IMG/VR virus record: IMGVR_UViG_3300048687_000087 | Coordinates: 13,413-77,412 of that record | DNA length: 64,000 nucleotides | DNA from: a virus | Direction: 5' to 3' (one strand) | Shown here: positions 1 to 64,000 of the stretch, piece after piece | How the letters are laid out: the number at the start of each line of letters is the position of its first letter | Position numbering within the stretch: the stretch's first letter is position 1 | Program-made: the position numbers and the translations under genes | The notes under the pieces: model-generated | Told to the model about the DNA's origin: nothing | What the model saw: only the letters and a program-made list of their open reading frames with translations | The model's database searches: none

Positions 1-96
1 GTGTTCGCCCGCGAGCTCGGGCGGCTGCTCACCGCCGCCGGTCACGACGTGACGGTCCGGCACCGGGACATGCACCGGCCGGTCGTTCAGCGCTGA
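1..96 (+). CDS. 3' end of a RapZ C-terminal-domain-like protein (partial)
   Basis: Frame 1 reads VFARELGRLLTAAGHDVTVRHRDMHRPVVQR*; the L..L...G..V.V.HRD ending is typical of the RapZ C-terminal domain; only 31 aa are visible. Confidence 0.55.
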   Translation: MFARELGRLLTAAGHDVTVRHRDMHRPVVQR

Positions 97-99
97 ACA

Positions 100-149
100 G
101 CCTCGATGGTCGCAAGGCCGGGTTCGACTCCCGGCCGGGGCACGCACCA
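100..149 (+). ncRNA. Mini tRNA-like element 1 (acceptor stem + T-arm, no full D or anticodon arm)
   Basis: GCCTCGA..CCGGG-TTCGACT-CCCGG-CCGGGGC-ACGCACCA; canonical T-loop. Confidence 0.6.
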
Positions 150-176
150 ATCCACCAACTCACAGAGGAGCAGGAC

Positions 177-383
177 ATGGGACGCAACAACACGACCTCC
201 GCCAACCACGCTGGCGACATCGGCGACGGCGACAACGTGATCTCCGGCGTCAAGGGGTCGGTGGCACTGAACGGTGACGTCCACAACAACACAAGCGAGA
301 GCACCGGCCAGCGCACCGTCTCCGGCAAGGACAGGACCGTGGTCAAGGGCGACAACACCGCCACCATCTCCCGCAGCTTCTGA
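177..383 (+). CDS. Small G/N/D/T-rich protein, amyloid/beta-arch-like repeats
   Basis: GAGGAG RBS, 68 aa, GDIGDGDNVISG / NGDVHNN / KGDNTAT. Confidence 0.75.
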   Translation: MGRNNTTSANHAGDIGDGDNVISGVKGSVALNGDVHNNTSESTGQRTVSGKDRTVVKGDNTATISRSF

Positions 384-426
384 CCCGCACCACCCCAACC
401 CATTCATTGACACGAAGGAGCACGTC

Positions 427-633
427 ATGCCCGGAGCCCGTCATTCTCTCGGCGCCACGACCAGCAGCCTGAAGGCCGAGATTGAGGCCGACGTCGCTGC
501 GAACCGCGGCGCCCAGCGCGACATGGAGGCCGCCGGCAACCAGGCGATGGCCGCCCGCATGGGTGCCGCCGCCGACGAGTCGCTCGACGAGCTGAACGAC
601 TTCAAGGCAGGCAAGTGGAGCCCCCGCCCCTAA
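427..633 (+). CDS. Small helical hypothetical protein
   Basis: GAAGGAG RBS before ATG 427; 68 aa. Confidence 0.75.
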   Translation: MPGARHSLGATTSSLKAEIEADVAANRGAQRDMEAAGNQAMAARMGAAADESLDELNDFKAGKWSPRP

Positions 634-641
634 CCCGTTCG

Positions 642-673
642 CCTGCAGTTCGAGCAGGCCGAGGCACGCACCA
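642..673 (+). ncRNA. Degenerate mini tRNA-like element 2
   Basis: CCTGC-AGTTCGA-GCAGG-CCGAGGC-ACGCACCA keeps the 5-7-5-7 geometry and tail; the 5' acceptor strand pairs poorly. Confidence 0.4.
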
Positions 674-701
674 ACACCACTACCAATCTGAGGAGTTCGA
701 A

Positions 702-881
702 ATGGCGTATGAGAACCGGTCCAGTGAGCAGCTCAGGTCCAGCATTCAGAGCGCGGCCGAGGAGGGCCAGTTCCGGTCGTCCATCGGCGACAAGGTCGCG
801 GAGGACGAGGCGCACCGCACGATCGACCGCCGCCTGGACGAGCTGGAGCGGCGTGGCGATCTGACCTCGGACGGCCGCTGA
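702..881 (+). CDS. Small helical hypothetical protein, probable paralogue of 427-633
   Basis: GAGGAG RBS; 59 aa; shared S..L+..I...G....D..LDEL pattern. Confidence 0.75.
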   Translation: MAYENRSSEQLRSSIQSAAEEGQFRSSIGDKVAEDEAHRTIDRRLDELERRGDLTSDGR

Positions 882-887
882 CAGCCA

Positions 888-944
888 GCCCCGGCATCGC
901 TGCCGTGAGGGCGCCGCATCGGATGCGGTCCGGGGCGCGCACCA
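888..944 (+). ncRNA. Mini tRNA-like element 3
   Basis: GCCCCGG..GCC-GTGA-GGGC-GCCGC-ATCGGAT-GCGGT-CCGGGGC-GCGCACCA; perfect 7-bp acceptor stem. Confidence 0.6.
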
Positions 945-973
945 TCTCCAGCCCCTTCTTTGAGAGGAAGCAC

Positions 974-1189
974 ATGGCCACACATCGCGCGAAGCACAGC
1001 GGGGTTTCCAACACGGGCTCGATGCAGGGCGTCACGTTCGAGCCCGGCGACAACGACGACGACACCGGCCGTGGTTCGTCGTCCGGCGGCGGGATCACGA
1101 ACTCCGGCGTGATGCACAACGTCGTGGTCACGTCCGGCGACAACAACGTCGCCACCAACACCGAGACGACCGTCTACCGCCGCCGCTGA
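974..1189 (+). CDS. Small G/N/S/T-rich protein with two amyloid-like pseudo-repeats
   Basis: GAGAGGAAG RBS; NTGSMQGVTFEPGDN and NSGVMHNVVVTSGDNN. Confidence 0.75.
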   Translation: MATHRAKHSGVSNTGSMQGVTFEPGDNDDDTGRGSSSGGGITNSGVMHNVVVTSGDNNVATNTETTVYRRR

Positions 1190-1240
1190 GCCTGCCCGCA
1201 ACCCGATCCGCCCGCTACAACTCCTGACTCCCGCACCACC

Positions 1241-1296
1241 GCCCCGGTTTCCAGCCGTGAGGGCGCCGGGTCGACTCCGGCCCGGGGCACGCACCA
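1241..1296 (+). ncRNA. Mini tRNA-like element 4
   Basis: GCCCCGG..GCC-GTGA-GGGC-GCCGG-GTCGACT-CCGGC-CCGGGGC-ACGCACCA. Confidence 0.65.
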
Positions 1297-1326
1297 TCCC
1301 AACCCACCCGAACGGAAGGAAGATCC

Positions 1327-1500
1327 ATGTCCCGGAAGACTGACAAGGAGTGCGCTCAGCAGGCAGTCGCTGCGGCGATGGCCGGCGAGACCCCAGCTGT
1401 CACGAAGCGACTGATCGAGTCCTCGATGACGCGCGACGAGATGGCACGCGGATCCGCGTACATCGCCTCTGGCCAGAAGGTCACCGGCAAGGGCCGCTGA
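1327..1500 (+). CDS. Small hypothetical protein (57 aa, not in ORF track)
   Basis: GGAAGGA RBS; MSRKTDKECAQQAVAAAMAGETPAVTKRLIESS...KGR*. Confidence 0.65.
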   Translation: MSRKTDKECAQQAVAAAMAGETPAVTKRLIESSMTRDEMARGSAYIASGQKVTGKGR

Positions 1501-1583
1501 ACCTACCCGCAGCCCGATCCGCCCGTCTCGAACGGGCGGTGAGGAGACCGGACAGTCCGGCACCCAACCCGAGAGGAACCCTG

Positions 1584-1772
1584 ATGGCCCTGTTCAAGAA
1601 GTCCCCTGAGGTCGCCGCCCTGCGTGAGGCCGATGCTGCTCTGCACGCGAACCAGCGGCGTGAGGAAGCGGCCGGCATCGACTACGAGACGCCGGAGTAC
1701 AAGCGCCTCAACGCCGCGGCGAACGAGGCCGCCGACAAGGTGTCCCGCTGGCGCGGCGGCAACAAGCGCTGA
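1584..1772 (+). CDS. Small hypothetical protein
   Basis: GAGAGGA RBS; MALFKKSPEV... Confidence 0.75.
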   Translation: MALFKKSPEVAALREADAALHANQRREEAAGIDYETPEYKRLNAAANEAADKVSRWRGGNKR

Positions 1773-1865
1773 CCGGCTGCCCGCCGGGCCCGTCTCGCAC
1801 GGGCCCGGTCGAGGGGAGCCGGGACACCCCCGGACCACTACATGCCAATCCCGAGAGGAGTCTTG

Positions 1866-2072
1866 ATGGCCCTGTTTCGTCGAAGCCAGCCCGAAGAGCC
1901 CGAGGTGCTCGCCACGGCCGCCGAAGTGGACGCTGCGGCACGCCAGTTGCAGCAGGGAGGTAGCGATCAGCTCGCCCAGCAGCTCATCGACCGGGCCGGC
2001 CCGGACAACGAGCAGCGAGTCGGGATGGCGATCCTGTCGCGCGCCGCCGACTACGAACCGTCCGGGGAGTGA
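1866..2072 (+). CDS. Small hypothetical protein
   Basis: GAGAGGAG RBS; MALFRRSQPE... Confidence 0.75.
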   Translation: MALFRRSQPEEPEVLATAAEVDAAARQLQQGGSDQLAQQLIDRAGPDNEQRVGMAILSRAADYEPSGE

Positions 2073-2263
2073 GCGCCATGCCGAAACGCAAAGAGCCGCC
2101 GGTGGGCGCGTGCCCGCAGTGCTTTAACCACGTCGAGAACAAGGATCACGGGTCGACCTTCCTGGGCCTGTTCGGCGAACCGGAGTGCGCGGCGTGCACG
2201 GACCACTACAACAACGGCTGCCCCACGGTCGTGCCGCCGAAGCCGGGATTCGGCTGGTGGTGA
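2069..2263 (+). CDS. Small Cys/His protein (CxxC..CxxCxxH), resembles the Streptomyces plasmid pRL2-8 type
   Basis: GACPQCFNH...ECAACTDHYNNG; GTGA overlap with the upstream gene. Confidence 0.6.
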   Translation: MSAMPKRKEPPVGACPQCFNHVENKDHGSTFLGLFGEPECAACTDHYNNGCPTVVPPKPGFGWW

Positions 2264-2349
2264 CCGGCTCCACCGCTCTCCCGCGGACGTGTGCCGTGGG
2301 AGAGCTGTGAAGCCGGGACACCCCCGGCCCAACACCGAGAGGAACTCGC

Positions 2350-2529
2350 ATGGGATCCGCAGACCGCTGGCCCGATCTCACCGGCAAGAGCTGGGCGACC
2401 AAGACCTCGACCGAGATGACTGACAGCGAAGTCAACGACGCCCGAGCCACGTTCGAGGCAGTCGGCCGCAACGACTACGAGAGCGAATGGCTGAACCGTC
2501 ACGGCCTGCCCGAGAACTACGGCGACTGA
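2350..2529 (+). CDS. Small hypothetical protein (59 aa, not in ORF track)
   Basis: GAGAGGA RBS; MGSADRWPDLTGKSWATK...ENYGD*. Confidence 0.65.
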   Translation: MGSADRWPDLTGKSWATKTSTEMTDSEVNDARATFEAVGRNDYESEWLNRHGLPENYGD

Positions 2530-2573
2530 CCGACTACCTAACCCATCCGTCCCGCACCAGACAGGAACCCCAC

Positions 2574-2681
2574 ATGCCCACGAATCCCCAGACCGGCAGC
2601 GAGATCGAGGTCGAGGACGACGGCGACTACACCGTCACCTTCGAGATGACGCTCCCGCCCCAGTCCGACGACGAGAAGTAG
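2574..2681 (+). CDS. Acidic 35-aa peptide
   Basis: AGGA RBS; MPTNPQTGSEIEVEDDGDYTVTFEMTLPPQSDDEK. Confidence 0.5.
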   Translation: MPTNPQTGSEIEVEDDGDYTVTFEMTLPPQSDDEK

Positions 2682-2705
2682 CCCAACTCCTGAGAGGAGG
2701 CCGCC

Positions 2706-2918
2706 ATGCGGCCCCTATTGCTCCTGCTCGTGGCGGCTGTCCTCGCGCTATTCGGTAAATGCCCGGAAGCTGTCACGGCCCTCGGTGCTACGGCCGGCCT
2801 CATCTTCGGAGGCCTCCTTCACGTACTCGCCGAGCCCGCCCTCCTCGCCGCCATCGGCGCCGGCCTGGCCATCACCGTCATCCGCGCCGGACGGGCGCAC
2901 GCACGAGAGGCCCATTGA
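2706..2918 (+). CDS. Small membrane protein (Spd-like position)
   Basis: GAGGAGG RBS; hydrophobic 70 aa. Confidence 0.65.
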   Translation: MRPLLLLLVAAVLALFGKCPEAVTALGATAGLIFGGLLHVLAEPALLAAIGAGLAITVIRAGRAHAREAH

Positions 2919-2992
2919 TGCGCGCGCTCTACCTGCTCGCCATGTTCTTCCCGCTGATCCTGCTCGCCTTCCTCCTCGGACGAGGTTTCTAG
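2918..2992 (+). CDS. 24-aa hydrophobic peptide, translationally coupled on both sides
   Basis: TGATG overlap at start, TAGTG overlap at end; MRALYLLAMFFPLILLAFLLGRGF. Confidence 0.5.
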   Translation: MRALYLLAMFFPLILLAFLLGRGF

Positions 2993-3816
2993 TGAACGCT
3001 CCACCGTCCCGCATCGGTTGGGATCCGCTCGTTGCGGTGTCCCTGATTGCCGGTGTCGGGTTCACGGCGATCGCCGAGTACCAGCTCGCCAGAACAATCG
3101 GCGCGCCCGTCCCGGTGGCGGTACTCCTGCCCGTCGCCCTCGACGTGTACGTCGTCGCTGCGATCCGTCGCTCCCGCGGCCGGGACATCGCCCTCGCGCT
3201 CCTGTTGATGGGCGTCGCGCAGGTGTCAGCGCACATGCTCGAAGCCGGCGTCGTGGAGATCTCAGTACCGCTCGTCGCCGCCGTGTCGGTACTAGTACCG
3301 CTCGTCATCTGGCGAGTGCACGCACTGGCGGTACTGCCCGACAAGCAGCACGTGAAATCCGGTACCAAAGCGGGGGTCGCCGAGCATCCGGTACCGGATG
3401 CCACCGTCGAGCGAGTACCGGCACCGGAGACCGTCGCAGTACCGGATGCCGACCCGGTCCCGGTACCGGCTGCGAGCCGCCCGGAACTCGAAGCCGTACC
3501 GGAGTCAGTACCGGACCCGGTACCGGTACGGCCGCGTCGCCGCACCAGCAAGAGGACCGGGCGCAGTTCCGCCCCCAAGGCCCGCCCCAAGAAGACCGGT
3601 ACTGCCTCGTTCGACGAGCACGTCCGTACCGCCATCGACTGGCTCGCCGACGACCCGACCCTGTCCGGTACCGCCATCGGCAAGAAGCTCGGTACCGGCG
3701 ACTCCTACGGCCGGCGCGTCCGCCGCGAAGCCCTCGCCCAAGCCGGTACCGAACCGGCTCCTGGCCCCGAGCACCGGGACCACGACAGCAACGTCCCGAC
3801 CCTCACCGGAAGCTGA
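2992..3816 (+). CDS. Spd-like membrane protein (about 4 TM, Pro-rich linker, C-terminal HTH)
   Basis: GTG start at 2992; AEYQLARTIG..LPVALDVY TM region; LSGTAIGKKLGTGDSYGRRV HTH-like end; directly upstream of the traB-like gene. Confidence 0.6.
   Translation: MNAPPSRIGWDPLVAVSLIAGVGFTAIAEYQLARTIGAPVPVAVLLPVALDVYVVAAIRRSRGRDIALALLLMGVAQVSAHMLEAGVVEISVPLVAAVSVLVPLVIWRVHALAVLPDKQHVKSGTKAGVAEHPVPDATVERVPAPETVAVPDADPVPVPAASRPELEAVPESVPDPVPVRPRRRTSKRTGRSSAPKARPKKTGTASFDEHVRTAIDWLADDPTLSGTAIGKKLGTGDSYGRRVRREALAQAGTEPAPGPEHRDHDSNVPTLTGS
3075..3752. repeat. Dense cluster of GTAC(C) / CCGGTACCGG motifs inside the Spd-like gene
   Basis: About 20 GTAC cores counted by eye, occurring in different codon phases (GTA-CCG, GGT-ACC, TAC). 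Confidence 0.75.
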
Positions 3817-3819
3817 CCC

Positions 3820-5955
3820 ATGACCACGACCGAGCCGATAACCGAGGTCGAAGAACGGCCTCTCAAGCTGGTCAAGCCGCCCGCCACCGAGACGCCCACG
3901 AAGACCCGTGCCGAGCGGCAGCGACTACGCCGCCTCAAGGCTGTGCTCGCCGACGAGCGCACCCGCGACGTGTACCGGCTCGCCGTCCGCCACGGCGCTT
4001 ACGTTGCGGGCGGCGCCCGGATCATCACCCGCCGCGGATGGGACGACCGCAGTACCGCCCGCTACCAGCGGATGATCCGCACCGCTGAAGCCGCAGGGAA
4101 CCGTGAACTCGCCGCCGACTGGGAAGAGCGCGCCCACCGGTTCCGGCAAGCACGCCACCAGCGCCGCATGGACCTCCTCACTTCCATGCGCAACGCGCCC
4201 AAAGCCGTCGGAGCCGGTGCCCTCACCGGCACGGGACTGCTCGCCGTCACCGGGATCGCCATCGCCGTCGCCAACAAGAACATCGCCGACATACTGCTGC
4301 CCTTCGAGTTCGTCATCGGCATCGTGAGCTGGGCATACGTCATCGCCAGCGTGGTGTGGGCGACCGTGAAGCTCGCAGGCCCCAGCCTGGCTGTGCTCGC
4401 CCTGTGGAACCTCGGACGCCAGCGGCAGGCGGCCCCGGCGTGGGCGCTGCCGGAGAAACTCCGCACTGACGGAGGCCCGATCACCCCGTCGATCGTGGTG
4501 AAAGCCTTCCGTGACCTGCGGATTAGCGACCTGAAGAAGGCCATCCTGGACATGGAGGATGGCGGCGCATCCATGCTGTCGCCGATCGTCATCGCAGGCT
4601 GCGGCGTCGAAGTCGACGTCACCTTGCCGTCCAGCGTCTCCACCGACGAGATCGAGGCAAAGCGGCGCAAGCTCGCCGAGAACCTCAACCGGCACGAGCA
4701 CGAGCTGTACATTTCTGTCGCTCCGCAGCCGCGGACGGTGAAGCTGTGGATCGCCGACTCCGGTGCTCTCGACGAGCCGATCGGGCCGTCGCCGCTGGTC
4801 ACAGACCCTGGCATGACCGCCGACTACAAGACCGGTCGTGCACCGTGGGGTGTCGACCTGCGCGGCGACGCCGTGTTGATGAGCCTGTTCCAGAAGATGG
4901 TGCTGGTCACGGGCCTGTCCAACCAGGGGAAGACGGCATCGTTGCGGGCCCTGGCTCTGTGGCTGGCTTTCGACCCGTCCGTCGAGTTCCGTATCGGTGA
5001 CCTCAAGGGCATCGGCGACTGGCGAATGTTCGTCGGCCTCGCCACCGTCGTGATCGAGGGGCCGACGGACGAGCACGTCATGGACGTCACGCACATGGTC
5101 GAGGACGGGTTCGAGGAGATGAACCGGAGGCTGCAGGCCCCCGAGGGCACTGTGTTCAAACCGCTGGTCATCATCGTTGACGAGGCGCAGGTCGCCTACG
5201 GGTCGGGTGCCCGGGAGACCTATGTGACGGACAACGGGACCGTGAAGTTCGGGGCACCTTACGGCGGGTCCAAGAGCACGAGCAGGTACTTCCGGGCCGT
5301 CAAGGGCATCCACGACCAGGGCCGCGCCGTCAACGTGCTGATCTGGGAAGGCACCCAGGACCCGACGAACGAAAACCTGCCCAAGCGGTCCCGCGAGGGC
5401 AACCACATCCGGGCAGCGCTGGTCCTCGGCACCAAGTCCCAGGCCGAGATGGCGCTCGGCGAGGCGCCCGTAGAGAAGGGCGCCGCACCGCACAAGCTGC
5501 GGCAGGGCTTCGACAAGGGACAACTCGTAGCCGCAGGTGAGGGCGTCCCGCTGGCCCCCGGCCAGGTGTCGCTGAACGTGCGCACGCACTACATCAGCAA
5601 CGACGACGCGAAGGAAGTCGCGGACCGGGCCAAGGCGCTGCGCAGGAAGGTCACCACGCTGCACAAGCTGGAGCCCGTCGAGGAACTGGACCCGCTGGCC
5701 GACATCGCAATCGTCATTGGCAGTACGGCGCGCATGCGGACGCAGGAAGTCCTTCAACTGCTGGCGGAACGCAACCCGGCTGGCTACCGAGAGTGGACGT
5801 TCCAGGACCTGAAGGAGGCCCTGGGAGTCGTCGACGCAGCCCCGCACAAGAGCGACGGGCAGATGGTCGTGGACCAACAGAAGGTCCAACGGGCCCTCGC
5901 CGAACGCGACTCCAAGGACCAGGGAGGCGAGAAGAAGACAGGGAGTTCTCCCTGA
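3820..5955 (+). CDS. traB: FtsK/SpoIIIE-family DNA translocase, TraB-like conjugal transfer ATPase
   Basis: N-terminal TM segments, Walker A GLSNQGKT, EMNRR, Walker B IIVDEAQ, QGRA, GTQDP, C-terminal wHTH-like domain; Spd-like neighbours. Confidence 0.8.
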   Translation: MTTTEPITEVEERPLKLVKPPATETPTKTRAERQRLRRLKAVLADERTRDVYRLAVRHGAYVAGGARIITRRGWDDRSTARYQRMIRTAEAAGNRELAADWEERAHRFRQARHQRRMDLLTSMRNAPKAVGAGALTGTGLLAVTGIAIAVANKNIADILLPFEFVIGIVSWAYVIASVVWATVKLAGPSLAVLALWNLGRQRQAAPAWALPEKLRTDGGPITPSIVVKAFRDLRISDLKKAILDMEDGGASMLSPIVIAGCGVEVDVTLPSSVSTDEIEAKRRKLAENLNRHEHELYISVAPQPRTVKLWIADSGALDEPIGPSPLVTDPGMTADYKTGRAPWGVDLRGDAVLMSLFQKMVLVTGLSNQGKTASLRALALWLAFDPSVEFRIGDLKGIGDWRMFVGLATVVIEGPTDEHVMDVTHMVEDGFEEMNRRLQAPEGTVFKPLVIIVDEAQVAYGSGARETYVTDNGTVKFGAPYGGSKSTSRYFRAVKGIHDQGRAVNVLIWEGTQDPTNENLPKRSREGNHIRAALVLGTKSQAEMALGEAPVEKGAAPHKLRQGFDKGQLVAAGEGVPLAPGQVSLNVRTHYISNDDAKEVADRAKALRRKVTTLHKLEPVEELDPLADIAIVIGSTARMRTQEVLQLLAERNPAGYREWTFQDLKEALGVVDAAPHKSDGQMVVDQQKVQRALAERDSKDQGGEKKTGSSP

Positions 5956-6039
5956 GGGCCTCCCTGAGGCGCCTGACCCCATCTGACCAGCACGAATCGC
6001 TCTTTCAGGGAGGCAGGGAGGCGCTCGCAGCCTCCCTGA
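5920..6039. repeat. Cluster of seven CTCCCTG/CAGGGAG heptamers (candidate clt-like transfer locus)
   Basis: CAGGGAG at 5920, 5939, 6006, 6014; CTCCCTG at 5948, 5960, 6032. Confidence 0.65.
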
Positions 6040-6118
6040 AAGCCCCCGGAATCAGGGGTTTTCGAAGGAACGAGCCGGCTCCTCGACAACCCAGGACCGC
6101 ACGGAAACGAGGAAGCCG

Positions 6119-6859
6119 ATGCCATGCGTAGCCCACGACGAAGACCGACCCTGCGGCCGAGAGACCACCATGACCAGGCCCGTAGCGCTGTGTCACATCC
6201 ATCGTGTTCAGGTCGCACTCGCTGTCATGCCCGAGCTGCTGAGCGAACACCTGGCAAGCGCCGCAACGCCACTCGCAATACCGAGCCTCTTACAGGGGCC
6301 CCATGACCCCATCGTCTACTTCCTCGGCCACCGCGACCGCATCAAGATCGGGTTCACGACCAATCTCAAGAAGCGCGTCAACGCCCTCGCGCTGCGCCCC
6401 GGCAGCATCCTGCTGGCCCTGGACGGCAGCGCCGATCTCGAGCAGGCCCTGCACGCCCGCTTCGCTCCTGCGCAGGTCGGTGACACCGAGTGGTTCGACA
6501 GCACCCCAGAGATCCGGCACTACATCGACAACCGCAGCACGTGGGCGCATGGACTGGCGCGGCGAGGGCCGCTGGACAACCAGAGAAGGCCAACGCTCGA
6601 ACGGGCCTCGACCAATGCAGAGCGTGCAGTCCTGCTTGCCGATCTGGCAGAAGTTCTAGGAAGCGAGCCTCGTATGCGCACGAGGGAAGCACTGCAGCGT
6701 CTCGTCGAGAACGCGCCGGCCACGTATCGCAGCTGGACGTTCCGGGACCTCACCCAGGTACTTCGGGCCGCCAACTCGCCGCCTCGCACCTACCAGGGCT
6801 TTCCGGTCGTCGACCGGCAGTCCGTCCACACGGCTCTAGCCGCACAGCAGTCTCAGTAG
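6119..6859 (+). CDS. GIY-YIG/T5orf172-like protein fused to a copy of the TraB C-terminal domain
   Basis: VYFL..RIKIGFTTNLKKR..LEQALHARF..TEWF motif; C-terminus aligns with the TraB C-terminus; TTA codon at 6290. Confidence 0.75.
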   Translation: MPCVAHDEDRPCGRETTMTRPVALCHIHRVQVALAVMPELLSEHLASAATPLAIPSLLQGPHDPIVYFLGHRDRIKIGFTTNLKKRVNALALRPGSILLALDGSADLEQALHARFAPAQVGDTEWFDSTPEIRHYIDNRSTWAHGLARRGPLDNQRRPTLERASTNAERAVLLADLAEVLGSEPRMRTREALQRLVENAPATYRSWTFRDLTQVLRAANSPPRTYQGFPVVDRQSVHTALAAQQSQ

Positions 6860-6889
6860 CTACTTCACCCACCCAACCGAAGGAGTTCC

Positions 6890-7057
6890 GTGGCCAAGCC
6901 CAAGCCGTTGTACACGACCGGAGAGATCGCGCAGAACACGTTCATCGTCGGCACCGCCATGTTGCGCGGCGGGCGCCTCACCGACCGACAGAAGCGCCGT
7001 CTGGAACGAATCCGCGACAACGCCATGGACCGCGGCGGCGTCACCGACAAGCACTGA
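6890..7057 (+). CDS. Small hypothetical protein (55 aa, not in ORF track)
   Basis: GAAGGAG RBS, GTG start, open to TGA 7057. Confidence 0.6.
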   Translation: MAKPKPLYTTGEIAQNTFIVGTAMLRGGRLTDRQKRRLERIRDNAMDRGGVTDKH

Positions 7058-7080
7058 CCAACCCAACCCGAGGAGAACCC

Positions 7081-7293
7081 ATGTCCCACATGACCACCGC
7101 CCCGCCCGCCGTACCGGAGACCAGCCTGTCGATCGACACGTTCGAGACCGTCGGCACCCTCGACAACCTGCACCCCGCGAAGTGGACGTCGGTCGTCTAC
7201 GACCACGACGGCCAAATAGTCGCCAGCTCCGGCCTGAAGGACAGCGACCAGGAGTCCATCGACGCCGTCAACGCCCTGCTCGCCACGGTCTGA
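7081..7293 (+). CDS. Hypothetical protein
   Basis: GAGGAG RBS, ATG 7081. Confidence 0.65.
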   Translation: MSHMTTAPPAVPETSLSIDTFETVGTLDNLHPAKWTSVVYDHDGQIVASSGLKDSDQESIDAVNALLATV

Positions 7294-7314
7294 GACCGAG
7301 AGGAGACCAGCCCC

Positions 7315-7839
7315 GTGAACGCGCTGCCCGAGCCGCGCCCGACCACAGTGGCCGGGCAGCCTGGCCCCACCCTGTCCGACTCCATCCTCGAAGCCGCGGT
7401 CGACAAGGCCATCGAGACGGCCCGCGAGGAGGGCACCAGCCCGCAGGTGTTGATCGGGAACACGCCGCACGTCTCACAACCCGACAGCCGCATCGTGCCC
7501 ACCTGGGCGACGGGCATCGCGGTCGCCTCCCTCGGAGTTGGCGCCGGAGCGACGGGTCTCGGCTGTGCTGCCTGGCTGCTGTTCCAGGGGCTGTCGATGG
7601 TCAGCGTTCCGAGCCTGGAGCGGTTCGCATGGATCGTCATCGCCCCGTTCGCCGGACTCGCCATGGTCCTCACCGCCGGCGCCGCAGCCATCTCCAAGGC
7701 CAGGAAGGCGACCCCGCGCGAGATCCATAACCACAACAGCGGACCGGTCTTCGAGGACAACCGGCAGGACCACAGCACGACATCCACCCACAACAAGTGG
7801 TGGGGCAGGAGCTCCACCGAAACGGAGGGAAAGCCATGA
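7315..7839 (+). CDS. Two-TM membrane protein, Spd-like
   Basis: Two hydrophobic segments followed by EIHNHNSGPV; lies in the transfer cluster. Confidence 0.6.
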   Translation: MNALPEPRPTTVAGQPGPTLSDSILEAAVDKAIETAREEGTSPQVLIGNTPHVSQPDSRIVPTWATGIAVASLGVGAGATGLGCAAWLLFQGLSMVSVPSLERFAWIVIAPFAGLAMVLTAGAAAISKARKATPREIHNHNSGPVFEDNRQDHSTTSTHNKWWGRSSTETEGKP

Positions 7840-8159
7840 CCGACACCCCCACCACCCCGACCGTCGAGCAGTTGAGCGAGTCCGCGATCGCGCTCGGCGT
7901 CGAGGCGTACAAGGCCCACCGGGCGGCAGAACACACCGCGCCCGTCGTCAAGATGGCGTCCGCCGCCATTGCCAAAGCCGGGCAGGCCGGTGCTTCTGTC
8001 GGTTGGATCGCCGACCAGATCGACCTTCGGTATGCCGCATACCTGCTCAACATCCACACCCAGCCCGGATTTGAGGAGACCGTGGCGCTTGACGGAGACC
8101 TCGAGCACCCGGAGAACGCGGCCGGCGAGGTAGTCGACCTGACCGGGAAGGCGGCATGA
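7836..8159 (+). CDS. Hypothetical protein
   Basis: ATGA coupling, GGAGG RBS. Confidence 0.65.
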   Translation: MTDTPTTPTVEQLSESAIALGVEAYKAHRAAEHTAPVVKMASAAIAKAGQAGASVGWIADQIDLRYAAYLLNIHTQPGFEETVALDGDLEHPENAAGEVVDLTGKAA

Positions 8160-8353
8160 GCGGGCCCCTCGCACCGAAGCGACTCGCCACGCTTGCCGCG
8201 GGTACGACGGCCGCGCTCGCCGCGGTCGCCGGCGCCAGTCATGCGGCGGGTGCACCCGAGACGCTCGTCGCCGCCACGGTCGGTGTCCTCGGCTTCGGCG
8301 GGGTATCCGTCGCCGCCGCCATACGCGGACAGAAGCAGGAGGCGGTCCGGTGA
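8156..8353 (+). CDS. Small membrane protein
   Basis: ATGA coupling; hydrophobic. Confidence 0.6.
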   Translation: MSGPLAPKRLATLAAGTTAALAAVAGASHAAGAPETLVAATVGVLGFGGVSVAAAIRGQKQEAVR

Positions 8354-8787
8354 CGATGCAGACGCCCATGAGTATCGGGGACGCGTTCAACGGCTTCGAT
8401 TTCCGCACCAACGAGGGGCCCGAAGGGACCGACTACTTCTTCGCCGGACACCTCACGGCCGTACAGATCGCAGAAACGTACTACGCGATCTACCCCGAGC
8501 ACCGGACCCGATTCCCGTACACCGTTGACCCGGGCAGCGTCCGCCACACGTGGACGCGGTTCACTGAGCACGCCGACGACTGCTATCTCGTGACGGGCGA
8601 CGAGGAGCCGGGCCCGCTCAACTTCGAGGAGTTCTACATCTGTTGCACCTGCCACTCCGCAGGTAACTCGGAGGTGGGCACCGGCTACGAATACCGGCAC
8701 GCCCACCCCGCCACAGAAGGCCAGTCCGGGGCGATACCCGTTACGTGGGTGTCCATCCCCATGGCCCGCGAGGAGCTCGCTGCCTGA
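8350..8787 (+). CDS. Hypothetical protein
   Basis: GTGA coupling; 145 aa. Confidence 0.65.
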   Translation: MTMQTPMSIGDAFNGFDFRTNEGPEGTDYFFAGHLTAVQIAETYYAIYPEHRTRFPYTVDPGSVRHTWTRFTEHADDCYLVTGDEEPGPLNFEEFYICCTCHSAGNSEVGTGYEYRHAHPATEGQSGAIPVTWVSIPMAREELAA

Positions 8788-8801
8788 CCCGCAACATCAG
8801 C

Positions 8802-8830
8802 GCGCCCCGGCAGGTCTAGTGCCGGGGCGC
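8802..8830 (+). terminator. Hairpin terminator ending the accessory/transfer operon
   Basis: GCGCCCCGGCA / TGCCGGGGCGC 11-bp stem just after a stop codon. Confidence 0.6.
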
Positions 8831-8887
8831 TGCTGTGACCGTACATGGAGCCGACTGTTCCTCTCGCAGCGCGGGCAGACCAGTCGC

Positions 8888-9295
8888 ATGTCGACGCCCG
8901 GGAACGACGAGCAACGGCGGGCCGAAGACGCCCGCTTGTGGGAGCACTGGCTGCACGAAGAGGAAATGATCTTCCAGCGCGGCAACCTGTTCCTCATCGC
9001 TCAATCGCTCCTCGCCGTCGCGTACAGCACGATCGCGACAGGCATCGGGGAGCATGGGCAAGCGCGCGTCATGGCCGCGTTCGGGATCGCGCTGACCCTG
9101 GGCTGGCTGTTCGTGGGCGACCGGCACCTCAAGTTTCACCAGGCGATCTATCGGCGCACTTTGGGGAGATTCCCTGATGTTGCAGCTACTGAGGCCGCTT
9201 GTCGCAGGCCGGGCCCCACTACGCTGCCGTTCATCATTTATGGCCTGCCGTCCATGGCCGCGGTCATGTGGATTGTTCTGCTGATCATCACCTAG
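8888..9295 (+). CDS. Three-TM membrane protein (moron, possible phage-defence effector)
   Basis: EEEMIFQRGNLFLIAQSLL followed by TM helices; stand-alone gene between hairpins. Confidence 0.55.
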   Translation: MSTPGNDEQRRAEDARLWEHWLHEEEMIFQRGNLFLIAQSLLAVAYSTIATGIGEHGQARVMAAFGIALTLGWLFVGDRHLKFHQAIYRRTLGRFPDVAATEAACRRPGPTTLPFIIYGLPSMAAVMWIVLLIIT

Positions 9296-9307
9296 GCCGA
9301 CACGACA

Positions 9308-9338
9308 GGGCCCCGGCCGCTATCGGCGGTCGGGGCCT
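9308..9338. terminator. Probable bidirectional terminator
   Basis: GGCCCCGGCCGC / GCGGTCGGGGCC stem between convergent genes. Confidence 0.6.
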
Positions 9339-9341
9339 TCG

Positions 9342-9848
9342 TTAAGGCGTCTTCTTCAGGAGCTCGTCGAGTTCCGTCCGGCAGGCGTCTGAGTAGGCCT
9401 GTCGGCGAGACTCGAACGCGGGGCTGTAGTAACGCTCGTGGAACATGCTGCGGTCGCCGCCGTGTCTGAAGCTTATGAGGCCCTCGTCCAGCTCGCGTGC
9501 GTACTCATAGAGCGCCGTCGCGGCGGAGGCCACGGGTGCGGGCCCGTGGAGTTCGATGAGGGTGAACGATGTGACGAGCGGAGTCCATTCATCAAACAGG
9601 CTGAGCCACCGCTCCTCGTCATCGGGTGATCCATGGGAGTACGCCATGCAGGCATTGCGGTAGGCGGCAACATGGACGATGAAGTTCTCGTACACGGTGC
9701 GCCGTTTGTCGATCTCCGCTTTGCGGAGAGCGGCCTTCTCGCCTTCTTGTGCCTGCCTGAGGGCGTACCGGCTCGAGATTGCCTGACCTACGACGGCGGC
9801 GCCCCCACCGATGAGAGCGCCGATCACCCCTGCTATCGCACTATCCAT
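9342..9848 (-). CDS. N-terminally anchored hypothetical protein
   Basis: MDSAIAGVIGALIGGGAAVVG TM segment, then helical domain. Confidence 0.65.
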   Translation of the reverse strand: MDSAIAGVIGALIGGGAAVVGQAISSRYALRQAQEGEKAALRKAEIDKRRTVYENFIVHVAAYRNACMAYSHGSPDDEERWLSLFDEWTPLVTSFTLIELHGPAPVASAATALYEYARELDEGLISFRHGGDRSMFHERYYSPAFESRRQAYSDACRTELDELLKKTP

Positions 9849-9881
9849 GCGTGCGAGTCTCATGGTCGTGGAGATCAACTG

Positions 9882-10070
9882 TCAGGCGGTCGGCGCCGTT
9901 TGCTCTTGATCGTTACCCGCCGCCGGTACAGCACGCGCCACCCAGCCGCGGCCTGCCGCATCCGTCGGCGTGGTGGCGGGCTGTAACCCCATCCGCTCGC
10001 ATAGCAGCCGCAGTTGCTCCAGGCAGGCTGCACGGGATCCGGCGCGCACCATGAACACGACGTCGTCCAT
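9882..10070 (-). CDS. Small hypothetical protein
   Basis: 62-aa ORF in the minus-strand run. Confidence 0.5.
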   Translation of the reverse strand: MDDVVFMVRAGSRAACLEQLRLLCERMGLQPATTPTDAAGRGWVARAVPAAGNDQEQTAPTA

Positions 10071-10156
10071 GACTGGAGTGTGCCCGGGACGGTGGGGGAG
10101 TAGGGCCGAAACCCGGGAACCTTCGACTCAACGCTGCCTCAGGCCAAGGTCGACTC

Positions 10157-10885
10157 TCATGGCGACTGTGCCCACGTGCCGCAGTCACGTGAGGTGAACA
10201 GTTCTCCGGCGTTCACGGTTACCGTGATGCTCTTCGCAGCGGTTGCGAAGTGGTTGGCAAGGATGTCGCCGCCCTTTGTCGTCCGCTCCCAATAGCAGTC
10301 CGCGAGATCGCCCGTGGCACGGTACGTGCCTGGTGGTGCCGTTTCTGCGCTAAGCCCACCACCCTGCTTGATGGTGTACGTGCCCGACGACATGGTCCGA
10401 ACCGACACTGATCCGCCGAGGGCCTCGGCAATCTCCGTTGCGTGCTGCGGACACAGGGGCTTCGCGCCCTCCTTGAGGACCCGCTTCATCCCGGCGGTCA
10501 TCTCCGGCACCTGGTTCTTCGCGAGGGTCTCTGCCGCACCCGGCTCCCAAGAGTCCATCGACTCGCACATCATCAGCACGTACTCAGACGCCTGCGTATA
10601 TCCCTCGGCCTCCCAGCCTTTGGCGTCCGCGGTTGTATCGAATGCCAACGATGCCTTCGTATCCGGGTACTCGTCGGACGGTTCTTCTTCTGACTCGTCG
10701 ACGACGGCGTCGCCGCTATCGTCGCCGTAGCCCAAGTCCTTGTTGAGCTGGTCGATCGACTCGTCAGACGCTGTGGCCTTCTCGCGTGGAGTGTCATCTC
10801 CCCCGCAGCCCGCCGCACCGACCCCGAATACCGCCACTGCCATTACGGCAGCCCCCACCCTGCGCATGTTCCTCATGCCCCGCAT
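10157..10885 (-). CDS. Lipoprotein (possible superinfection-exclusion role)
   Basis: Signal peptide with lipobox AAGC; C-terminal PGTYR..DCYWER..SRDCGTW domain; exact start uncertain. Confidence 0.7.
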   Translation of the reverse strand: MRGMRNMRRVGAAVMAVAVFGVGAAGCGGDDTPREKATASDESIDQLNKDLGYGDDSGDAVVDESEEEPSDEYPDTKASLAFDTTADAKGWEAEGYTQASEYVLMMCESMDSWEPGAAETLAKNQVPEMTAGMKRVLKEGAKPLCPQHATEIAEALGGSVSVRTMSSGTYTIKQGGGLSAETAPPGTYRATGDLADCYWERTTKGGDILANHFATAAKSITVTVNAGELFTSRDCGTWAQSP

Positions 10886-10960
10886 AGTCCGCCGTCGATG
10901 CTGCAGGGAGAAGCGGTCTCCAGGATTCGCTGAACAGTCGTTACATTGCGGCGAGATGCC

Positions 10961-11134
10961 CTATCGCCCGCGGGTGCCATTGCGGGCCATGCGGGAGCGG
11001 GCGGCGTGGGTGCGGCCGGCGTTGCTGATGCGGGCGGCCTTCGTCTTGGAGGCCCCTTGTCGGCGGAGCGCGCGGTAGACGTTCCAGCGGCTGCGGTAGA
11101 CGAAGCCATGGCGTCCGCCTCGATCGCTGACCAT
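10961..11134 (-). CDS. Small highly basic protein
   Basis: GGAGG RBS; VYRALRRQGASKTKAARISN. Confidence 0.55.
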   Translation of the reverse strand: MVSDRGGRHGFVYRSRWNVYRALRRQGASKTKAARISNAGRTHAARSRMARNGTRGR

Positions 11135-11225
11135 GCGCACCTCCGGCCTCAGCTTCACCTTCAATAATGCGCCCGAGTGGGGTGTTGGTCAGGCCATAGG
11201 GGTGAAGTTTGTGGTGGTGACCTAC

Positions 11226-11240
11226 GATTCAAAGGTGAAG
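11226..11240 (+). promoter_or_regulatory. Late-gene motif GATTCAAAGGTGAAG, copy 1
   Basis: Identical 15-mer at 13419; variants at 11153 (inverted) and 34634. Confidence 0.55.
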
Positions 11241-11268
11241 GGTGTTCATTCTGGAGTCGAGGAGACCC

Positions 11269-11871
11269 ATGGCCGGCCCGTTTCCATACCGGAAGAAGAA
11301 CACGCCCGACCGCGTCCATGCTGCCGAGGTCGTCTTCGAACTCAAGGCGCGCGGCCTGACGTTCGCCGCCATCGACGATCTCACCTCCGATCCCGACGGC
11401 CCCACCGGCGGGCATCGCATTGCCGCCAGCACTGCCCGCGATCTCGTTCGTGAAGAAGCCGCGCGCCGCCTCGACCCGAAGATCGACACGTGGCGGGCCG
11501 TCGTCCTCGAACGCATCGAGAACGCCCTCCCGCGCCTCGACCGCCTTGAGCAAGTCGCCCTCGGCGTCCTGGAGAAGCACCACATCACCGTCAACAACGG
11601 GCGGATCATCAAGCTCGACGACGGCGAACCCCTCGCCGACTACGGGCCCGTCCTCGCCGCCATCGACCGCCTCGTCAAAATCGAAGGCGAACGCACGAAG
11701 AACCACGACGCCCTCCGCAAACTCTTCGGCCTCGACATGCCCGTCCGAGTCGACGCCACCATCACCGAAACCACCCAACAGGACATTGAACTGCAGGAAC
11801 TCATACGGGAAGCCAAGGTGAGGGTGGCGGGCGAAGAGCAGCAGATCACCGAAGGCGTCGACGAGGCCTGA
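11269..11871 (+). CDS. Terminase small subunit-like HTH protein
   Basis: Directly upstream of TerL; ELKARGLTFAAI HTH and RKLFGLDMP motif. Confidence 0.7.
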   Translation: MAGPFPYRKKNTPDRVHAAEVVFELKARGLTFAAIDDLTSDPDGPTGGHRIAASTARDLVREEAARRLDPKIDTWRAVVLERIENALPRLDRLEQVALGVLEKHHITVNNGRIIKLDDGEPLADYGPVLAAIDRLVKIEGERTKNHDALRKLFGLDMPVRVDATITETTQQDIELQELIREAKVRVAGEEQQITEGVDEA

Positions 11872-11872
11872 C

Positions 11873-13420
11873 ATGGTGACCGCGGTCCGCCCGCGCGGCT
11901 ATCTCGACGGCCTGGATGCCGAGTCGTTCGACCTTGACGTCTACCTCGCCCGGTTCGATGCCCGCCTTCTCGCCGACGAGGAGGGCCGGCGCACGCTCAC
12001 GCGCCTGGACCCGCTGCTGTTTGCGCTCGTCTACGCCCGGCATCATCTCCGAGATCCCGGGGGTCGGTTGACGTTCGGTGACGCGCACCTGGACTGGTGC
12101 CGTGCGGCCCGCGCCTGGGTGCGGCCAGCGATCACGCCAGCCGAGCAGCGTGACGCCTACGTCGCTCCTCGCAACATGGGCAAGAGCACTTGGTGGTTCC
12201 TGCTACTGCCGCTGTGGGCTGCCGCCCACGGGCATGCCCGGTTCGCTGCGGCGTTCGCATCGTCCGCGACTCAGGCGGAGACGCATCTGGGCACGTTCAA
12301 GCGGGAGATCGACTCGAATGAACTGCTGCGCCGCGACTTTCTCGACCTGTGCAGTCCCGCGAAGCGGCCGTCGGGTGGGAACGTCGCGGACACGCAGAAC
12401 ATGTACATCGCGAAGAACGGGTTCGTGTTCGCGGCCCGCGGTATCGACTCGTCGAACCTCGGCATGAAGGTTGGTGAAGCCCGACCCGACCTCATCCTGT
12501 GCGATGACATTGAGCCCGATGAGTCGAGCTACAGCCTTGACCTGGCCCGCAAGCGGCGCACCACGCTCATCGACTCGATCCTGCCGCTCAATGTGTACGC
12601 GAGGGTGGTCATCTCCGGCACGGTCACCATGCCGGGCAGCATCATCCACCAACTGGTCAAGCACGGTCGGGGCGTCGAGACCGCGGACTGGATTGGCGAG
12701 GAGGGTTTCCGTGCGCATTGCACCGCGCCGATCGTGCAGCGTGCCGACGGAACGGAGCGCAGCGTGTGGCCGGCGAAGTGGCCGCTCGCCTACCTCAAGT
12801 CGATTGAGCACACCCGCTCGTTCGCGAAGAACTACGCCAACGACCCGATGGGTGCGGACGGTGAGCTGTGGGCGCCGGAAGACTTCCGCTATCCCGGCGA
12901 CGAGGGTGTGGATCCGGTGACGCACATGATGCTGTCGATCGACCCGGCGGTCACCGCGAAGAAGGGCTCGGACTATACGGGGATGGCGGTCGTGTCGTGG
13001 TCGGCGCGGCATCGCCGGTGCACGGTGCATGCGGCGATCGGCTTGAAGATTCAGCCGGGCCCGCTGCTGCGGGAGCGAGTGCTGGCTCTGCTGGATGAGT
13101 ATCCGCAGATCGGTCTGATTCTGATCGAGGTCAACCAGGGTGGCGATACGTGGGAGGCGATCCTTCATGGCATGCCGGTGAAGGTGAAGACGGTTTCGCA
13201 GGCGGAGAACAAGTTCACGCGCGCCGAGGGGGTGTTGAACCACTATCAGCGCGGCCGAGTCATTCACGCCCGCCGCCTGGTGGAGGCTGAGCAGCAGATG
13301 TGCGCGTTTCCGAAGGCCCCGCACGACGACCTGGTCGACGCTGTGGGTTCGGCGATCCGCCGGTTCATCCCCAACAAGCCGCGCGAGATCTTCAAGGCGA
13401 GTAGCGCCAGTTACCTTTGA
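11873..13420 (+). CDS. terL: Terminase large subunit
   Basis: APRNMGKST Walker A, LILCDDIE Walker B, SIDPA and HDDLVDA nuclease motifs. Confidence 0.95.
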   Translation: MVTAVRPRGYLDGLDAESFDLDVYLARFDARLLADEEGRRTLTRLDPLLFALVYARHHLRDPGGRLTFGDAHLDWCRAARAWVRPAITPAEQRDAYVAPRNMGKSTWWFLLLPLWAAAHGHARFAAAFASSATQAETHLGTFKREIDSNELLRRDFLDLCSPAKRPSGGNVADTQNMYIAKNGFVFAARGIDSSNLGMKVGEARPDLILCDDIEPDESSYSLDLARKRRTTLIDSILPLNVYARVVISGTVTMPGSIIHQLVKHGRGVETADWIGEEGFRAHCTAPIVQRADGTERSVWPAKWPLAYLKSIEHTRSFAKNYANDPMGADGELWAPEDFRYPGDEGVDPVTHMMLSIDPAVTAKKGSDYTGMAVVSWSARHRRCTVHAAIGLKIQPGPLLRERVLALLDEYPQIGLILIEVNQGGDTWEAILHGMPVKVKTVSQAENKFTRAEGVLNHYQRGRVIHARRLVEAEQQMCAFPKAPHDDLVDAVGSAIRRFIPNKPREIFKASSASYL

Positions 13421-13433
13421 TTCAAAGGTGAAG
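13419..13433 (+). promoter_or_regulatory. Late-gene motif GATTCAAAGGTGAAG, copy 2
   Basis: Exact repeat located in the terL-portal gap. Confidence 0.55.
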
Positions 13434-13456
13434 CTATATGCTGGCCTTGATGAGAG

Positions 13457-15007
13457 GTGGCCGCTGTGTCGTTGAGTGAACTGATGTACGGGATCGGCGA
13501 GCTCGACGACGCGCGCCCCGGCTACCGCACCGCCCAGCAGTACTACGACGGCAACGTCCCCGAAGTATTCGCCTCCGCCCGCCTCCGCCGCGCCCTCGAA
13601 GACACGGGCGTCGACTTCCGGTTGAACTTCGCCAAAACCCCGGTCTCTGCCGTGCTCGACCGCCTCGAGATCGCAGCGATCACCGGCGCCGACGACGACC
13701 ACACCAAACTCATCGCCAAGGTGTGGGACGACAACGTGATGGACCTCGAGGCCCCCGACATCCACTGCCACGCCTGCACCCTCGGCGATGCCTACCTCAT
13801 CGTTCTCCCCGTCGAAGACGACAACGGGCAGGTCGTCGGGGTGGAAATGCACTACAACTCCCCGCAGACCGTCCGGGCAATCTACTCACAGGAGAACCCG
13901 CGCGAAGTCGACTACGTCATCAAGCAGTGGTGCGAGGAGCGGACCCTCGGCAAGGTCCAGCGGGCCGAGCTGTACTACGCAGACCGCACCGAGCGCTGGG
14001 CCACTAAGCCCGGTTCGGATGGGAAGCAGAAGGGGGACTGGGGGCATTGGCTCGCAGACCCCGACGAGGAGGGGGCAGTCCAAGACCCGGATTCGTGGAT
14101 CATCGAACACGAATGGGGTCGCCCGCCCGTCTTCCACTTCCGCACCGACCGACCCTACGGGCGACCGGTGCACATCGATGCCTACGGCCCGCAGAACGCC
14201 ATCAACAAGCTCAGCATCACGCACATGGGCACCGTCGACTACCAGGGCTTCCCGCAGCGCTACGCGCTCACCGACGCCGCCACCACCGACACTTCGGACC
14301 TCGAACCCGGAGACTTCGAAGACTTCCCGCCCGACGACGCCAGTAGTGGGCCCACCGACACAGGCGACGACAGCTCCCTGAAGGCCGGGCCCGGCGAAGT
14401 GTGGATGCTCCGCGGCTTCAAGTCCGTCGGCCAGCTCGACGCAGCGCAGCCGTCCGTCTTCCTCGACCCGATCTTGTTCGAAGTGCGGGCCATGGCGCAG
14501 ATCACCACCACCCCCCTGCACCTCTTCGACCCGCAAGGGGACGTGCCATCGGGAGAGTCGCTACGAGCGAAGGACGGCCCGTTCGTCAAGAAGATCCGCA
14601 ACCTGCAGCGTCACCTGGGCTCAACCTGGCGCGAGGCCTTCCAGTTCGCACTCGAACTCCTCGGTTTCCCGGCCGACATGGTCGATGTCCGCTGGGTGCC
14701 CGCCGCCACCGTGGAAGACAAGACAGGCTGGGAAACCGCCACAGAGAAGGTCCGCAACGGCGTCCCCCGCCGCCAAGTGCTCCTTGAAGCCGGCTACCGC
14801 GAAGAGCAGGTCGATAAGTGGCTGGCCGGCGTCGACGACGCCGAGCTCGCACGGCGCACCGACATCCTCGCCGCTGTTGCGGACAGTGCGCAGAAGTTGG
14901 GCGCCGCCACCACGCTCGGCGTCGTCAGCAGCGAGCAGGCGCAAGCCCTCCTCAACGGCGCGCTCTCCGATATTGAACTTCTCGCCGACGTTGAGGCCGT
15001 CACATGA
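13457..15007 (+). CDS. Portal protein (SPP1 Gp6-like)
   Basis: YYDG, NFAK, FPQR, PSGESLR motifs; position after terL. Confidence 0.9.
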   Translation: MAAVSLSELMYGIGELDDARPGYRTAQQYYDGNVPEVFASARLRRALEDTGVDFRLNFAKTPVSAVLDRLEIAAITGADDDHTKLIAKVWDDNVMDLEAPDIHCHACTLGDAYLIVLPVEDDNGQVVGVEMHYNSPQTVRAIYSQENPREVDYVIKQWCEERTLGKVQRAELYYADRTERWATKPGSDGKQKGDWGHWLADPDEEGAVQDPDSWIIEHEWGRPPVFHFRTDRPYGRPVHIDAYGPQNAINKLSITHMGTVDYQGFPQRYALTDAATTDTSDLEPGDFEDFPPDDASSGPTDTGDDSSLKAGPGEVWMLRGFKSVGQLDAAQPSVFLDPILFEVRAMAQITTTPLHLFDPQGDVPSGESLRAKDGPFVKKIRNLQRHLGSTWREAFQFALELLGFPADMVDVRWVPAATVEDKTGWETATEKVRNGVPRRQVLLEAGYREEQVDKWLAGVDDAELARRTDILAAVADSAQKLGAATTLGVVSSEQAQALLNGALSDIELLADVEAVT

Positions 15008-16044
15008 TGGCCCGACGCCGCCACCGGCCCGCCGAGCTGCTGGCGTTCATACGCGGCGAGCAGACCGACGCGGTGCGCGGCCTTGAGGACCGCATCGCCG
15101 CCGACGCCCTCGGCGACTCTGCGGAGCGGTTCGATGAACTGCAACGGCGCACCCTCATGGCGTGGACTACCGCATTCGGCAGCCCACAGCAGGACGCCAC
15201 CGACGTGGGGGCGCTGCGCCGCATCCTGGCCGCCGTCCGCGCCGCAGTGCACCGCATCCTCGGACCGCTCGCCCCTCACTCCCAGAAGGCGCTAACCGCC
15301 CGCCTGGAGGAGGCTGTGCAGCTCGGCGCGCGACAGCATTCCGCCTACCTCGAACGCACAACTACCCGCCGCGGCATACAGGTTGCCGCCCGGGCCAGCC
15401 GCAGTCTGCGCGACACTGCCGCCATCATCGGCGACAGCATTGCCCGGCACCGTGACCGCGCGCTCGGCCTGCTGCAGACCGGTGTCGCATCCCGCTGGTC
15501 CCGCGTTGCCACCGGAATCGGTGCCGCCCGCAGCGCCCTCAGTGCAGTACGTGCCCACATCACCTGGACTGTTGGTAAAGCCGTCAACGAAGGACTCACC
15601 GAGAGCATCCGCGCGGTCGGCGCTCGCAAGCTGTGGGTGTCGGAGCGGGACGCCTGCGTGTCCTGCACCGCCTACGCCGGACTCGTCGTCGACGCCGATC
15701 AGGACTTCCCCGGCGGACTCTCCTGGGACCCGCAGCAGCGCGGACGCACCGAACCGGTCGCCGGGCCGCCCTTGCACCCCAACTGCCGCTGCCGGCTTGC
15801 CGCCTGGGAAGACGAGTGGGCGGTCGAAGGCGTGCCGTCGATGCCCGAGGCGCTGCGCCGCGAGGCCCGCCGCTCCATCGCCCGCGGCTGGTCGCTGCCC
15901 ACCGAATCCGGTGCCGCCCGTGTCCGGGCGGCCCGCGAGCTCCTCCGCACTGGGGCGGGCCTGCCGAAGAGCGTGGAGGAGTTCGCCCGGCTTGCCGTAT
16001 CGGCAGGCCGCTTCCAGAACCGCACCGTCCCTACCGGCCCGTGA
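15004..16044 (+). CDS. MuF-like minor head protein
   Basis: CVSC..PPLHPNCRC motif. Confidence 0.85.
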   Translation: MMARRRHRPAELLAFIRGEQTDAVRGLEDRIAADALGDSAERFDELQRRTLMAWTTAFGSPQQDATDVGALRRILAAVRAAVHRILGPLAPHSQKALTARLEEAVQLGARQHSAYLERTTTRRGIQVAARASRSLRDTAAIIGDSIARHRDRALGLLQTGVASRWSRVATGIGAARSALSAVRAHITWTVGKAVNEGLTESIRAVGARKLWVSERDACVSCTAYAGLVVDADQDFPGGLSWDPQQRGRTEPVAGPPLHPNCRCRLAAWEDEWAVEGVPSMPEALRREARRSIARGWSLPTESGAARVRAARELLRTGAGLPKSVEEFARLAVSAGRFQNRTVPTGP

Positions 16045-16076
16045 TGGGCAACCCGGAATCCCGAGATGGGAGCACC

Positions 16077-16805
16077 ATGAACACCACCGAGCTCGACGGC
16101 ATCAGCCTGCCGCCCGGAACCGTCATCGGCTACGTCGCCGGCCGACCCGTCTACAACATCGCCGGAAGCTCCGGCGAAGGAGAAGCCGACGGGGGAGACA
16201 GCGAGACTTCGGCAGACGAGCCGGAAGGCGACGAGGCGCCCCATGACACAACCGGCGGCGAAGAGGTCGAGGAGGCTGAGGAGCGGGAGACGCCCAAGCC
16301 GGCGCCGCCAGCCGACAAACCCGACGCGTACACGGCGCCGACTGAGGCGGAGTGGCGCAAGACGCAGGCCGCCTTGAAGAAGGCCAACGAGGACGGCAAG
16401 CGGCACCGGCTGCGGAACAAGGAGCTCGAAGAGGCGTCCCGCGCCAACGAGACGGAGCACGAGAAAGCACTGAGAGAGGAGCGGGAGAAGGGCGAAGGCC
16501 GGTTCCGTGCACCCTTGGTGAAGGCAGCGGCGAAGGCTGCGCTCGCGGAAGCGGGTGTCAGCGGTCCTGCCGATCGTGTGCTGCGGCTCCTTGACCTCGA
16601 TGGGCTGTCGGTCGACGACGAGGGTGACGTCATCGGCCTGGACGGGGAGATCGACCGGATACGCGGCGAGTACCCGGAGTTCTTCCAGAACGCGAAGATG
16701 AAGCCGAAGGCAAGGCCAACAGCTGCGGACCGTAAGCCGGTTGAGGAGAAGCCCAAGTCCGCGGCGGAGCGGCACGCTGCTCGTGTGCTCGGCCGTACCG
16801 CTTGA
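16077..16805 (+). CDS. Capsid scaffolding protein
   Basis: Acidic N-terminus, coiled coil, YPEFF; upstream of the major capsid gene. Confidence 0.8.
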   Translation: MNTTELDGISLPPGTVIGYVAGRPVYNIAGSSGEGEADGGDSETSADEPEGDEAPHDTTGGEEVEEAEERETPKPAPPADKPDAYTAPTEAEWRKTQAALKKANEDGKRHRLRNKELEEASRANETEHEKALREEREKGEGRFRAPLVKAAAKAALAEAGVSGPADRVLRLLDLDGLSVDDEGDVIGLDGEIDRIRGEYPEFFQNAKMKPKARPTAADRKPVEEKPKSAAERHAARVLGRTA

Positions 16806-16938
16806 CACCAGCAGGTATATTCATCACCAGGTGAATTGATTCGGTGATCGGATCATCCGCCGCCCAGTACTGCGAGAGCGCCCGTGATGGGGCCCGCAAC
16901 CCACAGCAGCCCCATCACACGCCCACAGGAGGGCACCC

Positions 16939-17856
16939 GTGGCACGCAACACCTACGAGGCCTGGATCCCGGAGGAAGACAGCTCCGAGGTCATCACCCG
17001 CGTACAGCAGATGTCCGCCGTCGAGGCCCTCGCCTCCCCGGAGCCCATGAGCTCCAACACCAAGAGCATTCCGCGCTCCGCGGGCGTCGGCGTCAGCCTC
17101 GTCGACAAGGGCGGCGCCTACAGCGAAGACACGTCCGCCAACGACGACGTCGTCCTCACCGCGAAGAAGGTCGGCAAGGCGATCCGTATCGCCGAGGAAG
17201 ACATCGACGACTCGCTCGCCGACATCCTCGCCACCAAGATGAAGGACTGGGCGACCTCCTACTCCAAGTACATCGACAACGCGAGCCTCGCCGTCACCGC
17301 CGCGCTCGGCGTCAACGTGCCGTTCGCGTCGGTGTACTACACGCTCACGCAGACCGACGCGGCCACGGGCTACACCGCCAACGACAACATCACCACCGCC
17401 GCGAGCACCGGGGTCACCTACGACAACCTGTCCGCGGTCCTCGACGACGTCGAAGGCGGCGACTACTTCGACCTGTCCCGCACCGTCGTCATCGCACACC
17501 CGTCCTTCCGTGGCGTGCTGCGCACCATCAAGGACGACCAGAAGCAGCCCATTTTCGTACAGGGCCAGGGCGGCGACCGCGGCACTCCCGACACCCTGTT
17601 CGACCTGCCGGTGCGCTGGTCGCTCGGCTGCCGCCTCCACGCGACCGCCACCGACGCGCCTACCGGCAAGCCCATCCTTGTCGTCGCGAACCAGGACTTC
17701 CTGCGTCTCGGCCGCCGTTCGGGCCCGGAGTCCATCTTCATCGACGGCCGCGACGGACTGTCCGCGCTCACCGACGAGTCCATCCTCAAGATGCGCGCCC
17801 GCCGCGCCTTCAACCTGTCGCACCCGAAGGCCGCTGCCGTCCTGGTGGGGGCCTGA
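16939..17856 (+). CDS. Major capsid protein
   Basis: 305 aa; WIPEE start, HK97-like ending MRARRAF; position. Confidence 0.88.
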   Translation: MARNTYEAWIPEEDSSEVITRVQQMSAVEALASPEPMSSNTKSIPRSAGVGVSLVDKGGAYSEDTSANDDVVLTAKKVGKAIRIAEEDIDDSLADILATKMKDWATSYSKYIDNASLAVTAALGVNVPFASVYYTLTQTDAATGYTANDNITTAASTGVTYDNLSAVLDDVEGGDYFDLSRTVVIAHPSFRGVLRTIKDDQKQPIFVQGQGGDRGTPDTLFDLPVRWSLGCRLHATATDAPTGKPILVVANQDFLRLGRRSGPESIFIDGRDGLSALTDESILKMRARRAFNLSHPKAAAVLVGA

Positions 17857-17858
17857 TC

Positions 17859-18203
17859 ATGGCTGCGGCGAAGAAGGCAGCAGAGAAGAAGCCAGAGGCT
17901 GAGGTTGCGAAGCGGTCCGCCGACGGCTCCGACGAGTGGAAGTGCGTCAAGGAGTTCGTCGTCCTCGGGGACGCCCTCACCGAGGACGGGCCGGGCCACG
18001 ACGCGAACAAGGCGGTCGTGCTGCAGGAGGCAATCCAGCGCGGCCTGCACCCGCGCGGCGACGTCTCCTTCGACGGCACCGAACTCCTCAACGACGGCGT
18101 CTCCCGCGCACTGCGCTACAGCGTCGCCGTCGTGCCAGCCTCCTCGGATGCGGAGCCGGAAAAGACCACCACGCCCCGGGACCAGATCGAGGGCGGGGAC
18201 TGA
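17859..18203 (+). CDS. Hypothetical virion-associated protein
   Basis: ATG 17859 after the capsid stop codon. Confidence 0.65.
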   Translation: MAAAKKAAEKKPEAEVAKRSADGSDEWKCVKEFVVLGDALTEDGPGHDANKAVVLQEAIQRGLHPRGDVSFDGTELLNDGVSRALRYSVAVVPASSDAEPEKTTTPRDQIEGGD

Positions 18204-18646
18204 TGGTCGACGCCTGGGCCACCCCGCAGCAGGTCACCGACATCACCGGTGTGACGGTGACCGATGCCCAGCTGGGGCTGGCACAGGCGTCGATCGAAAT
18301 GTTCTCCAACAGGACCTACCCCGACACCGAGCGGATCCGGGCCCGCGACCTGTACTGGCTGCGCATGGCCGTCGCCTACCAAGCCGCATGGGAGCAGGGG
18401 CAGTTCGACCTGAACACACGCCTTGATGCCAACCAGGTGCAGCAGGACGGCGTCGTCGCCAACCTCGACAGCCGGGCCATGATGCTCGGCCCCCGGGCCA
18501 AGCAGGCGCTGCAGCGCTGCTCTTGGATGCGGTCCCGGACGATCCACGTGCGTTCCCCGTTCGAGGACGGGCAGCGCGCCTACGGCGACCCGCTGGCCGA
18601 CTCCAGCGACGAAACCCTGCCGTGGACACCGATGGGCGGCAGCTGA
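18203..18646 (+). CDS. Head-tail adaptor
   Basis: TGATG coupling; WAT..V..ITG..LRMAVAYQA; position. Confidence 0.65.
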   Translation: MVDAWATPQQVTDITGVTVTDAQLGLAQASIEMFSNRTYPDTERIRARDLYWLRMAVAYQAAWEQGQFDLNTRLDANQVQQDGVVANLDSRAMMLGPRAKQALQRCSWMRSRTIHVRSPFEDGQRAYGDPLADSSDETLPWTPMGGS

Positions 18647-18981
18647 TGCACCTGGCGACCACCACGATCAGCATCCTCGGCGGCAGCAGCACCGACGAGT
18701 TCGGCGATGAAACCGACGGCATCACCGCTGTCGTAACCGGGCTCCCGGTCTCGCTCATCGAATCGACGCGCACCGCGATGGAGCCCGTCAGCGGAACACC
18801 CCGCATCATCCGCACCCACATCTGCCGCCTGCCACCCGGCACAGCAGTCGACGAAACCAACCGGATCAAAGACGAGACGACCGGCGAGATCTACATCGTC
18901 GTCGCCACCACCCGCAACGCCAACCCGGTCATCGCGCAGCCCCTGCGCGCAGACCTGAAACGCACAGGACGAGCCGCCTAG
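18646..18981 (+). CDS. Head closure/stopper protein
   Basis: TDEFGD motif; position. Confidence 0.65.
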   Translation: MHLATTTISILGGSSTDEFGDETDGITAVVTGLPVSLIESTRTAMEPVSGTPRIIRTHICRLPPGTAVDETNRIKDETTGEIYIVVATTRNANPVIAQPLRADLKRTGRAA

Positions 18982-19081
18982 CTGGCTCCGACACAACCAC
19001 CGCCCGCCCGGCACCTACGGCCCGTAAACGGCCAGCCGGGAAGGCACCCAGACCCGCCGGCCGTAAAGGAGGTGCAGGGCG

Positions 19082-19459
19082 ATGCTGAGCGCGAACTATG
19101 AGGTCACCGTCAACCACGGCTGGCCCGGATGGGTCCGCAACGCCGTCACCCGCTACCTCCACAAACTCGGGCGCGAAATCCAGAACGACATGGAACGCAT
19201 GGCCCCCGTCCGCACGGGCCGGCTCCGCGGCAGCCTCTACCACGAGGTCAACCGCGGACAGCTACGCGTCGGCGTCCGCAACGTCCCGTACTGGTCGACT
19301 GTCGAGTTCGGGTCCGGGCCACACGAGATCCGCCCCGTCGCCAAGAAGGCCCTGCACTGGCCCGGTGCCCGCCATCCCGTCAACCGCGTCCTGCACCCCG
19401 GCACCCCCGCGCAGCCGTTTATGCGGCCCGCCCTCTACAAGCGGCGGGGGAGGTTCTGA
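19082..19459 (+). CDS. HK97 gp10-like tail completion protein
   Basis: APVRTGRLRGS..VEFG..AQPFMRPAL. Confidence 0.85.
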   Translation: MLSANYEVTVNHGWPGWVRNAVTRYLHKLGREIQNDMERMAPVRTGRLRGSLYHEVNRGQLRVGVRNVPYWSTVEFGSGPHEIRPVAKKALHWPGARHPVNRVLHPGTPAQPFMRPALYKRRGRF

Positions 19460-19911
19460 TGACCGTCACCCCGCAGGCGAACACCGAACTCGTCGCCGTG
19501 GCCTGGCTGTCCAGCGCCTCCGGTATCGAAGCGGGGCAGGTCGCCACGACCCTGCCCGCAGCCGGCGGCGCCTGGGCGGACAACGGGTTCCTGCACGTCG
19601 TCGGCGCGGTCGGCGGCAGTCCGCAGATGTACTACGCGCTTCGCGAGCCCGTCGTCCAGATCGACGCCTACGCCGTCAACGTGAGCTCCGGGAAGCCGCC
19701 GTGGGGCAAGGCCGCCAGCTTGATGGAGCTCGTGGTCGCCGCAACCTATGACGAGGCGGGCCTGCAGCGGGTGCTCACGCTGCGTCCCGGCTACCCGCAG
19801 GCCCGCGTTCTGACCGCCCACTTCGCCTCCGAACCGCGCCGCATGCCGTCCGATGACGCCTCATACGCCCGCTTCCAGGCCGACCTCGCCCTGCACTGGA
19901 TCACCCTCTAG
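19459..19911 (+). CDS. Tail terminator-like protein
   Basis: PVVQIDAYA motif; position before the major tail gene. Confidence 0.65.
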   Translation: MTVTPQANTELVAVAWLSSASGIEAGQVATTLPAAGGAWADNGFLHVVGAVGGSPQMYYALREPVVQIDAYAVNVSSGKPPWGKAASLMELVVAATYDEAGLQRVLTLRPGYPQARVLTAHFASEPRRMPSDDASYARFQADLALHWITL

Positions 19912-19918
19912 GAGCCCC

Positions 19919-20089
19919 ATGCCGACCGTCCGCACCACTATGCAGCCCGACGTCGAACTCGAGGTGTCCGACGCCGAGTACACCGACCTCGACCGCCAGG
20001 GACTCCTCGTCGAGGACCCCGGCGACTCCAAGCCCGTCCCCGCCGCCGCACCGGCCAAGACCCCGACCGTTGCGAAGAGCAAGGACTGA
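19919..20089 (+). CDS. Small hypothetical protein
   Basis: AGGAG RBS; EYTDLDRQGLL. Confidence 0.55.
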   Translation: MPTVRTTMQPDVELEVSDAEYTDLDRQGLLVEDPGDSKPVPAAAPAKTPTVAKSKD

Positions 20090-20092
20090 CCC

Positions 20093-20653
20093 ATGGCTGT
20101 CGTCGCCACCAACCTGATCATGGGGCCCGCCGATCTGTACATCGGGAACTTCGGGTCCGTCGAACCCCTCGACACCGTCGTCAACACCACGCCGGCCGCC
20201 TCCAGCTGGACAGACCTGGGCGGAACCCAGGACGGCGTGAAGATGACCGTCGACCAGACGTACACGCCGCTCGAGGTCGACCAGATCGTCGACGAGCCAG
20301 GCGCCCGCCTCACCAAGCGGCTCTTCACCATCGAGACCAACCTTGCCGAGGCGACCCTCGAGAACCTGCGTTACCTCCTCAACGACGGCACTGCGGCGAG
20401 CGGAGCTGGCTTTAAGAGCTACGAGCCGGTCTACGCCTCGAGCGCCACGCAGCCCACGTACCGGGCCGTGATCCTCGACGGCTACGCCCCCAACCAGCTG
20501 CGCCGCCGGTTCATCATCCGCAAGTGCCTGTCCAACGACAAGATCGAGACGACCTATAAGAAGGACGGGCAAACCCTGTTCACGGTCAAGTGGCAGGGCT
20601 TTTACGTGAGTCAGTCGATCGCCCCCTTCAAGATCACCGACGCGACCAGCTAG
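20093..20653 (+). CDS. Major tail (tube) protein
   Basis: WTDLGGTQDGV, LAEATLENL; position. Confidence 0.85.
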   Translation: MAVVATNLIMGPADLYIGNFGSVEPLDTVVNTTPAASSWTDLGGTQDGVKMTVDQTYTPLEVDQIVDEPGARLTKRLFTIETNLAEATLENLRYLLNDGTAASGAGFKSYEPVYASSATQPTYRAVILDGYAPNQLRRRFIIRKCLSNDKIETTYKKDGQTLFTVKWQGFYVSQSIAPFKITDATS

Positions 20654-20661
20654 GAGCCACC

Positions 20662-21072
20662 GTGACCACCCGAGCGCCCAAGACCCGCACCGTTCCGGTG
20701 CCCACTCCCGCCGAGGACGACGGCATCCTCCGTATCACCACCACCCCCGCACCCCCGGTCCAAGAGATCGAGGAAGCACGCAGGGTGCTGTTCGCCATCG
20801 ACGACGACGAGTTCACCGTCCCCAAGGTCATCGACGAACGCCTCGTCTACCTCGCCCTCGAATCCATGCGAAACGACGGCGCCCTGTTCTCCGGCCAGCG
20901 CCTCGTCGAACTCCTCCTCGGCAAGTCCCGCTACCGCCAACTGCTGGATTACTACGAGGCGCAGCGGATCACTCAAGCGAATTTCGACGCCATCGTCAGC
21001 AGCGTCTCCAAGCTGTTCTTCGACCACATGAACACCGACGACACGGCGGGAAAAGATACGTCCGCCTCGTAG
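20662..21072 (+). CDS. Tail assembly chaperone (G)
   Basis: Between tube and tape measure genes; slippery G-GGA-AAA at 21048. Confidence 0.8.
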   Translation: MTTRAPKTRTVPVPTPAEDDGILRITTTPAPPVQEIEEARRVLFAIDDDEFTVPKVIDERLVYLALESMRNDGALFSGQRLVELLLGKSRYRQLLDYYEAQRITQANFDAIVSSVSKLFFDHMNTDDTAGKDTSAS

Positions 21073-21356
21073 AACACCTCGCGGGCTACCTGTGGATCCT
21101 CGACCACCGCGACGACCTCGACGCCGACTTCCTCGCCATCTACCGCATCGACCTCGAAACCACCGTCGTCGGAGCCAAACGCTTCCTCGCCCTCGCCGCA
21201 CGCACCCCCGCCTACGACGGAGCCATGACCCTCGCCGTCAACAAAGAACAGCAGTCCGCAGCCGCACCTGCGACCAACCCTGACGCCCCGCAGGAAGTGT
21301 CCGTGGACGCCATGAACCTGATGATGCCCGGCCTGATCGAACGCACGGAGGTCTGA
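21048..21356 (+). CDS. Tail assembly chaperone GT extension via -1 frameshift
   Basis: GGGAAAA at 21048-21054; the -1 frame (WILDHRDDLDADFLAIYRID...PAYDGA) is open to TGA 21356. Confidence 0.8.
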   Translation, partial: GKRYVRLVEHLAGYLWILDHRDDLDADFLAIYRIDLETTVVGAKRFLALAARTPAYDGAMTLAVNKEQQSAAAPATNPDAPQEVSVDAMNLMMPGLIERTEV

Positions 21357-21358
21357 CC

Positions 21359-24300
21359 ATGTCATTCCTCATCGCATCCGGGCACGTCGAAGTCGACGCC
21401 AGGACAGAGAAGGCCAAGGCCGCGATCACCGGCATCATCGGCGCGATGGGCGCCCTGGGGCCCGCCGCCACCGTCGCAGGCGCCGGACTGGCATCAGCGG
21501 GAGTCGGCATCGCCGCATTCGGCGTGGCAGCCGGCAAGCAGGTCGCCGACCTGAAGAAGGCATCCGACGCCCAGAGCAAGTACCAGGACGCCGTCGAGAC
21601 AAGCGGCAAGACCAGCAAGGAAGCCGTCAAGGCCGAACTCGCCTACCAGCAGACCCTGGCGAAGATGCCGAAGGCCACCAAGGAAGCCACCGCCGCATTC
21701 AGTGCGCTCAAGGACTCCTACAAGGGCTGGAGTGACTCGCTCGCCGGGGACACCATGCCAGTGTTCACCAAGTCTTTCCAGCTCTTCTCGGCTCTGCTTC
21801 CGAAGACGTCGGGCTTGGTACAGGGCACGTCGCGTGAGCTGAACCGCATGGTTACGCTGATCGCTGGCGGGGTGAACTCGCCGGGCTTCGATGCGTTCAT
21901 GGGCAAGCTGACGTCGTTCAGCACGGCGACGCTACATACCCTCACCAGCGGAGTGATCAATCTGTCGCGGTCACTGTCGGGGTTCGCGGCCGGCGGCGGC
22001 TTCGACGGCTTCATGAGCAACGTCGAACGGGCCGGGCCCCTGATCGGCGAAACCCTCACCAACCTCGCCAAGGCGCTTCTCCATCTCGCGACGGCCGGCG
22101 GTGACATGGGTATCTCGCTGCTGACGGCCGCGAATGCGCTCGCGAAGCTCGTCAATGCCATTCCAACCGGGGTACTGAGCACGTTCTTGCAGCTGTATGC
22201 GGCGATGAAACTGCTGAGTGTCGGCATGCGTCTGGTCGGTGCCGTGGCGACTTCCACCGTGATGCAGAGGTTGGGGACGTTCTTCGCGGCGACGTGGGCG
22301 GGCGGCTTCCGTTCCGCGGTCAGCGGGGTTGTGCAGCGGATGTCGATGCTGCAGAAGGCGGCGGTAGGCCTGGGGGCGATCGCGGTCGTCGCCGTCGGCA
22401 TCGACAAGCTGGCGGAGAAGGCGCGCGGTGCGCCCCCGGATGTCGACCGTCTGACGACGTCGCTCAAGAACCTGGCGACCACCGGGCAGTTCACAGGCGA
22501 GCTGAAGAAGTCGTTCGGCAACATCCAGGGCATGGTCAACGACCTCCGCAAGCTCCGTAAGGCGCAGCAGGAGATCGAAGACCAGCGGTCCAAGAGCAGC
22601 CAGAACGACCTGTTCAACTTCGAGAACCGCAGCAACCCGGTGGGCGACTGGTTCTGGGGCATGATCGATGACTTCAAGAAGGGCGGCGATTCAGCCAAGG
22701 CGCTCGAGGACAAGTTCGGTTCACTCGACAAGGCCCTCGCCCAGCTCGCCACCTCCGGCTACGGCAAGCAGGCCGCGCAGGACTTCCAAGCCATCCGCAC
22801 GGCGCTGCGCGCCGACGGCATGTCCGATGCCGCCATCAACAAGACGTTCTCCGGATACAAGGCCGCTGTCGCCGACCTCAAGGCCGAACAGGCTCTCGCC
22901 GCCCAGGGAATGGGCTTGTTCGGGCAGCAGGCCGTCGCGACCAGCAACAAGCTCGCCGAACAGAAGGCCAGCGCGGACGGGCTCCGGCAGAGCATTCAGG
23001 CCCTCAACGATGTGAACCGGGCCGGACTGGGCGGCATGATCGGCTTCGAGCAGGCCATTGACGCCGCATCGAAGGCTGCCAAGGACAACGCGGGCGCCCT
23101 GACGATGTCCCACGGCCAGCTCAACCTCAACAGCGCGAAAGCCCAGGCGGCAGCGACCGCGTTGAACGATCTCGCATCGAAGACCGACGCCGCGGCGGCG
23201 TCCGCACGGGAGTCCGGGGCCTCCTGGGAGACCGTCAACGGCGTCTACAGCCGGGGCCGCGCCCAGCTCGTCGCGACCGCACAACAGATGGGCCTCACCA
23301 AGACGCAGGCCGGTCAGCTCGCCGACCAGATTCTGAAGATCCCGGACAGCAAGAAGACCAAAGTCCAGATGCAGCGCGAGGACGCCATCGCGGGCCTCAA
23401 CGCCGTCATCTCCAAGATCAAGGCCACGCCGGGATCGAAGAGTGTCACCGTCAAGACGCTGTCCGCCAGCGCGATCAAGGCGCTGGAGTCGGTCGGCTTC
23501 AAGGTCACGCACCTGAAGGACGGCAGCGTCTCCGTCACCGCGAAGACCGGCACGGCGCAGTCCAACATCGGCAAGGTGCAGTCGGCGCGTGACCGGTTGT
23601 CGGGCAAGAACATCACCATCACCGCGACCTACCGCACCGTCTTCCAGACAGTCGGCCGTGCCCCGTCGCAGACGGCCAACCTGCTGCGCCAGCAGGCAAA
23701 GAACCTGGGCGGCGCCACAGGCGGTCGCTTCGGTGGCAGCTCGTTCCGCACCCACTACGACACGGGTGGGCGTGTGCTCGGCCCCGGTACGGGCACGTCT
23801 GATGACGTGTTCGCGCCGTGGCTGTCGAACGGTGAGTGGGTCATCAAGGCCGCAGCTGTCGCGAAGTACGGAGACCGGTTCCTCGCCGCCGTCAACGACG
23901 GCAGCTACAAGCCGGGCCCGCACTTCAAGAAGGGCGGCAAGCTCTCCGAGAAGCAGAAGGCCGCCATCGCAGCCGAGAAGCAGCGACAGAAGGAAGGCAA
24001 GTCCGCCCTCACCTCCGACACGACGTTCACCACGGCGGGCCGGCTGGCCGGCTACAAGTACACGGAGACCGTGCACGACCTGGGCATGCCGGAGTCGGTG
24101 TCGTCGCTCGTCACATCGATCAACACGTACCTGTCGAACATCAAGAAGGCGTTCACCGGCAAGACCGAGGCCTACCTGGTGTCGAAGCTGCAGTCGTCCG
24201 GTAAGGCGCTGCTCGCGAACCAGAAGAGGCTCGAAGACGTCAACAAGCGTCTCGACGCCGCGAAGTCGAATCTCGACGACCTGAAGGGCAAGTTCGACTC

Positions 24301-25069
24301 GCTGAAGACGTCGATCTCCTCGTCGCTCGTGAGCTTCGGCAACATCACGAAGATCGGCAAGTACGGCACCAGCACCGACACGCTGATCAAGCAGCTGCAG
24401 TCCGACACCAGCCGGACCACTGAGTTCTCCAAGATGCTCGACCAGCTCAAGTCGAAGGGCCTCAACGCCACCGCGATCGGCGACATCGCCGCGGCCGGCG
24501 TCACGGGCGGCGGCATGGCCACCGCTCAATCGCTGCTCAGTGCAACGCCCGACCAGATCAAGAAGATCAATGAGTTGCAGGCGCAGCTGCAGAAGTCCGC
24601 CGACGCGGCGGGCGCGACGGCTGCGAACGCCATGTACGGGGCCGGGATCGCCGCCGCGCAGGGTCTCGTGAAGGGTCTCACCGCCCAACAGACGGCTATC
24701 GAAAACGCGATGATGAAGATCGCGCAGTCGATGGAGAAAGCCATCAAGAAGGCGCTCGGGATCAAGTCCCCGTCCAAGGTGATGGAACCGATCGGGGACT
24801 ACGCATTCCAGGGCGTCGAGAAGGGCTGGGTAAAGCGCGCCGCAGCAGGCAACACGATGATCACAGGTGGTCCCGCGCTGCGTGCCACACCGAGCATGGT
24901 GTCGACCGGTACACCGTCTGCAACCGGCGGCTTCGTCGTCCAGAACCTGAACCTGACCATCAGCGGATCCTTCGACTTCGCCTCCCCGGCCGAGCGCCGT
25001 GCCGCGGCCAAGGCCCTGGTGAAGGACATCAACGACGAACTCCGCGTCTACCAGCGGCAGAGGAGCTGA
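21359..25069 (+). CDS. Tape measure protein
   Basis: 1236 aa, Ala-rich; GPGTGTSD..LSNGEWV; LGIKSPSKV. Confidence 0.95.
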   Translation: MSFLIASGHVEVDARTEKAKAAITGIIGAMGALGPAATVAGAGLASAGVGIAAFGVAAGKQVADLKKASDAQSKYQDAVETSGKTSKEAVKAELAYQQTLAKMPKATKEATAAFSALKDSYKGWSDSLAGDTMPVFTKSFQLFSALLPKTSGLVQGTSRELNRMVTLIAGGVNSPGFDAFMGKLTSFSTATLHTLTSGVINLSRSLSGFAAGGGFDGFMSNVERAGPLIGETLTNLAKALLHLATAGGDMGISLLTAANALAKLVNAIPTGVLSTFLQLYAAMKLLSVGMRLVGAVATSTVMQRLGTFFAATWAGGFRSAVSGVVQRMSMLQKAAVGLGAIAVVAVGIDKLAEKARGAPPDVDRLTTSLKNLATTGQFTGELKKSFGNIQGMVNDLRKLRKAQQEIEDQRSKSSQNDLFNFENRSNPVGDWFWGMIDDFKKGGDSAKALEDKFGSLDKALAQLATSGYGKQAAQDFQAIRTALRADGMSDAAINKTFSGYKAAVADLKAEQALAAQGMGLFGQQAVATSNKLAEQKASADGLRQSIQALNDVNRAGLGGMIGFEQAIDAASKAAKDNAGALTMSHGQLNLNSAKAQAAATALNDLASKTDAAAASARESGASWETVNGVYSRGRAQLVATAQQMGLTKTQAGQLADQILKIPDSKKTKVQMQREDAIAGLNAVISKIKATPGSKSVTVKTLSASAIKALESVGFKVTHLKDGSVSVTAKTGTAQSNIGKVQSARDRLSGKNITITATYRTVFQTVGRAPSQTANLLRQQAKNLGGATGGRFGGSSFRTHYDTGGRVLGPGTGTSDDVFAPWLSNGEWVIKAAAVAKYGDRFLAAVNDGSYKPGPHFKKGGKLSEKQKAAIAAEKQRQKEGKSALTSDTTFTTAGRLAGYKYTETVHDLGMPESVSSLVTSINTYLSNIKKAFTGKTEAYLVSKLQSSGKALLANQKRLEDVNKRLDAAKSNLDDLKGKFDSLKTSISSSLVSFGNITKIGKYGTSTDTLIKQLQSDTSRTTEFSKMLDQLKSKGLNATAIGDIAAAGVTGGGMATAQSLLSATPDQIKKINELQAQLQKSADAAGATAANAMYGAGIAAAQGLVKGLTAQQTAIENAMMKIAQSMEKAIKKALGIKSPSKVMEPIGDYAFQGVEKGWVKRAAAGNTMITGGPALRATPSMVSTGTPSATGGFVVQNLNLTISGSFDFASPAERRAAAKALVKDINDELRVYQRQRS

Positions 25070-25073
25070 GCCG

Positions 25074-26717
25074 ATGCAGGGCGACTACGGAGACCTCCAA
25101 CTCGGCAGGCTCCTCCTCCGCGAGACCTTCAGGACGGGAGAAGCGAGCAGCGACAGCCGCAGCATGGAACTTGAGGGCGAGGAGTCGATGCCGCCGCTCA
25201 CCCGCACCCAAGTGGTGTGGCGGCACGACAACCTCCTCGCCCTCGAGCAGGGCGGCATCCTGCCCGTGACATGGACGGACAAGCCGGAGCGCAACGGCTA
25301 CTACCGGCTCACCAGCGCCTCCGCGGACTACACGGAATACCGGGGCGAGGTCATCACCTCGCAGTGGAAGGTCGGCCTGGACCGACTCGGCTCCGACAGC
25401 GAAGTCGACCTGCAATCCCGCCTCACCGGCGTTGTCCGCGCCAACGACTTCAGCCTCACCGGCGAACGCTGGCATGCCCCGCCGATCGGTCACTACGGCT
25501 ACTTCACGGGCACGACGAACCCCTCAACAATGACGCGCACTGGCGCCGAGGGAGCGGTCACCGTGTACCGGGGAGTGCCCGAGAACGTCGCCCCGCGTTG
25601 GGGCTGTGCGCCCACCGCCTACCTCGGCGGGAGAGTACGGATCACATCGGCAGGCACGGAGTTGTGTGGGGTCGACCAGGCCCTACCACCTACCGGCTGG
25701 GCTCTCTCCAACGGACTGGTAAACGTCACGACCAGCGGCTCCGGGGCACTCGACGTGCAGACCTACACCGACGCAGGCTGGCGCTCCAAGACATGGAACG
25801 TCTCCGTCGCCGGACCAGGATCCACGATCACAGGGTGGGACGGCGCAACGGTGCTCCGCAACGACCCCGAGCAGGTCGTCCTACGTCTCACGAAGAGTCT
25901 CAACCCGGGGCGCGCCACACTCGACCTCACGCTCCGCCGCGGCTCCCGCTTCGTCGAGGGCTACCTCCAGACCGGCACGTCCACCACGCTGGCCGCCTAC
26001 CTCGCCAGCGCCGAGATCTACACCAGCTTCGCAGCGTCCGGCTACATCACGGCCACCAACGACGACAGTGACGGCAACAGATTCGCCATCGGCTCTGCCC
26101 GCTCATTCACCGTCCACAGCAATGGCGGCATCACCAAGAGCAGCACTACAAGACTCGACTTCTGGATCGGCGCCGTCGCCTCCCAGGCCACCCTCAACTC
26201 CAACCCGACTTTCGAGACCGACACCAGCGGCTGGTCTACCGTAAACGCCACCGTCACCCGATCCAACGCGCAGGCCAAGAACGGGTCCTGGTCCGGGCTG
26301 CTCACTGCTGGTTCAGGATCCTCACCGCGCGTCAACTCTCTCCCTAACTCTCCCGTCGTCGCCGGACAGAGCTATCGCTCATCGGGATGGCTGTTCGCGC
26401 CCTCCGCCATCCCGACCGGTGTCGCCGTGAACATCAACTGGTACGACGGCAGCAACACGTACATGAGCACGTCCACGAACTCGACGACACCAGCCGCCGC
26501 TACCTGGTTCTTCATGGACAGCGCTTTCACCGCGCCGGTCGGCGCGGCATTCGGCAACGTGTCGATGTGGATGACCGGAACTCCCGGCGCCGGAACAGTC
26601 CTGCATGGCGACGATCTTCGGCTACGTGCAACGACGCCGTCCGGTGACACTGTCGTCGACTTGCAAAACCAGTACATCGCCGCGATGCCCGAGACGACGT
26701 ATGCGGTGAGGCGCTGA
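25074..26717 (+). CDS. Distal tail/minor tail protein with carbohydrate-binding-like insert
   Basis: Follows the tape measure gene; NPTFETDTSGW CBM-like segment. Confidence 0.75.
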   Translation: MQGDYGDLQLGRLLLRETFRTGEASSDSRSMELEGEESMPPLTRTQVVWRHDNLLALEQGGILPVTWTDKPERNGYYRLTSASADYTEYRGEVITSQWKVGLDRLGSDSEVDLQSRLTGVVRANDFSLTGERWHAPPIGHYGYFTGTTNPSTMTRTGAEGAVTVYRGVPENVAPRWGCAPTAYLGGRVRITSAGTELCGVDQALPPTGWALSNGLVNVTTSGSGALDVQTYTDAGWRSKTWNVSVAGPGSTITGWDGATVLRNDPEQVVLRLTKSLNPGRATLDLTLRRGSRFVEGYLQTGTSTTLAAYLASAEIYTSFAASGYITATNDDSDGNRFAIGSARSFTVHSNGGITKSSTTRLDFWIGAVASQATLNSNPTFETDTSGWSTVNATVTRSNAQAKNGSWSGLLTAGSGSSPRVNSLPNSPVVAGQSYRSSGWLFAPSAIPTGVAVNINWYDGSNTYMSTSTNSTTPAAATWFFMDSAFTAPVGAAFGNVSMWMTGTPGAGTVLHGDDLRLRATTPSGDTVVDLQNQYIAAMPETTYAVRR

Positions 26718-29587
26718 TGGCCGTCACCGAAGTCCTCGAAGCGCTCGGCTCCTTCGAGATCAGCATCAATCCGGAGGTGCCGCGGGAAGTCCTCGACGCT
26801 GTTCAGTACTTCGGGCACATCGCGATCGTCCCCGGTCGTGTCAACCCTGCCGCCACCGGAGACGGACTCCTCGATGCTGCCCGCTACGTCGGCGTGGTGC
26901 GCGGCCGGGCCGTCGACGATGACCGCCGCACCAAGCGCGTCGAGGACGCCACCCGCATCAGCGGCGTCGGTATGGCGTTCTGGCTCGGAGACGAAGACGA
27001 GAAGGGCGCCGTCTACGAAACCCCCGTCGAGATCAACAGCGCCAGCTTCGCCAACTCCGTCCGCGTGCTCTTGCCCGCCTCCGGAGCCGTCACGGAAGGC
27101 ACCCTCTACGGCGGCGTCGCAGGCGCCTACTCCGGCCGCCACCAGTACGAAACCCCACGCAAGGCCATCACCTACGTATGCGACACCATGTCCACCACCA
27201 CCGTCCCCGTCGGCTGGCGCGTCAACAACGACGGCAGCCTCGACGCCGGACCCGAGACCAGCCTGTTCAGGACCGCACCGACGTGCGTCATCGTGAAGAC
27301 CGGAACCGGCGAGGATTTGGCGATGCGCGCGCTGCCTGGCACGACGGGCGTGAGCCGCGACATGGAGGACTACAGCACCCGCGTCGTCCTCCTCGCCGAG
27401 GGCGAGGGCGAATCGATCGCCACGGGCACCGCCAACCTTCCGACGCCGACCCTGTACAGGGACATTCACGGCAACACGCTTGAGCTCACACGCCTGGTCT
27501 CCGAGTCCGACACGACGATCCCCAACGCGGACACCCGGGCCGCGGTTGCGCTCGCCCAGTACACGGCCAGCCGCGACACCCTGGAACTGTCCACCAGCGA
27601 CTACGACATCCAAGGCTCCTTCGACGTCGGCGACTACGTGTGGGTGTACGACCCCGACCAGGGCCTCGTCGACACCAGCAACGAGATCACGTTCCGCGGG
27701 CAGCGCATCAACCCGATCCGGCTCCGCATCGCCGAAACCAGCTGGCCCGTCACCGCCGGGAACACGGTCGCCTACCGCGCAGCCGACGGCACCTGGTACG
27801 ACCTCACCGACTACACCGAATTCGAATCCGCCACCGACGTCCGCATCACCGTCGGAGACTTCGGCCGCGCTCTCACGACCGCCGGCACGCAGCCCGTCGG
27901 CTCCCGCCCCAGCCAGGACAGCTCAGTGCCCGGCATCACCGCGTTCGTCACGCCGTTCGTAGGCACCGCTTACCTGACCGCCGAGGGCTTCACCCGGGCC
28001 CGCATCATCCTCGCCTGGAACGCACCCCTCAACGTCGACGGCAGTACCGTCCTCGACGGCGACCACTACGAGATCCGCTATACCGTCGACACCGACACCA
28101 CCTACTCCGCCACCTGGGCACAAGTCTCCGGCAGCGCCTGGCAGGACCTCCAGACGTGGGCGCAGCCTCTCGCCGCAGCGGGGGAGTGGCAGACCCAGTA
28201 CGTCGCCTGGGGCGCCTCCACCGCCCAACTCCTCGACCTCTCCCCGGGCGTGGGCTACGACGTACAGATCCGTGCCGTCGACAAGGCCGGAAACCTCGGC
28301 GCCTGGTCGCCCGCAACCACGTTCGTCGCAGTCCAGGACAACATCGCGCCCTCCACCCCCGCGGCGCCTGCCGTGGCCGGATCGCGGATCGCTCTGCAGA
28401 TCACCCACCAACTCGGCAAGAGCAGCGGCGGCACCTTCAACTTGGAATCCGACCTCGACCACTTTGAGATCCACGTCGGCGCCGTCATCACGTTCACCCC
28501 GGACACGACCACCCTGAAGGGCAAGACGCCCGCAAACTCCGGGATGATCCAGGCGCAGATCCCCGTCGTCGCCACCGTCCAAGTCGAGGAGACAACAGCC
28601 CGCTGGGTGAAGGTCGTCGCGGTCGACATCACCGGCAACAAATCCAACGCGTCCACGGCCGCATCGGCGACCGCGCTCCTCATCGACGACGCCCACATCT
28701 CCGACCTCACCGTCTCTAAGGTCACGGCGGGAACCATCTCCGCGAACTGGCTCCTCGGCGCCAGCATCCGCACCGCCACCGCCGGCGCCCGCGTCGAACT
28801 CAACGCCGCCGGCCTCCAGGCCTACAACGCAGGCGGCACACGTACCGTCAACATCGCCTCCGCAGACGGATCCGTGAACCTGCTCGGGCAGATCGTGTCC
28901 GGTACCAGCGGCCGCCGCGTCGAGATCATGCCCACAAGCACGTTCCTCCCCGAGATCCGCTTCTACGCCAACACCGGCACCAACTACGCCTACATCAACG
29001 CCACCTCAACAGGCACCGACGCCAGCCTCGGCGTCAACAGCGGAACCTTCGACGACGCGGGCGTCACGGCGTACCACCGCATCTTCATGACGGACTCCAC
29101 GGCACGCTACGAAGTCATCCGACAGGACACACAAGCACGCCGAGGCGGATACATGATCCTCCAGCCCGGCGGCTACTACGCGGGCGTCAACTCCGGCGGC
29201 GCCGACGGGGGCATCATCGCCGCCGGTACAGGCCAGCTGAAAGCCGGATGGGACAGCGGTGCCTCGGCAACCGCCAACTACATGCTGTGGCAGTCCAACT
29301 TGACCCGCCACTTCGGACGTTGGGGAGACTTCTTCCTCCCCAACAGCAACGAAGGACTGTTCACCGGAACCGTCACCGGCCCTTCGGGCGGCACCACCAT
29401 GTCGATGAGTTTCGGAACCACGATGGACACGCAGCTCGCGCCCATCGTCTCGATCCGCGACGCCCCCACGGTGGCGAACACGCGCGGCTTCGTGGTCAGC
29501 GCGTCCAGTACGACCGGCTTCACCGTGCAACTCTCCGGCGCCGCCGACGGCGCATGGTCCGTCTACTTCTGGTGCTTCAGGATCTGA
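26717..29587 (+). CDS. Large minor tail protein with FN3-like domains
   Basis: LSPGVGYDVQIRAVDKAGN; SKVTAGTI. Confidence 0.8.
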   Translation: MAVTEVLEALGSFEISINPEVPREVLDAVQYFGHIAIVPGRVNPAATGDGLLDAARYVGVVRGRAVDDDRRTKRVEDATRISGVGMAFWLGDEDEKGAVYETPVEINSASFANSVRVLLPASGAVTEGTLYGGVAGAYSGRHQYETPRKAITYVCDTMSTTTVPVGWRVNNDGSLDAGPETSLFRTAPTCVIVKTGTGEDLAMRALPGTTGVSRDMEDYSTRVVLLAEGEGESIATGTANLPTPTLYRDIHGNTLELTRLVSESDTTIPNADTRAAVALAQYTASRDTLELSTSDYDIQGSFDVGDYVWVYDPDQGLVDTSNEITFRGQRINPIRLRIAETSWPVTAGNTVAYRAADGTWYDLTDYTEFESATDVRITVGDFGRALTTAGTQPVGSRPSQDSSVPGITAFVTPFVGTAYLTAEGFTRARIILAWNAPLNVDGSTVLDGDHYEIRYTVDTDTTYSATWAQVSGSAWQDLQTWAQPLAAAGEWQTQYVAWGASTAQLLDLSPGVGYDVQIRAVDKAGNLGAWSPATTFVAVQDNIAPSTPAAPAVAGSRIALQITHQLGKSSGGTFNLESDLDHFEIHVGAVITFTPDTTTLKGKTPANSGMIQAQIPVVATVQVEETTARWVKVVAVDITGNKSNASTAASATALLIDDAHISDLTVSKVTAGTISANWLLGASIRTATAGARVELNAAGLQAYNAGGTRTVNIASADGSVNLLGQIVSGTSGRRVEIMPTSTFLPEIRFYANTGTNYAYINATSTGTDASLGVNSGTFDDAGVTAYHRIFMTDSTARYEVIRQDTQARRGGYMILQPGGYYAGVNSGGADGGIIAAGTGQLKAGWDSGASATANYMLWQSNLTRHFGRWGDFFLPNSNEGLFTGTVTGPSGGTTMSMSFGTTMDTQLAPIVSIRDAPTVANTRGFVVSASSTTGFTVQLSGAADGAWSVYFWCFRI

Positions 29588-29588
29588 C

Positions 29589-30179
29589 ATGGCAGCTAGC
29601 GAATACACAGTCCAAGCGGTCAGCGAATACTGGCCCAACCCCGATACGCCCTGCTGGGCCGTCGACATGACGAAGCCGGACGGCGGCTCCCACCGGCATG
29701 TCTTCCCGAAGCACACGCTCGAGCAGCGCGCCGCCGAATATGGCATCGAACCGACCGCCGTCGAAGATCTCCTCGACATCGTCCTCCACGAGCCCTACGC
29801 CCCCCACCCCGACGACCCCGACTCTGACGATCCAGCGGCAGCGGCGGGTCTCGTCTCCCCGGCGCTCGTCTCCCGCGGCGCTACCCGCAAGGGCGACCTC
29901 ATCCCGACGACGCTCTACACCGCTCCGGACGCCGCCACAGCCCTCGCAGCGCACCGCACCCGCATCGACTACGCCAAGACCAAACGAGTCCGCGTCGCAC
30001 CACCCAAGAACGGCAAGGACCCCCTCGACATCATCCGCGGCAACCACGACATCGACCCTGCCCGCGTGGCCGCCAAAGCGCAGACAATCAACCATCGGCG
30101 CCTCGTCGCCCAAGGCCGCGCACAGGCGACGCCAGCGATCCCGAATGTTGCGAGGAAGGACGAACCCCACCGTGCCTGA
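29589..30179 (+). CDS. Hypothetical tail-region protein
   Basis: 196-aa ORF in the operon. Confidence 0.65.
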   Translation: MAASEYTVQAVSEYWPNPDTPCWAVDMTKPDGGSHRHVFPKHTLEQRAAEYGIEPTAVEDLLDIVLHEPYAPHPDDPDSDDPAAAAGLVSPALVSRGATRKGDLIPTTLYTAPDAATALAAHRTRIDYAKTKRVRVAPPKNGKDPLDIIRGNHDIDPARVAAKAQTINHRRLVAQGRAQATPAIPNVARKDEPHRA

Positions 30180-31152
30180 AACCCCGACCCCACGGCTCAG
30201 CCTCTACAAGCCGCTGAACAGCGGCAGCGAACTCGTCAACGTCCAACAGGACTTGAACAACAACTGGGACAAGGTCGACAGCGCCGCCGGCTTCCAGATC
30301 GTCACCTCAGGCACCCGCCCCGCAGCACCCTACGCAGGCAAGGCGATAGCCGAGTCCGACACCGCCTACCGCACCTACTTCTCCAACGGCACGGCGCCGG
30401 CGTCCGGCTCCTGGGTAGAGATCCCCAACAGCTCCGGCAGCTACGGCGGCAACCTCAACCTGGCCATCGGCAAGCAACTCAACATCGGCGGCTCGCTCAG
30501 CACTGCCGCTTACGCATGCGTGTTCGGCAGCTCAACCGGGGACTTCGTCATCTCCAGCCGGGTCACCGGCGACGGCACCTCCCGCCTGACCCTGCGCGCC
30601 GATGGCCAACTCGGCTGGAGCTCCGGCGCCGCAGCCACCGACGTCACCGTCCAGCGCAGCTCCGCCAGCACCCTCACTCTCACCGGCAACCTCACCGTCA
30701 CAGGTGTCGGCCAGTACCAGTTCGTCCGCAAGACCGCAGACGAGACAGTCACCAACAGCGCCGCCTACCAAAACGACGACCACCTCGTCGTCCCTGTCGT
30801 CGCCAACGGCGTCTACCAAGTCGACGGCTACATCGTCTATCAGACCGCCTCAGCGGCAGGCATCAACCTGCGCATGACCGGCCCGACAGGCACCGGGCTC
30901 TGGACGTTCACCGGACTCAGCGCCTCGGGAGGGACGAACGACACGGCAACCATGCGCGCAGCCACCGGCACCAACGGATCGGGTACCGCCCTTCTCGGCG
31001 GCGCGTCCGGGAACATCTCCGCGTCACTGCGAGGCACCTTCACGCCCACAGCATCAGGGAACCTGCAGTTCGAGTGGTCGCAGAACGCGGCGAACGTGAC
31101 CGGGACGATCGTGCGCGCGAACTCGTGGCTGGCCTTGACCCGTGTCGCCTAG
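30172..31152 (+). CDS. Tail fibre / receptor-binding protein
   Basis: GTG 30172; TPRLSLYKP..DLNNNWDKVD; G/S/T-rich beta content. Confidence 0.75.
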   Translation: MPETPTPRLSLYKPLNSGSELVNVQQDLNNNWDKVDSAAGFQIVTSGTRPAAPYAGKAIAESDTAYRTYFSNGTAPASGSWVEIPNSSGSYGGNLNLAIGKQLNIGGSLSTAAYACVFGSSTGDFVISSRVTGDGTSRLTLRADGQLGWSSGAAATDVTVQRSSASTLTLTGNLTVTGVGQYQFVRKTADETVTNSAAYQNDDHLVVPVVANGVYQVDGYIVYQTASAAGINLRMTGPTGTGLWTFTGLSASGGTNDTATMRAATGTNGSGTALLGGASGNISASLRGTFTPTASGNLQFEWSQNAANVTGTIVRANSWLALTRVA

Positions 31153-31153
31153 G

Positions 31154-31357
31154 TCAGGGCTGCATCGTGCTCTCCGGGCCGGTGGACGCCGGATCGGGGG
31201 CCGGTGACGGCGACGAAGCACCCCGCAACTGCTCGAGCTCCGTTTCCAGCTCGGCAACTCGCGCCTTTAGGAGAACGTTCGCGTCCGCAGCCTGCCCGTA
31301 TTCGCGACGGAACGCCTCGAGTGCGGCCTCGACACTGATCTGCTGGCCCTGACTCAT
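31154..31357 (-). CDS. Small coiled-coil protein
   Basis: Coupled to the upstream glycosyltransferase-like gene. Confidence 0.55.
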   Translation of the reverse strand: MSQGQQISVEAALEAFRREYGQAADANVLLKARVAELETELEQLRGASSPSPAPDPASTGPESTMQP

Positions 31358-32217
31358 GCGGTCACCTTCTCGGCGAGCTCCCGGTACCGGTCCAAGAGCG
31401 TCGTGTTGTTGAGGAACGGGTGCTGCGGGAAGAACGACCAGTGCGCGACCACGGCGTCGCCGCGCAAGATGTTCGGCACGCCCTTCGCCGCCGGCTGATG
31501 CACGGTGTGCCAGGACTCCTCCTCATCCGGGACGAGGATGCCGGGCTGGGGGAGCGCCGCATAGTCCTCACCGCGGGAGGCGAAGCAGGAGACGGAGAAC
31601 TGGGTGCCGGGCTGCAGCGGGAAGTCCTGATACAGGTACAGGTCTTCGACCGTTCCGGCGGTGACGTGGTCGAGGAGCAGCTCGTGCAGCTTCACGGCGA
31701 ACGGGCCGTTGGCCCAGCCGGTCGGGTCCATGCAGTACGGCCCCACCTCGCCCCACTCCATTGGGATCTTGCCGCACAGCTGCAGGAAGTGGGAGCAGAT
31801 CGCATTGTTGATGATGATCGGAAACACCGCGACCGGGGCGGGCATCTCGATGCGGGCCCGCACCAGGTTCACGACCGCATCCTCGTGCACGTACACGAGG
31901 TCGTCATCCATGCGCACGTACACAGTGTCCGAGTCGGTCATGTAGCGGTAGGCGAGCCCCGTGTACCGCTGTTTCGGCAGTCGGCCCAGGGCGATGCCCT
32001 CGGGGCGTTCTACGAGCTTGAACCAGTCGTGCTGGGACGCGAGTTCGTGCGCGTAGGCGATGTCGGCTTCCTGGCCGGCCGGGTCGGTGTTCATGTACGC
32101 CCACACCTCGTCGATCAGCCCGCGCTCGACATCGCGGCGCAGGTACTGGATCAGGATGCTGTAGGTGGGGACGCGCCCGTAGGGCGTCCAGGCGATGACA
32201 CGCTTGCCGTCGATCAC
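31354..32217 (-). CDS. Glycosyltransferase-like protein (GT-A type)
   Basis: TPYGR, YVRMDDD (DxD) motif; GTG start 32217. Confidence 0.6.
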   Translation of the reverse strand: MIDGKRVIAWTPYGRVPTYSILIQYLRRDVERGLIDEVWAYMNTDPAGQEADIAYAHELASQHDWFKLVERPEGIALGRLPKQRYTGLAYRYMTDSDTVYVRMDDDLVYVHEDAVVNLVRARIEMPAPVAVFPIIINNAICSHFLQLCGKIPMEWGEVGPYCMDPTGWANGPFAVKLHELLLDHVTAGTVEDLYLYQDFPLQPGTQFSVSCFASRGEDYAALPQPGILVPDEEESWHTVHQPAAKGVPNILRGDAVVAHWSFFPQHPFLNNTTLLDRYRELAEKVTA

Positions 32218-33224
32218 GCTGCTGTCCTCTCTCGGGACGGCGCGAGCGCAGCCTCCCACTGTCGGTTGGTGGCTTGCAGGATCGACCCAGAGGCTTCGGC
32301 GCGGGCAGCCAAACCGATGCGCTGCCGCAGCTCCGGATCGTCGGCGAGCTGCTTCAGCCGTCGACCCCACTCGTGCTCGCGCCGCACCAGGAACCCGGTC
32401 TCCCCATGCCGGATCACCCGCCGGTACGGCTCAATGTCCGAGGCAATCAGCGGAATGCCGAGCATGGATGCCTCGAGGAACTTCGTCGGGAACTTCGCCC
32501 GGTTGAACGCCGTGTCCCGGTACGGAGCCACCCACACGTCGAAGCCGGACACCGCCTGCAGGTACTGGCCGAAGTTCTCCACCCAACCGAGCGCACCGAG
32601 CCGACTGCCCTTCAGCCCGAGGGCGACAGCGGTGCGCGCGTCGATACCGACGAGCTTCACCTCCACCTGACGGCCCGGGTATGCGGCGATCCGGTTCAAC
32701 GCCCGCACCGCCTCCGGGAGCTCGTGGACAGTCGACGCGGTGCCCGCCCAGCCCACCGACAGCGTCTCGGAGGAGTAGTCGCGAGGCTCGCCCAGATGCT
32801 GCGCTGGTAGCCCGTTAGGAACCACGCGAACGTCGTCGTGATGCTCACGCAGAATCCGGGCGAGTGGCTCGGAGCAGCACGTCACCGTGTCGGCGAGCTG
32901 CATGTTGGTGACCAGGCTCCGCAGCATGGCGGCATCCCAGACGCGGTTCGCGGCGACGTTGGTCTCGTCGAGGTGGAAGTAGTCGTCGTCGAGATCCATA
33001 ACGAGCCGGATCCCTGCCTCCCGCATCTCCCGCCACGTCGCCGACGGGCCCGGTTTCGCGACACGGCACCCCACGACAACGTTCAGACCCTGCTCCCGCC
33101 AGTCGTCCGGCAGGCGTGGCCCAGCGCTCGTCTCGTGGCCGAGCCAGTGCAGCGACATCGCAGGTAGCACCCCGCGGTACAGGCCCGACCCGGAGCTGTC
33201 CGCCGTCCAGAAGTGGACGCGCAT
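32214..33224 (-). CDS. Glycosyltransferase (GT4/GT-B type)
   Basis: DLDD, VVPNG, VGWAG, FNRAKFPTKFLEASMLGIPLIASD. Confidence 0.88.
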   Translation of the reverse strand: MRVHFWTADSSGSGLYRGVLPAMSLHWLGHETSAGPRLPDDWREQGLNVVVGCRVAKPGPSATWREMREAGIRLVMDLDDDYFHLDETNVAANRVWDAAMLRSLVTNMQLADTVTCCSEPLARILREHHDDVRVVPNGLPAQHLGEPRDYSSETLSVGWAGTASTVHELPEAVRALNRIAAYPGRQVEVKLVGIDARTAVALGLKGSRLGALGWVENFGQYLQAVSGFDVWVAPYRDTAFNRAKFPTKFLEASMLGIPLIASDIEPYRRVIRHGETGFLVRREHEWGRRLKQLADDPELRQRIGLAARAEASGSILQATNRQWEAALAPSRERTAA

Positions 33225-34174
33225 CAGGCTGCCGCCAGGTAGCCGGGGAGCCACGTCTCGGCGTAGTAGCGGACGGTGTGGTGGATGCCCTCGTCGAGCG
33301 GCACGAAGTCGGCGGCCGTCATGCCGATCTGCTGAAGCGTGGACGTGTCGGCGGACACGACCGCGTTCGGGACTTCGCCAGGCCGCATCGGCAGATGCGT
33401 CACGGGGACGCGAGGGCGGCTGGTGATGCGGGCGGCTTCGTCGACGACGAGCTGCGCCACCTCATTGATCTCACAGGACTTGAGCGGGCCAGCCTCGATC
33501 GGCCGCTCCGCAGGACCGTGGGCCGTGGTGTGCTCGAGCGCCTGCACGAAGACCTTCGCGACGTCCCCGACGTAGACGCAGTCGGAGACCTGCGTGCCAT
33601 CCCCGTACACTTCGATGGGCGCCCCAGTGAGGGCGCGGCACGTGAACGCGGGCAGCACCTTGCGAACCTTGCTCGTGCCATACGGTGCGGCGACGGACTG
33701 GCCAGGGCCGTAGGCATTGACCGGCCGGACGATGGCGATGCGCCCGCCGCGGTAGGCGTTGAACATGCGGGCATAGTCCTCGGCTGCCGTCTTGCTGATC
33801 GTGTAGGAGCCGGTGCCGTGATCACGCATCCACGCGTTCCCGACTCCCGCGTAGGCGACGGGCAGCCCGTACTGGTCGGCGGCCTCGAACACGTTCAAGC
33901 TGCCGCGGATGTTGGTCTCCGCACTGGGGCGGGGGTTACCGATCGTCTCCTGCGTGCCGAGCACGGCCGCCAGATGGATGACCCCTTCGACGTGCGCGGC
34001 CAGCTCGACGACTGCGGTCTCGTCACGCACGTCCCCGAGGAAGAACTCCTCGCCGGCAGCCATGGGCGTGTGCGGGTGGCGGTCGAAGACGACTACCTCA
34101 TGCCCGCGGGCGAGGAGTTCGGTACGGACCCATGAGCCGATGAAGCCCTGCCCGCCAGTGACGCCGATCTTCAT
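33224..34174 (-). CDS. NAD-dependent epimerase/dehydratase
   Basis: VTGGQGFIG, HLAA, YTISK (YxxxK), NAYGPG, VYGDG. Confidence 0.92.
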   Translation of the reverse strand: MKIGVTGGQGFIGSWVRTELLARGHEVVVFDRHPHTPMAAGEEFFLGDVRDETAVVELAAHVEGVIHLAAVLGTQETIGNPRPSAETNIRGSLNVFEAADQYGLPVAYAGVGNAWMRDHGTGSYTISKTAAEDYARMFNAYRGGRIAIVRPVNAYGPGQSVAAPYGTSKVRKVLPAFTCRALTGAPIEVYGDGTQVSDCVYVGDVAKVFVQALEHTTAHGPAERPIEAGPLKSCEINEVAQLVVDEAARITSRPRVPVTHLPMRPGEVPNAVVSADTSTLQQIGMTAADFVPLDEGIHHTVRYYAETWLPGYLAAA

Positions 34175-34371
34175 GACTGCTCCTCGCTGGTGGTGTCGAG
34201 CCAGGGGGTTGCGGACTGCGCGGCACGGGTGACGGCATCCCAGAACTCACGTGCCGCGGGATCGGGTTCGTAGTCGGGCCCGGTCTCGATCTGGCCGTCG
34301 GGGCGAATGCCGACCGTGAGCTGGCCATCGTCGGCGTACAGAGCGACGACGTACTTGGGCTCGCCGCTCAT
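34171..34371 (-). CDS. Small hypothetical protein
   Basis: ATGA coupling; IRPDGQIETGPDYEPD.AAREFW. Confidence 0.6.
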   Translation of the reverse strand: MSGEPKYVVALYADDGQLTVGIRPDGQIETGPDYEPDPAAREFWDAVTRAAQSATPWLDTTSEEQS

Positions 34372-34475
34372 CGTGAACTCCAGGCCGCAGGCGTGTAGTC
34401 GATGCGCATCTCGGCGGGCTGGGCGAAGACGGTGTAGGCGAACAGCAGGGCGAGCGCTGCCGTGATGACGGTCAT
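34368..34475 (-). CDS. Hydrophobic 35-aa peptide
   Basis: AGGAG RBS; coupled to the next gene. Confidence 0.45.
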   Translation of the reverse strand: MTVITAALALLFAYTVFAQPAEMRIDYTPAAWSSR

Positions 34476-34672
34476 GGGCGAGCTCCTGTGCGGGTGGCGT
34501 GTGCGGGTTGGGCGCGGGATCTGAGTGGTGGGGGAGTAGACCCGCACGGCCACACCCCCACCACAGGACCCCTGAGCACTGGAATCCCAACCCCACGATA
34601 CCTGCGGTTCGTAGGTTAAGTGCGGGGTTCAGGCTACGATTTGAAGGTATCGCCTGTCATTGAGGAGGCAGT

Positions 34673-35104
34673 ATGGCCACCGTCTGCAAGTTCTACCGCG
34701 GGGAAAGACCCCAACTGATCCCGCCCAACGAGTGGACGCTCGTCACCTACGAGGCCGTCCTCAGCAACGACCGCAAGATGGCTCGCGATGCGGCCCTGAT
34801 CCAGCCGCCGTTCGACGGCGACTTCCTCTGGTTCCGCAACCTCCGCTGGGGCGCCATCGTGCTCCCCGACGGCGACCTCCGCCAGCGGCAGATCATGTCC
34901 CGCTTCATCCGCGACCCGCACGGCATCCGCGACGACACCGGAGCCGACGACCGCACCGCCACACCCGGCCGCTCCTGGCAGACCGTGAGCTGGGCATTCG
35001 CAGGCCAGGCCAACATGCCCGTCGGCGTCGAAGTCTGGCACGACCACCACGAACCGTGGGCCCTCGAACACGCCCAATTCGTCGGCTGCACCGGCGACTA
35101 CTAG
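34673..35104 (+). CDS. Hypothetical protein preceding the lysin
   Basis: GAGGAGG RBS; 143 aa. Confidence 0.7.
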   Translation: MATVCKFYRGERPQLIPPNEWTLVTYEAVLSNDRKMARDAALIQPPFDGDFLWFRNLRWGAIVLPDGDLRQRQIMSRFIRDPHGIRDDTGADDRTATPGRSWQTVSWAFAGQANMPVGVEVWHDHHEPWALEHAQFVGCTGDY

Positions 35105-35117
35105 AAGAGAGCCCCGC

Positions 35118-35966
35118 ATGGCCACACCGCTCACCGCGGACCGTCTCCTCGCCGCCCTCAAGGCCGAAGGCGTGAAGGTCGCCGAACACTCCGGATGGCG
35201 AACCCACAACCGCAACAGCGTGGGCACGTGGGGAGGCGTCAACGGCGTCCTCATCCACCACACCGCCGGCAGTAACAGCCTCGGCGTTGTCTACTCAGGC
35301 CGTTCCGACCTGCCCGGCCCGCTCGCTCACACGCACCTCGCCAAGACGGGCACGGCGACCATGGTCGGCAACGGCCGCGCCAACCATGCCGGCAAAGCCG
35401 CCGTCAACGCGTTCAACGCGCTCGTCAACGAGTCCGCCACCCACCCGAAGCCATCCGCCGCATCCGGCACCGTCGACGGCAACGCCCACCTGTACGGCAT
35501 CGAAATCGAGAACCTCGGCAACGGACGCGACCCATACCCCGCCGTGCAATACGACGCCGCCGTCCGCTGGGCCGCTGCGATCTGCCGCGCACACGGCTGG
35601 TCCGCGAACTCGGTCGCCGGCCACAAGGAGACGTCCGTCGAAGGCAAGGTCGACCCGTCCTTCGACATGAACAAGTTCCGCACCGACGTCGCGGAACGCC
35701 TCAAGCACGCCGCCAGCTGGAGCCCCGGCGGCGCCACGACCCCTTCGACGAGCGGAGAACTCGACATGGACGCCAAGGCTGTTCACGAAGCCGTATGGGG
35801 CCGGGACGCGATCCCGTCCCCGACCACCGTGTCCACGCACAAGACCAACACCACGTGGAAGGCGGAAAGCTACCTCCCCGAGATCATCGACCGCCTGTCC
35901 CGCCTCACCGACAAGGTCGACGCACTCACCACGACCGTCGACGAACTCAGCAAGAAGGTGAGCTGA
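35118..35966 (+). CDS. Endolysin, N-acetylmuramoyl-L-alanine amidase
   Basis: IHHTAG, ANHAG, GIEIEN, GHKE..KVDP. Confidence 0.92.
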   Translation: MATPLTADRLLAALKAEGVKVAEHSGWRTHNRNSVGTWGGVNGVLIHHTAGSNSLGVVYSGRSDLPGPLAHTHLAKTGTATMVGNGRANHAGKAAVNAFNALVNESATHPKPSAASGTVDGNAHLYGIEIENLGNGRDPYPAVQYDAAVRWAAAICRAHGWSANSVAGHKETSVEGKVDPSFDMNKFRTDVAERLKHAASWSPGGATTPSTSGELDMDAKAVHEAVWGRDAIPSPTTVSTHKTNTTWKAESYLPEIIDRLSRLTDKVDALTTTVDELSKKVS

Positions 35967-35968
35967 CC

Positions 35969-36325
35969 ATGAAGATCTTCGGCCGTGAGCCTGTCGTCGT
36001 CCTCAACACGTTGTCCGCGATCCTCGGCCTGGTCGTGTCGCTCGGCATCACCAGCCTGTCGGCAGCGACCGCGGGCGGCATCGTCGCTGTCGTCTCCGCG
36101 ATCCTCGGCGCCATCGCCGCCGCCATGACCCGCCCCGTCGCCCCGCAAGCCTTCACCGCTGTCGTCACTGCGGGCGCCGTCCTCGTCGGCACGTTCGGCT
36201 ACGAGGTCTCTCAAGGAACCATCGGCGCCATCAACACGGCCGTCCTCGCGGTCCTGACGCTCCTGACCCGCGCACAGGTCACGCCGTCGAGCCCGACCGC
36301 GCCAGCAACCTCGACGAACGTCTGA
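35969..36325 (+). CDS. Holin-like membrane protein
   Basis: MKIFGREP, four TM segments, RAQVTP. Confidence 0.75.
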   Translation: MKIFGREPVVVLNTLSAILGLVVSLGITSLSAATAGGIVAVVSAILGAIAAAMTRPVAPQAFTAVVTAGAVLVGTFGYEVSQGTIGAINTAVLAVLTLLTRAQVTPSSPTAPATSTNV

Positions 36326-36339
36326 CGTAGGAGCACCAC

Positions 36340-36633
36340 GTGCCCGATGAGCCGACCCTCGGCGAGGTCATCCGACGCTTCGAGGACCGGTTCACCGACG
36401 TCCGAGACGACATCCAAGACCTCGGTAAAAACCTTGAGAAGAAGGTCGACCAGCGGATCTACGACCTGCGGCACGACGCACTCGCCGCCCGCGTAGCCAC
36501 GCTGGAGACACTTCGGGAGAAGGATGCCGAACGGATCGTCGCCACCCGCAGGTGGCTGATCGGCGCGGTCATCGTGCCGCTGATCGGCATCCTCCTGCCC
36601 GTCATCATTCTGTTGCTGGGAGCGGGCTCATGA
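36340..36633 (+). CDS. Lysis-cassette membrane protein
   Basis: EPTLGEV, coiled coil, C-terminal TM. Confidence 0.7.
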   Translation: MPDEPTLGEVIRRFEDRFTDVRDDIQDLGKNLEKKVDQRIYDLRHDALAARVATLETLREKDAERIVATRRWLIGAVIVPLIGILLPVIILLLGAGS

Positions 36634-37292
36634 CGCGATCAGCGATCCGCACCGAAGAACGCCGCTGGCGCCGCGGCGACCTCCTCGCCATCTGCGCAGC
36701 CATCATCTTCGGTATCGCCATGGCGTGGATCGTCCTGCGTGTACAGGCACTGACCAGCGACCTCCAAACCCAGTACGTGGCCCGCGATGCACTCGCCCGT
36801 CAGGTGGAACGCCTCGGCGGGCAGCCCGTAGGCGGCCCGCCCGGATCGCGCGGCGAACCGGGCAAGACGGTCCGAGGCCCCCGCGGAGAGAGCGGCCCCA
36901 AGGGCGATACCGGGAAGACCGGTAGCCCCGGCCCGACTGGATCGCCCGGCAAGAACGGTGCGGACGGAGACGCCGGCAACGACGGGGCGGACGGCGTCGG
37001 GGAGAACGGCGAGAGCGGCGCCCCCGGCAATGCTGGCGTCGACGGTCAACAGGGCGCCCAGGGCGAACCAGGGCCCGCAGGACCACAAGGCGAACCCGGG
37101 GCAGCTGGCGCCGATGGCGCCGATGGGAAGGATGGCCGCGACGGGCAAACCTGCCCCGACGGCTACTCACTGCAGGCGCCGGTCGACGACCCGGACGCAC
37201 TCATCTGCCGCCGTGACAGCGCACCCAACGAAGAACCCGACCCCGCGCCTTCCACGGCCGCCCTGGATCCACAACGCCGCCAATACCCATAG
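36630..37292 (+). CDS. Membrane-anchored collagen-like protein
   Basis: N-terminal TM, long Gly-X-Y run, CPDGY..LICRR. Confidence 0.85.
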   Translation: MTRSAIRTEERRWRRGDLLAICAAIIFGIAMAWIVLRVQALTSDLQTQYVARDALARQVERLGGQPVGGPPGSRGEPGKTVRGPRGESGPKGDTGKTGSPGPTGSPGKNGADGDAGNDGADGVGENGESGAPGNAGVDGQQGAQGEPGPAGPQGEPGAAGADGADGKDGRDGQTCPDGYSLQAPVDDPDALICRRDSAPNEEPDPAPSTAALDPQRRQYP

Positions 37293-37352
37293 GGAAGCCC
37301 GCAATATGGGGGCACGGTGGTAGGAGGAGGCGGCGTTCCGGCTTGGGTGCGA

Positions 37353-37688
37353 CTAGGGCTCGACGAACGGGGCCGGGCCGAGACCTGCGAGGCCAACCTC
37401 CGTGCTGCCGCTGGTTGCCATGAACCTGCTCTCCCTGCCGTTCGGCATGCGGAGAACCCCTGGAGCGGCGTCGAACAGGTCGATGTTGCTGGACGGGTCG
37501 GTGAGCGTGACGCTGCCCGCCCACGTGCTGTCGCGGTCGGACTCCCGGTTGTCGGTGCGTGTTGGGTCGTACCGCAGCACCAGGGACGCGGTGACTTCAG
37601 CTTCCCGCCCATCCGGGAACAAGACCGTCGCGGGGCCAACGTAGCGGTGCCGGCCGTCGCCGGGATGAAAGGGAGCTCGCTCTGCCAT
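37353..37688 (-). CDS. Hypothetical protein
   Basis: 111-aa ORF. Confidence 0.55.
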   Translation of the reverse strand: MAERAPFHPGDGRHRYVGPATVLFPDGREAEVTASLVLRYDPTRTDNRESDRDSTWAGSVTLTDPSSNIDLFDAAPGVLRMPNGRESRFMATSGSTEVGLAGLGPAPFVEP

Positions 37689-37807
37689 GCGCGGAGGCTA
37701 GCCCTGAATCTGTTCGAACGGGACCCGGGCAACCGTTCCGAACAACTAGGTAGCGCATAACGTTCCCTGGAGCGCTGCGAGTTGGTGTTCGGCGCGCGAC
37801 ATCGGGG

Positions 37808-37940
37808 CGTTCATCAATCGGTCGTTACGCGCGATCGGCAGTTGATGAACGTAGGTCTGGCGTAGATGCACCCGAACTCGTTCATCAAACGGTTCAACAA
37901 CAGATAGCGTTCAACTAGGCATCCACACCCCTTAGTTGAA
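37808..37940. promoter_or_regulatory. res-like site: repeated GTTCA(T/A)C(A/T)A half-sites
   Basis: CGTTCATCAA 37808 / TTGATGAACG 37842 inverted; further copies at 37880, 37892, 37909 and inverted at 37933; directly upstream of the resolvase. Confidence 0.7.
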
Positions 37941-37951
37941 TGCGAGGCTGC

Positions 37952-38566
37952 ATGGCTCTGGTCGGGCTCGTCCGAGTTTCAACCGACAAGCAGAACGTTG
38001 ACCGCCAGCACGACGCGCTCGACCCGCTCTGCGTCAAGGTCTTCGAGGAGAAGGTGTCCGGCAAGCTGGCCGTCGATGAACGCCCCGGCCTCAGCGCCGC
38101 CCTCGACTACCTTCGCGACGGCGACATGCTCGCCGTCCAGGAAGTCGACCGCCTCGGCCGCGACACACTGACCGGCCTCATGACCATCGCCGAACTCTTC
38201 AAGCGGGACATCGCCGTCAAGGTCCTCGAAGGTGTCGGCGCCGGCGAGCACAAGGAGTCGAACCTTCTCCTCGAACTCGCTCTCGTCCTGGCTGCGGAAC
38301 GGCGACGCGACATCGTCCGCAAAACGAACGACGGCCTCGCGGCTGCCCGTGCGCGGGGACGAGTAGGCGGGCGACGCCCCGTAATGACGGAGGCGCTGAC
38401 GATCCAAGCCGTCGCCCTGCAAGCCAAGGGCTTCAGTCTCAAGCAGATCCAGCCGCACCTCCGGATCGCCGAAGGCAAGAACAAGGGGAAGAACCCCAGC
38501 GTCGGCGCCATCTCGCAGGCGCTCCGAGGGCACGACGAAACGTCAGCGGTGGCAAGCGACGACTAA
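37952..38566 (+). CDS. Small serine recombinase (resolvase/invertase family)
   Basis: GLVRVSTDKQ, EKVSG, RPGL, DRLGR, GLAAARARGRVGGRRP. Confidence 0.95.
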   Translation: MALVGLVRVSTDKQNVDRQHDALDPLCVKVFEEKVSGKLAVDERPGLSAALDYLRDGDMLAVQEVDRLGRDTLTGLMTIAELFKRDIAVKVLEGVGAGEHKESNLLLELALVLAAERRRDIVRKTNDGLAAARARGRVGGRRPVMTEALTIQAVALQAKGFSLKQIQPHLRIAEGKNKGKNPSVGAISQALRGHDETSAVASDD

Positions 38567-38573
38567 CCCCGGG

Positions 38574-39002
38574 TCACGGCATCGGCACGTGAACGGCTTG
38601 CTCCTGACCGTCCCACGTGAAGTGGAGCGTCGTCGGAACGTTGGCCATGGAGGTCACGAGGAACTGGCAAGCCTGACGGGCCTCCAGCGCGCTACCCAGC
38701 GGGTCCTCCCACTGGACACGGCCTTCGTCCTCAGGCGTGAGGGCGATCCCGACCGCTGGCATGCCTCCCTTATTGAACAGGCGGTAGACGTGCCGCCCCG
38801 CGACTTCGATGACCAACTCCACCTTTGGTTTGGCCTGCTCGACCTGAAACTCCAGCGCGGCAGCTGCTGTGCTCGCAGACTTGATGGCGGTATCTGCTGA
38901 CCTTTTGCTGGCGCGCCAGGAGAAGTAGCTGAAACTGGCGGCGACGATGGCGACAGCCACAGCGGCCCAGGCCGGAACCGTTCCCCACTCCATGCCTTTC
39001 AT
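38574..39002 (-). CDS. N-terminally anchored hypothetical protein
   Basis: WGTVPAW followed by a TM segment. Confidence 0.6.
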   Translation of the reverse strand: MKGMEWGTVPAWAAVAVAIVAASFSYFSWRASKRSADTAIKSASTAAAALEFQVEQAKPKVELVIEVAGRHVYRLFNKGGMPAVGIALTPEDEGRVQWEDPLGSALEARQACQFLVTSMANVPTTLHFTWDGQEQAVHVPMP

Positions 39003-39034
39003 GTCCGGACCGTAGCGTCACCGCTGGCTTCTGA

Positions 39035-39247
39035 CTACGCCGCTTCGTAGTGGTGCGCTCGTCCACCCCGCCATTTCACCCAGGCAGGATCGTCGAGGAG
39101 GGGGTCGGCGTCGGGGAGTCCGGCCCGCCGCAGGAACTCGAGGACGTCCGCGTCGGAGTGCGCCAGCCCGAGGATCTGGCCGCGCACGGTGACGCGCCGG
39201 CCGCCTGTACCGGACGGCGGGTGCACGATGATCGGGGCGCTCGCCAT
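39035..39247 (-). CDS. Small hypothetical protein
   Basis: MASAPIIVHPPSGTGGRRVTVRGQILGLAH..WRGG. Confidence 0.6.
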   Translation of the reverse strand: MASAPIIVHPPSGTGGRRVTVRGQILGLAHSDADVLEFLRRAGLPDADPLLDDPAWVKWRGGRAHHYEAA

Positions 39248-39307
39248 ACGTCCAGGGTGCGACGACTGGGCTCGGCTCGCAGGTCGCGTGTCCGCTTGCC
39301 CAGAAAA

Positions 39308-39323
39308 TCGAACACGTGGTCTA
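39308..39323. promoter_or_regulatory. Possible LexA (SOS) box
   Basis: TCGAAC-ACGT-GGTCTA versus actinobacterial consensus TCGAAC-N4-GTTCGA; lies in a divergent intergenic gap. Confidence 0.45.
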
Positions 39324-39361
39324 TTTAAAGAGGTGATCACGACTACTGGGAGGTGGGATCG

Positions 39362-39607
39362 ATGGCCCTCACGTCGCAGAACTGGCAGCCGACCGAAGTC
39401 CGCCAGGAAGCGATCCAGCGCGCACACCGCGAATGGATGGTCGAGTACGGCGAGGAGCCCAGGGTGAGCGACCTCGCCACGAAGGTCGGCGTCGCCCCCT
39501 CCACCATCAGCCTCCAGCTCAAGCGGCTCCGCGCCGCCGGCGTCGACATCCGTACCCGCGGCCCGCGCGCCAGCCGCAAATGCCGACACTGTGGCGAGTG
39601 GTCGTGA
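39362..39607 (+). CDS. Small HTH protein with C-terminal CxxC
   Basis: PRVSDLATKVGVAPSTISLQLKRL. Confidence 0.65.
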   Translation: MALTSQNWQPTEVRQEAIQRAHREWMVEYGEEPRVSDLATKVGVAPSTISLQLKRLRAAGVDIRTRGPRASRKCRHCGEWS

Positions 39608-39792
39608 CCGCACCCGGCAGATACCGGCTCACCCTCACCGTCGACGGCCACGCGATCGCGGACGGCTGGTGGGGCCTGCACGCGACCGCGGACGGGAGAA
39701 TGAAGGACTGGATCGGACTCCACGGCCGCGACGGCGCCCGCATCGAACTCGTCGACACCGAAACCGGGGACGTCATCCGAAGCTGGCCGTAG
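39604..39792 (+). CDS. Small hypothetical protein
   Basis: GTGA coupling; RYRLTLTVDG..GWW. Confidence 0.55.
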   Translation: MTAPGRYRLTLTVDGHAIADGWWGLHATADGRMKDWIGLHGRDGARIELVDTETGDVIRSWP

Positions 39793-39905
39793 CCCGACGT
39801 TGTCAGTCCCCGCGGCTACGCTGATCGCATCACATCCGCGTTGCTGGTTGCACGCGAAAGCGCCCCGCCGAGTGGAACCGGCGGGGCGCACACCTTGGAG
39901 GGGCA

Positions 39906-40268
39906 ATGGACGATCTGGTGCAGTGGCTCGGCGAGCAGCTCGACGAGGACGAGCGGATCGCGCGGGCGGTTACGACCGAAGGCGTCTGGCGGGTGGGGAG
40001 TTCTCACGGCGGGGCCACCGTCGAGGGTGAGGGGTGGTCCGTGGCCGGGGCGGATGCTCTGGACGGGGCTCACATCGCCGAGCATGATCCGGCGCGGGTG
40101 CTGCGCGAGATCGACGCCAAGCGTGATCTGCTCCGCTTCGTCAAGGGTGTCCACGACCACCACGAGACGTTCATTTCGGGTGTCGCCTCTCGGCTGGAGC
40201 AGACGCTCCGCCTGTTCGCTGCGGCCTACGTGGACCGGACCGGCTACCGCGAGGAGTGGCGGCCGTGA
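39906..40268 (+). CDS. DUF6221-like protein
   Basis: WLGEQLDEDE..HIAEHDPARVLREIDAKR..GYREEWRP. Confidence 0.7.
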   Translation: MDDLVQWLGEQLDEDERIARAVTTEGVWRVGSSHGGATVEGEGWSVAGADALDGAHIAEHDPARVLREIDAKRDLLRFVKGVHDHHETFISGVASRLEQTLRLFAAAYVDRTGYREEWRP

Positions 40269-40355
40269 TCTACCGCCTGTAGCGAGATGTCGTCGACGGC
40301 TTCTGGGGCGGCCTCGACTACATCCGGTTCTGCCGGTGGATCCCGTAGCCGAGGG

Positions 40356-40619
40356 CTAGGCCGCCTCGGCTTCCGCCCCCGGGTGTCGCACGATCTTCTT
40401 CACAGCCATCTCGAGCGCCTGCGGGATCGTCGTCCGGGCAGCTGTCGCGGCCTCCAGCCACGCTTCCCACAGCGCCTGCCATTCCGCGTGCTGCTCCTCA
40501 GCCCAGCCCTTGTCGCGGGTCGGGGGACCGAATCGTTCCTGCAGCTCCTGCACGCGCCGGTACGCGTCATCGGCAGCCTGCTGTAGCTGAATCATCTCCG
40601 GGGTAGGTGCATCACTCAC
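40356..40619 (-). CDS. Hypothetical protein
   Basis: 87-aa ORF. Confidence 0.55.
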   Translation of the reverse strand: MSDAPTPEMIQLQQAADDAYRRVQELQERFGPPTRDKGWAEEQHAEWQALWEAWLEAATAARTTIPQALEMAVKKIVRHPGAEAEAA

Positions 40620-40628
40620 AGGCGGATA

Positions 40629-40808
40629 TTACGCCGCCTCCACGATCTCCCCACGAACCGCCGCCGCCCACTCCACGATGAGGAGTTCGTAGCGGGCGCG
40701 CTGTTCAGTGGTGAGCCGCATGGCAGGGTGTGGCCACAGCCCACGGATCTCCTCATTTACGACCGCGGCCGAGCGCGCACGGCCCGAGGCCGGGGGAGTG
40801 GGAGGCAT
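40629..40808 (-). CDS. Small hypothetical protein (not in ORF track)
   Basis: MPPTPPASGRARSAAVVNEEIRGLW..YELLIVEWAAA..AA*. Confidence 0.5.
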   Translation of the reverse strand: MPPTPPASGRARSAAVVNEEIRGLWPHPAMRLTTEQRARYELLIVEWAAAVRGEIVEAA

Positions 40809-40871
40809 ACGGAGAACGGTAGTCCGCTACACCGACAGTGATCCATAGGCAGCGAAACCGGCATATGCGAT

Positions 40872-41108
40872 CTACGGCGTTGGCAACTCCGTGACGAACG
40901 TGCCCATGCCGACCTGCATCTCAGCGAGCCCCGCGGCCCGAAGCTCCGTCAGCACCCGCCGCGCGGTCGCCTGCGCGATGCCGAACTCGTCGACGATCCC
41001 GAACACCCCAGGCAGCTTCGACCCGGGCGGATACGTCCCGTCGGCGATCCGCTCCTCGTAGATCACGTACACCTGCCGCCACCGCGGTACGTCGGGCTCC
41101 CACTTCAT
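40872..41108 (-). CDS. GntR-family winged-helix regulator
   Basis: IADGTYPPGSKLP..EFGIAQATARRVL..GMGTFV. Confidence 0.85.
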   Translation of the reverse strand: MKWEPDVPRWRQVYVIYEERIADGTYPPGSKLPGVFGIVDEFGIAQATARRVLTELRAAGLAEMQVGMGTFVTELPTP

Positions 41109-41255
41109 GATCCCGAAGCTAAGCGGACCAACTCATACGGGCGAGGCAAGCCAGTCCAGATGTCCTAGCTACCCTAGCTAGCTACTCTGGGGCCAATAGA
41201 ACCCCCGCATCCGCAGGCACGGACCGGGGGCAGGCCGACGGAGTGGAGCGTCGAC

Positions 41256-41441
41256 ATGACCCAGCCTAACCAGCCCCCCGCGATCACCACAGACGCCCGC
41301 TACTGCTGCCACTGCGGGAAACTCACCCGCGAGCCGATAGTCGTCGCCCGCGCCTTCTCCTCGAGCGGTGCAGGGTCCGCCGTCTACGCCTGCCCTGACG
41401 ACGCTCCCCGCTACCGGATCGACGACGGGAGCCAGCCGTGA
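41256..41441 (+). CDS. Small Cys-containing protein
   Basis: GGAG RBS; CCHCG..YACP. Confidence 0.55.
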   Translation: MTQPNQPPAITTDARYCCHCGKLTREPIVVARAFSSSGAGSAVYACPDDAPRYRIDDGSQP

Positions 41442-41629
41442 AACGGGAGCCCCAGGTCGAGATCACCCACGTGTGCTTCATCCGGAAACCCGACGATGTC
41501 ATCCGCTGTACGCGCCTCCCCGGGCATGACGGCGACCATCACGACTACCTCTCCGGGGTGACCGACATGCGCGGCCGGCGGCCTGGCGTGTGGTGGCCGC
41601 GGCGGCCCGGTGAGACGCAGTTCGACTGA
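41438..41629 (+). CDS. Small hypothetical protein
   Basis: GTGA coupling; CTRLPGHDGDH. Confidence 0.5.
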   Translation: MKREPQVEITHVCFIRKPDDVIRCTRLPGHDGDHHDYLSGVTDMRGRRPGVWWPRRPGETQFD

Positions 41630-41819
41630 GCTCCCGCCCGCCATCGACGGCGGATTTCCCGGTGGCGGGCGGGCCTTTTATATTACAGGCGGTGACGGAT
41701 GCTTCACACGGGGTGCGAAAAGAGTGCCGGGACTCTTGCACCGTGCACGGTTACGGCATATGACATTGAACGCGAAAGTAAGTAGCGCCCGCCGAGCCCG
41801 GACCCCGCTTGGCGGGCAC

Positions 41820-42434
41820 TCAAGTACCAAGCCGGATCCGCCACCGGTCCATCGGCAGGATCAGGTCCGCCGTCTCCACAGGAGCGCCATGTTCGTCAAA
41901 CCGGGTCCGTGCCACGCGATACGCCACGGTGTCCACCAGCAAGCCAAGAGCATGCGCCTGCTCCTCACCGAGCTCGACAGTGGACAACTCGGCAACGAAC
42001 GCGACATGAAGGCGGCGCCGACCGCGCCACCAGGTGGAAACGAGCATTGCCGACCGGCCGCCGGGATCGAGGCATTCGACGGTCTCGTGCTGCAGCTGGG
42101 ACCGGGCGGGAACGGCGAGGCGTGCGGAGAGCTCGTCGGTGGCCGGCCGTGGACGGGTGTCGGTGGTCTCGCTCGCATACGGCCAATCAGCGTCCACGTC
42201 GGTGAGAGTGCGCACGGCAGCAGGATGCGCGACATAGACGTGTTTTCGCTCCTCGCCCTCAAGAACTCCCTCCCTGCGGAGGAGGTTGTAGGCGAGCCTC
42301 ATCGTCTGCTCGTTGACGTCGTACTCGGCTGCGAGTTCGCGACGTGAGGGCAGGTCTTGGCCGACGGTCCAGTCACCTCGGGTGATGCGGTGGCGGATGT
42401 CGTTGGCGATGCGCCGGTAACGCGCGACTGCCAT
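41820..42434 (-). CDS. GntR-family regulator with truncated UTRA-like domain (Kor/TraR-like)
   Basis: YRRIANDIR..LPSRRELAAEY..; PVETAD. Confidence 0.8.
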   Translation of the reverse strand: MAVARYRRIANDIRHRITRGDWTVGQDLPSRRELAAEYDVNEQTMRLAYNLLRREGVLEGEERKHVYVAHPAAVRTLTDVDADWPYASETTDTRPRPATDELSARLAVPARSQLQHETVECLDPGGRSAMLVSTWWRGRRRLHVAFVAELSTVELGEEQAHALGLLVDTVAYRVARTRFDEHGAPVETADLILPMDRWRIRLGT

Positions 42435-42501
42435 CCAGACCCCTGCCGTTGATCGTTCTTGATCATGACGTGAGTCCGAAAACTATGAAGGTGGCCGGTG
42501 G

Positions 42502-42515
42502 CTGGATATATCCAG
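42502..42515. promoter_or_regulatory. Perfect 14-bp palindrome, candidate operator
   Basis: CTGGATATATCCAG upstream of the GntR gene. Confidence 0.4.
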
Positions 42516-42830
42516 AGGTCGCAGGCAGGCTGGCGCATGCCGGACGCAACTGCATAGAGGATTCGGGATGCCGTCAGGCAGCGTGCGGGATCCCGGTAGG
42601 TGCCGATGGCCGCTGTACCCCGCAGCGCGGTTCGAAAGGCACCCGGATGGTCCAGCACATGCCAGTCATTCACCCGTTCGGGTGGTGATTGACGGCTGGG
42701 CCACTCGTTGAGCACAGGCCGGGGTCGGGCCCCGTCCGCCTCCAAGGGTGCAGGGGTCCGACCCCGGTTCTGTTTGTCTACATGTCGGGGTGAGAGGTTG
42801 TCCGGGGTTCGGGGAGGCCGTTGTGGCACA

Positions 42831-43070
42831 CATGGGAAACGAGTGGGAACCGAAGAGGGAAACCAGAAGGCAACCATGACTGACTACAGCTAACCCAAGA
42901 CTGCAAAAGGCCAGCTCAGGGACTGGCTCGCCGAACGTGGGCTGGCCACAACGCACTTGAGGTGAAGTTACCCAACATGCACGACATATTCGGGATGCGG
43001 CGCCTCCCGGGTGGCTTGCCAGCGAATCCCTAGATCCAGAATCGAAGCATGGGAAACGAACGGGAAACGA
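42831..43070. other. Candidate attP with arm-type repeats
   Basis: CATGGGAAACGA at 42831 and 43048, extra GGGAA(A/C)C copies at 42845, 42857 and 43062; non-coding; immediately downstream of the integrase. Confidence 0.6.
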
Positions 43071-43079
43071 GGACGACGC

Positions 43080-44549
43080 TCACGCCCCGCCCGAACGCTT
43101 CCGCAACTCCAGATTCAGGGCCGTCCGCACGGTCACATGGTTCGCATCGGGCTGCACCCGCAGCACCTCGCTGAGCATCTCCGCATGGCCGGTGACGCCC
43201 CGGCCCACCGCGTCGCGCACGAGGCTCGCCACAGTCACCGCCACCGGGCGAGGCTCCATATCAACCGCCTCCTCCGGCGGCAACGTCGCCCTGAACTTCT
43301 CCCACCGCTGCTGCAAGGTGGCGACGACTTGCCGCTCCAGAGCTGGCGTCAGATTGCTGTACGTCCCCTCCACGCCCTGCAGTTCGTGACCCATGCGCGT
43401 CTCGACGACGTAACGGGCGTGGCCGTCCTCGTCAAGCCATGCCTTATGGCCGTGCCGAATCAGGTAGATGCGTTTGCCCTGGAACGAGGGCACAGCCGGG
43501 ACGGGCGACCGGGGCTTCACGACGCGCCTTTCGGCACACGCCTCGGACCCGTCCGCGATGAGCCGCCAGTACATTTTCGAGAAGGACGTCTGTGCCAGGC
43601 ATCCGCCCTCCGTGCCGACGAACACCCACGGACTGTCGTGGCTGGCGAGCAGCTTCTCCAGCATCTCCGCCAGGAACCAAGGGACAACCAGCGTCCGATA
43701 GCTGTGGTACTTCGGGGGATAGAAGCCGAGCACGCCGTCCTCGTACTGGACCTGTCGTTCAACCCGAATCGCCGGAAGCAACTCGGCGCCGTTCCCGTAG
43801 CGTTCCATGTCCTCGTCGTAACGGTCGGCTTCCCGTTCGTCGGGCCGCGGGTCGCTGCCCGGCCAGTTCGGGTAGCAGTACTCGCGCGTCAGCCCGTACA
43901 GCTCGGCCGGGCGCATGCCGGTCATCGCCATCGTCCAGATGAAGACGTAGCCGGAGTACCCGAAGACCAGCTCGGCGTTCCGGGCTAGCCGGTCGACGAC
44001 GCCGATCGGCATGTCCTTCTTCCGCTCCTTCGTCTTCCTCTCATACCGCCCGCGGCGCCGCTTCCGCTCGACGGGGGAGGTCTTGCGCAGTCCGGCTTTA
44101 ACTGCGTCGTCCATCACCATCCCGAGCACCATCAGGACGTTGCTGCGGCTGTTCTCGGCGCCGAGCGCCTTCGCCAGGTACATCTTGAACGCGCGGATGT
44201 CGAGGATGCTGAGGTCGCCGACGGGCTTCTTGCCGAGGAGAGGCCGGATGTGTGAGTTGATGGCCCATCGGTAGTTGCGCAGCGAAAGGTGCGCGAGATC
44301 GATTGACCCCAGCCAGTCATCCAGCCAGTCCGACATGAGCGTCGACCCGTCTGCGTTGGAGACGTGGAGTCCATGCCGGATCTCGTAGAGCTGATCCTGG
44401 CCGTACTTGAGGGCGACGTCCTCTTCGAGGAAGCCGCCCTTTGACTCGAAGCGTTTCCGCCCGTTGGTGTGGTACTCGCCGGTCCACCACTTCACACGGC
44501 AGGTGCCCCCGCGCCACTCCACGTAGACGTCAGTGGATCGTCTGGACAC
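43080..44549 (-). CDS. int: Tyrosine integrase
   Basis: TGMRPAELYGL (R), LIRHGH, RMGH and downstream Y; N-terminal arm-binding region. Confidence 0.93.
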   Translation of the reverse strand: MSRRSTDVYVEWRGGTCRVKWWTGEYHTNGRKRFESKGGFLEEDVALKYGQDQLYEIRHGLHVSNADGSTLMSDWLDDWLGSIDLAHLSLRNYRWAINSHIRPLLGKKPVGDLSILDIRAFKMYLAKALGAENSRSNVLMVLGMVMDDAVKAGLRKTSPVERKRRRGRYERKTKERKKDMPIGVVDRLARNAELVFGYSGYVFIWTMAMTGMRPAELYGLTREYCYPNWPGSDPRPDEREADRYDEDMERYGNGAELLPAIRVERQVQYEDGVLGFYPPKYHSYRTLVVPWFLAEMLEKLLASHDSPWVFVGTEGGCLAQTSFSKMYWRLIADGSEACAERRVVKPRSPVPAVPSFQGKRIYLIRHGHKAWLDEDGHARYVVETRMGHELQGVEGTYSNLTPALERQVVATLQQRWEKFRATLPPEEAVDMEPRPVAVTVASLVRDAVGRGVTGHAEMLSEVLRVQPDANHVTVRTALNLELRKRSGGA

Positions 44550-44624
44550 TGGTGCCCCCTTGCGCTGATCGGTGCGGCCGCCTGGCAGGTACCCCTACCG
44601 CCTAGGCTCCGCACCCATCCTGCC

Positions 44625-44825
44625 TCAGCTCAGCGCGGCGATGGGGCAACGCCTGCATTCCCCGCAATCGCCTCCAACTGCCTGGACCAGCTGGCGCATT
44701 GACGCCGCGACTGCACGCTGGCGATCGGGCCGATCCGGGATGACGCAGACGATGGCGTCATCCAGTTTGAACGTGTGACCCGAGAACGCCGGCCCGTAGT
44801 CGGCTATGAGCGCGTCTCCGTACAT
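44625..44825 (-). CDS. Small Cys-rich protein between repressor and integrase
   Basis: GGGGGAG RBS; CGECRRCP. Confidence 0.55.
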   Translation of the reverse strand: MYGDALIADYGPAFSGHTFKLDDAIVCVIPDRPDRQRAVAASMRQLVQAVGGDCGECRRCPIAALS

Positions 44826-44968
44826 GACTCCCCCAAGGTGTCGGAAGGAGCCTCCAAGGGTGGTGCACTTTCGACTCTGCCACGTCCAGGGCCACTTGGG
44901 GCCATCTACGTACCAGTAGACATGCCCTATCTCGTAACGAATCAGTGAAAGCAAATGGTTGTACATCT

Positions 44969-45388
44969 TTAGGGTGAACTTGGGCGCTTGAGCTTGCCCT
45001 TGCGCTTCAAGTCCTTCGCGATTCGCTCGCTGAGGTTCGTGATCTCTTCGCCCGTCAGGCCGGGCATCGTGGCGATGGCTGAGAGCTGCACGATCTCGCG
45101 CACTTCGGGATCGTCGTAGTCCTCGCCATCCAGGACCGTCACCTCTGGTTCCTCATCGCCGGGGACGGGCCCGCCGGCCGCGATCTGCTCGCACGTGTCT
45201 GGAGGCCAGTGCAGCGCCCGTTCAATCTTGCGGTAGGTGCCGTCGCGGACTTCCTCGGCCTGCTCGACGCGCTTCCAGGTGTCCTTGGAGATCCCGACGG
45301 CTTGGGCGGCGGCCACTCGCGAGGGGTACTGGGCGTGCCGCGCCGTCGTAACAGCCTTGGCGAGGCGTTCGAGATCTCGTGTCGACAT
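44969..45388 (-). CDS. Immunity repressor (XRE-like HTH)
   Basis: SRVAAAQAVGISKDTWKRVE..IERALHW; divergent from the cro-like gene. Confidence 0.8.
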   Translation of the reverse strand: MSTRDLERLAKAVTTARHAQYPSRVAAAQAVGISKDTWKRVEQAEEVRDGTYRKIERALHWPPDTCEQIAAGGPVPGDEEPEVTVLDGEDYDDPEVREIVQLSAIATMPGLTGEEITNLSERIAKDLKRKGKLKRPSSP

Positions 45389-45516
45389 AGCCCCATCTTG
45401 GCAGGGCCACTCAGGGCCAGCCAGGACCAGGGCCATCTAAGGCTGAATCTTTAGCGCCCAGTGACCTGCATGTATGCATATAGAGCTAGGTGAGGCTAAA
45501 ACAATCACCAGTAAGA

Positions 45517-45552
45517 GCTAACTAGGGCTGGACGTGGAGGCTAACTAGGGCT
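45517..45552. promoter_or_regulatory. Operator-like direct repeats in the genetic switch
   Basis: GCTAACTAGGGCT at 45517 and 45540. Confidence 0.65.
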
Positions 45553-45563
45553 AACTTCTACTC

Positions 45564-45863
45564 ATGCAGCAACCCCCAACCACCTACACGGTGAACGGCC
45601 GAAAGGTCCGTGAACTGCGTAAGGAGGCGGGCCTCGAAGTCGCCGACCTGGCCGAGCAAGCCGGCATCAGCCGCCGCTACCTCAGCCACATCGAGAACGG
45701 CACCCGAGACCGCATGAGACCGACCCGATACCAGCGACTGCGCACAGCCCTGGGGGCGAACGCAACCGACCTCTTGGCCCCACCCGAGACCCCACCCCCT
45801 AAGGAGGCCCCCAGTGCCCAGCGAGAAGTACCTCCGGTACGGACGCCCCACTCCACCGGCTGA
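45564..45863 (+). CDS. Cro-like XRE regulator
   Basis: VRELRKEAGLEVADLAEQAGISRRYLSHIENG. Confidence 0.88.
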   Translation: MQQPPTTYTVNGRKVRELRKEAGLEVADLAEQAGISRRYLSHIENGTRDRMRPTRYQRLRTALGANATDLLAPPETPPPKEAPSAQREVPPVRTPHSTG

Positions 45864-46098
45864 CCCCAACCAGGAGTACATGACCGTCCAGGAGACGGCC
45901 TATGTCCTCAATTGCAGCGTCGACGTCGCCCGCAAGCGCATCAAGGAAATCGGCGTCGAGTCCAAGGTCGGCCGTGCAGTCGTCACCTCCAAGCGGGACC
46001 GCCAGCGCATCCACGAGGCCGGCCGAAAGCGGGCCCAGGAGCAGGCCAAGCTCCGCCGCCTCCGCGCCACCGAGACCGCCGACCTCGCCGCCGCCTGA
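45814..46098 (+). CDS. Excisionase-like HTH protein
   Basis: YMTVQETAYVLNCS; position. Confidence 0.65.
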   Translation: MPSEKYLRYGRPTPPADPNQEYMTVQETAYVLNCSVDVARKRIKEIGVESKVGRAVVTSKRDRQRIHEAGRKRAQEQAKLRRLRATETADLAAA

Positions 46099-46120
46099 CC
46101 CGAAACGGATCCCCATCCCC

Positions 46121-46711
46121 ATGGCCGAACGAATCGCCCGCATCGCACGCCCGCTGTCCTGGCGTCACCAGTTCATCCGCGACCATGACTACCGCTGCCA
46201 CTACTGCAACCGGTTCGCCGGCTCTGTCGATGTGGGACCTGACGGCAAGCCGTGGCACGTGGACCACATGAACGCCCTGGCTGCAGGCGGCGAGGACGTC
46301 GAGGAGAACCTGACCTTGGCGTGCGAGCGGTGCAACTCCCTGAAGTACACGCTGCCCTACGCGAACTTCAAGGAGTACGCGGCCACTCTGTTCTGGGCTA
46401 GCGAGCCGCGGCGGATCAGCGATGACGACCTCAGCCAGCTCATGGCTGCGTTCTTGCGGACCACGGACGGCGAGTGGTTCTACACCGAGGCGGCCGACGC
46501 CGGCATGGTCCGACTCCACTCGCTCGCCAAGCAGGAACTGGGAGTCGAGTTCGACGGCCCTATCGCGGAGATCGACATTCGCGGGTCGACGAGCAAGCCC
46601 TCGAGGAGCAACGCCGACTTCATCGTCCTGGCCCATCGCCTGATGCCTCAGCTGGTTGCCGAAGTTCACCTGCTGCGCAACGAACTGCAAGCCACCAAGT
46701 CCGCCGCCTAG
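46121..46711 (+). CDS. HNH endonuclease domain protein
   Basis: CHYC..HVDH..GG..ENLTLACERCNSLK. Confidence 0.88.
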   Translation: MAERIARIARPLSWRHQFIRDHDYRCHYCNRFAGSVDVGPDGKPWHVDHMNALAAGGEDVEENLTLACERCNSLKYTLPYANFKEYAATLFWASEPRRISDDDLSQLMAAFLRTTDGEWFYTEAADAGMVRLHSLAKQELGVEFDGPIAEIDIRGSTSKPSRSNADFIVLAHRLMPQLVAEVHLLRNELQATKSAA

Positions 46712-46807
46712 AGCGGCAAACGGCCCCAACCGCCGGGGGCCTAAGCCCGGCAGCCAGGGCCTCGGAGGTCGCCGTCAGCGACCTCAACGCACCACCCCAC
46801 ACGAAAC

Positions 46808-47164
46808 GTGAAACGAAAGGGGCAGCACGTGCCTCAATCATCCCAGATCGATCGCCGGAGGCAGAGTCTCCTGGCAGCTCACTCGGCGGCACTTCACCTG
46901 ATCATTGTCGCTCCGGTTCCGCCGACATCTGTACGGATCTCGTGCAGCGAGTTCGCTCCGGACGAGCCGGAGATGGATGTCTCCCTTCACCGCGACCCGG
47001 ACGGCGTGCGTTCGCTGGCTGCCAAGTTGGAGATCGAGGTGTCGGAAGGTCCGCACAGCGAGGACGACCCGTCCGTGTTCACGGTCGCCAATGGTGAGAT
47101 CAGTGGCATCCCGGTGCGGATCTGGTCCCTCATTCCGGCGGGCACCGAAGGCGGTGCCGCATGA
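46808..47164 (+). CDS. Hypothetical protein
   Basis: ORF in the early operon; start uncertain. Confidence 0.55.
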   Translation: MKRKGQHVPQSSQIDRRRQSLLAAHSAALHLIIVAPVPPTSVRISCSEFAPDEPEMDVSLHRDPDGVRSLAAKLEIEVSEGPHSEDDPSVFTVANGEISGIPVRIWSLIPAGTEGGAA

Positions 47165-47406
47165 GCGACTTGACCCGTATCCCGACCCCGCTCGCCGTGT
47201 CCGTCTTCCGCACCCTCCAACTGCCGCCGCACGTGTTCGAGGCGCTGGTTCTGCAGGACGACGTGGAGCGCGAGTTGGCCTGTCTGTGCCCGCTGTCCTC
47301 GGTCGAGGACTACGGCGACCGCGAGATGCTCCTCGCCCGGCATGCTGCCGCCGCGAAGACCCTCGCCACCTACCCGACGGTCACCAGCGTGGGGAGCCTG
47401 TCATGA
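47161..47406 (+). CDS. Hypothetical protein
   Basis: ATGA coupling. Confidence 0.6.
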   Translation: MSDLTRIPTPLAVSVFRTLQLPPHVFEALVLQDDVERELACLCPLSSVEDYGDREMLLARHAAAAKTLATYPTVTSVGSLS

Positions 47407-47963
47407 GCGACACCCGCAACGGATTGCTCGGCGCCCTCACGGCTGAGAACGCGATGCCGGGCCGGACTGCCGTGTACCTCGTCGACGAGTACGCCGCGGC
47501 CGTCCGTGAGCCACTGCTCGCCGAGGTCCAGCGCCTCAAGGCGGCTTTCGGGGAGGCGACCGACCACATCGCCGAACTGGACGACGAGATCGGAGCCGCG
47601 TCAGCCCGCGAATCCGCCCTCAAGGGCGAGTTGGCGAAGCGTCCGTCGCGGTACTCCGCGTCACCTGCCGAGATCGACGACTACCTGCGGCGCTACTTCA
47701 CCGAGGAAGTCGTACTCAACTTCCAGCGCGCTGTCGGCAACCGTGCGGTCGAGGAAGCAGCAAAGGACATCCGGATGGGGTCCCACACGTCGATGGCCAG
47801 CCAGCTTTACGTGAACGGCATGCAGTTCGCGGCCGACCATATCGACCCGCTTAAGGGCGGCGGGCACTACCCGTCGTGCCTCCTCTGCTCGAAGCACAAC
47901 GGCTTCGGTCAGTGCCCTGGCGCCCCCTGGTGCACCCCGCGCGACGGGGAGACGGCGTCATGA
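47403..47963 (+). CDS. Hypothetical protein
   Basis: ATGA coupling; coiled coil, Cys-rich end. Confidence 0.65.
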   Translation: MSDTRNGLLGALTAENAMPGRTAVYLVDEYAAAVREPLLAEVQRLKAAFGEATDHIAELDDEIGAASARESALKGELAKRPSRYSASPAEIDDYLRRYFTEEVVLNFQRAVGNRAVEEAAKDIRMGSHTSMASQLYVNGMQFAADHIDPLKGGGHYPSCLLCSKHNGFGQCPGAPWCTPRDGETAS

Positions 47964-48160
47964 CCGCCGACATCGCCGCCCTGGACGTGCCGCTCACGAA
48001 GGTCGAGCCGGCCGCGATCCTCCTGGCTGCCGCCGCCCGCACGCACTCCCCGTCGGACCAACTCGCCTACCGCCTCGATGGCTGGCTCGTCACCCACCCC
48101 GATGCCCCCGTCTCCACGGCGGCCGACTACCCGAACTGGACGCCAGGAGGCGCCTCGTGA
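47960..48160 (+). CDS. Hypothetical protein
   Basis: ATGA coupling. Confidence 0.55.
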   Translation: MTADIAALDVPLTKVEPAAILLAAAARTHSPSDQLAYRLDGWLVTHPDAPVSTAADYPNWTPGGAS

Positions 48161-48366
48161 ACGACCTCAACCTCGATGCCGGTCTCGCCGCGGTCATCGA
48201 CTTCGTCCGCGAAACGCACGCCCCGATCGAGCAGGCATTCACCGCCCACAAGCCGGTCGAGCCCTACGACCTCGCCGCCCTCACCGGGGCTGTCGGCGCA
48301 CTCCTCAACGCGATCGACGCCCGACGCATCGACAACCAACCCGTAACCGTGAAGGCGGTGGCCTGA
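48157..48366 (+). CDS. Hypothetical protein
   Basis: GTGA coupling. Confidence 0.55.
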   Translation: MNDLNLDAGLAAVIDFVRETHAPIEQAFTAHKPVEPYDLAALTGAVGALLNAIDARRIDNQPVTVKAVA

Positions 48367-49124
48367 TGACCGAATACCCCGAGATCGCCGAGCGGTTCGC
48401 GAAGGACACCGCCAAGCACGAGATGACCGTGCTCCACGAGGACGGCCTCTACCGCCACCTCAAGTTCATGCCCCCGGACCACGGCAGCTTCGGCGCCTTC
48501 GAACTGATCACCTGGCCGTACAACCTCGTCGTCAAGACCGGGTGGACGTTCCACTTCGACATCGACGCCACCCCCGACATGTTCGACCTGTTCCGCAACA
48601 CCGCCTTCACCGGCGAGATCAACCCGAGCTACTGGCAGGAGAAGGTCCGCGCAGGCCGCGACGAGGTGGAGGGCTTCGAACCGGACCTCCTCAAGGAGGA
48701 GATCGCCTCCACGCTCGGCCAGTGGATGCGCGACGACCTCGCCGACCGAATCTGGCGGCGAGCCAAAGAGCAGGGTTTCCACCCCGACGAACTGCGCACG
48801 AACGCGCGGCTGCGGAGGGAGATGTCGCGGCAGGTCCGCCCGGAGTGGATGAAGGCGAACCACGAGCTCCGCGACACCGTCCACGAGCACTTCTTCGACG
48901 AGATGACCGACTACAACGTCGAGTTGGAGTCGGAGGCGCACCGGGCGCTGCATGACTTCTCGTGGCGCCCCGAGGGCAGCGACAGCAAGTACCCGTACTA
49001 CTTCGCCGACTGGCACGAGTGGCGGCTGCACGACTACACGCCCGGCTTCCTGTACTCCTGCCACGCGATCCGCCACGGCATCGCCCTGTACGACGCGGCC
49101 CGCGCGAAGGCGGTGGCCGCATGA
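48366..49124 (+). CDS. Conserved phage hypothetical protein
   Basis: HEMTVLHEDGLYRHL..DMFDLFR..INPSYWQEKV. Confidence 0.7.
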   Translation: MTEYPEIAERFAKDTAKHEMTVLHEDGLYRHLKFMPPDHGSFGAFELITWPYNLVVKTGWTFHFDIDATPDMFDLFRNTAFTGEINPSYWQEKVRAGRDEVEGFEPDLLKEEIASTLGQWMRDDLADRIWRRAKEQGFHPDELRTNARLRREMSRQVRPEWMKANHELRDTVHEHFFDEMTDYNVELESEAHRALHDFSWRPEGSDSKYPYYFADWHEWRLHDYTPGFLYSCHAIRHGIALYDAARAKAVAA

Positions 49125-49321
49125 CCGCCGACCTGGCCCCGCGCCCGCTCGCGGACCTGGAAATGGACTCCGTCCTCGCCGTCGAGCAGGCCATGGGGGA
49201 GCGCGCCTTAGGCCTCAAGCCGTGGACTACCGGCGAATACCTCGACCGTGTCGAGCACGTGCACGCCATGTACGCGATCCGCCGCGAATGGCTGCGCACC
49301 CACCCGCAGGAGGCGTTGTGA
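49121..49321 (+). CDS. Hypothetical protein (contains a TTA codon)
   Basis: ATGA coupling; TTA at 49208. Confidence 0.55.
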   Translation: MTADLAPRPLADLEMDSVLAVEQAMGERALGLKPWTTGEYLDRVEHVHAMYAIRREWLRTHPQEAL

Positions 49322-49533
49322 CCGCGATCCTCCCCGAACAGCCGACGGCTCTCGACGAGTTGCCGCCCATGGCCGTAACAGCGCCCCCGGTCGTGCTGCC
49401 CGGCCTCCTCGCCGGGGTCGGCGTCACCGAACGCCGCGTACCCGCCTGGATCACCGACCCGAACCTCATCGCCGACATCGTCGCCGGCCACATCGACATC
49501 CCCGACGAGTTCAACCCGCAGGAGGAGCAGTGA
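49318..49533 (+). CDS. Hypothetical protein
   Basis: GTGA coupling. Confidence 0.5.
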   Translation: MTAILPEQPTALDELPPMAVTAPPVVLPGLLAGVGVTERRVPAWITDPNLIADIVAGHIDIPDEFNPQEEQ

Positions 49534-49874
49534 GCATCTCCGCTGACCAGTTCCACACGACGCTCGCGGGCTCCGTCGAGGACGCGATCACCGAGCACGC
49601 CGACGAACTCGCCCGATCCATCGTCGCAACCCTGTCCGGGGCCATCGACGACGAGCGGGGCCGCCTCATCGAGGCAGCTGAGGAAGCTGCCCGAGCCCGC
49701 GACTTCGCCCACGGGTCGGCCGAGCACATCGCCGCGAAACGCAACCTCGCCGAGGAAGTCCTCATCGGCTGGGAGACAGGCGACATCCAGGCGGACACGG
49801 CGCTGCGGATGATCCGTGCCGCTCTCGCTGTCGGCCCGGTCATGACCGTCGATGAGCTGAAGGCGGCGCTGTGA
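49530..49874 (+). CDS. Hypothetical protein
   Basis: GGAGGAG RBS, GTGA coupling. Confidence 0.6.
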   Translation: MSISADQFHTTLAGSVEDAITEHADELARSIVATLSGAIDDERGRLIEAAEEAARARDFAHGSAEHIAAKRNLAEEVLIGWETGDIQADTALRMIRAALAVGPVMTVDELKAAL

Positions 49875-50101
49875 GCAGCCTTGAAGTCGGTACCGACCTC
49901 ATCCTCGGCCGCGTCACCGGTGTGCAGCGCCGCAAGGCCGCCCTCCACATCGCCGACCAGGTCGCCGCCGAACACCCGGACCTCACCGCGCAACAGATCG
50001 CCGCAGACCCGGCCCTCAGTCAGGGACTGCGCGAACTCCTCGACATCGTCCTCGGAACCCAGCACAGCCGACCCGCAACCATCCACGGGGGAACCGCATG
50101 A
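49871..50101 (+). CDS. Hypothetical protein
   Basis: GTGA coupling. Confidence 0.55.
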   Translation: MSSLEVGTDLILGRVTGVQRRKAALHIADQVAAEHPDLTAQQIAADPALSQGLRELLDIVLGTQHSRPATIHGGTA

Positions 50102-50493
50102 CCGACATCGAGACCCTGCACGACCAGTACATGACCGCCGTCAACGCGGCCCTGGAAGCGCACAACTGCAACCCGAAGCAAGCCGAGTGGGGGCGCATCA
50201 GCGACGGCGAACACCTCGACGCCGTACTCACCTACCCGGCCTCCTCCGTCTGGGAGCACGGGCTCACCGTCTACTGGGACGAGCGCACCGGCTGGCAGTA
50301 CACAGCCCTCGACGCAAAGCGCCGCGGCACCAACGCCGACGACCTCCCCATCGAATACCTCGCCGCCCCCAGCGTCGTCGCCCGCGCCATCTCCGCACTC
50401 CTCACCGGTCACCTCGTCAACACCGAGAGCAGCGAGCGGTGGGAGCACGCAGACCAACTGCAGGCCGCCATCGACGAGGAGAACGCGTCGTGA
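50098..50493 (+). CDS. Hypothetical protein (DUF6292-like)
   Basis: WDERTGW motif. Confidence 0.55.
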   Translation: MTDIETLHDQYMTAVNAALEAHNCNPKQAEWGRISDGEHLDAVLTYPASSVWEHGLTVYWDERTGWQYTALDAKRRGTNADDLPIEYLAAPSVVARAISALLTGHLVNTESSERWEHADQLQAAIDEENAS

Positions 50494-50945
50494 GCATCGC
50501 CCAGGATCTCCGTACCCGCGCCAAGCACCGCGGCATGAAGCCGTGGGAGCTGATCCAGAAGATCGGGCGCCTCGAGCGGGAAGCCGACAACCTGGCCTGC
50601 CAGCTCGTCGCCATGGCCACCGAGGTCGACGGCCTGAAGCGGGAACGCAACGACCTGAAGGACAGCCTCGACGCCGCAGGCATCGAACGCTCCGGCGCCC
50701 TCGAAGACCTGCGCACCGAGCGCGAGGAGACGGCCCGGCTCCGCGCCGAGCTCGCCAACCGCGACGCCATCACCGTCCAGCCGATGGAACGCGACACCAC
50801 CGCCATCGAAGACCAGGCCACCGCGCCCGCGGGCGTCGACGTCCGCCCGCTGTGGGAGGCGCTCGCCACCAACCCGGCCCACGTACCGAGTTGGGCCCGC
50901 GACACCGACACCCAGCCGCTCCGCGCCGTCGACCCGGCCGCCTGA
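50490..50945 (+). CDS. Coiled-coil hypothetical protein
   Basis: GTGA coupling. Confidence 0.6.
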   Translation: MSIAQDLRTRAKHRGMKPWELIQKIGRLEREADNLACQLVAMATEVDGLKRERNDLKDSLDAAGIERSGALEDLRTEREETARLRAELANRDAITVQPMERDTTAIEDQATAPAGVDVRPLWEALATNPAHVPSWARDTDTQPLRAVDPAA

Positions 50946-51111
50946 GACCCGCCGGGCCGGCCGCGGCACCTACCGGCCGAGCCCGGCGCCAAGACCAACC
51001 GAATACGCCGCGAACCCCACCCCCAGGGAGCACGCGGCCCGCCGAGGCCCCGCCCTCCACACCCCCTGACGAGGGCGGGGCCCGGCCACACGCATCCCAT
51101 TTGGAGACCTC

Positions 51112-51447
51112 ATGAGCACCACAAGCCCCACCATTCCGACAGAAACCGCACGCCACGTCCTGTGGCGCTACGACCGCCGCGGCGGCGCCCAGCCCGGCTC
51201 GTTCACCCAGCACCTCATGGCCGCCATTGAGGCCGCTGACTTCACCAACCGCGCCATCCTCCGCGACGCCTACCCGGCTCTCTCCGAAGCCCTCCACCTC
51301 GCCCGCTACGACGAGGAAGGCCTCGCCAAACTGCAGGCCGCCGCTGCGATCCGGTGCATCCGCTGCGGCGACACCGACGGCCCCTTCGCCGGGGCGCCGA
51401 ACCAGCCACTGTGCGAGCACTGCTACGAGAACGGCAGCGCCGCATGA
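51112..51447 (+). CDS. Hypothetical protein with C-terminal CxxC..CxxC
   Basis: PGSFTQHLMAAIEAAD..N..L..AYP. Confidence 0.65.
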   Translation: MSTTSPTIPTETARHVLWRYDRRGGAQPGSFTQHLMAAIEAADFTNRAILRDAYPALSEALHLARYDEEGLAKLQAAAAIRCIRCGDTDGPFAGAPNQPLCEHCYENGSAA

Positions 51448-52280
51448 CCGCCGCCGTCGAGGCCCCGGAGGAGGTGCAGCCGGGCCTCTACGACATCGAC
51501 GCCGAGCTCTACCACTCCGACCCGATCCCGGGCGGCAGCCTCTCCTCCACGGGCGCCCGCAAGCTCGCCACCGAATGCCCCGCCAAATTCCGCTACTGGC
51601 TCGACAACCCGCAGCCGGCCAAGAAGGCATTCGACCTCGGCACCGCGGCCCACAAGCTCGTCCTCGACGACGGCCCCGAGCTGATCCTCGTCGACGCCGC
51701 CCGCTGGGACACCAACGCCATCAAGGACGAAGTCGCAGCGATCCGCGCCGAAGGCAACGTCCCGCTCAAGCGGCACGAGCTGGAGCAGGTCCACGCCATG
51801 GCCGCCGAGCTCCGCAAGGACCCGGAAGCTGCACGCCTCCTGGAACCCGGCTCCGGCACCGCCGAACAATCCGCGTTCTGGGAAGAGCACGGCATCTGGC
51901 GCCGCTCCCGCTTCGACTGGCTACGCCACGACGGCCAAATCGTCGACTACAAGTCGACAAAGTCCGCCAACCCCGTCGACCTGCCCCGCATGTTCCACGA
52001 CTGGGGCTATGCACAGCAGCAGGAGTTCTACACGGACGCCGGCCTCGCCCTCGGCCTGATCGACCCCGACAAGCCGATGCAGTTCGTGCTCCAGGAGAAG
52101 GACCCGCCCTACCTCGTGGTCGTCACGACCTGCGACCCGATGGCGCGCGGCATCGGCCGCCACCTCAACGACCGGGCCCTCAACACCTACGCCCTGTGCC
52201 GCGAGTCCGGCGAATGGCCCGGCTACCTCGAAACGCCCTACACCTCGCTCCCCGCCTGGGTCGAGCGCCAGTACGCCTAG
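51444..52280 (+). CDS. RecE/exonuclease VIII-like PD-(D/E)XK nuclease
   Basis: YHSDP..LSSTG..GTAAH..RFDWL..IVDYKST..Y.QQ..Y..EWPGY. Confidence 0.88.
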   Translation: MTAAVEAPEEVQPGLYDIDAELYHSDPIPGGSLSSTGARKLATECPAKFRYWLDNPQPAKKAFDLGTAAHKLVLDDGPELILVDAARWDTNAIKDEVAAIRAEGNVPLKRHELEQVHAMAAELRKDPEAARLLEPGSGTAEQSAFWEEHGIWRRSRFDWLRHDGQIVDYKSTKSANPVDLPRMFHDWGYAQQQEFYTDAGLALGLIDPDKPMQFVLQEKDPPYLVVVTTCDPMARGIGRHLNDRALNTYALCRESGEWPGYLETPYTSLPAWVERQYA

Positions 52281-52289
52281 GAGAACCAC

Positions 52290-53105
52290 ATGTCCCAACT
52301 CGGACAACCCACCCGACCCGCACCCCGCGCCGAACAGAACGGCTCTGAGCCGCAGTTCACGTTCCAGCCCGCCAGCAAGGCAGGCCGCAAAGCCCGACTG
52401 TCCATCCAAGGCATGTCCGGCTCCGGCAAGACATGGACCGGCCTCGGTATCTGCCACGGCCTTTCCGAGGGCCGCAAGTTCGCCGTCATCGACACCGAGA
52501 AGGGCGCCGCCAGCCTCTACGCCGGCATCGGAGGCATCCAGTTCGACAGCCTCGCCATGGATCGCTACGACCCCCGCGACCTCGCCCGCGCCCTCGACGC
52601 CGCCGCACAAGCCGGATACCCCACCGTCTTCGTCGACTCCCTCTCCCACTTCTGGAAAGGCGCCGACGGCACCCTCGACCAGGTCGAGAAGGCCAAGTCG
52701 AAGTACGGCGGCAACAAGTTCGCCGGCTGGAAAGACGGCACCCCCATGCAGAACGACATGGTCGCCGCGATCCTCGCCTACCCCGGCCACGTCGTCGCCT
52801 CGATGCGCTCCTACACCGAGTGGGTCCTGGACGGCGGAAAGCCCCAGCGCGTCGGCATGCGTCCCGAACAGCGCAAGGGCATCGAGTACGAATTCGACGT
52901 CGCCGTCGCCATGGACATCGACAACACCCTCGAAGTCCTCAAGTCCCGCTGCCCCGGCCTCAACCGCAAGGTGATGCCGCGTCCGCAGGGAGCCCGCGAC
53001 ATCGCCGCCCCGCTCCTCGCCTGGCTCAGCGCCGCCCCCGAGCAGCCGACGGACACCACGGCCGGCCCGCCGCCGGACGAACCCATCGGCCCCGACCAGC
53101 AGTAG
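52290..53105 (+). CDS. AAA ATPase, Sak4-like recombination protein
   Basis: GMSGSGKT, VIDTE, VDSLSH, EYEFD. Confidence 0.85.
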   Translation: MSQLGQPTRPAPRAEQNGSEPQFTFQPASKAGRKARLSIQGMSGSGKTWTGLGICHGLSEGRKFAVIDTEKGAASLYAGIGGIQFDSLAMDRYDPRDLARALDAAAQAGYPTVFVDSLSHFWKGADGTLDQVEKAKSKYGGNKFAGWKDGTPMQNDMVAAILAYPGHVVASMRSYTEWVLDGGKPQRVGMRPEQRKGIEYEFDVAVAMDIDNTLEVLKSRCPGLNRKVMPRPQGARDIAAPLLAWLSAAPEQPTDTTAGPPPDEPIGPDQQ

Positions 53106-53165
53106 CCCGCACACGCCTGAGCCGCCCGCGGGCAATGCGGGCGGCTCCCCAACAGGAGACCACAC

Positions 53166-53408
53166 ATGACCGTGCGAACCATGCACCAGAACGAAGCCGA
53201 CCTCCGTACTGCGCTCACCATCCTCGCCGAACGCTACGAGGCCATCGCCGCGAAGGCCGAGTCGGACGTCGCCAAGGCGCGCGTCCGGCAGATCAGCCAG
53301 GTCGCCCGCGACATCCGCACCGTCCTCACCACCGGCCGCATCCCCGACTACCTCGCCGCAGCCGCCCCGCTCGCCGACACCCAGAACGACGAGGAGACCG
53401 CGTCATGA
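53166..53408 (+). CDS. Hypothetical protein
   Basis: AGGAG RBS. Confidence 0.6.
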   Translation: MTVRTMHQNEADLRTALTILAERYEAIAAKAESDVAKARVRQISQVARDIRTVLTTGRIPDYLAAAAPLADTQNDEETAS

Positions 53409-54460
53409 GCGACACCACGACGATCGAGTGGACCGACTCGACCTGGAACCCCGTCACCGGCTGCACCAAGGTCACGCCGGGCTGCGACAACTGCTACGCC
53501 GAGACGTTCGCCGAGCGCTGGCGCGGCACGCCAGGTCACCACTTCGAGAACGGCTTCGACCTCACCCTCCGCCCCAACGCCCTCACCATGCCGCTGCGCT
53601 GGCGCAAGCCCCGCAAGGTCTTCGTCAACAGCATGTCCGACCTGTTCCACAAGGACATCCCCGACGAATACATCGCCCGCGTGTTCGCCGTCATGGCGCT
53701 CACCACGCAGCACACCTACCAGGTGCTGACCAAGCGGCACGGGCGAATGCGGTCCCTCCTGAACAGCAGCGACTTTCGGCTCGCCTGCGAGACGGCCCAA
53801 GCCGAACTCATCAATGACGAGTCGACGCCGATGTCGTACTACGAGCGTGAGCAGAAGACCTCGCAGTGGTGGAGCGACTTCGCCAAGCCACTTCGGAACG
53901 TGTGGCTCGGCGTCAGCGTCGAAGACCAGCAGCGTGCTGACCTCCGCATCCCGGCCCTTCTGGAGACCCCCGCCGCAGTCCGCTTCCTGTCCTGCGAACC
54001 GCTCCTCGGCCCCGTCGACCTTCACCTGCCCGTCGACCACTCGACCCACGAGCGGGACCACATCGACGGAACGCCGTGGCCGCAGTGCCTCGACTGCTCC
54101 ACCCAGGACACCTCGGTCGACTGGACTGTTCCAGACGGGCCCGGCATCGGATGGGTGATCGTCGGCGGTGAATCGGGCCGCAATGCCCGTCCTATGAGCC
54201 CCGACTGGGCCCGTGACCTCCGCGACCAATGCCAGACCGCCAACGTCCCCTTCTTCTTCAAGCAGTTCGGCGAGTACCAGCCCACAGACCGCATGGCCAT
54301 CGGTCGCCCCCAGAAGGGCCACGCCCTCGTCGGCGACCCCATCGACGACCTCGGCCACCGCTGGGAAATGCGCCGCGTCGGCAAGAAGGCCGCCGGCCGC
54401 GAACTCGACGGCCGCACCTGGAATCAGGTCCCTGCCGTCACGACGGGAGTCGCATCATGA
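53405..54460 (+). CDS. DUF5131 (phage Gp37/Gp68) family protein
   Basis: IEWTDSTWNPVTGCTKVTPGCDNCYA, FVNSMSDLFH, SCEPLLG, GGESG, FFKQ. Confidence 0.92.
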   Translation: MSDTTTIEWTDSTWNPVTGCTKVTPGCDNCYAETFAERWRGTPGHHFENGFDLTLRPNALTMPLRWRKPRKVFVNSMSDLFHKDIPDEYIARVFAVMALTTQHTYQVLTKRHGRMRSLLNSSDFRLACETAQAELINDESTPMSYYEREQKTSQWWSDFAKPLRNVWLGVSVEDQQRADLRIPALLETPAAVRFLSCEPLLGPVDLHLPVDHSTHERDHIDGTPWPQCLDCSTQDTSVDWTVPDGPGIGWVIVGGESGRNARPMSPDWARDLRDQCQTANVPFFFKQFGEYQPTDRMAIGRPQKGHALVGDPIDDLGHRWEMRRVGKKAAGRELDGRTWNQVPAVTTGVAS

Positions 54461-54858
54461 AGGCCCTCACGATTCGCCAGCCCTGGGCGGACGCGATCGC
54501 CCACGGATCGAAGCGGACCGAGAACCGCACCTGGACCACCCGCTACCGCGGCCCGATCCTCATCCACGCGGGCATCGCCGAGGACCGTCAGACGATTCTC
54601 CCGATCGGACAGAACACCGCGCGCGCCGACTGGCCCGACTACCGCGGCGCCATCATCGCCACCGCCGAACTCGTCGACGTCCACGTCGCCGCCGCCTGCT
54701 GCACGCCCTGGGGCGAACGAGACGTCTACCACTGGACGCTCGCCAACGTGCACGCCCTGCCCGAACCCGTGCTCACCAAGGGACGCCAGCAGCTCTGGAA
54801 CCCGGCACCCGCCATCATCCACGCCGCCCTCGACCAGATCGAGGAGACCGCGTCATGA
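54457..54858 (+). CDS. ASCH domain protein
   Basis: MKALTIRQPWA..GSKRTENRTW..YRGPILIHAG. Confidence 0.88.
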   Translation: MKALTIRQPWADAIAHGSKRTENRTWTTRYRGPILIHAGIAEDRQTILPIGQNTARADWPDYRGAIIATAELVDVHVAAACCTPWGERDVYHWTLANVHALPEPVLTKGRQQLWNPAPAIIHAALDQIEETAS

Positions 54859-55217
54859 GCGCCCAACTCCAGTTCCCCGAGCCCGTCCACGGCACCGTCA
54901 ACACGTCGGCCGACGAGCAGGCGAAGACCGACGGGATCACCCGCGCCACCGAAAACACCGACCCCGACTGGGCAACCGCCTGCCGTGCCGCGATCGAACG
55001 CATGGCCCGCCGCGGCGTCCCGTTCCAGGCCGCCGACCTCATCGCCGAAGGGTTGGTCGACGAACCCGACTCGACCGCCCGCTGGGGCGCCGCCTTCTAC
55101 GCCGCCGCCCGAGCCGGCGTCATCCAGGAAGCCGGATTCGTGAAGTCGAAACGCGCCACGGTCCACAGCTCCATCTGCAAGCAGTGGACAGGCACCGCAC
55201 ACGGGAGGGCCGCATGA
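54855..55217 (+). CDS. Hypothetical protein
   Basis: ATGA coupling. Confidence 0.65.
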   Translation: MSAQLQFPEPVHGTVNTSADEQAKTDGITRATENTDPDWATACRAAIERMARRGVPFQAADLIAEGLVDEPDSTARWGAAFYAAARAGVIQEAGFVKSKRATVHSSICKQWTGTAHGRAA

Positions 55218-56038
55218 AGAGTCCCGTCCCGTACTTCGGCAGCAAGCAGCGCATCGCCCCTTGGATCGTCTCGCTGCTCCCACCGCATGAGCACTACGTC
55301 GAGCCGTTCGCCGGCGGCCTGTCCGTTCTGCTCGCCAAGCGGCCCGCCCGCATGGAGACCGTCAACGACCTCGACGCCGAACTGATGACGTTCTGGCGCG
55401 TGCTCCGCGACCGTCCTGCCGAACTGCTCCGCGCCTGCATGCTCACGCCGCACTCCCGCGCCGAGCTTGAAGAGACCTTCACCGAGGCGCCCGCCGAGGA
55501 CGAACTCGAACTCGCCCGCCACATATGGTCCCGCCTCGCGCAGGGACGCTCCGGAACGCTTCGCCGTACCGGCTGGCGGCACTACATCGACCCGGCCGGA
55601 TCAGTCACGTCGATGCCCGGCTACCTCGAGGCCTACGTCGAGCGGCTCGCCGCAGCTGCAGAGCGCTTGCACGCCGTATCCCTGGAGTCCCTTCCCGCGC
55701 TGACGTTGATCGGTAAGTACGGGGCGCAGCCCGACGTGTTGCTGTACGTCGACCCGCCGTACCTCGGCACGACACGACCGTGGTCGAACTACCGCGTCGA
55801 GATGAAGACCGAGGGCGAGCACCGCGAGCTTGCGGCCGCGCTCGCCGACTGCAAGGCCACCGTCGTCTTGTCCGGCTACCACAGCCCGATCTACGACGAG
55901 CTGTACGAGGGCTGGCACCGATACGAGCAGGCGTCCATGACCGGCAACGCGAAGGCCGCGAAGGACCGTACCGAAGTCCTGTGGTCCAACCGTGTGCTCG
56001 CCGGCCAACACCACCTCTTCGCCGAGGAGGCGTCATGA
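55214..56038 (+). CDS. DNA adenine methyltransferase (Dam/D12 class)
   Basis: PYFGSK, YVEPFAGG, VNDLD, YVDPPY. Confidence 0.92.
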   Translation: MKSPVPYFGSKQRIAPWIVSLLPPHEHYVEPFAGGLSVLLAKRPARMETVNDLDAELMTFWRVLRDRPAELLRACMLTPHSRAELEETFTEAPAEDELELARHIWSRLAQGRSGTLRRTGWRHYIDPAGSVTSMPGYLEAYVERLAAAAERLHAVSLESLPALTLIGKYGAQPDVLLYVDPPYLGTTRPWSNYRVEMKTEGEHRELAAALADCKATVVLSGYHSPIYDELYEGWHRYEQASMTGNAKAAKDRTEVLWSNRVLAGQHHLFAEEAS

Positions 56039-56292
56039 AGGACGCGCTCCTCGACCTCAACGCGACGGTCGCCACGGTCCTCGACGTCGCCACCTGGATG
56101 TGGATCGGCAGCGCCGTGTTCCTCACCGGGTGCGCCGCATGGGCCGTCATCCACATCGGCCGCCGCGTCTTCGACGCCTTCACCCGCGCCAACCAGACCA
56201 TCCGCGAACTCATCAGCCAGGAAGACGTCGCCGCCCACCTCAACACCTGCTGGCAGCAGTACGCCGACGACACCCGGAAGGAGACGCAGTGA
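56035..56292 (+). CDS. Small membrane protein
   Basis: ATGA coupling; one TM segment. Confidence 0.55.
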   Translation: MKDALLDLNATVATVLDVATWMWIGSAVFLTGCAAWAVIHIGRRVFDAFTRANQTIRELISQEDVAAHLNTCWQQYADDTRKETQ

Positions 56293-57086
56293 CCACCACC
56301 CACACACCGAGCCGCGCCTGCTACCTGCACGGATGCCGGACCGAGGCATGCAGGCAGGCCAACTACCGATACATGAGCCGCATCCGGCTCGACTACGAAC
56401 GAGGCCAGCGGCGCCGAAGCGACGCCACCCAGCCCCGCGCCCACATCGAACAACTCCTCGCCCTCGGCTGGACCCAAGCCCAGATCTCCCGCCGCGCAGG
56501 ACTCGCACACCGCACCATCGGCGCCATCATCACCGGCTGCACCAAAGTCTCGAACAACACCGCCAGGGCCATCCTCAACGTGCCGCTCGGCCCCGCACCA
56601 GCCGACTCCCGCGACATCGACGCCACCGGCACCACCCGCCGCGTCCAAGCCCTCATCGCCATCGGCTACCCCGCCACCTACCTCGCCGGCCGGTTCGGAC
56701 TCGCCGAGAGCGCCCTCGGACGCATCGCCCGCGGCGAGATGGCCCACGTCCGCACCACCACCGCAGACACCGTCGCCCTCGACTACCGGATGCTCTCCCG
56801 CATCCCCGGACCAAACCAGCGCGCCCGCAACGACGCACGACGGAAGGGCTGGCACGGCCCCCTCGCCTGGGACGACGACATCGACGACCCCACCGCACTG
56901 CCCGACATCGACCAGCACGACGACAAGCGCGGAAGGCCCGCCCAGATCGACGAACACCGTGTCGTCCGCCTGGCCCGCGAAGGCCTTACCAACGCACAGA
57001 TCGCCCAACGAATCGGCTGCCACGTCCGAACCGTCACCCGCGCCCGCGGACGCGTACTCACCAACGACCTCAAGGAAGCCGCCTGA
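56289..57086 (+). CDS. Multi-HTH DNA-binding protein
   Basis: CYLHGCR; GWTQAQIS; RRVQALIAIG; PLAWDDDIDDP; C-terminal HTH. Confidence 0.75.
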   Translation: MTTTHTPSRACYLHGCRTEACRQANYRYMSRIRLDYERGQRRRSDATQPRAHIEQLLALGWTQAQISRRAGLAHRTIGAIITGCTKVSNNTARAILNVPLGPAPADSRDIDATGTTRRVQALIAIGYPATYLAGRFGLAESALGRIARGEMAHVRTTTADTVALDYRMLSRIPGPNQRARNDARRKGWHGPLAWDDDIDDPTALPDIDQHDDKRGRPAQIDEHRVVRLAREGLTNAQIAQRIGCHVRTVTRARGRVLTNDLKEAA

Positions 57087-58897
57087 TGGCCCGCAACGAC
57101 AACGACGCACTCACGGTCATGGACTGGTTCTGCGGCGCCGGCGGCTCCTCACAGGCCATGCACTCCATCCCCGGCGTCCGCATGGAACGAGCAGCGAACC
57201 ACTGGCAGCGGGCGATCGAGTCGCACGCCGCGAACTTCCCGACCGTCGACCACTACCAGGGCGACATCCGCGAAGCACCCGTCGACAAGTGGCCCGTCAC
57301 CGACATCTTCTGGGCATCCCCGGAATGCCCGCAGTGGTCCAACGCCCGCGGCAAGAAGCGGAACTTCGACGCCTCCATGCAGGGCGACCTCTTCGACGAC
57401 TTCGGCCCCTCCGAGGAAGAGGAACGCTCACGCGCACTCATGGAGGAAGTCCCCATGTACCTGCGCGGCGTCCAGGAACGCGGCGGACTCGTCAAGGCCG
57501 GTGTGGTCGAGAACGTCGTCGACGTCCGCGCCTGGGACCAGTGGGACCGCTGGATAGGCGAGATCCGCAAACTCGGCTACAAGACCCGCGTCATCGCCCT
57601 CAACTCGATGCACGCCGACCCGCGCGCCGTTCACAAAGCCCCGCAGTCCCGCGACCGCCTGTACGTCGCCTACTGGCACGAGTCCCTCGGCCGCACCCCC
57701 GACTGGGACAAATGGCTGCGCCCGCGCGCCTGGTGCACCGGCTGCGACACCTGGGTGCAGGCCGTACAGCGGTTCAAGCAGCCCGGCCGCGACATGGGCC
57801 GATACCGCCAGCAATACGTCTACCGCTGCCCCAACACCCGCTGCCGCAGCCAGATCGTCGAACCCGAGACGCTGCCCGCCGCCGCTGCGATCGACTGGAC
57901 GATCCCCGGCCAGCGCATCGGAGACCGCGGCAAGCCGCTCGCCGACAAGACGCTCGCCCGCATCCAGGCCGGCCTCGACAAGTTCGCCCGCCCGATCACG
58001 CTGGAGGCGGCGGGCAACACGTTCGAGCGGCGTCCCGGGGTGCGCACCTGGCCCGTCGACGCACCGTTGACGACGCAGACGACGACGGCAACCAAGGCCA
58101 TGGCCTACGAGCCGTTCATGGTCCCCGCCGGAGGAACCTGGCGCAACGACCCGTCCAGCGTCCTCGACCCCATGGCCTGCCGCACCACCCGCGAGAACGA
58201 CGGCCTCGCAATCCCGCCGCTACTCATCCCCGTCGAAGGCCGCGACGGCAAAGAGCCCGCCTCGGCGAACGCCCCGCTCCGCACCCAGACCGCCCGCAAC
58301 GAAACCGGCCTCGCCTGGCTCCCGTTCATGGTCACCATGCGCGGAGGCGGCGACCAGCTTCGCGGCCGATCCATCGCAGAACCCGTAGGCACCGTGTCCG
58401 CGAACGGCAACCACCACGGCCTCGTCACCCCGGACCTGCCCGCGTTCGTGATGCGCAACAACGGCAGCACCGGCGACGGCGGCGAGCACTGCACCAGCGC
58501 GGCCGAGTACCTCCGCACCATGACCACCGCCGGCCATCAGTCCCTCGTCACCTGGGAGCACCTCCTCGTCCCCTACTACGGCAACGGCACCGCGCGCACG
58601 GTCCGCGAGCCCGTCGGCACCCTCTCCACCCGCGACCGATACGCCCTCGTGACGGGCGACGTCGACATCAACGACGTCCTCTTCCGGATGCTCGAACCCC
58701 ACGAGATCGGCCGCGCCATGAGCTTCGCCGACACCTACATCGTCCTCGGCAACAAGCGGGAAAAGGTCCGCCAACTCGGCAACGCCGTCACCCCGCCCGC
58801 CGCCGAAGTCATCGTCTCCGCCCTCGTCGAAGCCATCACCGGCGAAGACATCGACCGGCACAACGAGCGCGGCCCCGAGCTCGCCGCCGCGGCCTAG
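57086..58897 (+). CDS. DNA cytosine-5 methyltransferase
   Basis: FCGAGG, ASPEC, VENV, PQSRDR, RQLGNAV. Confidence 0.93.
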   Translation: MARNDNDALTVMDWFCGAGGSSQAMHSIPGVRMERAANHWQRAIESHAANFPTVDHYQGDIREAPVDKWPVTDIFWASPECPQWSNARGKKRNFDASMQGDLFDDFGPSEEEERSRALMEEVPMYLRGVQERGGLVKAGVVENVVDVRAWDQWDRWIGEIRKLGYKTRVIALNSMHADPRAVHKAPQSRDRLYVAYWHESLGRTPDWDKWLRPRAWCTGCDTWVQAVQRFKQPGRDMGRYRQQYVYRCPNTRCRSQIVEPETLPAAAAIDWTIPGQRIGDRGKPLADKTLARIQAGLDKFARPITLEAAGNTFERRPGVRTWPVDAPLTTQTTTATKAMAYEPFMVPAGGTWRNDPSSVLDPMACRTTRENDGLAIPPLLIPVEGRDGKEPASANAPLRTQTARNETGLAWLPFMVTMRGGGDQLRGRSIAEPVGTVSANGNHHGLVTPDLPAFVMRNNGSTGDGGEHCTSAAEYLRTMTTAGHQSLVTWEHLLVPYYGNGTARTVREPVGTLSTRDRYALVTGDVDINDVLFRMLEPHEIGRAMSFADTYIVLGNKREKVRQLGNAVTPPAAEVIVSALVEAITGEDIDRHNERGPELAAAA

Positions 58898-59018
58898 TCG
58901 GCTACCGCGCCGGGACCCGACCGACCCGCACCGCCCTATCCGGACTTGGGCCTCCTATTTGTCAGTTTCGTCCGGACCATGAACAGCACCTCGCACCACG
59001 AGTCGAAAGAAGACCGCC

Positions 59019-59909
59019 GTGACCTTGGACGCCATGCACTGGGTCTGGGACCAGTCCCAGTCGAAGGGGAACGCACGCATCGCGCTGCTGTACGTGGCCG
59101 ATCAAGTGCGTACCCCGGCGTGCGAAGTGCGCGTGGGTCAGCGCGAGTTGATGAAGGCCATGAACACCCCCTCGAAGGGGACCGCGGAGAAGGCCGTGAA
59201 GGTGGCCGTGGCGCTGGGGGAGTTGTCAGTTCTGGAGAGTGGCGTGGGGCGTCGGCCGGCGCTCTACAAGCTACCGAAGGCGGTCGGATTCGTCCGTCGG
59301 GCCGTTCGTAGCGCCCCGGATTCCGGGGCGCAAGAAGCGGCTAGTGCCCCGGAATCCGGGGCGCAAAGTGACGATCAAGGTTCCCGTAGCGCCCCGAAAA
59401 CCGGGGCACAAGAATTTCGTAGCGCCCCGGTTTCTGGCCGTAGCGCCCCGAAAACCGGGGCACCTCCCCATTCCCCAAAGGAGCCAGCAACCGAGGAAGC
59501 CGGAGAGCCGGACGCGTTCCAGATCTGCCAGCCCCTCATCACCGCCATGACCGAGGCCGGGATCGTCGTCTCCTGGAGCATGCAGCCGAAGGACTGGCTG
59601 GAGATCGCCACCGTCGTCCAGCGTGCCGGCATCCCCGCCATGGTCGCCTTCGCCCGCGACACCAAGGGCACCGCCCGACAGCCCGTCCGCTACGCCACGT
59701 TCTTCCTCCGCGGCGGATGGAAGGGCCTGCCGCCCGCAGCCGCGAACTCTGCCCCGCCCCGCCAGCGGGACGGCAAGCCGCCGCACTGCGGCCACCCCGA
59801 CTGCGACCCCGTCACCCGCACCCGCGAAAGCGAAGACGACCGGGGACTCCGCCGCGCCCACCAATGCCCCGACTGCCACCCCAACGCCCAGAAAGGCCAA
59901 GCCGCATGA
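59019..59909 (+). CDS. Replication initiator-like protein
   Basis: MHWVW..RIALLYVAD N-terminal HTH; internal iterons; upstream of the helicase. Confidence 0.75.
   Translation: MTLDAMHWVWDQSQSKGNARIALLYVADQVRTPACEVRVGQRELMKAMNTPSKGTAEKAVKVAVALGELSVLESGVGRRPALYKLPKAVGFVRRAVRSAPDSGAQEAASAPESGAQSDDQGSRSAPKTGAQEFRSAPVSGRSAPKTGAPPHSPKEPATEEAGEPDAFQICQPLITAMTEAGIVVSWSMQPKDWLEIATVVQRAGIPAMVAFARDTKGTARQPVRYATFFLRGGWKGLPPAAANSAPPRQRDGKPPHCGHPDCDPVTRTRESEDDRGLRRAHQCPDCHPNAQKGQAA
59307..59463 (+). repeat. Five iteron-like repeats (CGTAGCGCCCCG..CCGGGGC), probable origin
   Basis: Copies near 59307, 59341, 59385, 59418 and 59439 inside the initiator gene. Confidence 0.75.
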
Positions 59910-61267
59910 CCGAGCCCGCATGGGACTCTGACCTCGCCGCCGACGAGCCCTCCGCCCCGCACAACGCCGAAGCCGAACGCGCCGTACTCGGCTCCATGCT
60001 CTTCGACGCCGACAACGTCGAACTCGTCGACCGCATCCTGTCCGGTCCGCAGGACTTCTTCGAGTTCCGCCACCAGACCATCTACCAGGCGATCACCCAC
60101 CTGTACGGCAGCAGCCGTACACCCAAGATCGACCCCATCACCGTCGCCGCCGACATGCTCGCCGCCGGAGAACTCGGCAAGATCGGCGGAGCCGTCTACC
60201 TCCACCAACTCATCGACTCCGTACCCGTCATGGGCAACGCCGACGGATACGCCGAGATCGTCCGCGAGCACGCTCAACTCCGTGCCGTCCTCGCCGCCAC
60301 CCGCCGCGCCACCCAGCGCGTCCTTGCCGCTGCCAACACCGCCAGCGAAATCCTCGACGCCGCAATGGCCGACCTCCAGGCCGCCGCCAAAGGCATCCAG
60401 ACCACCGACGAACGACTGTCCGTCGCCGACCGGTGGATGGGCTTCATCGACGAACTCGAAGCAGGCCACGACCCCAACGCCATCGACACGCCCTGGCCCG
60501 ACCTCAACGACGTCGTCGAGCTCAAGCCCGGCCAGCTCGTCACCGTCGGCGCCGCAACGGGCGGCGGCAAGTCCCTGTTCGGCATGAACCTCGCCGCGCA
60601 CATCGCGCTCAGCCGCGGCAAGCCCGCCCTCGTCGCCTCGATGGAAATGGGCGGCAGCGAACTCATGGCCCGCCTCACCGCCGCCGAAGCCGGAGTCGAC
60701 GTCGCCCGCCTCGTCCGCCGCAAGCTCGACCCCACTGACTGGGAGAAGGTGTTCCGGGCCGCCCCGAAGCTGCAGAACGCCGAGAACTTCATCCTCGACG
60801 ACTCCCCGAACCTCACCATCGGCAAAATCCGCACCCGGATGCGGTGGATGGCCGGGAGCGGACAGCCGCCGGCGATCGTCGTCGCCGACTACCTGCAGCT
60901 GATGACGCCGGAGTCGAACGGCAAGAAGGAACGCACGCGCGCCAACGAAGTCGCCGAGATCTCCCGCGGGTTGAAGCTCCTCGCGATGGAGTTCGAGGTC
61001 CCGGTCGTCGCGCTCGCCCAGTTCAACCGCGGTGCTGTCGGACGCCAGCCGATCGTCTCCGACTTCAAGGACTCCTCCGCGATCGAGCAGGACTCCAACG
61101 TCATCGTGTTGATGCACCGGCCGCTCGCCGAGGACGGCTCCGACACGACCTCGAGGTCCGGCGAGATCGACCTGATCGTCGCGAAGAACCGCAACGGCGC
61201 CAACGGCCGCATCATCCCTCTCAGCTTCCAGGGCCACTTCGCGCGGCTCCGGTCGATGGCGGCGTGA
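59906..61267 (+). CDS. dnaB: Replicative DNA helicase
   Basis: AERAVLG, GAATGGGKS, DYLQL, ISRGLKLLA, AIEQD, VAKNRNG. Confidence 0.95.
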   Translation: MTEPAWDSDLAADEPSAPHNAEAERAVLGSMLFDADNVELVDRILSGPQDFFEFRHQTIYQAITHLYGSSRTPKIDPITVAADMLAAGELGKIGGAVYLHQLIDSVPVMGNADGYAEIVREHAQLRAVLAATRRATQRVLAAANTASEILDAAMADLQAAAKGIQTTDERLSVADRWMGFIDELEAGHDPNAIDTPWPDLNDVVELKPGQLVTVGAATGGGKSLFGMNLAAHIALSRGKPALVASMEMGGSELMARLTAAEAGVDVARLVRRKLDPTDWEKVFRAAPKLQNAENFILDDSPNLTIGKIRTRMRWMAGSGQPPAIVVADYLQLMTPESNGKKERTRANEVAEISRGLKLLAMEFEVPVVALAQFNRGAVGRQPIVSDFKDSSAIEQDSNVIVLMHRPLAEDGSDTTSRSGEIDLIVAKNRNGANGRIIPLSFQGHFARLRSMAA

Positions 61268-61268
61268 C

Positions 61269-61928
61269 ATGACCATCCAAGCGATCAACACGTACTACGC
61301 CGGCCACTACTTCCGCTCGCGTCTCGAAGCGAGGTGGGCGAAAGTCTTCGACAGCCTGGGCATGCGCTGGGAGTACGAACCGCAGGGCTACCTCGTGGGC
61401 GAAGAGCGACGCCCGTACCTGCCGGACTTCCGGCTCCCCGACATCGGCTGGTGGATCGAGGTCAAGGGCAGCCAGGGATGGCTCGACCTGGGCCTGCTCG
61501 CTGACGCCGTGCACCCGACCAAGGGCATGGGCGGCGACGGCAACCTCATGATCCTCGGCGCGATACCCGAAGTCGCCGATGCCGGACCGCTGCACTACAC
61601 GATCACCCGCGACAAGCACTGCGGACAGCTCCACCGATGCAACGACGGCTGCGACTTCCCGCCGACGCTGTACGGCCTGCACACCTTCTTGGCCGCAGCC
61701 GACCTCGAGCGCCTGGGCGCCGACCTGAGCGCAGTCAAGCCCAGTGACCTTGCTGAGTGGCAGCGCTGGGGAGCCATGCCAATCCCTGTCGGCCGGCCAA
61801 GCGTCAAGCCGTTCAAGGGCGACCTCACGCTTCCGATGATCCACCCCTCCGTGCAGGTAGGGCCGCACGTCGCAGCCGCCTACGACCTGGGGCGCACGGC
61901 GCGCTTCGAGCATGGCGAGGCCGCTTGA
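61269..61928 (+). CDS. PD-(D/E)XK nuclease-like protein
   Basis: FRSRLEARWA..WEYEP..YLPDF..IEVKG. Confidence 0.8.
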   Translation: MTIQAINTYYAGHYFRSRLEARWAKVFDSLGMRWEYEPQGYLVGEERRPYLPDFRLPDIGWWIEVKGSQGWLDLGLLADAVHPTKGMGGDGNLMILGAIPEVADAGPLHYTITRDKHCGQLHRCNDGCDFPPTLYGLHTFLAAADLERLGADLSAVKPSDLAEWQRWGAMPIPVGRPSVKPFKGDLTLPMIHPSVQVGPHVAAAYDLGRTARFEHGEAA

Positions 61929-62139
61929 TGTCGCGCCCTGTTTCCCGCCGGGGTGACCGGTGGCCGGCCGGGGTGCGGGCGGGGGCCGCCGTGAAGGCGC
62001 CTGCGCGCCCCTGTGGCCGCCTCAGCCCCGCTCCGGGCCCCCGGGCCCCCGGCGGCGTTCGAGCCCCTCTCGGAGCCTCCAGCAGCCACACAGCGGCTCC
62101 CGAACCCGCACAACCCAACCCGACCCGAAAGGACCGTCG

Positions 62140-62550
62140 ATGGACCTGCCCGACACCTCCGCGATGACCGAACTCATCTGGTGGATCACCGGCCGGGAGG
62201 ACGACCTCGAGAAGGCGCGTGCCGCCGCGGATCGCCTGCACGCTGCGATCGCCAAGGACGTCGTCGACGCCGAACACCTGCGCCTTCGCGCCGAGGCAAC
62301 CAATGCGGCGCTCGTCGACGAGATGCGGCGGGAGTCCATCGCGGACGGCGACATGCTCGACATGGTCATGAAGTTCGCGAAGGGCCGCGGCGACGACACC
62401 GGCCGCCGCATCTACCTGGCGATCCGCCGCTTCTACGTCGAACGCGAGCTCGGTGACCGGGAGCCGGGCCTGATGCGGATCCCGCCGGAGCTGGCCGAAC
62501 CCGCACCGCCGATCTTCGCGAGCAAGCCGCGGCAGCAGGAGGCCGCGTGA
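62140..62550 (+). CDS. Hypothetical protein
   Basis: GAAAGGA RBS, ATG 62140. Confidence 0.6.
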   Translation: MDLPDTSAMTELIWWITGREDDLEKARAAADRLHAAIAKDVVDAEHLRLRAEATNAALVDEMRRESIADGDMLDMVMKFAKGRGDDTGRRIYLAIRRFYVERELGDREPGLMRIPPELAEPAPPIFASKPRQQEAA

Positions 62551-63200
62551 CCGCCCCGACTACCACCAACCTGTGGCACGGCTACAGCCTCGCCGACATC
62601 GACCGCCTGGCCCGCATCGCTGCCCACCGCGCCCGCGGCGGTCAGCTCCTCGACCCCGCCGACCGCTACCAGACCGCCTGGTCACACATCGCGGAAGCCC
62701 TGTGCACTGCCGACGAGCCGCCCACCACCAACTACCTCATCCACGTTGGCTACAAGGCCATCAATCGTGCATCGCAAGACCACCGGCGCATGTGGGGCAT
62801 GGCCCGTACCTGGGAGGCCCACGAGGGCGATATCCGCGCCTACATGCGCTATTGGGAACTCGAACGCCGCAGTTCGGCCTCCCCGGAAGACGCGATTGTC
62901 GACCGCCACGCCCTGCTCCAGATCTGGCCCCGACTGTCGCTGACGCACCGGCAAGTCCTTTACGCCGTGGCGATCCACGACGGCGACCACCGGGCCGCAG
63001 CCGACAGCCTCGGCAAGACCCTCGTCACGTTCCGCACCCACCTCAAGGACGCGCGCGCCGCGTTCCGGGCGCTGTGGCACGAACACGAAACGCCGTCCCG
63101 CATGTGGGGCAAGTCCGGTCAGTCCGGTCGCCGCAACGGCATACAGACCCTCACCAACCGGCGCCGGCAACGCGAACGCCGCGCCCAAGTCGCCGCATGA
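62547..63200 (+). CDS. Sigma-factor-like transcriptional regulator
   Basis: SPEDAIVDR..L..L...HRQVL..AAADSLG..L.DAR, region-4-like. Confidence 0.6.
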   Translation: MTAPTTTNLWHGYSLADIDRLARIAAHRARGGQLLDPADRYQTAWSHIAEALCTADEPPTTNYLIHVGYKAINRASQDHRRMWGMARTWEAHEGDIRAYMRYWELERRSSASPEDAIVDRHALLQIWPRLSLTHRQVLYAVAIHDGDHRAAADSLGKTLVTFRTHLKDARAAFRALWHEHETPSRMWGKSGQSGRRNGIQTLTNRRRQRERRAQVAA

Positions 63201-63241
63201 TCCCGCCCCGTGATCCCCAACCCGACCCGAAGGAGCAGCAC

Positions 63242-63904
63242 ATGCCTCTCCCCACCGCCGAGGCCGGACCGACGACGTGGCAGTTGACGCCACAGAACCT
63301 CGCGGCCATCGACGACGTGATCGACAAGGACGGCATTTACGCGAAGGGCTACTGGCAGGAGGTCGACGGGAAGCTCACCGTCGTCGGCCTGCGTATCGGC
63401 AGCGGCGAGAGCCGCCAGGTCGCGTTCTACGGCGACCAGATCACCCGGCACCCCGACGGCATATGGGTCGTGCAGGCCGCGCCGAAGCGCATCCGGCGCC
63501 GTCGTGTCCGCGGCTGGCGTCTCCCCGGGAACGCCGTGATCGTCTCCCGTCCGTCCCGGTGGGGCAACCCGTGCAAGGTCGGCTTGATGCAGGAGATGGG
63601 CTACCACGACCCGCATGCTGCCGCAGCCGACAACTTCCGCAGGTGGCTTGCCGGTTCGCGGTTCGACGCACCCACCGACGAGGCCGACCGGCGGCGGGAA
63701 CGGATCCTCGCCGACCTCCATCTGCTGCGCGGCAAAGACCTCGCTTGCACGTGCCCGCCCGACAAGACCTGTCACGCCGATGTCCTGCTGCACCTGGCAA
63801 ACATGCCGGCCGCCGAACTCGACGAGTGGATCCGTGGCGTCCGGGCTCGCGTCGATTGGCACCGCGTAAACGACGGCGACCAGCCCCTCCACCGCACCCC
63901 GTGA
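63242..63904 (+). CDS. DUF4326 domain protein with N-terminal extension
   Basis: RPSRWGNP, LRGKDLACTCP..CHADVL. Confidence 0.8.
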   Translation: MPLPTAEAGPTTWQLTPQNLAAIDDVIDKDGIYAKGYWQEVDGKLTVVGLRIGSGESRQVAFYGDQITRHPDGIWVVQAAPKRIRRRRVRGWRLPGNAVIVSRPSRWGNPCKVGLMQEMGYHDPHAAAADNFRRWLAGSRFDAPTDEADRRRERILADLHLLRGKDLACTCPPDKTCHADVLLHLANMPAAELDEWIRGVRARVDWHRVNDGDQPLHRTP

Positions 63905-63912
63905 CCTCAGCA

Positions 63913-63945
63913 GTGCAGCGCCCGGCTCGTATCCGGGCGCTGCAC
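63913..63945 (+). terminator. Hairpin (terminator or processing site)
   Basis: GTGCAGCGCCCGG / CCGGGCGCTGCAC 13-bp stem. Confidence 0.55.
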
Positions 63946-64000
63946 GCCACACGATCCCACGACCGACCGGAGATGACCATGACCACCGGCCCGACCGACC

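Follow-up and report, generated by a model that had tools for sequence, protein, structure and literature searches.

Two early microproteins of a tailed phage, one of which resembles the C-terminal tail of a TIR protein family from Streptomycetaceae

The phage genome and its two microgenes

The virus record IMGVR_UViG_3300048687_000087 comprises 77,412 bp, bases 13413-77412 of which make up the stretch of 64,000 nucleotides that was analyzed here and is referred to as the window. The record represents a complete 77.4-kb tailed phage with direct terminal repeats, a CheckV completeness estimate of 100, an SPP1-type portal and further large structural-looking genes; its G+C content amounts to 65-70%. 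A member of the Streptomycetaceae is the most likely host, because the phage encodes a TraB/FtsK-like protein that shares 55-67% identity with loci of Streptomyces, Actinacidiphila and Streptacidiphilus genomes. The two open reading frames dealt with here, ORF1 and ORF2, belong to an array that comprises some ten microgenes (Table 1). The gene for a RapZ_C-like protein is located upstream of ORF1 and an unrelated 68-aa ORF follows downstream. Arrays of small ORFs adjoining TraB-like genes were inspected at 27 bacterial loci and contained nothing resembling ORF1 or ORF2.

Table 1. Features discussed in the text, numbered by their position in the window
Feature	Position	Strand	Remark
ORF1 ribosome-binding site	164..169	+	GAGGAG, 7 nt upstream of ATG 177; read from the sequence
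ORF1	177..383	+	68-aa peptide rich in G/N/D/T/S/V; residues 7-68 align collinearly with the extension at the C-terminus of Streptomycetaceae TIR_2 proteins
ORF1, motif-aligned part (residues 19-40)	231..296	+	Aligns with ..VIKGxxGPVHTGxGDIYxNS..; H-T-G core replaced by A-L-gap
ORF2 ribosome-binding site	961..969	+	GAGAGGAAG, upstream of ATG 974; read from the sequence
ORF2	974..1189	+	71-aa peptide similar to ORF1 in composition; two pseudo-repeats
ORF2 repeat unit 1 (DNA copy)	999..1066	+	71% identical to 1089-1156
ORF2 Gly/Ser-rich linker between the units	1058..1090	+	Site of the sole indel (2 aa) relative to P0002
ORF2 repeat unit 2	1089..1156	+	Near-invariant in P0002, the sole known relative (one Thr-to-Ser change)
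TraB/FtsK-like protein	3820..5955		Basis of the host assignment

A sequence-only reading of the window had pointed out ORF1 and ORF2 as peptides of about 70 amino acids, and both are present, including the strings quoted from them. The G+C content at the three codon positions is 0.51/0.51/0.91 for ORF1 and 0.54/0.54/0.92 for ORF2, a pattern that is shared with the long genes of the phage and absent from the overlapping antisense frames. Purine-rich ribosome-binding sites lie at the proper distance from both starts. As judged from these signals, both ORFs are well supported as coding sequences.

The two peptides have an unusual composition. G, N, D, T, S and V together account for 69% of the residues in each of them, compared with a median of 35.5% in the phage proteome as derived from a crude gene call (98 genes), and Asn reaches 10-12% as opposed to 1.9%. 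Not only G, N and V but also D, T and S are abundant, while P and L are nearly missing and Q occurs once in each peptide. Amyloid signalling motifs of the BASS/HRAM type consist of units of 20-25 aa in which G/N/Q/V/I are abundant and K/P/L scarce; a bias that favors G, N and V and disfavors P and L is typical of beta-helical proteins, too.

Pfam, PHROGs, NCBIfam, PADLOC and PDB sequences did not yield a useful match for either ORF, with no match at all to PDB sequences at E<=10 in the case of ORF2 and a weak match to a grass ice-binding beta-roll (E 0.04) in the case of ORF1. AlphaFold2 monomer predictions are devoid of secondary structure and have a pLDDT of 55 for ORF2 and 39 for ORF1, the latter even when an alignment of 27 rows was supplied. 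The earlier statement that the peptides have no evident globular domain is thereby borne out. Neither of them contains a signal peptide or a hydrophobic stretch. ORF1 and ORF2 have the appearance of real early microgenes, the products of which are without a predicted fold. Relatedness between the two is not demonstrable (p 0.2), and a second copy of the ORF1 or the ORF2 motif was not found in the six frames of the phage. In the ESM Atlas, the same three small clusters from Actinomycetota are nearest to both ORFs (0.80-0.85), which is a lead at most.

ORF2 and the described amyloid motifs

Pseudo-repeats had initially been ascribed to both peptides. For ORF2 they proved to be significant, as the alignment of its two halves attains z 5.1 (p 3e-4), whereas the internal repeat of ORF1 is not (p 0.07). 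The two copies in ORF2 are recognizable in the DNA as well (Table 1), and on these sequence comparisons we regard the internal duplication with its Gly/Ser linker as real. A single relative of ORF2, P0002, is encoded on another contig, 31 kb in length. It has a length of 57 aa as annotated and is 86-89% identical to ORF2, the sole indel being in-frame and residing in the linker. When 1.84 billion representatives were scanned in full by HMMER with ORF2 as the query, the matches were ORF2 itself, P0002 and two repeat proteins, one Calx-beta-like and the other of low complexity, both of which were discarded as spurious. Similarity searches of phage, viral-contig, metagenome and genome collections revealed no relative of ORF2, and no specific host counterpart was detected in 702 genomes (301 + 401), in which all matches had E values of at least 0.0024 per genome. 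With few exceptions, the genome matches are located on two coils in the beta-helix domain of a roughly 1200-aa secreted protein and attain a z of ~6 against shuffles. Kinship of ORF2 with these coils was rejected and the likeness taken as compositional, given an E of ~0.003 per genome over 702 genomes.

In its overall form, ORF2 is reminiscent of HET-s(218-289)/HRAM, with which it has in common two pseudo-repeats of about 20 aa and, between them, a flexible Gly-rich loop whose length of about 10 aa is variable; the ORF2 monomer is likewise predicted to be disordered. The same two-repeat-plus-loop form occurs on the effector side of BASS1 and BASS6 as well as HET-s. However, there is no sequence match to HET-s (Pfam E>1), the repeat period is 30 aa in ORF2 and 36 aa in HET-s, and ORF2 has neither a HeLo or other attached domain nor an NLR partner.

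The sequence-only reading had likened both peptides to RHIM/HET-s-like motifs and to the amyloid signalling sequences (BASS) of Streptomyces. Neither comparison held. The Pfam families for RHIM (PF12721), HET-s (PF11558) and the sigma motifs were not matched by either ORF at E<=1, and the RHIM core tetrad I/V-Q-I/V-G is present in neither peptide. For the comparison with BASS, a library of tails from Bell proteins was rebuilt from genome loci: a short degenerate pattern led to the BASS6 Bell gene published for S. scopuliridis and from there to 120 Bell proteins and 50 more diverse loci, resulting in 45 distinct tails of the BASS6 and BASS2 types. Against these 45 tails, no order-specific similarity beyond composition was found (p 0.12 for ORF1 and 0.07 for ORF2), and the scores with a narrow BASS6 profile were 1.8 bits for ORF1 and -0.5 bits for ORF2. 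Shuffled versions of the ORFs themselves score high against the Bell tails (mean 38, compared with 27-30 for other microproteins), so that the likeness to BASS6 and BASS2 is compositional. A resemblance to BASS6 noted by eye had reached p 0.01 on a narrow post-hoc set and was lost when the wider library was used. Instances of BASS1-10 have been listed by Dyrka et al. (Table S2, bioRxiv 10.1101/2020.01.06.895854), and those of BASS1, 3, 4, 5 and 7-10 were compared by eye and found to be unlike either ORF, as was the unclassified double-repeat pair from Streptomyces populi in the same table. ORF1 and ORF2 also differ from BASS pairs in that they stand alone, without a partner sharing their motif.

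ORF1 and the tail of a host TIR_2 protein

When 301 Streptomyces genomes were searched with ORF1, four of the five matches at E<=0.005 fell on the C-terminal tail of one and the same 251-aa protein, which carries a TIR_2 domain at residues 4-139 that scores above the Pfam cutoff. The four tail matches cover residues 8-67 of ORF1 at 33-39% identity with a best E value of 2e-4 per genome. Smith-Waterman scores between ORF1 and the tails amount to 90-99 compared with 39±7 for shuffles (z 7.4-8.5). With a profile built from 34 tails, ORF1 obtains 21.2 bits, its residues 7-68 being placed on profile positions 11-74; the best of 20,000 composition-matched shuffles reached 17.6 bits. ORF1 also ranks first among 703 six-frame phage ORFs scored with this profile, where its own N-terminally extended frame reaches 18.8 bits and the next unrelated ORF 7.6 bits. 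Bell BASS tails do not exceed 11.9 bits. An hhalign comparison of ORF1 with the tail gave a probability of 69% (P 4.5e-5). The corresponding values for ORF2 are -0.7 bits with the tail profile and an hhalign probability of 0.3%.

The tail profile contains the blocks TGDVG..VIKG, GPVHTGxGDIY and SGDGxTYxEGDNxGGIxHxF, with which ORF1 is collinear. In a multiple alignment, the order and spacing of four G-D turns are kept between ORF1 and the host tails, and ORF1 terminates at a conserved aromatic residue that immediately precedes the charged end of the host proteins. At the invariant H-T-G-x-G core, ORF1 reads A-L-gap-N-G, i.e. it has suffered a one-residue deletion and retains the last G alone. 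ORF1 begins at the tail, lacks a TIR_2 domain and has no 4-nt overlap with a partner gene, and therefore has the form of a stand-alone copy. At the level of sequence, it presents itself as an effector-less, end-to-end look-alike of the C-terminal extension of TIR_2 proteins, which comprises about 85 aa, and it is probably related to this extension by descent.

The TIR_2 family was identified in 108 of 401 Streptomycetaceae genomes (E<=1e-8), 64 of the matches running into the tail. The stop of the TIR gene is overlapped by the next gene by 4 nt in 34 of 34 loci. In locus L099, the partner encoded by this gene is a protein of 670 aa with a P-loop (GTPGSGRTS) and an nSTAND3 match of 21.8 bits, which is below the cutoff of 27.2 bits. 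A 19-aa motif found in the TIR tail (G-P-V-H-T-G-x-G-D-I-Y) recurs at the N-terminus of the partner. Partner N-termini score between 5.1 and 27.0 bits with the tail profile (median 16.5), and TIR tails are slightly more similar to the cognate partner than to non-cognate ones (39.3% vs 36.2%, permutation p 0.004). One locus has the appearance of a defence island, since a Bell protein with a BASS2 tail and an HTH-TPR regulator are encoded there as well.

As far as can be read from the genes, the TIR gene and its neighbor are arranged in the manner by which NLR-associated amyloid signalling pairs are defined: an effector and an NLR-like protein are encoded by adjacent, colinear genes, and a motif at the C-terminal end of the former recurs at the N-terminal end of the latter. 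Known BASS pairs combine an NB-ARC/NACHT protein with a Bell, TIR2, CHAT or hydrolase effector, so that TIR2 effectors with BASS motifs are on record (bioRxiv 10.1101/2020.01.06.895854). The host family agrees with BASS pairs in its C-terminal motif, in the adjacent colinear gene for a P-loop protein with the same motif at the N-terminus and in the character of the motif, in which G, N, D and V likewise abound while P, L and K are scarce. It differs in that GPVHTGxGDIY was fitted to no named class and in that the partner is weakly STAND-like. The architecture suggests amyloid formation by the TIR protein and its partner. A TIR/STAND-like operon family with a shared motif is documented here, and about one in four of the sampled Streptomycetaceae genomes contains it. 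The sequence class into which the ORF1 match falls is a rare one and had been foretold by the hypothesis under study. The original proposal that both peptides are stand-alone copies of a host NLR-type motif thus gains specific support from the findings for ORF1, with its resemblance to a TIR tail next to a STAND-like partner, but not from those for ORF2, the search of 702 genomes having provided no counterpart.

The likeness between ORF1 and the TIR tails could be due to chance, because the score is modest, the biased composition is the same on both sides and the family was found with ORF1 as the query. The four tail matches come from orthologous proteins, and the best single-genome E value multiplied by 301 genomes comes to ~0.06. 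Both ORFs might then encode orphan microproteins, disordered and made early, whose host target is a different one and whose likeness to coupling motifs results from shared turn-forming residues (G/N/D/T/S/V). A coincidence of this kind would fit the high scores of composition-matched shuffles against Bell tails, the missing H-T-G core of ORF1 and an hhalign probability of just 69%, and the z of ~6 attained by ORF2 against the coils of an unrelated protein illustrates how easily such matches arise. Furthermore, phage relatives of either ORF were not found; ORF1 was an orphan in a word-indexed search covering 5.8 billion protein clusters, had no relatives in the phage collections searched and none in similarity searches of phage, viral-contig, metagenome and genome collections. 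On the other hand, none of the 20,000 shuffles of ORF1 attains its score with the TIR-tail profile, the alignment runs from end to end with the four G-D spacings and the C-terminal aromatic residue in common, and the best matches of ORF1 lie in the rare class of effector tails, although beta-helix proteins are far commoner. Weighing these observations, we consider coincidence rather unlikely and prefer a relationship of ORF1 with the TIR tail.

A possible decoy of TIR coupling

Fungi, animals and filamentous bacteria are known to possess pairs of sensor and killer proteins coupled by amyloid-type motifs. In Escherichia coli, the abortive-infection pair Bab/Agp shares the amyloid motif BASS11 and defends against phage (bioRxiv 10.1101/2024.11.07.622273), which gives phages a reason to target couplings of this type. 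Bab/Agp differs from the host TIR pair in the effector, as Bab is pore-forming and not a TIR protein, as well as in the sensor and the motif, and a phage inhibitor is not described in the paper on Bab/Agp.

With its likeness to the tail, its lack of an effector domain and the layout of the host pair, ORF1 may well be a tail copy and is a plausible decoy. During infection, the sensor would normally pass on its activation to the TIR effector by pairing or templating of the shared motifs. ORF1, produced early by the phage, would co-assemble either with the N-terminal motif of the sensor or with the TIR tail, and the resulting complex would be a dead end, because ORF1 is without a TIR domain and without the H-T-G core. 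TIR activation would be stopped and abortive infection blocked in a manner comparable to the action of herpesvirus RHIM proteins on necroptosis. The loss of H-T-G would suit a non-propagating cap and is equally grounds for doubt. That ORF1 jams the coupling of the TIR/STAND pair is a tenable, albeit tentative, proposition. ORF1 and the TIR/STAND operon constitute a concrete, testable pair, and if ORF1 inhibits the pair it would offer a simple probe of how the TIR effector is switched on.

Close parallels come from herpesviruses. MCMV M45, HSV ICP6/ICP10 and VZV ORF20 are thought to divert assembly into non-signalling complexes (PMC7375649, bioRxiv 10.1101/324590), and viral RHIM decoys block necroptosis and the activation of RIPK3 (PMC7375649, PMC13506858). 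Like ORF1, these proteins provide a viral copy of a host signalling motif without effector function. Their motif comprises 18-22 aa and has the RHIM core I/V-Q-I/V-G, whereas ORF1 corresponds to a whole tail of about 60 aa, has no RHIM core and concerns a bacterial host. A further parallel is offered by CARD-only proteins in the context of the bacterial CARD/gasdermin defence (PMC10312443), where, in general terms, an immune coupling module likewise occurs as an adaptor-only copy; there, the module is a folded death-fold domain, while ORF1 and ORF2 are short disordered motifs.

ORF2 may target a system outside those sampled; nothing ties it to a particular one. It is conceivable, if doubtful, that the phage possesses a cassette of free-standing mimics of coupling tails, ORF1 being directed against the TIR/STAND pair and ORF2 against such an unsampled system, and that the cassette jams a probably amyloid-like hand-over from sensor to effector in filamentous actinomycetes. 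If this is true, the cassette would represent a class of anti-defence genes aimed at signal transmission itself and thus a bacterial counterpart of the herpesvirus RHIM decoys. In a literature search, no publication on phage-encoded mimics of the amyloid signalling motifs of bacteria came up, and phages are not mentioned in a review of August 2026.

For ORF2, and perhaps also for ORF1, a role outside immunity has to be weighed, in which the peptide self-assembles as a beta-solenoid or cross-beta structure and serves as a scaffold or exerts an effect on the cell envelope or on development of the filamentous host. The two significant pseudo-repeats of ORF2 with their flexible linker of variable length point in this direction, as do the ESM Atlas model of ORF2, which resembles beta-helix coils at low confidence, and the weak match of ORF1 to the ice-binding beta-roll. 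Neither a signal peptide nor a hydrophobic stretch is present, a confident fold is not predicted and homologues from which a function could be deduced were not found, which renders this alternative improbable.

A free amyloid-competent motif could trigger an effector instead of blocking it, as aggregated BASS11 activates Bab (bioRxiv 10.1101/2024.11.07.622273). ORF1 could correspondingly be a true homologue of the tail and yet not an inhibitor but a trigger or adaptor, for example by firing the host TIR protein such that rival phages are excluded or by recruiting a protein of the phage or the host via the motif. The evidence for homology is the same as for the decoy, and activation of effectors by free aggregated motifs has precedents in [Het-s]/HET-S and in BASS11-GFP with Bab. 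Nevertheless, a lytic phage would suffer from early killing of the cell, a matching motif was found in no other protein of the phage, and the core residues kept by the host pairs are lost in ORF1. We therefore consider a trigger or adaptor quite improbable and retain the decoy as the preferred, tentative reading for ORF1.

It is most improbable that the ORFs are untranslated and that the region, which harbors four structured intergenic elements, acts as RNA or DNA: ORF1 is an orphan, which fits such a role, but GC3 values of 0.91-0.92 in precisely these frames, correctly spaced ribosome-binding sites and the in-frame indel in the relative of ORF2 speak against it. A hairpin and GGGGCACGCACCA elements, which could be cited in favor of such a role, stand 5' of both ORFs.

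Hairpin elements and growth of the microgene array

Four microgene start codons (177, 702, 974 and 1327) are each preceded, 25-40 nt upstream, by one copy of a hairpin element that is confined to these four copies across the 77-kb genome. In three of the four, a GCCCCGG-like 5' strand can pair with a CCGGGGC 3' strand, which gives these elements the look of an acceptor stem plus T-arm. Neither ARAGORN nor Rfam returned a match for any of the four copies, and their folding energies are unexceptional (z -0.65 to -0.93). In the MALFKKS../MALFRRS.. microgene pair, the flanking intergenic sequence is also duplicated on both sides (repeat families D10, D12 and D13); cassette duplication is how the microgene array grew.

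Features of the phage record and of the bacterial TIR/partner locus L099
Feature	Location	Description
NUDIX hydrolase	genome 12306-12800 (L001:295-789)	78 bits
RapZ C-terminal-domain protein	genome 13104-13508 (L001:1093-1497)	76 bits
Hairpin, then (G/C)GGGCACGCACCA	window 100-156, 640-680, 902-953, 1254-1305	four copies
MALFKKS.. and MALFRRS..	window 1584-1772 and 1866-2072	paralogous microgene pair
TraB/FtsK-like protein	window 3820-5955	711 aa
DUF5131 protein	window 52433-54460	675 aa, C-terminal domain (342 bits)
C-5 cytosine methylase-domain protein	window 56333-58897	854 aa
Host cluster	L099 (G233:C16:151000-168000) 6325-11943	defence-island-like

ORF2 and a secreted beta-helix protein

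The 71-aa peptide ORF2 (window 974-1189) aligns without gaps over 47-53 residues, at about 32% identity, to loci L030 and L133-L135. These loci encode a secreted beta-helix protein, roughly 1200 aa long and recurrent across Streptomyces, and the match falls on two of its coils (GPMDGLTF..GGVTNSKVTNSDIRNTGDDGIATW). The likeness is probably compositional; alternatively, ORF2 may be a captured gene fragment.

Host-side motifs

The cluster in L099 comprises an HTH_31 and TPR regulator, the tailed TIR_2 protein, its overlapping P-loop partner, a protein of 422 aa that matches TPR-S weakly, and a Bell-domain protein whose C-terminal end is a BASS2-type motif (VHNNISGGVQHGPVIQ). At loci L044, L047, L048, L054, L059 and L064, the Bell BASS6 profile further matches the N-termini of the neighbouring long genes, which are the NLR-side copies of the motif, and known pairs are thus recoverable by the search method.

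Neighbouring phage genes

Conjugation-type translocases are unusual cargo for a tailed phage. Chromosomal loci of 27 Streptomycetaceae genomes share 55-67% identity with the TraB/FtsK-like protein, for which tblastn gave zero matches among 50,697 deposited phage records. ORF1, the putative mimic of the TIR tail, is directly preceded by the genes for the NUDIX hydrolase and the RapZ C-terminal-domain protein, and it is tempting to speculate that a phage NUDIX enzyme in this position could bear on NAD-derived TIR products.

What the first reader, a model, noticed from the sequence alone, without database searches (positions are those of the whole stretch)
2706..8787. A complete-looking tailed phage carries a Streptomyces plasmid-type conjugation module (TraB + Spd-like genes)
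Seen: a 711-aa FtsK-family ATPase with TM segments and a C-terminal DNA-binding domain, flanked by several small membrane proteins and two short-repeat clusters, about 5 kb from an intact terminase-to-lysin module. Established: Streptomyces plasmids and AICEs transfer dsDNA using a single TraB translocase acting on clt repeats, Spd proteins spread the element within mycelium, and GntR repressors (KorSA/TraR) control this. Inference: the phage may have two transmission routes, virions and hypha-to-hypha or cross-septum transfer of its excised circle. The second route would bypass receptors and extracellular defences. The resolvase with res-like site and the GntR genes elsewhere in the window fit this model.
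Basis: partly seen in the sequence, partly recalled or inferred. Interest (0 to 1): 0.85.

Follow-up and report, generated by a model that had tools for sequence, protein, structure and literature searches.

The report
Temperate Streptomyces phage carrying TraB pump
A complete, integrase-bearing tailed phage from soil carries the one-protein DNA pump (TraB), its matching docking repeats and regulators that Streptomyces plasmids use to push double-stranded DNA between hyphae. It may therefore also spread without virus particles, but this is untested and has a precedent in the plasmid-phage pZL12.

Summary
The window is the last 64 kb of a circular 77.3-kb IMG/VR virus contig. ORF 3820-5955 is a TraB-type translocase: AlphaFold pLDDT 90.7, best PDB folds are FtsK motors, hhalign to pIJ101 Tra E 4e-15, and 55-68% identity to AICE TraBs. 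Seven CAGGGAGG repeats straddle its stop codon. In 16 relatives the repeat sequence at this position changes together with the C-terminal winged-helix class, which is a clt signature. A GntR/UTRA repressor and a Pif-like Nudix gene lie just upstream of the window.

The module is physically part of a phage with TerL, portal, HK97 capsid, tape measure, amidase, tyrosine integrase and DnaB. One 31-kb contig at ~506x depth spans TraB to capsid with no mismatch.

The arrangement recurs. Seven of 15 IMG/VR relatives also hold a capsid gene, as do prophages of cultured Streptomyces, usually with TraB a few kb upstream of terminase-portal-capsid.

"Spd" identity is architecture only; sequence tests failed. 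Dual transmission is plausible but untested. pZL12 is the described precedent, and this scan has noted the same theme on other DNA (35 notes in at least 34 genomes). Verdict: real, a new variant of a known kind.

The parts
2706..2918 (+). 70-aa hydrophobic protein with 3 predicted membrane segments, the first gene of the membrane-protein/TraB block
   Evidence: GC3-based gene call; hydropathy; no Pfam, PHROG or NCBIfam family
2992..3816 (+). 274-aa protein (P0002): 4 N-terminal membrane helices, a Val-Pro-rich linker, a basic stretch and a C-terminal HTH-like tail. Its stop lies 3 nt before the TraB start. It is an Spd-like partner by architecture only.
   Evidence: About 50 homologues, found in the same contigs as TraB relatives, with weak tail hits to DUF2637. 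ESM Atlas neighbours are 'transfer protein spdA' (0.91) and DUF2637 clusters (lead only). No significant match to SpdB of pIJ101 or L001.
3359..3750 (.). Array of 10 CCGGTACC motifs (several as CCGGTACCGG palindromes) inside the P0002 coding sequence
   Evidence: 13 in the window against 2.0 expected. GTAC falls in all three codon phases, 13/6/2. Not conserved in more distant P0002 relatives. Function unknown.
3820..5955 (+). TraB-type dsDNA translocase (P0001, 711 aa): N-terminal helical/membrane part, FtsK-like motor and C-terminal winged-helix domain
   Evidence: PHROG 1358 FtsK/SpoIIIE-like, 1e-13. 55% identity to the Tra protein of AICE-like plasmid NZ_CP108827. Profile against PDB: FtsK 7e-14, then TcpA, then EccC. 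AF2 pLDDT 90.7. Foldseek top hits are FtsK motors. hhalign to pIJ101 Tra: probability 98.4%, E 4e-15.
5920..6038 (.). clt-like array: 7 copies of CAGGGAGG(C), direct and inverted, across the TraB stop codon and the first 85 nt downstream
   Evidence: Relatives carry an 8-mer cluster at the same place, and its sequence class matches the class of their C-terminal winged-helix domain.
6119..6859 (+). 246-aa protein (P0003): T5orf172/MUG113 (GIY-YIG-like) domain fused to a copy of the TraB C-terminal winged-helix domain
   Evidence: Pfam PF13455 5.5e-7 and PF10544 9.4e-6. 42% identity over 113 aa to TraB residues 590-699, E 8e-19. The nuclease-like domain lies near TraB in only 2 other loci, L006 and L057.
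6890..9295 (+). Six further small same-strand ORFs (6890-7057, 7081-7293, 7315-7839, 7797-8159, 8350-8787, 8888-9295). Two have membrane segments. They end the plus-strand block before the minus-strand genes.
   Evidence: Gene call; hydropathy; PHROG 19266, unknown function, for 7315-7839; weak 8xMP membrane family hit for 8888-9295
11242..17856 (+). Packaging and head module of the same element: small-terminase-position ORF, TerL (11873-13420), portal (13466-15007), MuF-like protein, scaffold and HK97 capsid (16939-17856)
   Evidence: PHROG 38 TerL 3e-70. Pfam SPP1_portal, Phage_scaffold and Phage_capsid above cut-off. A single 31-kb contig joins this module to TraB.
40872..42434 (-). Two GntR-family genes (78 aa HTH-only; 204 aa with a weak UTRA hit) in the lysogeny region. 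Any link to the transfer module is not shown.
   Evidence: Pfam PF00392 6.6e-13 and 2.8e-14
43080..44549 (-). Tyrosine integrase of the phage. It would let a transferred circle establish itself in a recipient.
   Evidence: PHROG 1 integrase 1.8e-30. DNA relatives at 65-73% identity in 10 of 151 Streptomyces genomes.

Best explanation
The region is a genuine plasmid/AICE-type transfer module that has become a conserved part of the genome of a temperate Streptomyces siphovirus.

The parts are:
- TraB, a membrane-anchored hexameric FtsK-like pump. Its C-terminal winged helix is expected to read the CAGGGAGG repeats (clt) at the end of its own gene.
- A translationally coupled 4-helix membrane partner and other small membrane proteins.
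- Just upstream of the window, a divergently placed GntR/UTRA repressor (the KorSA/TraR role) and a Nudix gene (the Pif role).

Proposed mechanism (inferred):
1. When the repressor is relieved, TraB loads on clt of the excised or replicating circular phage DNA.
2. TraB pumps the unprocessed double-stranded molecule across the envelope into a neighbouring hypha and/or across septal cross-walls.
3. The phage's own DnaB-based replication module and tyrosine integrase then establish the DNA in the recipient, or a lytic cycle starts there.

Shown here: the identity of the pump, the repeat/recognition-domain covariation, physical linkage to phage genes, and recurrence in other phages. Inferred: that the pump acts on the phage genome and gives a virion-independent route.
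For: **Pump identity**
- AF2 model pLDDT 90.7.
- Foldseek top hits are FtsK motor domains, E 7.5e-14, TM 0.61-0.67.
- The 57-sequence profile hits FtsK 7e-14, then TcpA 1e-11, then EccC 6e-9 in PDB.
- hhalign to the experimentally studied pIJ101 Tra gives probability 98.4%, E 4e-15.
- 55% identity over 94% of its length to the Tra protein of a 13.5-kb AICE-like plasmid that carries int, xis-like HTH, prim-pol, DUF3631, spdB and GntR genes.

**clt**
- 7 CAGGGAGG copies lie at 5920-6038.
- AGGGAGG clusters sit at the TraB stop in exactly the 6 loci with one winged-helix sequence class.
- [G/T]CAGTGA clusters sit there in the 7-8 loci with another class.
- This holds although the whole-protein tree groups the loci differently.

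**Regulators**
- GntR+UTRA at L002:9470-10237(-) and Nudix at L002:12306-12800(+).
- The Nudix protein is 74% identical to one directly upstream of TraB in L004.
- The KorSA and Pif roles are described in PMC2440964.

**Linkage**
- The contig ends overlap by 127 nt, so it is a circle without host flanks.
- In run X1 a 31-kb contig at depth ~506 covers 3754-20000 with 0 mismatches.
- Run X2 contigs tile 1778-16161.
- Run X3 has exact pieces on both TraB and head genes.

**Recurrence**
- G002, 72 kb and from another record, shares at least 20 proteins in the same order, with TraB at the same position, but has unrelated head genes.
- HK97 capsid genes occur in 7 of 15 IMG/VR records holding a TraB relative. 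In 6 of those 7 the capsid lies 6-15 kb downstream on the same strand.
- Portal follows a ~510-aa ORF downstream of TraB in G002 and G005.
- The same arrangement is seen in chromosomes of S. canus 299MFChir4.1 and Streptomyces sp. NPDC050625.

**Precedent**
- pZL12/phage ZL12 has an FtsK/SpoIIIE-like gene just upstream of its structural operon. According to PMC3583192, which cites Zhong et al. 2010, its conjugal transfer needs a major tra gene plus two adjacent genes.
Against: - No functional data of any kind, and no RNA run holds the sequence.
- The membrane partner is not detectably homologous to characterised SpdB proteins.
- The GntR/Nudix genes are 6-7 kb from TraB, separated by an array of micro-genes. 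Common regulation is therefore assumed, not shown.
- No close TraB homologue exists in 50,697 cultured phage records. No isolated phage of this type is available, and most genomic relatives sit in ordinary AICEs: 65 of the 80 best loci.
- Transfer of a prophage into a repressor-free recipient could simply trigger lysis (zygotic induction), so the benefit is not obvious.
- A 77-kb molecule is far larger than the 9-20-kb plasmids for which TraB transfer was shown. The large plasmid pZL12 (90 kb), however, is reported to transfer.
Confidence: 0.6

Rival explanations
1. The module is inert cargo: a remnant of an AICE that once inserted into, or recombined with, the phage. It is carried along without acting on the phage genome.
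For: - The module has no integrase or Rep of its own in the block.
- Most relatives of TraB are in ordinary AICEs.
- Phage-borne and AICE-borne TraBs are interspersed in the tree, which shows frequent exchange.
Against: - The ORF is intact and keeps all 200+ columns that are invariant among 14 relatives, including Walker A and B.
- clt and the recognition domain still match.
- The same position in front of the packaging genes is kept in phages whose head genes are unrelated. This argues for selection within phage genomes.
Confidence: 0.13
2. The pump serves the phage in another way than moving the phage genome to new cells. It could mobilise host chromosomal DNA or co-resident elements, act as a kil function or exclusion system against competing AICEs and plasmids, or help DNA partition during sporulation of lysogens.
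For: - TraB-type systems are known to mobilise chromosomal markers, and unregulated traB is toxic (a kil/kor pair, PMC4447253).
- The adjacent T5orf172-like protein carries the same recognition domain as TraB. It could cut clt-bearing DNA of rivals or process DNA.
- A Pif-like Nudix gene is an immunity function in pSAM2 (PMC2440964).
Against: - The clt array lies on the phage genome itself, so the phage DNA is the expected substrate.
- No evidence points to other targets. CAGGGAGG occurs only 7 times in the window, 5 of them in the array.
Confidence: 0.17
3. Assembly artefact, or two adjacent elements: the TraB block belongs to a separate AICE or plasmid that was joined to a phage contig or integrated next to a prophage.
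For: - The source is a soil metagenome.
- In run X1 no high-depth contig covers 2634-3753. A contig at about 20% of the main depth diverges at 3823.
Against: - A circular contig with a 127-nt overlap.
- Uniform ~506x depth, with one 31-kb contig running from TraB to the head genes.
- Run X2 contigs bridge 1778-4689 and 8640-11673 without mismatch.
- Related elements from other records have the same layout.
Confidence: 0.03

Closest known systems
pZL12 / Streptomyces phage ZL12 (GQ919031; Zhong et al. 2010, J Bacteriol 192:3747), with pSLE1 as a syntenic relative and pFP4 recalled from memory
   Same: - One circular element that combines a tailed-phage structural operon with a Streptomyces FtsK/SpoIIIE-type tra gene.
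- The tra gene (pZL12.71c) lies just upstream of, and on the same strand as, the packaging and structural genes, with a GntR regulator nearby.
- Transfer needs the major tra gene plus two adjacent genes (PMC3583192).
   Different: - pZL12 is maintained as a plasmid with ParA/ParB and RepA. The present element has no detected partition genes but has a tyrosine integrase.
- The Tra proteins are only distantly related: BLASTP E 0.015; profile probability 91.7%, E 7.6e-7.
- No pSAM2-type Nudix gene is annotated in pZL12.
- The pZL12 paper itself was not held.
AICEs of the pSAM2 type (TraSA, Spd, KorSA, Pif); the nearest sequenced example is Streptomyces sp. NBC_00859 plasmid NZ_CP108827
   Same: - TraB 55% identical over 94% of its length, with an 8-mer repeat cluster at the gene end.
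- GntR/UTRA repressor and Nudix gene.
- Small membrane proteins next to the pump.
   Different: - AICEs are 9-25 kb, carry their own int/xis and Rep (prim-pol, DUF3631 or RepSA) and have no virion genes.
- Here the module has no Rep or int of its own and is embedded in a 77-kb phage.
- The AICE-typical neighbours (RRQRL zinc protein, DUF6284, DUF6257, spdB) are absent.
TraB-clt-Spd system of Streptomyces plasmids pSVH1 and pIJ101
   Same: - Domain plan of TraB: membrane part, FtsK-like motor and C-terminal recognition domain.
- 8-bp repeats recognised by TraB (PMC4447253).
- Motor homologous to pIJ101 Tra.
- A divergently oriented GntR regulator, as in pIJ101.
   Different: - The repeat sequence differs.
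- The 4-helix partner is not detectably related to SpdB.
- No SpdA/sps palindrome of the described type is present (PMC4170104). An unrelated CCGGTACC array sits inside the partner gene instead.
SpdB2-like genes noted in phages phiC31 and VWB
   Same: Thoma et al. [quoted passage not shown]
   Different: As cited, those phages have only an SpdB2-like gene. Here the pump itself and its clt-like site are present.

Membership tests
Streptomyces TraB/Tra (plasmid and AICE dsDNA translocase) | FtsK/SpoIIIE-like alpha/beta motor with Walker A and B motifs | tested here: met
   AF2 pLDDT 90.7. Foldseek: FtsK motor E 7.5e-14, TM 0.61-0.67. Profile against PDB: FtsK 7e-14. GLSNQGKT and VIIVDEAQ motifs.
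Streptomyces TraB/Tra (plasmid and AICE dsDNA translocase) | Homology to an experimentally characterised Tra protein | tested here: met
   hhalign of the 57-sequence profile against pIJ101 Tra (KilA): probability 98.4%, E 4e-15 over 245 columns
Streptomyces TraB/Tra (plasmid and AICE dsDNA translocase) | N-terminal membrane anchor and a single ATPase domain (unlike the 3-domain EccC) | tested here: met
   Hydrophobic segments at 130-192; long helices 95-201 in the model; only one P-loop domain in 711 aa
Streptomyces TraB/Tra (plasmid and AICE dsDNA translocase) | C-terminal winged-helix domain that recognises 8-bp repeats (clt/TRS) on the element | tested here: inconclusive
   Topology at 625-702 fits a winged helix, pLDDT above 90. 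The repeat class at the gene end covaries with the domain's sequence class in 16 loci. Binding itself was not tested, and the domain was not searched alone by fold.
Streptomyces TraB/Tra (plasmid and AICE dsDNA translocase) | traB-dependent conjugal transfer and pock formation | not testable with these tools
   Needs a cultured lysogen and matings
SpdB / SpdB2 spread proteins | Sequence homology to characterised SpdB proteins | tested here: not met
   Profile of 25 P0002 relatives against pIJ101 SpdB (probability 1.2%) and against L001 spdB (8.1%). No Pfam or NCBIfam hit.
SpdB / SpdB2 spread proteins | Integral membrane protein with about four helices, encoded next to and co-inherited with traB | tested here: met
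   Four hydrophobic segments. Its stop is 3 nt before the traB start. Homologues lie in the same contigs as TraB relatives and upstream of TraB in L003, L007, L035, L038 and L052.
AICE (actinomycete integrative and conjugative element) | Own integration and replication modules, small size and no virion genes | tested here: not met
   No Rep or prim-pol homologue. The only integrase lies in the phage lysogeny region. A full virion, lysis and replication gene set is present.
Temperate tailed phage (Caudoviricetes, siphovirus-like) | TerL, portal, HK97 capsid, tape measure, lysin, integrase and repressor-like HTH | tested here: met
   TerL is 47-51% identical to Streptomyces phages Yara, Rooney and KimJongPhill. 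Virion formation itself was not tested.
Phage-plasmid (pZL12/P1-like extrachromosomal prophage) | Plasmid replication and partition genes (RepA, ParA/ParB) | tested here: not met
   No ParA, ParB or Rep family among about 60 proteins scanned. Many small ORFs were not scanned.

The most novel reading that the evidence does not exclude
A widespread, so far undescribed class of integrating Streptomyces phages uses a plasmid-type TraB pump with its own clt as a 'movement' system. The phage genome would pass as naked double-stranded DNA from hypha to hypha, or through septal cross-walls. It would then spread or lysogenise without adsorption, receptors or exposure to extracellular defences. These would be true conjugative phages, with recognition domain and clt swapped as a unit between phages and AICEs.
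Probability: 0.4. Interest if true: 0.85.

Novelty: new variant of a known kind. Interest (0 to 1): 0.6.

Why it matters
If the pump moves the phage genome, temperate phages of mycelial bacteria have a second, capsid-free transmission route. That route would bypass receptor resistance and other surface barriers. It would blur the line between phage, plasmid and AICE, and it could move host DNA as AICEs do.

The question is directly testable, because related prophages sit in cultured strains. The matched pairs of recognition domain and 8-mer repeat also give a natural set for studying TraB specificity.

The idea is not new in principle: pZL12 exists, and SpdB2-like genes were noted in phiC31 and VWB. 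What appears new, in the literature I could search, is its presence in integrating phages, the conserved position in front of the packaging genes, and its frequency.

Tried and rejected
- **Single-sequence searches of TraB.** Pfam gave only a weak AAA_22 hit, NCBIfam nothing useful, and PDB searches with the single sequence or the 14-sequence profile nothing. The first AF2 model, from a shallow alignment, was unusable at pLDDT 50. A deeper alignment from the representatives search solved this.
- **Phage collection.** megablast and tblastn found no relative of the module. Only an E 0.8 hit to FtsK-like genes of phages JustBecause and Kela appeared.
- **Spd identity.** BLAST against the AICE proteins, Pfam at E up to 10 and hhalign to two SpdB proteins were all negative. 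A literature search for DUF2637 was uninformative.
- **attB search.** The integrase region with its flanks was searched in 151 Streptomyces genomes. Only the integrase gene matched, with no hit to the flanks, so attP/attB remain unknown. No tRNA gene is in the window.
- **GntR operator.** The HutC-type core GTNTANAC is not found in intergenic DNA. A unique palindrome, TACCTTATTAGGTA, lies in the divergent promoter region and is only a candidate.
- **Promoter/terminator scan.** Nothing above chance.
- **RNA.** No RNA holder is listed for the stretch.
- **Closed or missing resources.** The pZL12 paper is not held.
- **Literature.** Searches for AICE+prophage+capsid gave no paper.
Full report
**1. 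What the window is**

The window is bases 13413-77412 of a single 77,412-bp IMG/VR virus record. The two ends of the record are identical over exactly 127 nt. That is the signature of a circular assembly, so the element is about 77.3 kb and has no host flanks.

GC content is about 67%, with third-position GC of 0.8-0.95. I called genes on that basis.

The element has a full temperate-phage gene set:
- Packaging, head and tail: TerL (PHROG 38, 3e-70), SPP1-type portal, MuF-like protein, scaffold, HK97 capsid, a 1236-aa tape-measure-sized ORF and a minor tail protein.
- Lysis: an amidase.
- Lysogeny: a tyrosine integrase (PHROG 1, 1.8e-30) and an HTH repressor-like gene.
- Early arm: HNH, DUF3799 exonuclease, AAA_24, DUF5131, Dam and Dcm methylases, DnaB helicase and an endonuclease.

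TerL is 47-51% identical to TerL of Streptomyces phages Yara, Rooney, Gibson and KimJongPhill.

**2. The observation**

ORF 3820-5955 encodes 711 aa with Walker A and Walker B motifs and hydrophobic helices at about residues 130-192. It is preceded by a 70-aa protein with three hydrophobic segments. Next comes a 274-aa protein with four hydrophobic segments, whose stop lies 3 nt before the ATPase start.

Two repeat clusters stand out from the whole 77-kb genome in a k-mer scan:
- CCGGTACC, 10 copies at 3359-3750. The window holds 13, where 2.0 are expected.
- CAGGGAGG(C), 7 copies (direct and inverted) at 5920-6038, across the stop codon of the ATPase.

**3. What the ATPase is**

Single-sequence searches were nearly blind: a weak AAA_22 hit in Pfam and nothing in PDB. 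PHROG 1358, 'FtsK/SpoIIIE-like', matched at 1e-13.

The best match in the plasmid collection is 55% identity over 94% of the length. It is the FtsK/SpoIIIE-domain protein of a 13.5-kb Streptomyces plasmid with the gene content of an AICE: integrase, HTH, prim-pol, DUF3631, spdB and GntR.

The family is large: more than 2600 proteins, almost all from Streptomyces. Some members at 60-74% identity carry a Pfam FtsK_SpoIIIE hit.

I collected diverse relatives with a full profile search and built a 57-sequence alignment. That alignment gave the following results:
- Against PDB sequences, the profile hits FtsK motors at 7e-14, the clostridial conjugation protein TcpA at 1e-11, EccC at 6e-9 and HerA more weakly.
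- AlphaFold2 gives a confident model (pLDDT 90.7, pTM 0.70).
- The best structural matches are FtsK motor domains (E 7.5e-14, TM 0.61-0.67 over about 440 columns), followed by TcpA, EccC and HerA.
- A profile comparison with the experimentally studied Tra (KilA) of pIJ101 gives 98.4% probability, E 4e-15.

The protein has one ATPase domain and an N-terminal helical/membrane part. Its C-terminal 80 residues have a winged-helix topology. That is the TraB plan as described in PMC4447253. It is not the plan of the three-domain EccC.

**4. The repeats at the gene end behave like a clt**

TraB proteins recognise 8-bp direct repeats in clt (PMC4447253). I took 15 relatives from IMG/VR plus the AICE-like plasmid and searched from 150 nt before to 200 nt after each TraB stop.

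All but a few carry a local cluster of an 8-mer there. The clusters fall into classes, and each class goes with a sequence class of the C-terminal domain:
- AGGGAGG: 3-6 local copies out of 4-9 in the whole locus. This class occurs in the window and in L004, L005, L006, L008 and L009. All of these have a C-terminus of the type '..RTQEVLQ..NP..YR.WTF.DL..'.
- [G/T]CAGTGA: found in L003, L007, L011, L012, L013, L016 and L017 (L015 more weakly). Their C-termini are of the type 'RVRTTEVLHRLK.RNH.VYEHW' or a third type.
- Neither motif occurs at the other class's loci.

The whole-protein tree groups the window's TraB with L010 and L003, which have other repeats. The recognition domain and its site therefore seem to move together as a unit. 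This covariation is the strongest sequence evidence that 5920-6038 is the loading site. Binding was not tested.

**5. Regulators**

Two candidate regulators lie just outside the window, at L002 (genome 1-13,500):
- A GntR+UTRA (HutC-type) gene at 9470-10237 on the minus strand. It is followed by a UTRA-only ORF and is divergent from the plus-strand block that runs to TraB.
- A Nudix gene at 12306-12800 on the plus strand.

In pSAM2 the GntR protein KorSA and the Nudix protein Pif keep the element quiescent and prevent redundant transfer (PMC2440964). The Nudix protein is 74% identical to one placed directly upstream of TraB in L004.

The two GntR genes inside the window (40872-42434) lie in the lysogeny region. 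I cannot tie them, or the resolvase, to transfer.

**6. The 'Spd' genes**

The 274-aa protein (P0002) has about 50 homologues. They occur in the same contigs as the closest TraB relatives and upstream of TraB in several loci. The pair is therefore co-inherited.

The weakest hits of the P0002 search carry DUF2637. The ESM Atlas places the protein near 'transfer protein spdA' and DUF2637 clusters (a lead only). A profile of the family does not match SpdB of pIJ101 or of the AICE-like plasmid (probabilities 1.2% and 8.1%).

I therefore call it an Spd-like partner by architecture and position only. The other small ORFs have no assignable family.

**7. Is the module really part of the phage?**

Three lines of evidence say yes.

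Assembly:
- In soil-metagenome run X1, one 31-kb contig at about 506x depth covers 3754-20000 with no mismatch. It runs from the TraB start through terminase, portal and capsid.
- In run X2 (about 9x), exact contigs tile 1778-16161 and bridge both sides of the module.
- A third run, X3, has exact pieces on both TraB and head genes at similar depth.
- X1 and X2 may be the source samples, so this shows consistency rather than independence.

A related phage:
- IMG/VR record G002 (72 kb, estimated 100% complete) shares at least 20 proteins with this element in the same circular order.
- Shared proteins include Dam (77%), Dcm (56%), amidase (55%), two lysis-region proteins (85% and 69%), a small GntR (68%) and TraB (67%).
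- Its head genes are unrelated, and TraB sits at the same place, at the end of the early arm in front of the packaging genes.

A survey:
- Seven of the 15 IMG/VR records with a TraB relative contain an HK97 capsid gene above Pfam's cut-off. One of them is a 35.8-kb record with terminal repeats.
- In six of the seven, the capsid lies 6-15 kb downstream of TraB on the same strand.
- In G002 and G005 a portal gene (PF04860) follows a terminase-sized ORF a few kb after TraB.
- In one-per-species bacterial genomes, 490 loci encode a relative. Of the best 80, 65 have AICE-type neighbours and 11 have hits to phage structural proteins.
- About eight of those 11 have the TraB, large ORF, portal, capsid order on the same strand.
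- For S. canus 299MFChir4.1 and Streptomyces sp. NPDC050625, Pfam confirms a capsid gene about 6 kb downstream.

The pump is thus mostly an AICE gene, with a recurrent minority in prophages. Phage-borne and AICE-borne copies are interspersed in the tree.

**8. How it most likely works**

- Shown: a TraB-type pump, a matching repeat array on the same molecule, a co-inherited membrane partner, KorSA- and Pif-like genes nearby, linkage to a complete phage, and a conserved position in several phages.
- Inferred: TraB loads on the array of the excised or replicating phage circle and pumps the double-stranded DNA into a neighbouring hypha or compartment. There the phage's own replication genes and integrase establish it, or a lytic cycle starts.
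- Two versions of this cannot be separated here. One is mating between mycelia. The other is spread across cross-walls within an infected mycelium, which Thoma et al. proposed for SpdB2-like genes of phiC31 and VWB (PMC4447253).
- Rivals are inert cargo, another use of the pump (mobilising other DNA, or kil/exclusion) and an assembly artefact. They are weighed in their own sections.

**9. Comparison with what is known**

The closest described element is pZL12/phage ZL12 (GQ919031). It is a 90-kb circular plasmid-phage with ParAB. Its FtsK/SpoIIIE-like gene pZL12.71c also lies just upstream of the structural operon, near a GntR gene. [quoted passage not shown]

pSLE1 is reported as syntenic with pZL12 (PMC4487206). 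PhiNon1 is another plasmid-phage-like element (PMC5431353).

The present element differs in three ways:
- It has an integrase and no detected partition genes.
- Its pump is of the pSAM2/AICE lineage, only remotely related to pZL12.71c.
- It carries a Pif-like Nudix gene.

No cultured phage in a collection of 50,697 records has a close homologue. I found no paper describing AICE-type TraB modules in integrating phages, though the library is incomplete.

Within this scan the same theme has been noted repeatedly on other DNA: 35 notes in at least 34 genomes. Those notes are unchecked and were not used as evidence. My own survey in section 7 points the same way.

**10. Verdict**

Novelty: a new variant of a known kind. 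Interest: moderate to high. The hypothesis is directly testable in cultured lysogens, and the matched pairs of recognition domain and repeat are a useful resource. The concept itself has a 2010 precedent.

Noticed in passing
window 6119-6859: A T5orf172/MUG113 (GIY-YIG-like) domain is fused to a copy of the TraB C-terminal winged-helix domain (42% identity over 113 aa, E 8e-19). The gene lies directly after the clt-like array. The nuclease-like domain is found near TraB in only two other loci, L006 and L057. It could be a clt-targeted nuclease or a competitor of TraB.
   Followed up: partly
window 2634-3823: The CCGGTACC/GTAC array lies inside the membrane-partner gene, and GTAC is read in all three codon phases. 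It is not conserved in distant relatives. In run X1 this is the only stretch without a high-depth contig, and a contig at about 20% of the main depth diverges at 3823. The region may be variable in the population.
   Followed up: partly
window TraB compared with L003, L005, L008 and L010: By whole-protein tree the window's TraB groups with L010 and L003. Its C-terminal domain and its repeat class, however, match L005, L008, L004, L006 and L009. The recognition domain and clt seem to be exchanged together as a cassette.
   Followed up: partly
L002:9470-10766 (genome coordinates, upstream of the window): A full GntR+UTRA gene is followed by a second ORF with only the UTRA effector domain (178 aa). 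Both resemble the AICE GntR. A unique AT-rich palindrome, TACCTTATTAGGTA, lies at L002:10880 in the divergent promoter region and is a candidate operator.
   Followed up: partly
window 31354-34371 (minus strand): Between the tail genes and the lysis genes lies an opposite-strand block. It encodes a group-1 glycosyltransferase, an NAD-dependent epimerase/dehydratase and a weakly glycosyltransferase-like protein. This may serve modification of a cell-envelope glycan or of the virion.
   Followed up: no
window 37789-38566: A small serine recombinase (resolvase domain, 204 aa) has four copies of CGTTCATC within the 500 nt around its start, out of 6 in the genome. This is a res- or inversion-site-like cluster. 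Its role is unknown.
   Followed up: no
L002:6031-7419: A 462-aa pentapeptide-repeat protein (Pfam 1.4e-42) lies in the region between the early genes and the GntR gene.
   Followed up: no
plasmid NZ_CP036456 (Streptomonospora litoralis, 90 kb), 46797-48257: This plasmid encodes a TerL 49% identical to the window's, annotated as hypothetical. It is a candidate phage-plasmid in another actinomycete genus.
   Followed up: no
window 1-20000, run X1: Depth of about 500x in a 4.3-Gbase soil metagenome, close to 1% of the data. This is unusually high for a single-copy prophage. It fits active replication or free virions at sampling.
   Followed up: no

What the first reader, a model, noticed from the sequence alone, without database searches (positions are those of the whole stretch)
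5695..6850. TraB C-terminal domain is duplicated onto an adjacent GIY-YIG/T5orf172-like protein
Seen: TraB residues LADIAIVIGSTARMRTQEVLQLLAERNPAGYREWTFQDL..VVDQQKVQRALA align without gaps to the C-terminus of ORF 6119-6859 (LADLAEVLGSEPRMRTREALQRLVENAPATYRSWTFRDL..VVDRQSVHTALA), 36/69 identical by my count. The N-terminal part has T5orf172-type motifs. Established: the TraB wHTH determines clt recognition, and the TraB system has no known relaxase. Inference: a nuclease-like domain addressed to the same DNA sites as the translocase could nick or linearise the circle for transfer, act as a competitor or regulator of TraB, or attack rival elements. This translocase plus targeted-nuclease pair looks undescribed.
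Basis: partly seen in the sequence, partly recalled or inferred. Interest (0 to 1): 0.8.

Follow-up and report, generated by a model that had tools for sequence, protein, structure and literature searches.

The report
Nuclease carrying TraB's DNA-address domain
In a Streptomyces phage-plasmid, a small homing-type nuclease gene just after the DNA-transfer motor gene traB carries an old copy of TraB's DNA-recognition domain, so it is probably aimed at TraB's transfer-site repeats, and its relatives have copied the equivalent domain from their upstream neighbour several times.

Summary
The last ~110 residues of TraB (3820-5955) and of ORF 6119-6859 align at 42% identity (BLASTP E 8e-19). The ORF's core is a T5orf172/MUG113 domain of the GIY-YIG superfamily. 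Its Tyr, Arg and Glu are invariant in 134 relatives.

The fusion is not unique. In this nuclease family the C-terminal domain is variable. In 8 of 22 sampled loci it matches the C-terminus of the gene immediately upstream, which is TraB or a Spd-like membrane protein. There are at least five sequence types, which implies independent captures.

Between traB and the nuclease gene lies a cluster of GCCTCCCTG repeats. This sits in a conserved clt-like layout. In 16 related traB loci the repeat word changes together with the TraB winged helix.

The nuclease is absent downstream of traB in all 16 of those loci, so it is not a general part of TraB transfer.

My best reading is a clt-directed, homing-type or anti-rival nuclease, analogous to Odn of phage ICP1. 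Binding and cleavage are untested. I class it as a new variant of a known kind.

This scan noted similar neighbour-domain nucleases on other DNA (e1-3423177, e1-5779767).

The parts
3820..5955 (+). traB: FtsK-like conjugative DNA translocase, 711 aa, with Walker A GLSNQGKT and Walker B LVIIVDEAQ
   Evidence: Translation. PHROG FtsK/SpoIIIE-like, E 1e-13. 55.5% identical over 94% of its length to the FtsK/SpoIIIE protein of a 13.5-kb AICE-like Streptomyces plasmid that also carries spdB, prim-pol and an integrase.
5587..5916 (+). TraB C-terminal region homologous to the nuclease tail (residues 590-699). The winged-helix part is 5695-5916.
   Evidence: The same domain ends 700-950-aa frames in about 100 of 401 Streptomyces genomes.
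5920..6042 (.). clt-like repeat cluster: 7 CTCCCTG heptamers, 5 of them GCCTCCCTG, in both orientations, plus the palindrome GGGAGTTCTCCC. It overlaps the last 12 traB codons.
   Evidence: 7 of the window's 15 heptamers lie within 119 bp. All 5 nonamers of the 77-kb record lie here. The layout is conserved in L070 and in 16 traB loci, and the repeat word varies with the TraB class.
6119..6859 (+). T5orf172/GIY-YIG-type nuclease gene, 246 aa. A GAGGAAG ribosome-binding site lies upstream of the ATG.
   Evidence: Homologues of 246-247 aa cover the whole length, which supports this start over the 210-aa database call (P0003).
6125..6202 (+). N-terminal Cys/His motif (C3, C12, C25, H28), probably a zinc finger
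   Evidence: Conserved in A1 and A3. The AF2 model is of low confidence here, pLDDT about 55.
6311..6511 (+). T5orf172/MUG113 catalytic core (residues 65-131)
   Evidence: Pfam. Y67, K76-I77-G78, R86, E108 and E124 are invariant in 134 relatives. The core-only AF2 model has pLDDT 91.7. Its 8 best structural matches are all GIY-YIG nucleases, Z 5.2-3.0.
6545..6613 (+). Flexible linker (residues 143-165)
   Evidence: pLDDT is below 50 over residues 143-162.
6614..6856 (+). Winged-helix domain copied from a TraB (residues 166-246)
   Evidence: AF2 pLDDT about 90, topology H-b-H-H-b-b-H. Matches to winged-helix domains at Z 6-7. A TraB C-terminal HMM scores E 5e-27.

Best explanation
ORF 6119-6859 encodes a three-part protein: a Cys/His finger, a T5orf172 (GIY-YIG type) nuclease core, and a winged helix joined by a flexible linker. 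The winged helix is an old, diverged copy of TraB's clt-recognition domain. I infer that it arose by a tandem duplication spanning the 3' end of traB and the 5' part of the nuclease gene. Such an event fuses the nuclease core to the neighbour's tail in one step and leaves both genes intact. I infer that the winged helix takes the nuclease to TraB-type 8-9-bp repeats (AGGGAGGC class) like those at 5920-6042, and that the tethered core cuts nearby. I infer that the biologically relevant targets are other DNA molecules carrying such a clt. These would be nuclease-free copies of related elements (homing) or competing AICEs and plasmids in the same mycelium, as with Odn. The element's own transfer is not the likely target. 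Shown here: the homology, conserved catalytic-type residues, the fold, the recurrence of neighbour-domain capture, the repeat cluster and its covariation with TraB. Not shown: DNA binding, cleavage, the target and self-protection.
For: Homology: E 8e-19. Core: Pfam above cut-off, invariant Y67, R86 and E124 in 134 relatives, and a GIY-YIG fold. Tail: a confident winged helix that a TraB C-terminal HMM hits at E 5e-27. Direction of transfer: the domain is common in TraBs without the nuclease, so TraB was the donor. Recurrence: in WIN, L005, L001, L002, L006, L007, L027 and L031 the nuclease tail matches the tail of the gene just upstream (z 10-37). The types do not cross-match each other. The tail of P0024 is closest to another TraB class, and other members carry FtsK_gamma. 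Each tail type is one clade of the nuclease-core tree. Target: the GCCTCCCTG cluster lies between the genes and is conserved in L070 while flanking DNA diverged. In 16 traB loci the repeat word (AGGGAGGC, AGTGAGGC or GGTGGGGC) changes with the TraB winged-helix class. The group-1 nuclease tail has the G-class residues at the four discriminating helix columns. Accessory status: no nuclease gene downstream of traB in the 15 closest IMG/VR traB loci or in plasmid L137. Its position differs relative to a shared small gene in L018 and L020. Precedent: Odn is a T5orf172 nuclease with a domain 42% identical to RepA_N, and it cuts the satellite origin through its iterons (PMC8263062). T5orf172 homing genes swap DNA-binding domains (bioRxiv 10.1101/2023.03.23.533998).
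Against: No binding or cleavage data exist. The nuclease's winged helices form their own long-branched clade, not sister to the window's TraB. In the wing they carry T-class or other residues, so their specificity may differ from the resident TraB's. If the specificity is the same, the element must protect its own clt, and I found no mechanism for that. Partners that are Spd-like proteins have no evident repeat cluster at the junction. 14 of 22 loci show no shared domain. A clean presence/absence polymorphism in otherwise near-identical elements, the hallmark of homing, was not found.
Confidence: 0.5

Rival explanations
1. Transfer accessory. The nuclease binds the element's own clt and nicks or cuts it, so that TraB can load onto or thread the circular DNA.
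For: It lies immediately next to traB and the clt-like repeats. It shares TraB's recognition fold. No processing enzyme is known for TraB systems (PMC4447253).
Against: It is absent downstream of traB in the 15 closest IMG/VR loci and in the AICE-like plasmid L137, and the core is rare in Streptomyces genomes that carry TraB. In L021 the nuclease tail does not match the resident TraB or its repeats. In other loci the donor of the tail is a Spd-like protein, not TraB. The literature cited describes transfer of unprocessed plasmid DNA.
Confidence: 0.12
2. Domesticated DNA binder. The protein no longer cuts. It occupies the clt or the traB-proximal region as a regulator or as a competitor of TraB, as CapR does in cholera phage satellites.
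For: T5orf172 homing proteins have been domesticated as repressors (bioRxiv 10.1101/2020.11.28.402263 listed; CapR is discussed). The repeats overlap the end of traB and lie upstream of the nuclease gene's own start.
Against: Y67, R86, E108 and E124 are invariant in 134 diverse relatives. That pattern is expected for an active site, not for a pure binder.
Confidence: 0.15
3. Docking module. The copied tail mediates protein-protein contact with the TraB/Spd translocation complex rather than DNA recognition. This would place the nuclease at the transfer pore or send it along with the DNA.
For: The TraB C-terminal part interacts with the TraB N-terminus in pSVH1 (PMC4447253). Donors include membrane Spd-like proteins.
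Against: The fold is a typical DNA-binding winged helix. Other family members carry HTH_17 or FtsK_gamma, which are DNA-reading domains. In L021 no partner with a matching domain exists in the 94.6-kb record.
Confidence: 0.08
4. Neutral by-product of local duplication, or a packaging helper nuclease for the nearby terminase. Under either version the shared domain has no addressing role.
For: Capture is always from the upstream gene, as a purely mechanical duplication would give. The gene family sits between the transfer module and the terminase in phage-plasmids.
Against: The tail is conserved at 51-85% identity across eleven group-1 proteins and folds confidently. In the window the terminase gene is 5 kb away.
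Confidence: 0.1

Closest known systems
Odn (Gp88) of Vibrio phage ICP1, the origin-directed nuclease (Barth, Nguyen and Seed 2021, PMC8263062)
   Same: A T5orf172 nuclease core joined to a DNA-binding domain about 42% identical to that of another protein which reads short repeats. For Odn that protein is RepA_N, which reads iterons. Here it is the TraB winged helix, which reads clt repeats. The identity level is the same as found here.
   Different: Odn's borrowed domain is N-terminal and comes from an enemy satellite. Here it is C-terminal and paralogous to the element's own upstream neighbour. The presumed target is a transfer locus, not a replication origin. Activity is proven for Odn and untested here.
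Free-standing T5orf172 homing endonuclease genes of phages (Barth, Dunham and Seed 2023, bioRxiv 10.1101/2023.03.23.533998)
   Same: Small intergenic nuclease genes near essential genes, with modular and exchangeable DNA-binding regions that often include zinc fingers. The position varies within a syntenic backbone.
   Different: Those proteins mostly use CapR, DUF723 or DUF4397 zinc-finger arrays. This family has one CCCH-like N-terminal motif plus a C-terminal winged helix or HTH taken from the neighbouring gene. Homing has not been shown.
TraB/clt system of Streptomyces plasmids and AICEs (pSVH1, pIJ101; Thoma et al. 2015, PMC4447253, and the work cited there)
   Same: An FtsK-like translocase whose C-terminus recognises 8-bp repeats in a clt next to traB. 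The window's traB and repeat cluster fit this description.
   Different: No nuclease with the TraB recognition domain is part of the described system. No paper in the searched library combines TraB, clt and GIY-YIG, or T5orf172 and Streptomyces.
I-TevI-type GIY-YIG homing endonucleases
   Same: A catalytic GIY-YIG domain tethered by a flexible linker to a separate C-terminal DNA-binding domain. The I-TevI catalytic domain is among the structural matches. The I-TevI architecture is from my own knowledge.
   Different: There is no sequence relationship outside the core. 'YIG' reads K-I-G, as is usual for T5orf172. The DNA-binding part has a different origin.

Membership tests
T5orf172/MUG113 (GIY-YIG superfamily) | Match to the family profile above the curated cut-off | tested here: met
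   MUG113 30.5 bits (cut-off 22.3) and T5orf172 26.5 bits (cut-off 20). All 134 relatives match MUG113.
T5orf172/MUG113 (GIY-YIG superfamily) | Conserved Tyr of strand 1, Arg of helix 1 and the catalytic Glu | tested here: met
   Y67, R86 and E124 are invariant in 134 sequences, together with K76-I77-G78 and E108.
T5orf172/MUG113 (GIY-YIG superfamily) | GIY-YIG fold (b-b-a-b-a-b-a) | tested here: met
   The core-only AF2 model has pLDDT 91.7. Only 44 of 48,161 chains reach Z >= 2, and the top 8 are all GIY-YIG proteins: EF2693 Z 5.2, Slx1 4.1, HIGLE 4.1, then EndoII, PD-T4-3, UvrC and I-TevI at about 3. The Z values are modest.
T5orf172/MUG113 (GIY-YIG superfamily) | Endonuclease activity | not testable with these tools
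   Needs purified protein and an E124A control.
Odn-like chimeric, address-borrowing nuclease | DNA-binding domain homologous to that of another site-specific DNA-binding protein | tested here: met
   42% identity over 113 aa to TraB, E 8e-19. A TraB C-terminal HMM scores E 5e-27.
Odn-like chimeric, address-borrowing nuclease | Repeat-dependent cleavage of the donor protein's binding site | not testable with these tools
   A candidate site exists at 5920-6042. Binding and cutting are untested.
Odn-like chimeric, address-borrowing nuclease | The borrowed domain comes from a rival element | tested here: inconclusive
   The donor type is the element's own upstream gene. However, the nuclease tails form a separate clade not tied to the resident TraB, and in L021 the tail mismatches the resident TraB.
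Free-standing homing endonuclease gene | Presence/absence polymorphism at one site in otherwise similar genomes | tested here: inconclusive
   All 16 related traB loci lack it downstream of traB, but their downstream genes are unrelated to the window's. The gene's position differs relative to a shared small gene in L018 and L020.
TraB (FtsK-like conjugative translocase), for ORF 3820-5955 | FtsK/SpoIIIE-type ATPase with Walker motifs, in a transfer-gene context | tested here: met
   PHROG FtsK/SpoIIIE-like, E 1e-13. Walker A and B are visible in the translation. 55.5% identity to the FtsK/SpoIIIE protein of an AICE-like plasmid with spdB, prim-pol and an integrase.
TraB (FtsK-like conjugative translocase), for ORF 3820-5955 | C-terminal recognition domain plus a cluster of about 8-bp repeats (clt) beside the gene | tested here: met
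   The domain is shared with TraB-length frames in about 100 Streptomyces genomes. Function as a clt is inferred.

The most novel reading that the evidence does not exclude
A family of small nucleases in actinomycete conjugative phage-plasmids re-arms itself again and again by copying the DNA-address domain of whichever DNA-binding gene lies just upstream (TraB, Spd-like proteins, FtsK-gamma-type domains). In this element that makes the transfer locus clt a target in conflicts between conjugative elements. TraB, clt and the nuclease tail would then diversify together, as satellite origins do under Odn.
Probability: 0.35. Interest if true: 0.8.

Novelty: new variant of a known kind. Interest (0 to 1): 0.62.

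Why it matters
If the nuclease does read TraB's repeats, it would be the first enzyme known to act on the clt of the relaxase-free Streptomyces transfer system. It would also be a second, independent example, after Odn, of a mobile element aiming a T5orf172 nuclease by copying another protein's DNA address. The repeated capture of the upstream neighbour's domain suggests a general and simple route for such nucleases to gain new targets: one tandem duplication. As a by-product, the covariation of TraB winged-helix classes with repeat words (AGGGAGGC, AGTGAGGC, GGTGGGGC) gives a testable recognition code for TraB and clt.

Tried and rejected
As a result I could not read the neighbourhoods of P0004-P0011, P0024, P0039 and P0061, which would be the best test of tail/TraB matching.

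- The whole-model Foldseek search gave no match at E <= 0.001.
- PADLOC had no match for either protein. NCBIfam gave nothing useful. The PDB sequence search with TraB gave nothing.
- A second word-index search with the tail alone returned only the protein itself and P0004.
- A six-frame search for a partner domain in the 14 loci without a shared tail found nothing above shuffled controls. L021 and L028 were borderline.
- tblastn with the window's TraB against the first 15 genomic loci found none, so those elements carry other transfer proteins.
- The promoter and terminator scan of 5700-7000 gave nothing useful.
- Looking for the window's downstream genes behind nuclease-free traB loci, to define an insertion junction, failed because those elements are unrelated downstream.
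- I rejected ongoing gene conversion between the two copies. Orthologues are closer than paralogues within each type, and third-codon-position identity is 39%.
Full report
**What is there**

The window is part of a 77,412-bp IMG/VR virus record with direct terminal repeats. It carries a large terminase gene at 11873-13420 (PHROG 38, E 3e-70) and a Streptomyces-type transfer module.

ORF 3820-5955 is a TraB:
- It has Walker A and B motifs.
- It matches the FtsK/SpoIIIE-like PHROG.
- It is 55.5% identical over 94% of its length to the FtsK/SpoIIIE protein of a 13.5-kb circular AICE-like Streptomyces plasmid that also carries spdB, prim-pol and an integrase.

ORF 6119-6859 follows after 163 bp.

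**The observation**

- BLASTP of the two proteins gives 47/113 identical, E 8e-19.
- The winged-helix part alone is 50% identical over 74 residues.
- The score lies 31 sd above shuffles.
- Pfam assigns residues 66-130 of the ORF to MUG113 and T5orf172, both above their cut-offs.
- In DNA the two copies are 58% identical, and 39% at third codon positions. The duplication is therefore old.

**Anatomy of the nuclease**

Homologues of 246-247 aa cover the whole ORF. They conserve an N-terminal Cys/His motif (C3, C12, C25, H28). This supports the start at 6119 over the 210-aa database call.

Across 134 relatives at up to 50% clustering, the invariant residues are Y67, K76, I77, G78, R86, G103, E108, E124, W125 and F126. 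That set includes the Tyr, Arg and Glu of GIY-YIG enzymes.

AlphaFold models show three features:
- A confident core. The core-only model has pLDDT 91.7.
- A disordered linker at residues 143-162.
- A confident H-b-H-H-b-b-H winged helix at residues 166-246.

For the core, only 44 of 48,161 PDB representatives reach Z >= 2. The top eight are all GIY-YIG proteins: EF2693, Slx1, HIGLE, T4 EndoII, PD-T4-3, UvrC and I-TevI (Slx1 appears twice), with Z from 5.2 down to 3.0. The tail matches winged-helix domains at Z 6-7.

**Where the tail came from**

In 401 Streptomyces genomes, 108 had a match to the protein. Nearly all of these were to residues ~133-243, inside frames of 700-950 aa, which is the C-terminus of TraBs. 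Only 9 genomes matched the nuclease core. These counts are lower bounds, because only six candidates were scored per genome.

A TraB C-terminal HMM hits the nuclease at E 5e-27. TraB is therefore the donor.

In a tree of the domain, the eleven group-1 nuclease tails form one clade (100/100) on a long branch. The window's TraB groups with another TraB, not with the nuclease tails. This indicates one old capture for this group.

**The fusion recurs**

The nuclease family has a conserved finger and core and a variable tail.

I compared each tail with every ORF tail in its own locus, for 22 representative loci. In 8 loci the only strong match is the gene immediately upstream:

| Locus | z score | Upstream partner |
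|---|---|---|
| WIN | 31 | TraB |
| L005 (Nocardiopsis) | 37 | TraB |
| L001 | 25 | membrane protein |
| L002 | 15 | membrane protein |
| L006 | 15.5 | Spd-like membrane protein with a winged helix |
| L007 | 16 | Spd-like membrane protein with a winged helix |
| L027 | 11 | Spd-like membrane protein with a winged helix |
| L031 | 10 | Spd-like membrane protein with a winged helix |

The four tail types do not match one another; each matches only its own partner type. A fifth tail, P0024, is closest to a different TraB class: 46/86 identical to L152 and 43/67 to L145. Other members carry FtsK_gamma (P0039, P0061, P0106, L153) or HTH_17.

On the tree of nuclease cores each tail type is a single clade. 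One well-supported clade holds many different tails.

Within a type, orthologues are closer than paralogues. Captures are therefore discrete events followed by vertical descent.

The donor is always the upstream gene, even where traB lies directly downstream, as in L001. A tandem duplication spanning the neighbour's 3' part and the nuclease's 5' part would produce exactly this chimera while keeping both genes. The alignment with TraB begins at a shared 'HYI'. The duplication mechanism is my inference.

**The likely target**

Seven of the window's 15 CTCCCTG heptamers lie in 5920-6038. All five GCCTCCCTG nonamers of the 77-kb record are there.

The same repeats are conserved in the metagenome contig L070, which also has the traB-nuclease arrangement, while the DNA between the repeats has diverged.

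Fifteen IMG/VR loci (TraB 56-68% identical) and plasmid L137 share one layout directly after the traB stop codon:
- two repeats;
- the palindrome GGGAGTTCTCCC or a variant of it;
- two inverted repeats;
- a conserved spacer of about 40 nt;
- two more repeats.

The repeat word falls into three classes:

| Repeat word | Loci |
|---|---|
| AGGGAGGC (GGGGAGGC in L137) | six loci |
| AGTGAGGC / GGCAGTGA | eight loci |
| GGTGGGGC | one locus |

The TraB winged helix splits the same way. One class reads TQEVLQ..WTF.DLK..APYKSDG.MVV and the other TTEVLHRLK..WTGGRLK..EPGT.DGYPVV. This covariation is what TraB recognition repeats should show. Published work reports that clt regions hold 8-bp repeats read by the TraB C-terminus (PMC4447253).

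The group-1 nuclease tails carry the G-class residues at all four discriminating helix columns. They are mixed or T-like in the wing.

**Why it is not a core transfer enzyme**

- None of those 16 traB loci has the nuclease downstream of traB. L141 has a T5orf172 core upstream of traB.
- In L021 a group-1 nuclease, 85% identical in its tail to that of L070, sits behind a TraB only 21% identical to the window's.
- L021 has CCGGTAG-type repeats, and its 94.6-kb record has no GCCTCCCTG cluster and no second copy of the domain.
- In the circular Streptomyces phage-plasmids NZ_CP109172, NZ_CP109332 and NZ_CP108469 the nuclease sits after a small gene. That gene's homologue lies downstream of the nuclease in the window, and the tails there are unrelated to TraB.

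The gene therefore moves and swaps tails independently of traB.

**Comparison with known systems**

Odn of phage ICP1 is a T5orf172 nuclease whose DNA-binding domain is 42% identical to a satellite's RepA_N. It cuts the satellite origin in an iteron-dependent way, and an E180A mutant was made as the catalytically inactive control (PMC8263062).

T5orf172 homing genes cluster near essential genes and exchange DNA-binding domains (bioRxiv 10.1101/2023.03.23.533998).

The present case has the same logic, with three differences. The donor is TraB, or whatever lies upstream. The presumed address is clt. The domain is paralogous to the element's own gene.

No paper in the searched library links T5orf172 with Streptomyces, or GIY-YIG with TraB and clt.

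Other agents of this scan noted T5orf172 nucleases with a copy of an integrase arm-binding domain and of a helicase winged helix. I did not check those notes.

**Verdict**

The best reading, at about 0.5, is a clt-directed homing-type or anti-rival nuclease. The rivals are an own-clt processing enzyme, a non-cutting regulator, a docking module, and a neutral or packaging role.

I class it as a new variant of a known kind. What is strong here is the recurrent capture of the upstream neighbour's domain and the predicted TraB/clt recognition classes. What is missing is any biochemical evidence.

Noticed in passing
L138-L152, L137 and window 5920-6042: A conserved clt-like layout lies directly after the traB stop codon. 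Its repeat word (AGGGAGGC, AGTGAGGC or GGTGGGGC) covaries with residues of the TraB winged helix. This amounts to a candidate recognition code for this TraB subfamily.
   Followed up: partly
window 5920-5955: The last 12 codons of traB (DQGGEKKTGSSP) are encoded by the first clt-like repeats and the palindrome. In most relatives the stop codon lies before the repeats.
   Followed up: no
L141:2959-4350: One open frame joins a Spd/DUF2637-like membrane region to a T5orf172 core, about 0.7 kb upstream of a class-G traB. It may be a true fusion or two genes with no stop codon between them.
   Followed up: no
proteins P0039, P0061, P0106; L153:5887-6477: Family members carry an FtsK_gamma domain after the nuclease core. 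P0039 has FtsK_gamma followed by a second winged helix of the Spd-like type. No donor gene was found in L153.
   Followed up: partly
L018, L019, L020 (NZ_CP109172, NZ_CP109332, NZ_CP108469): Circular 88-102-kb Streptomyces 'plasmids' typed as non-mobilizable carry a TraB-like gene, this nuclease family, terminase and major capsid genes in one synteny. They look like conjugative phage-plasmids related to the window's element.
   Followed up: partly
window 6119-6226: The public gene call for this ORF (P0003, 210 aa) starts at Met37. That cuts off a Cys/His motif which is conserved in 246-247-aa homologues.
   Followed up: yes
L004, L023, L025, upstream genes: DUF2637 or Spd-like membrane proteins ending in an HTH_17/MerR-type domain lie directly upstream of nucleases whose tails also look like short HTH domains. 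No significant sequence match between them was found.
   Followed up: partly
L021's traB-proximal repeats (CCCCGGTAG) share the CCGGTA core with it.
   Followed up: no
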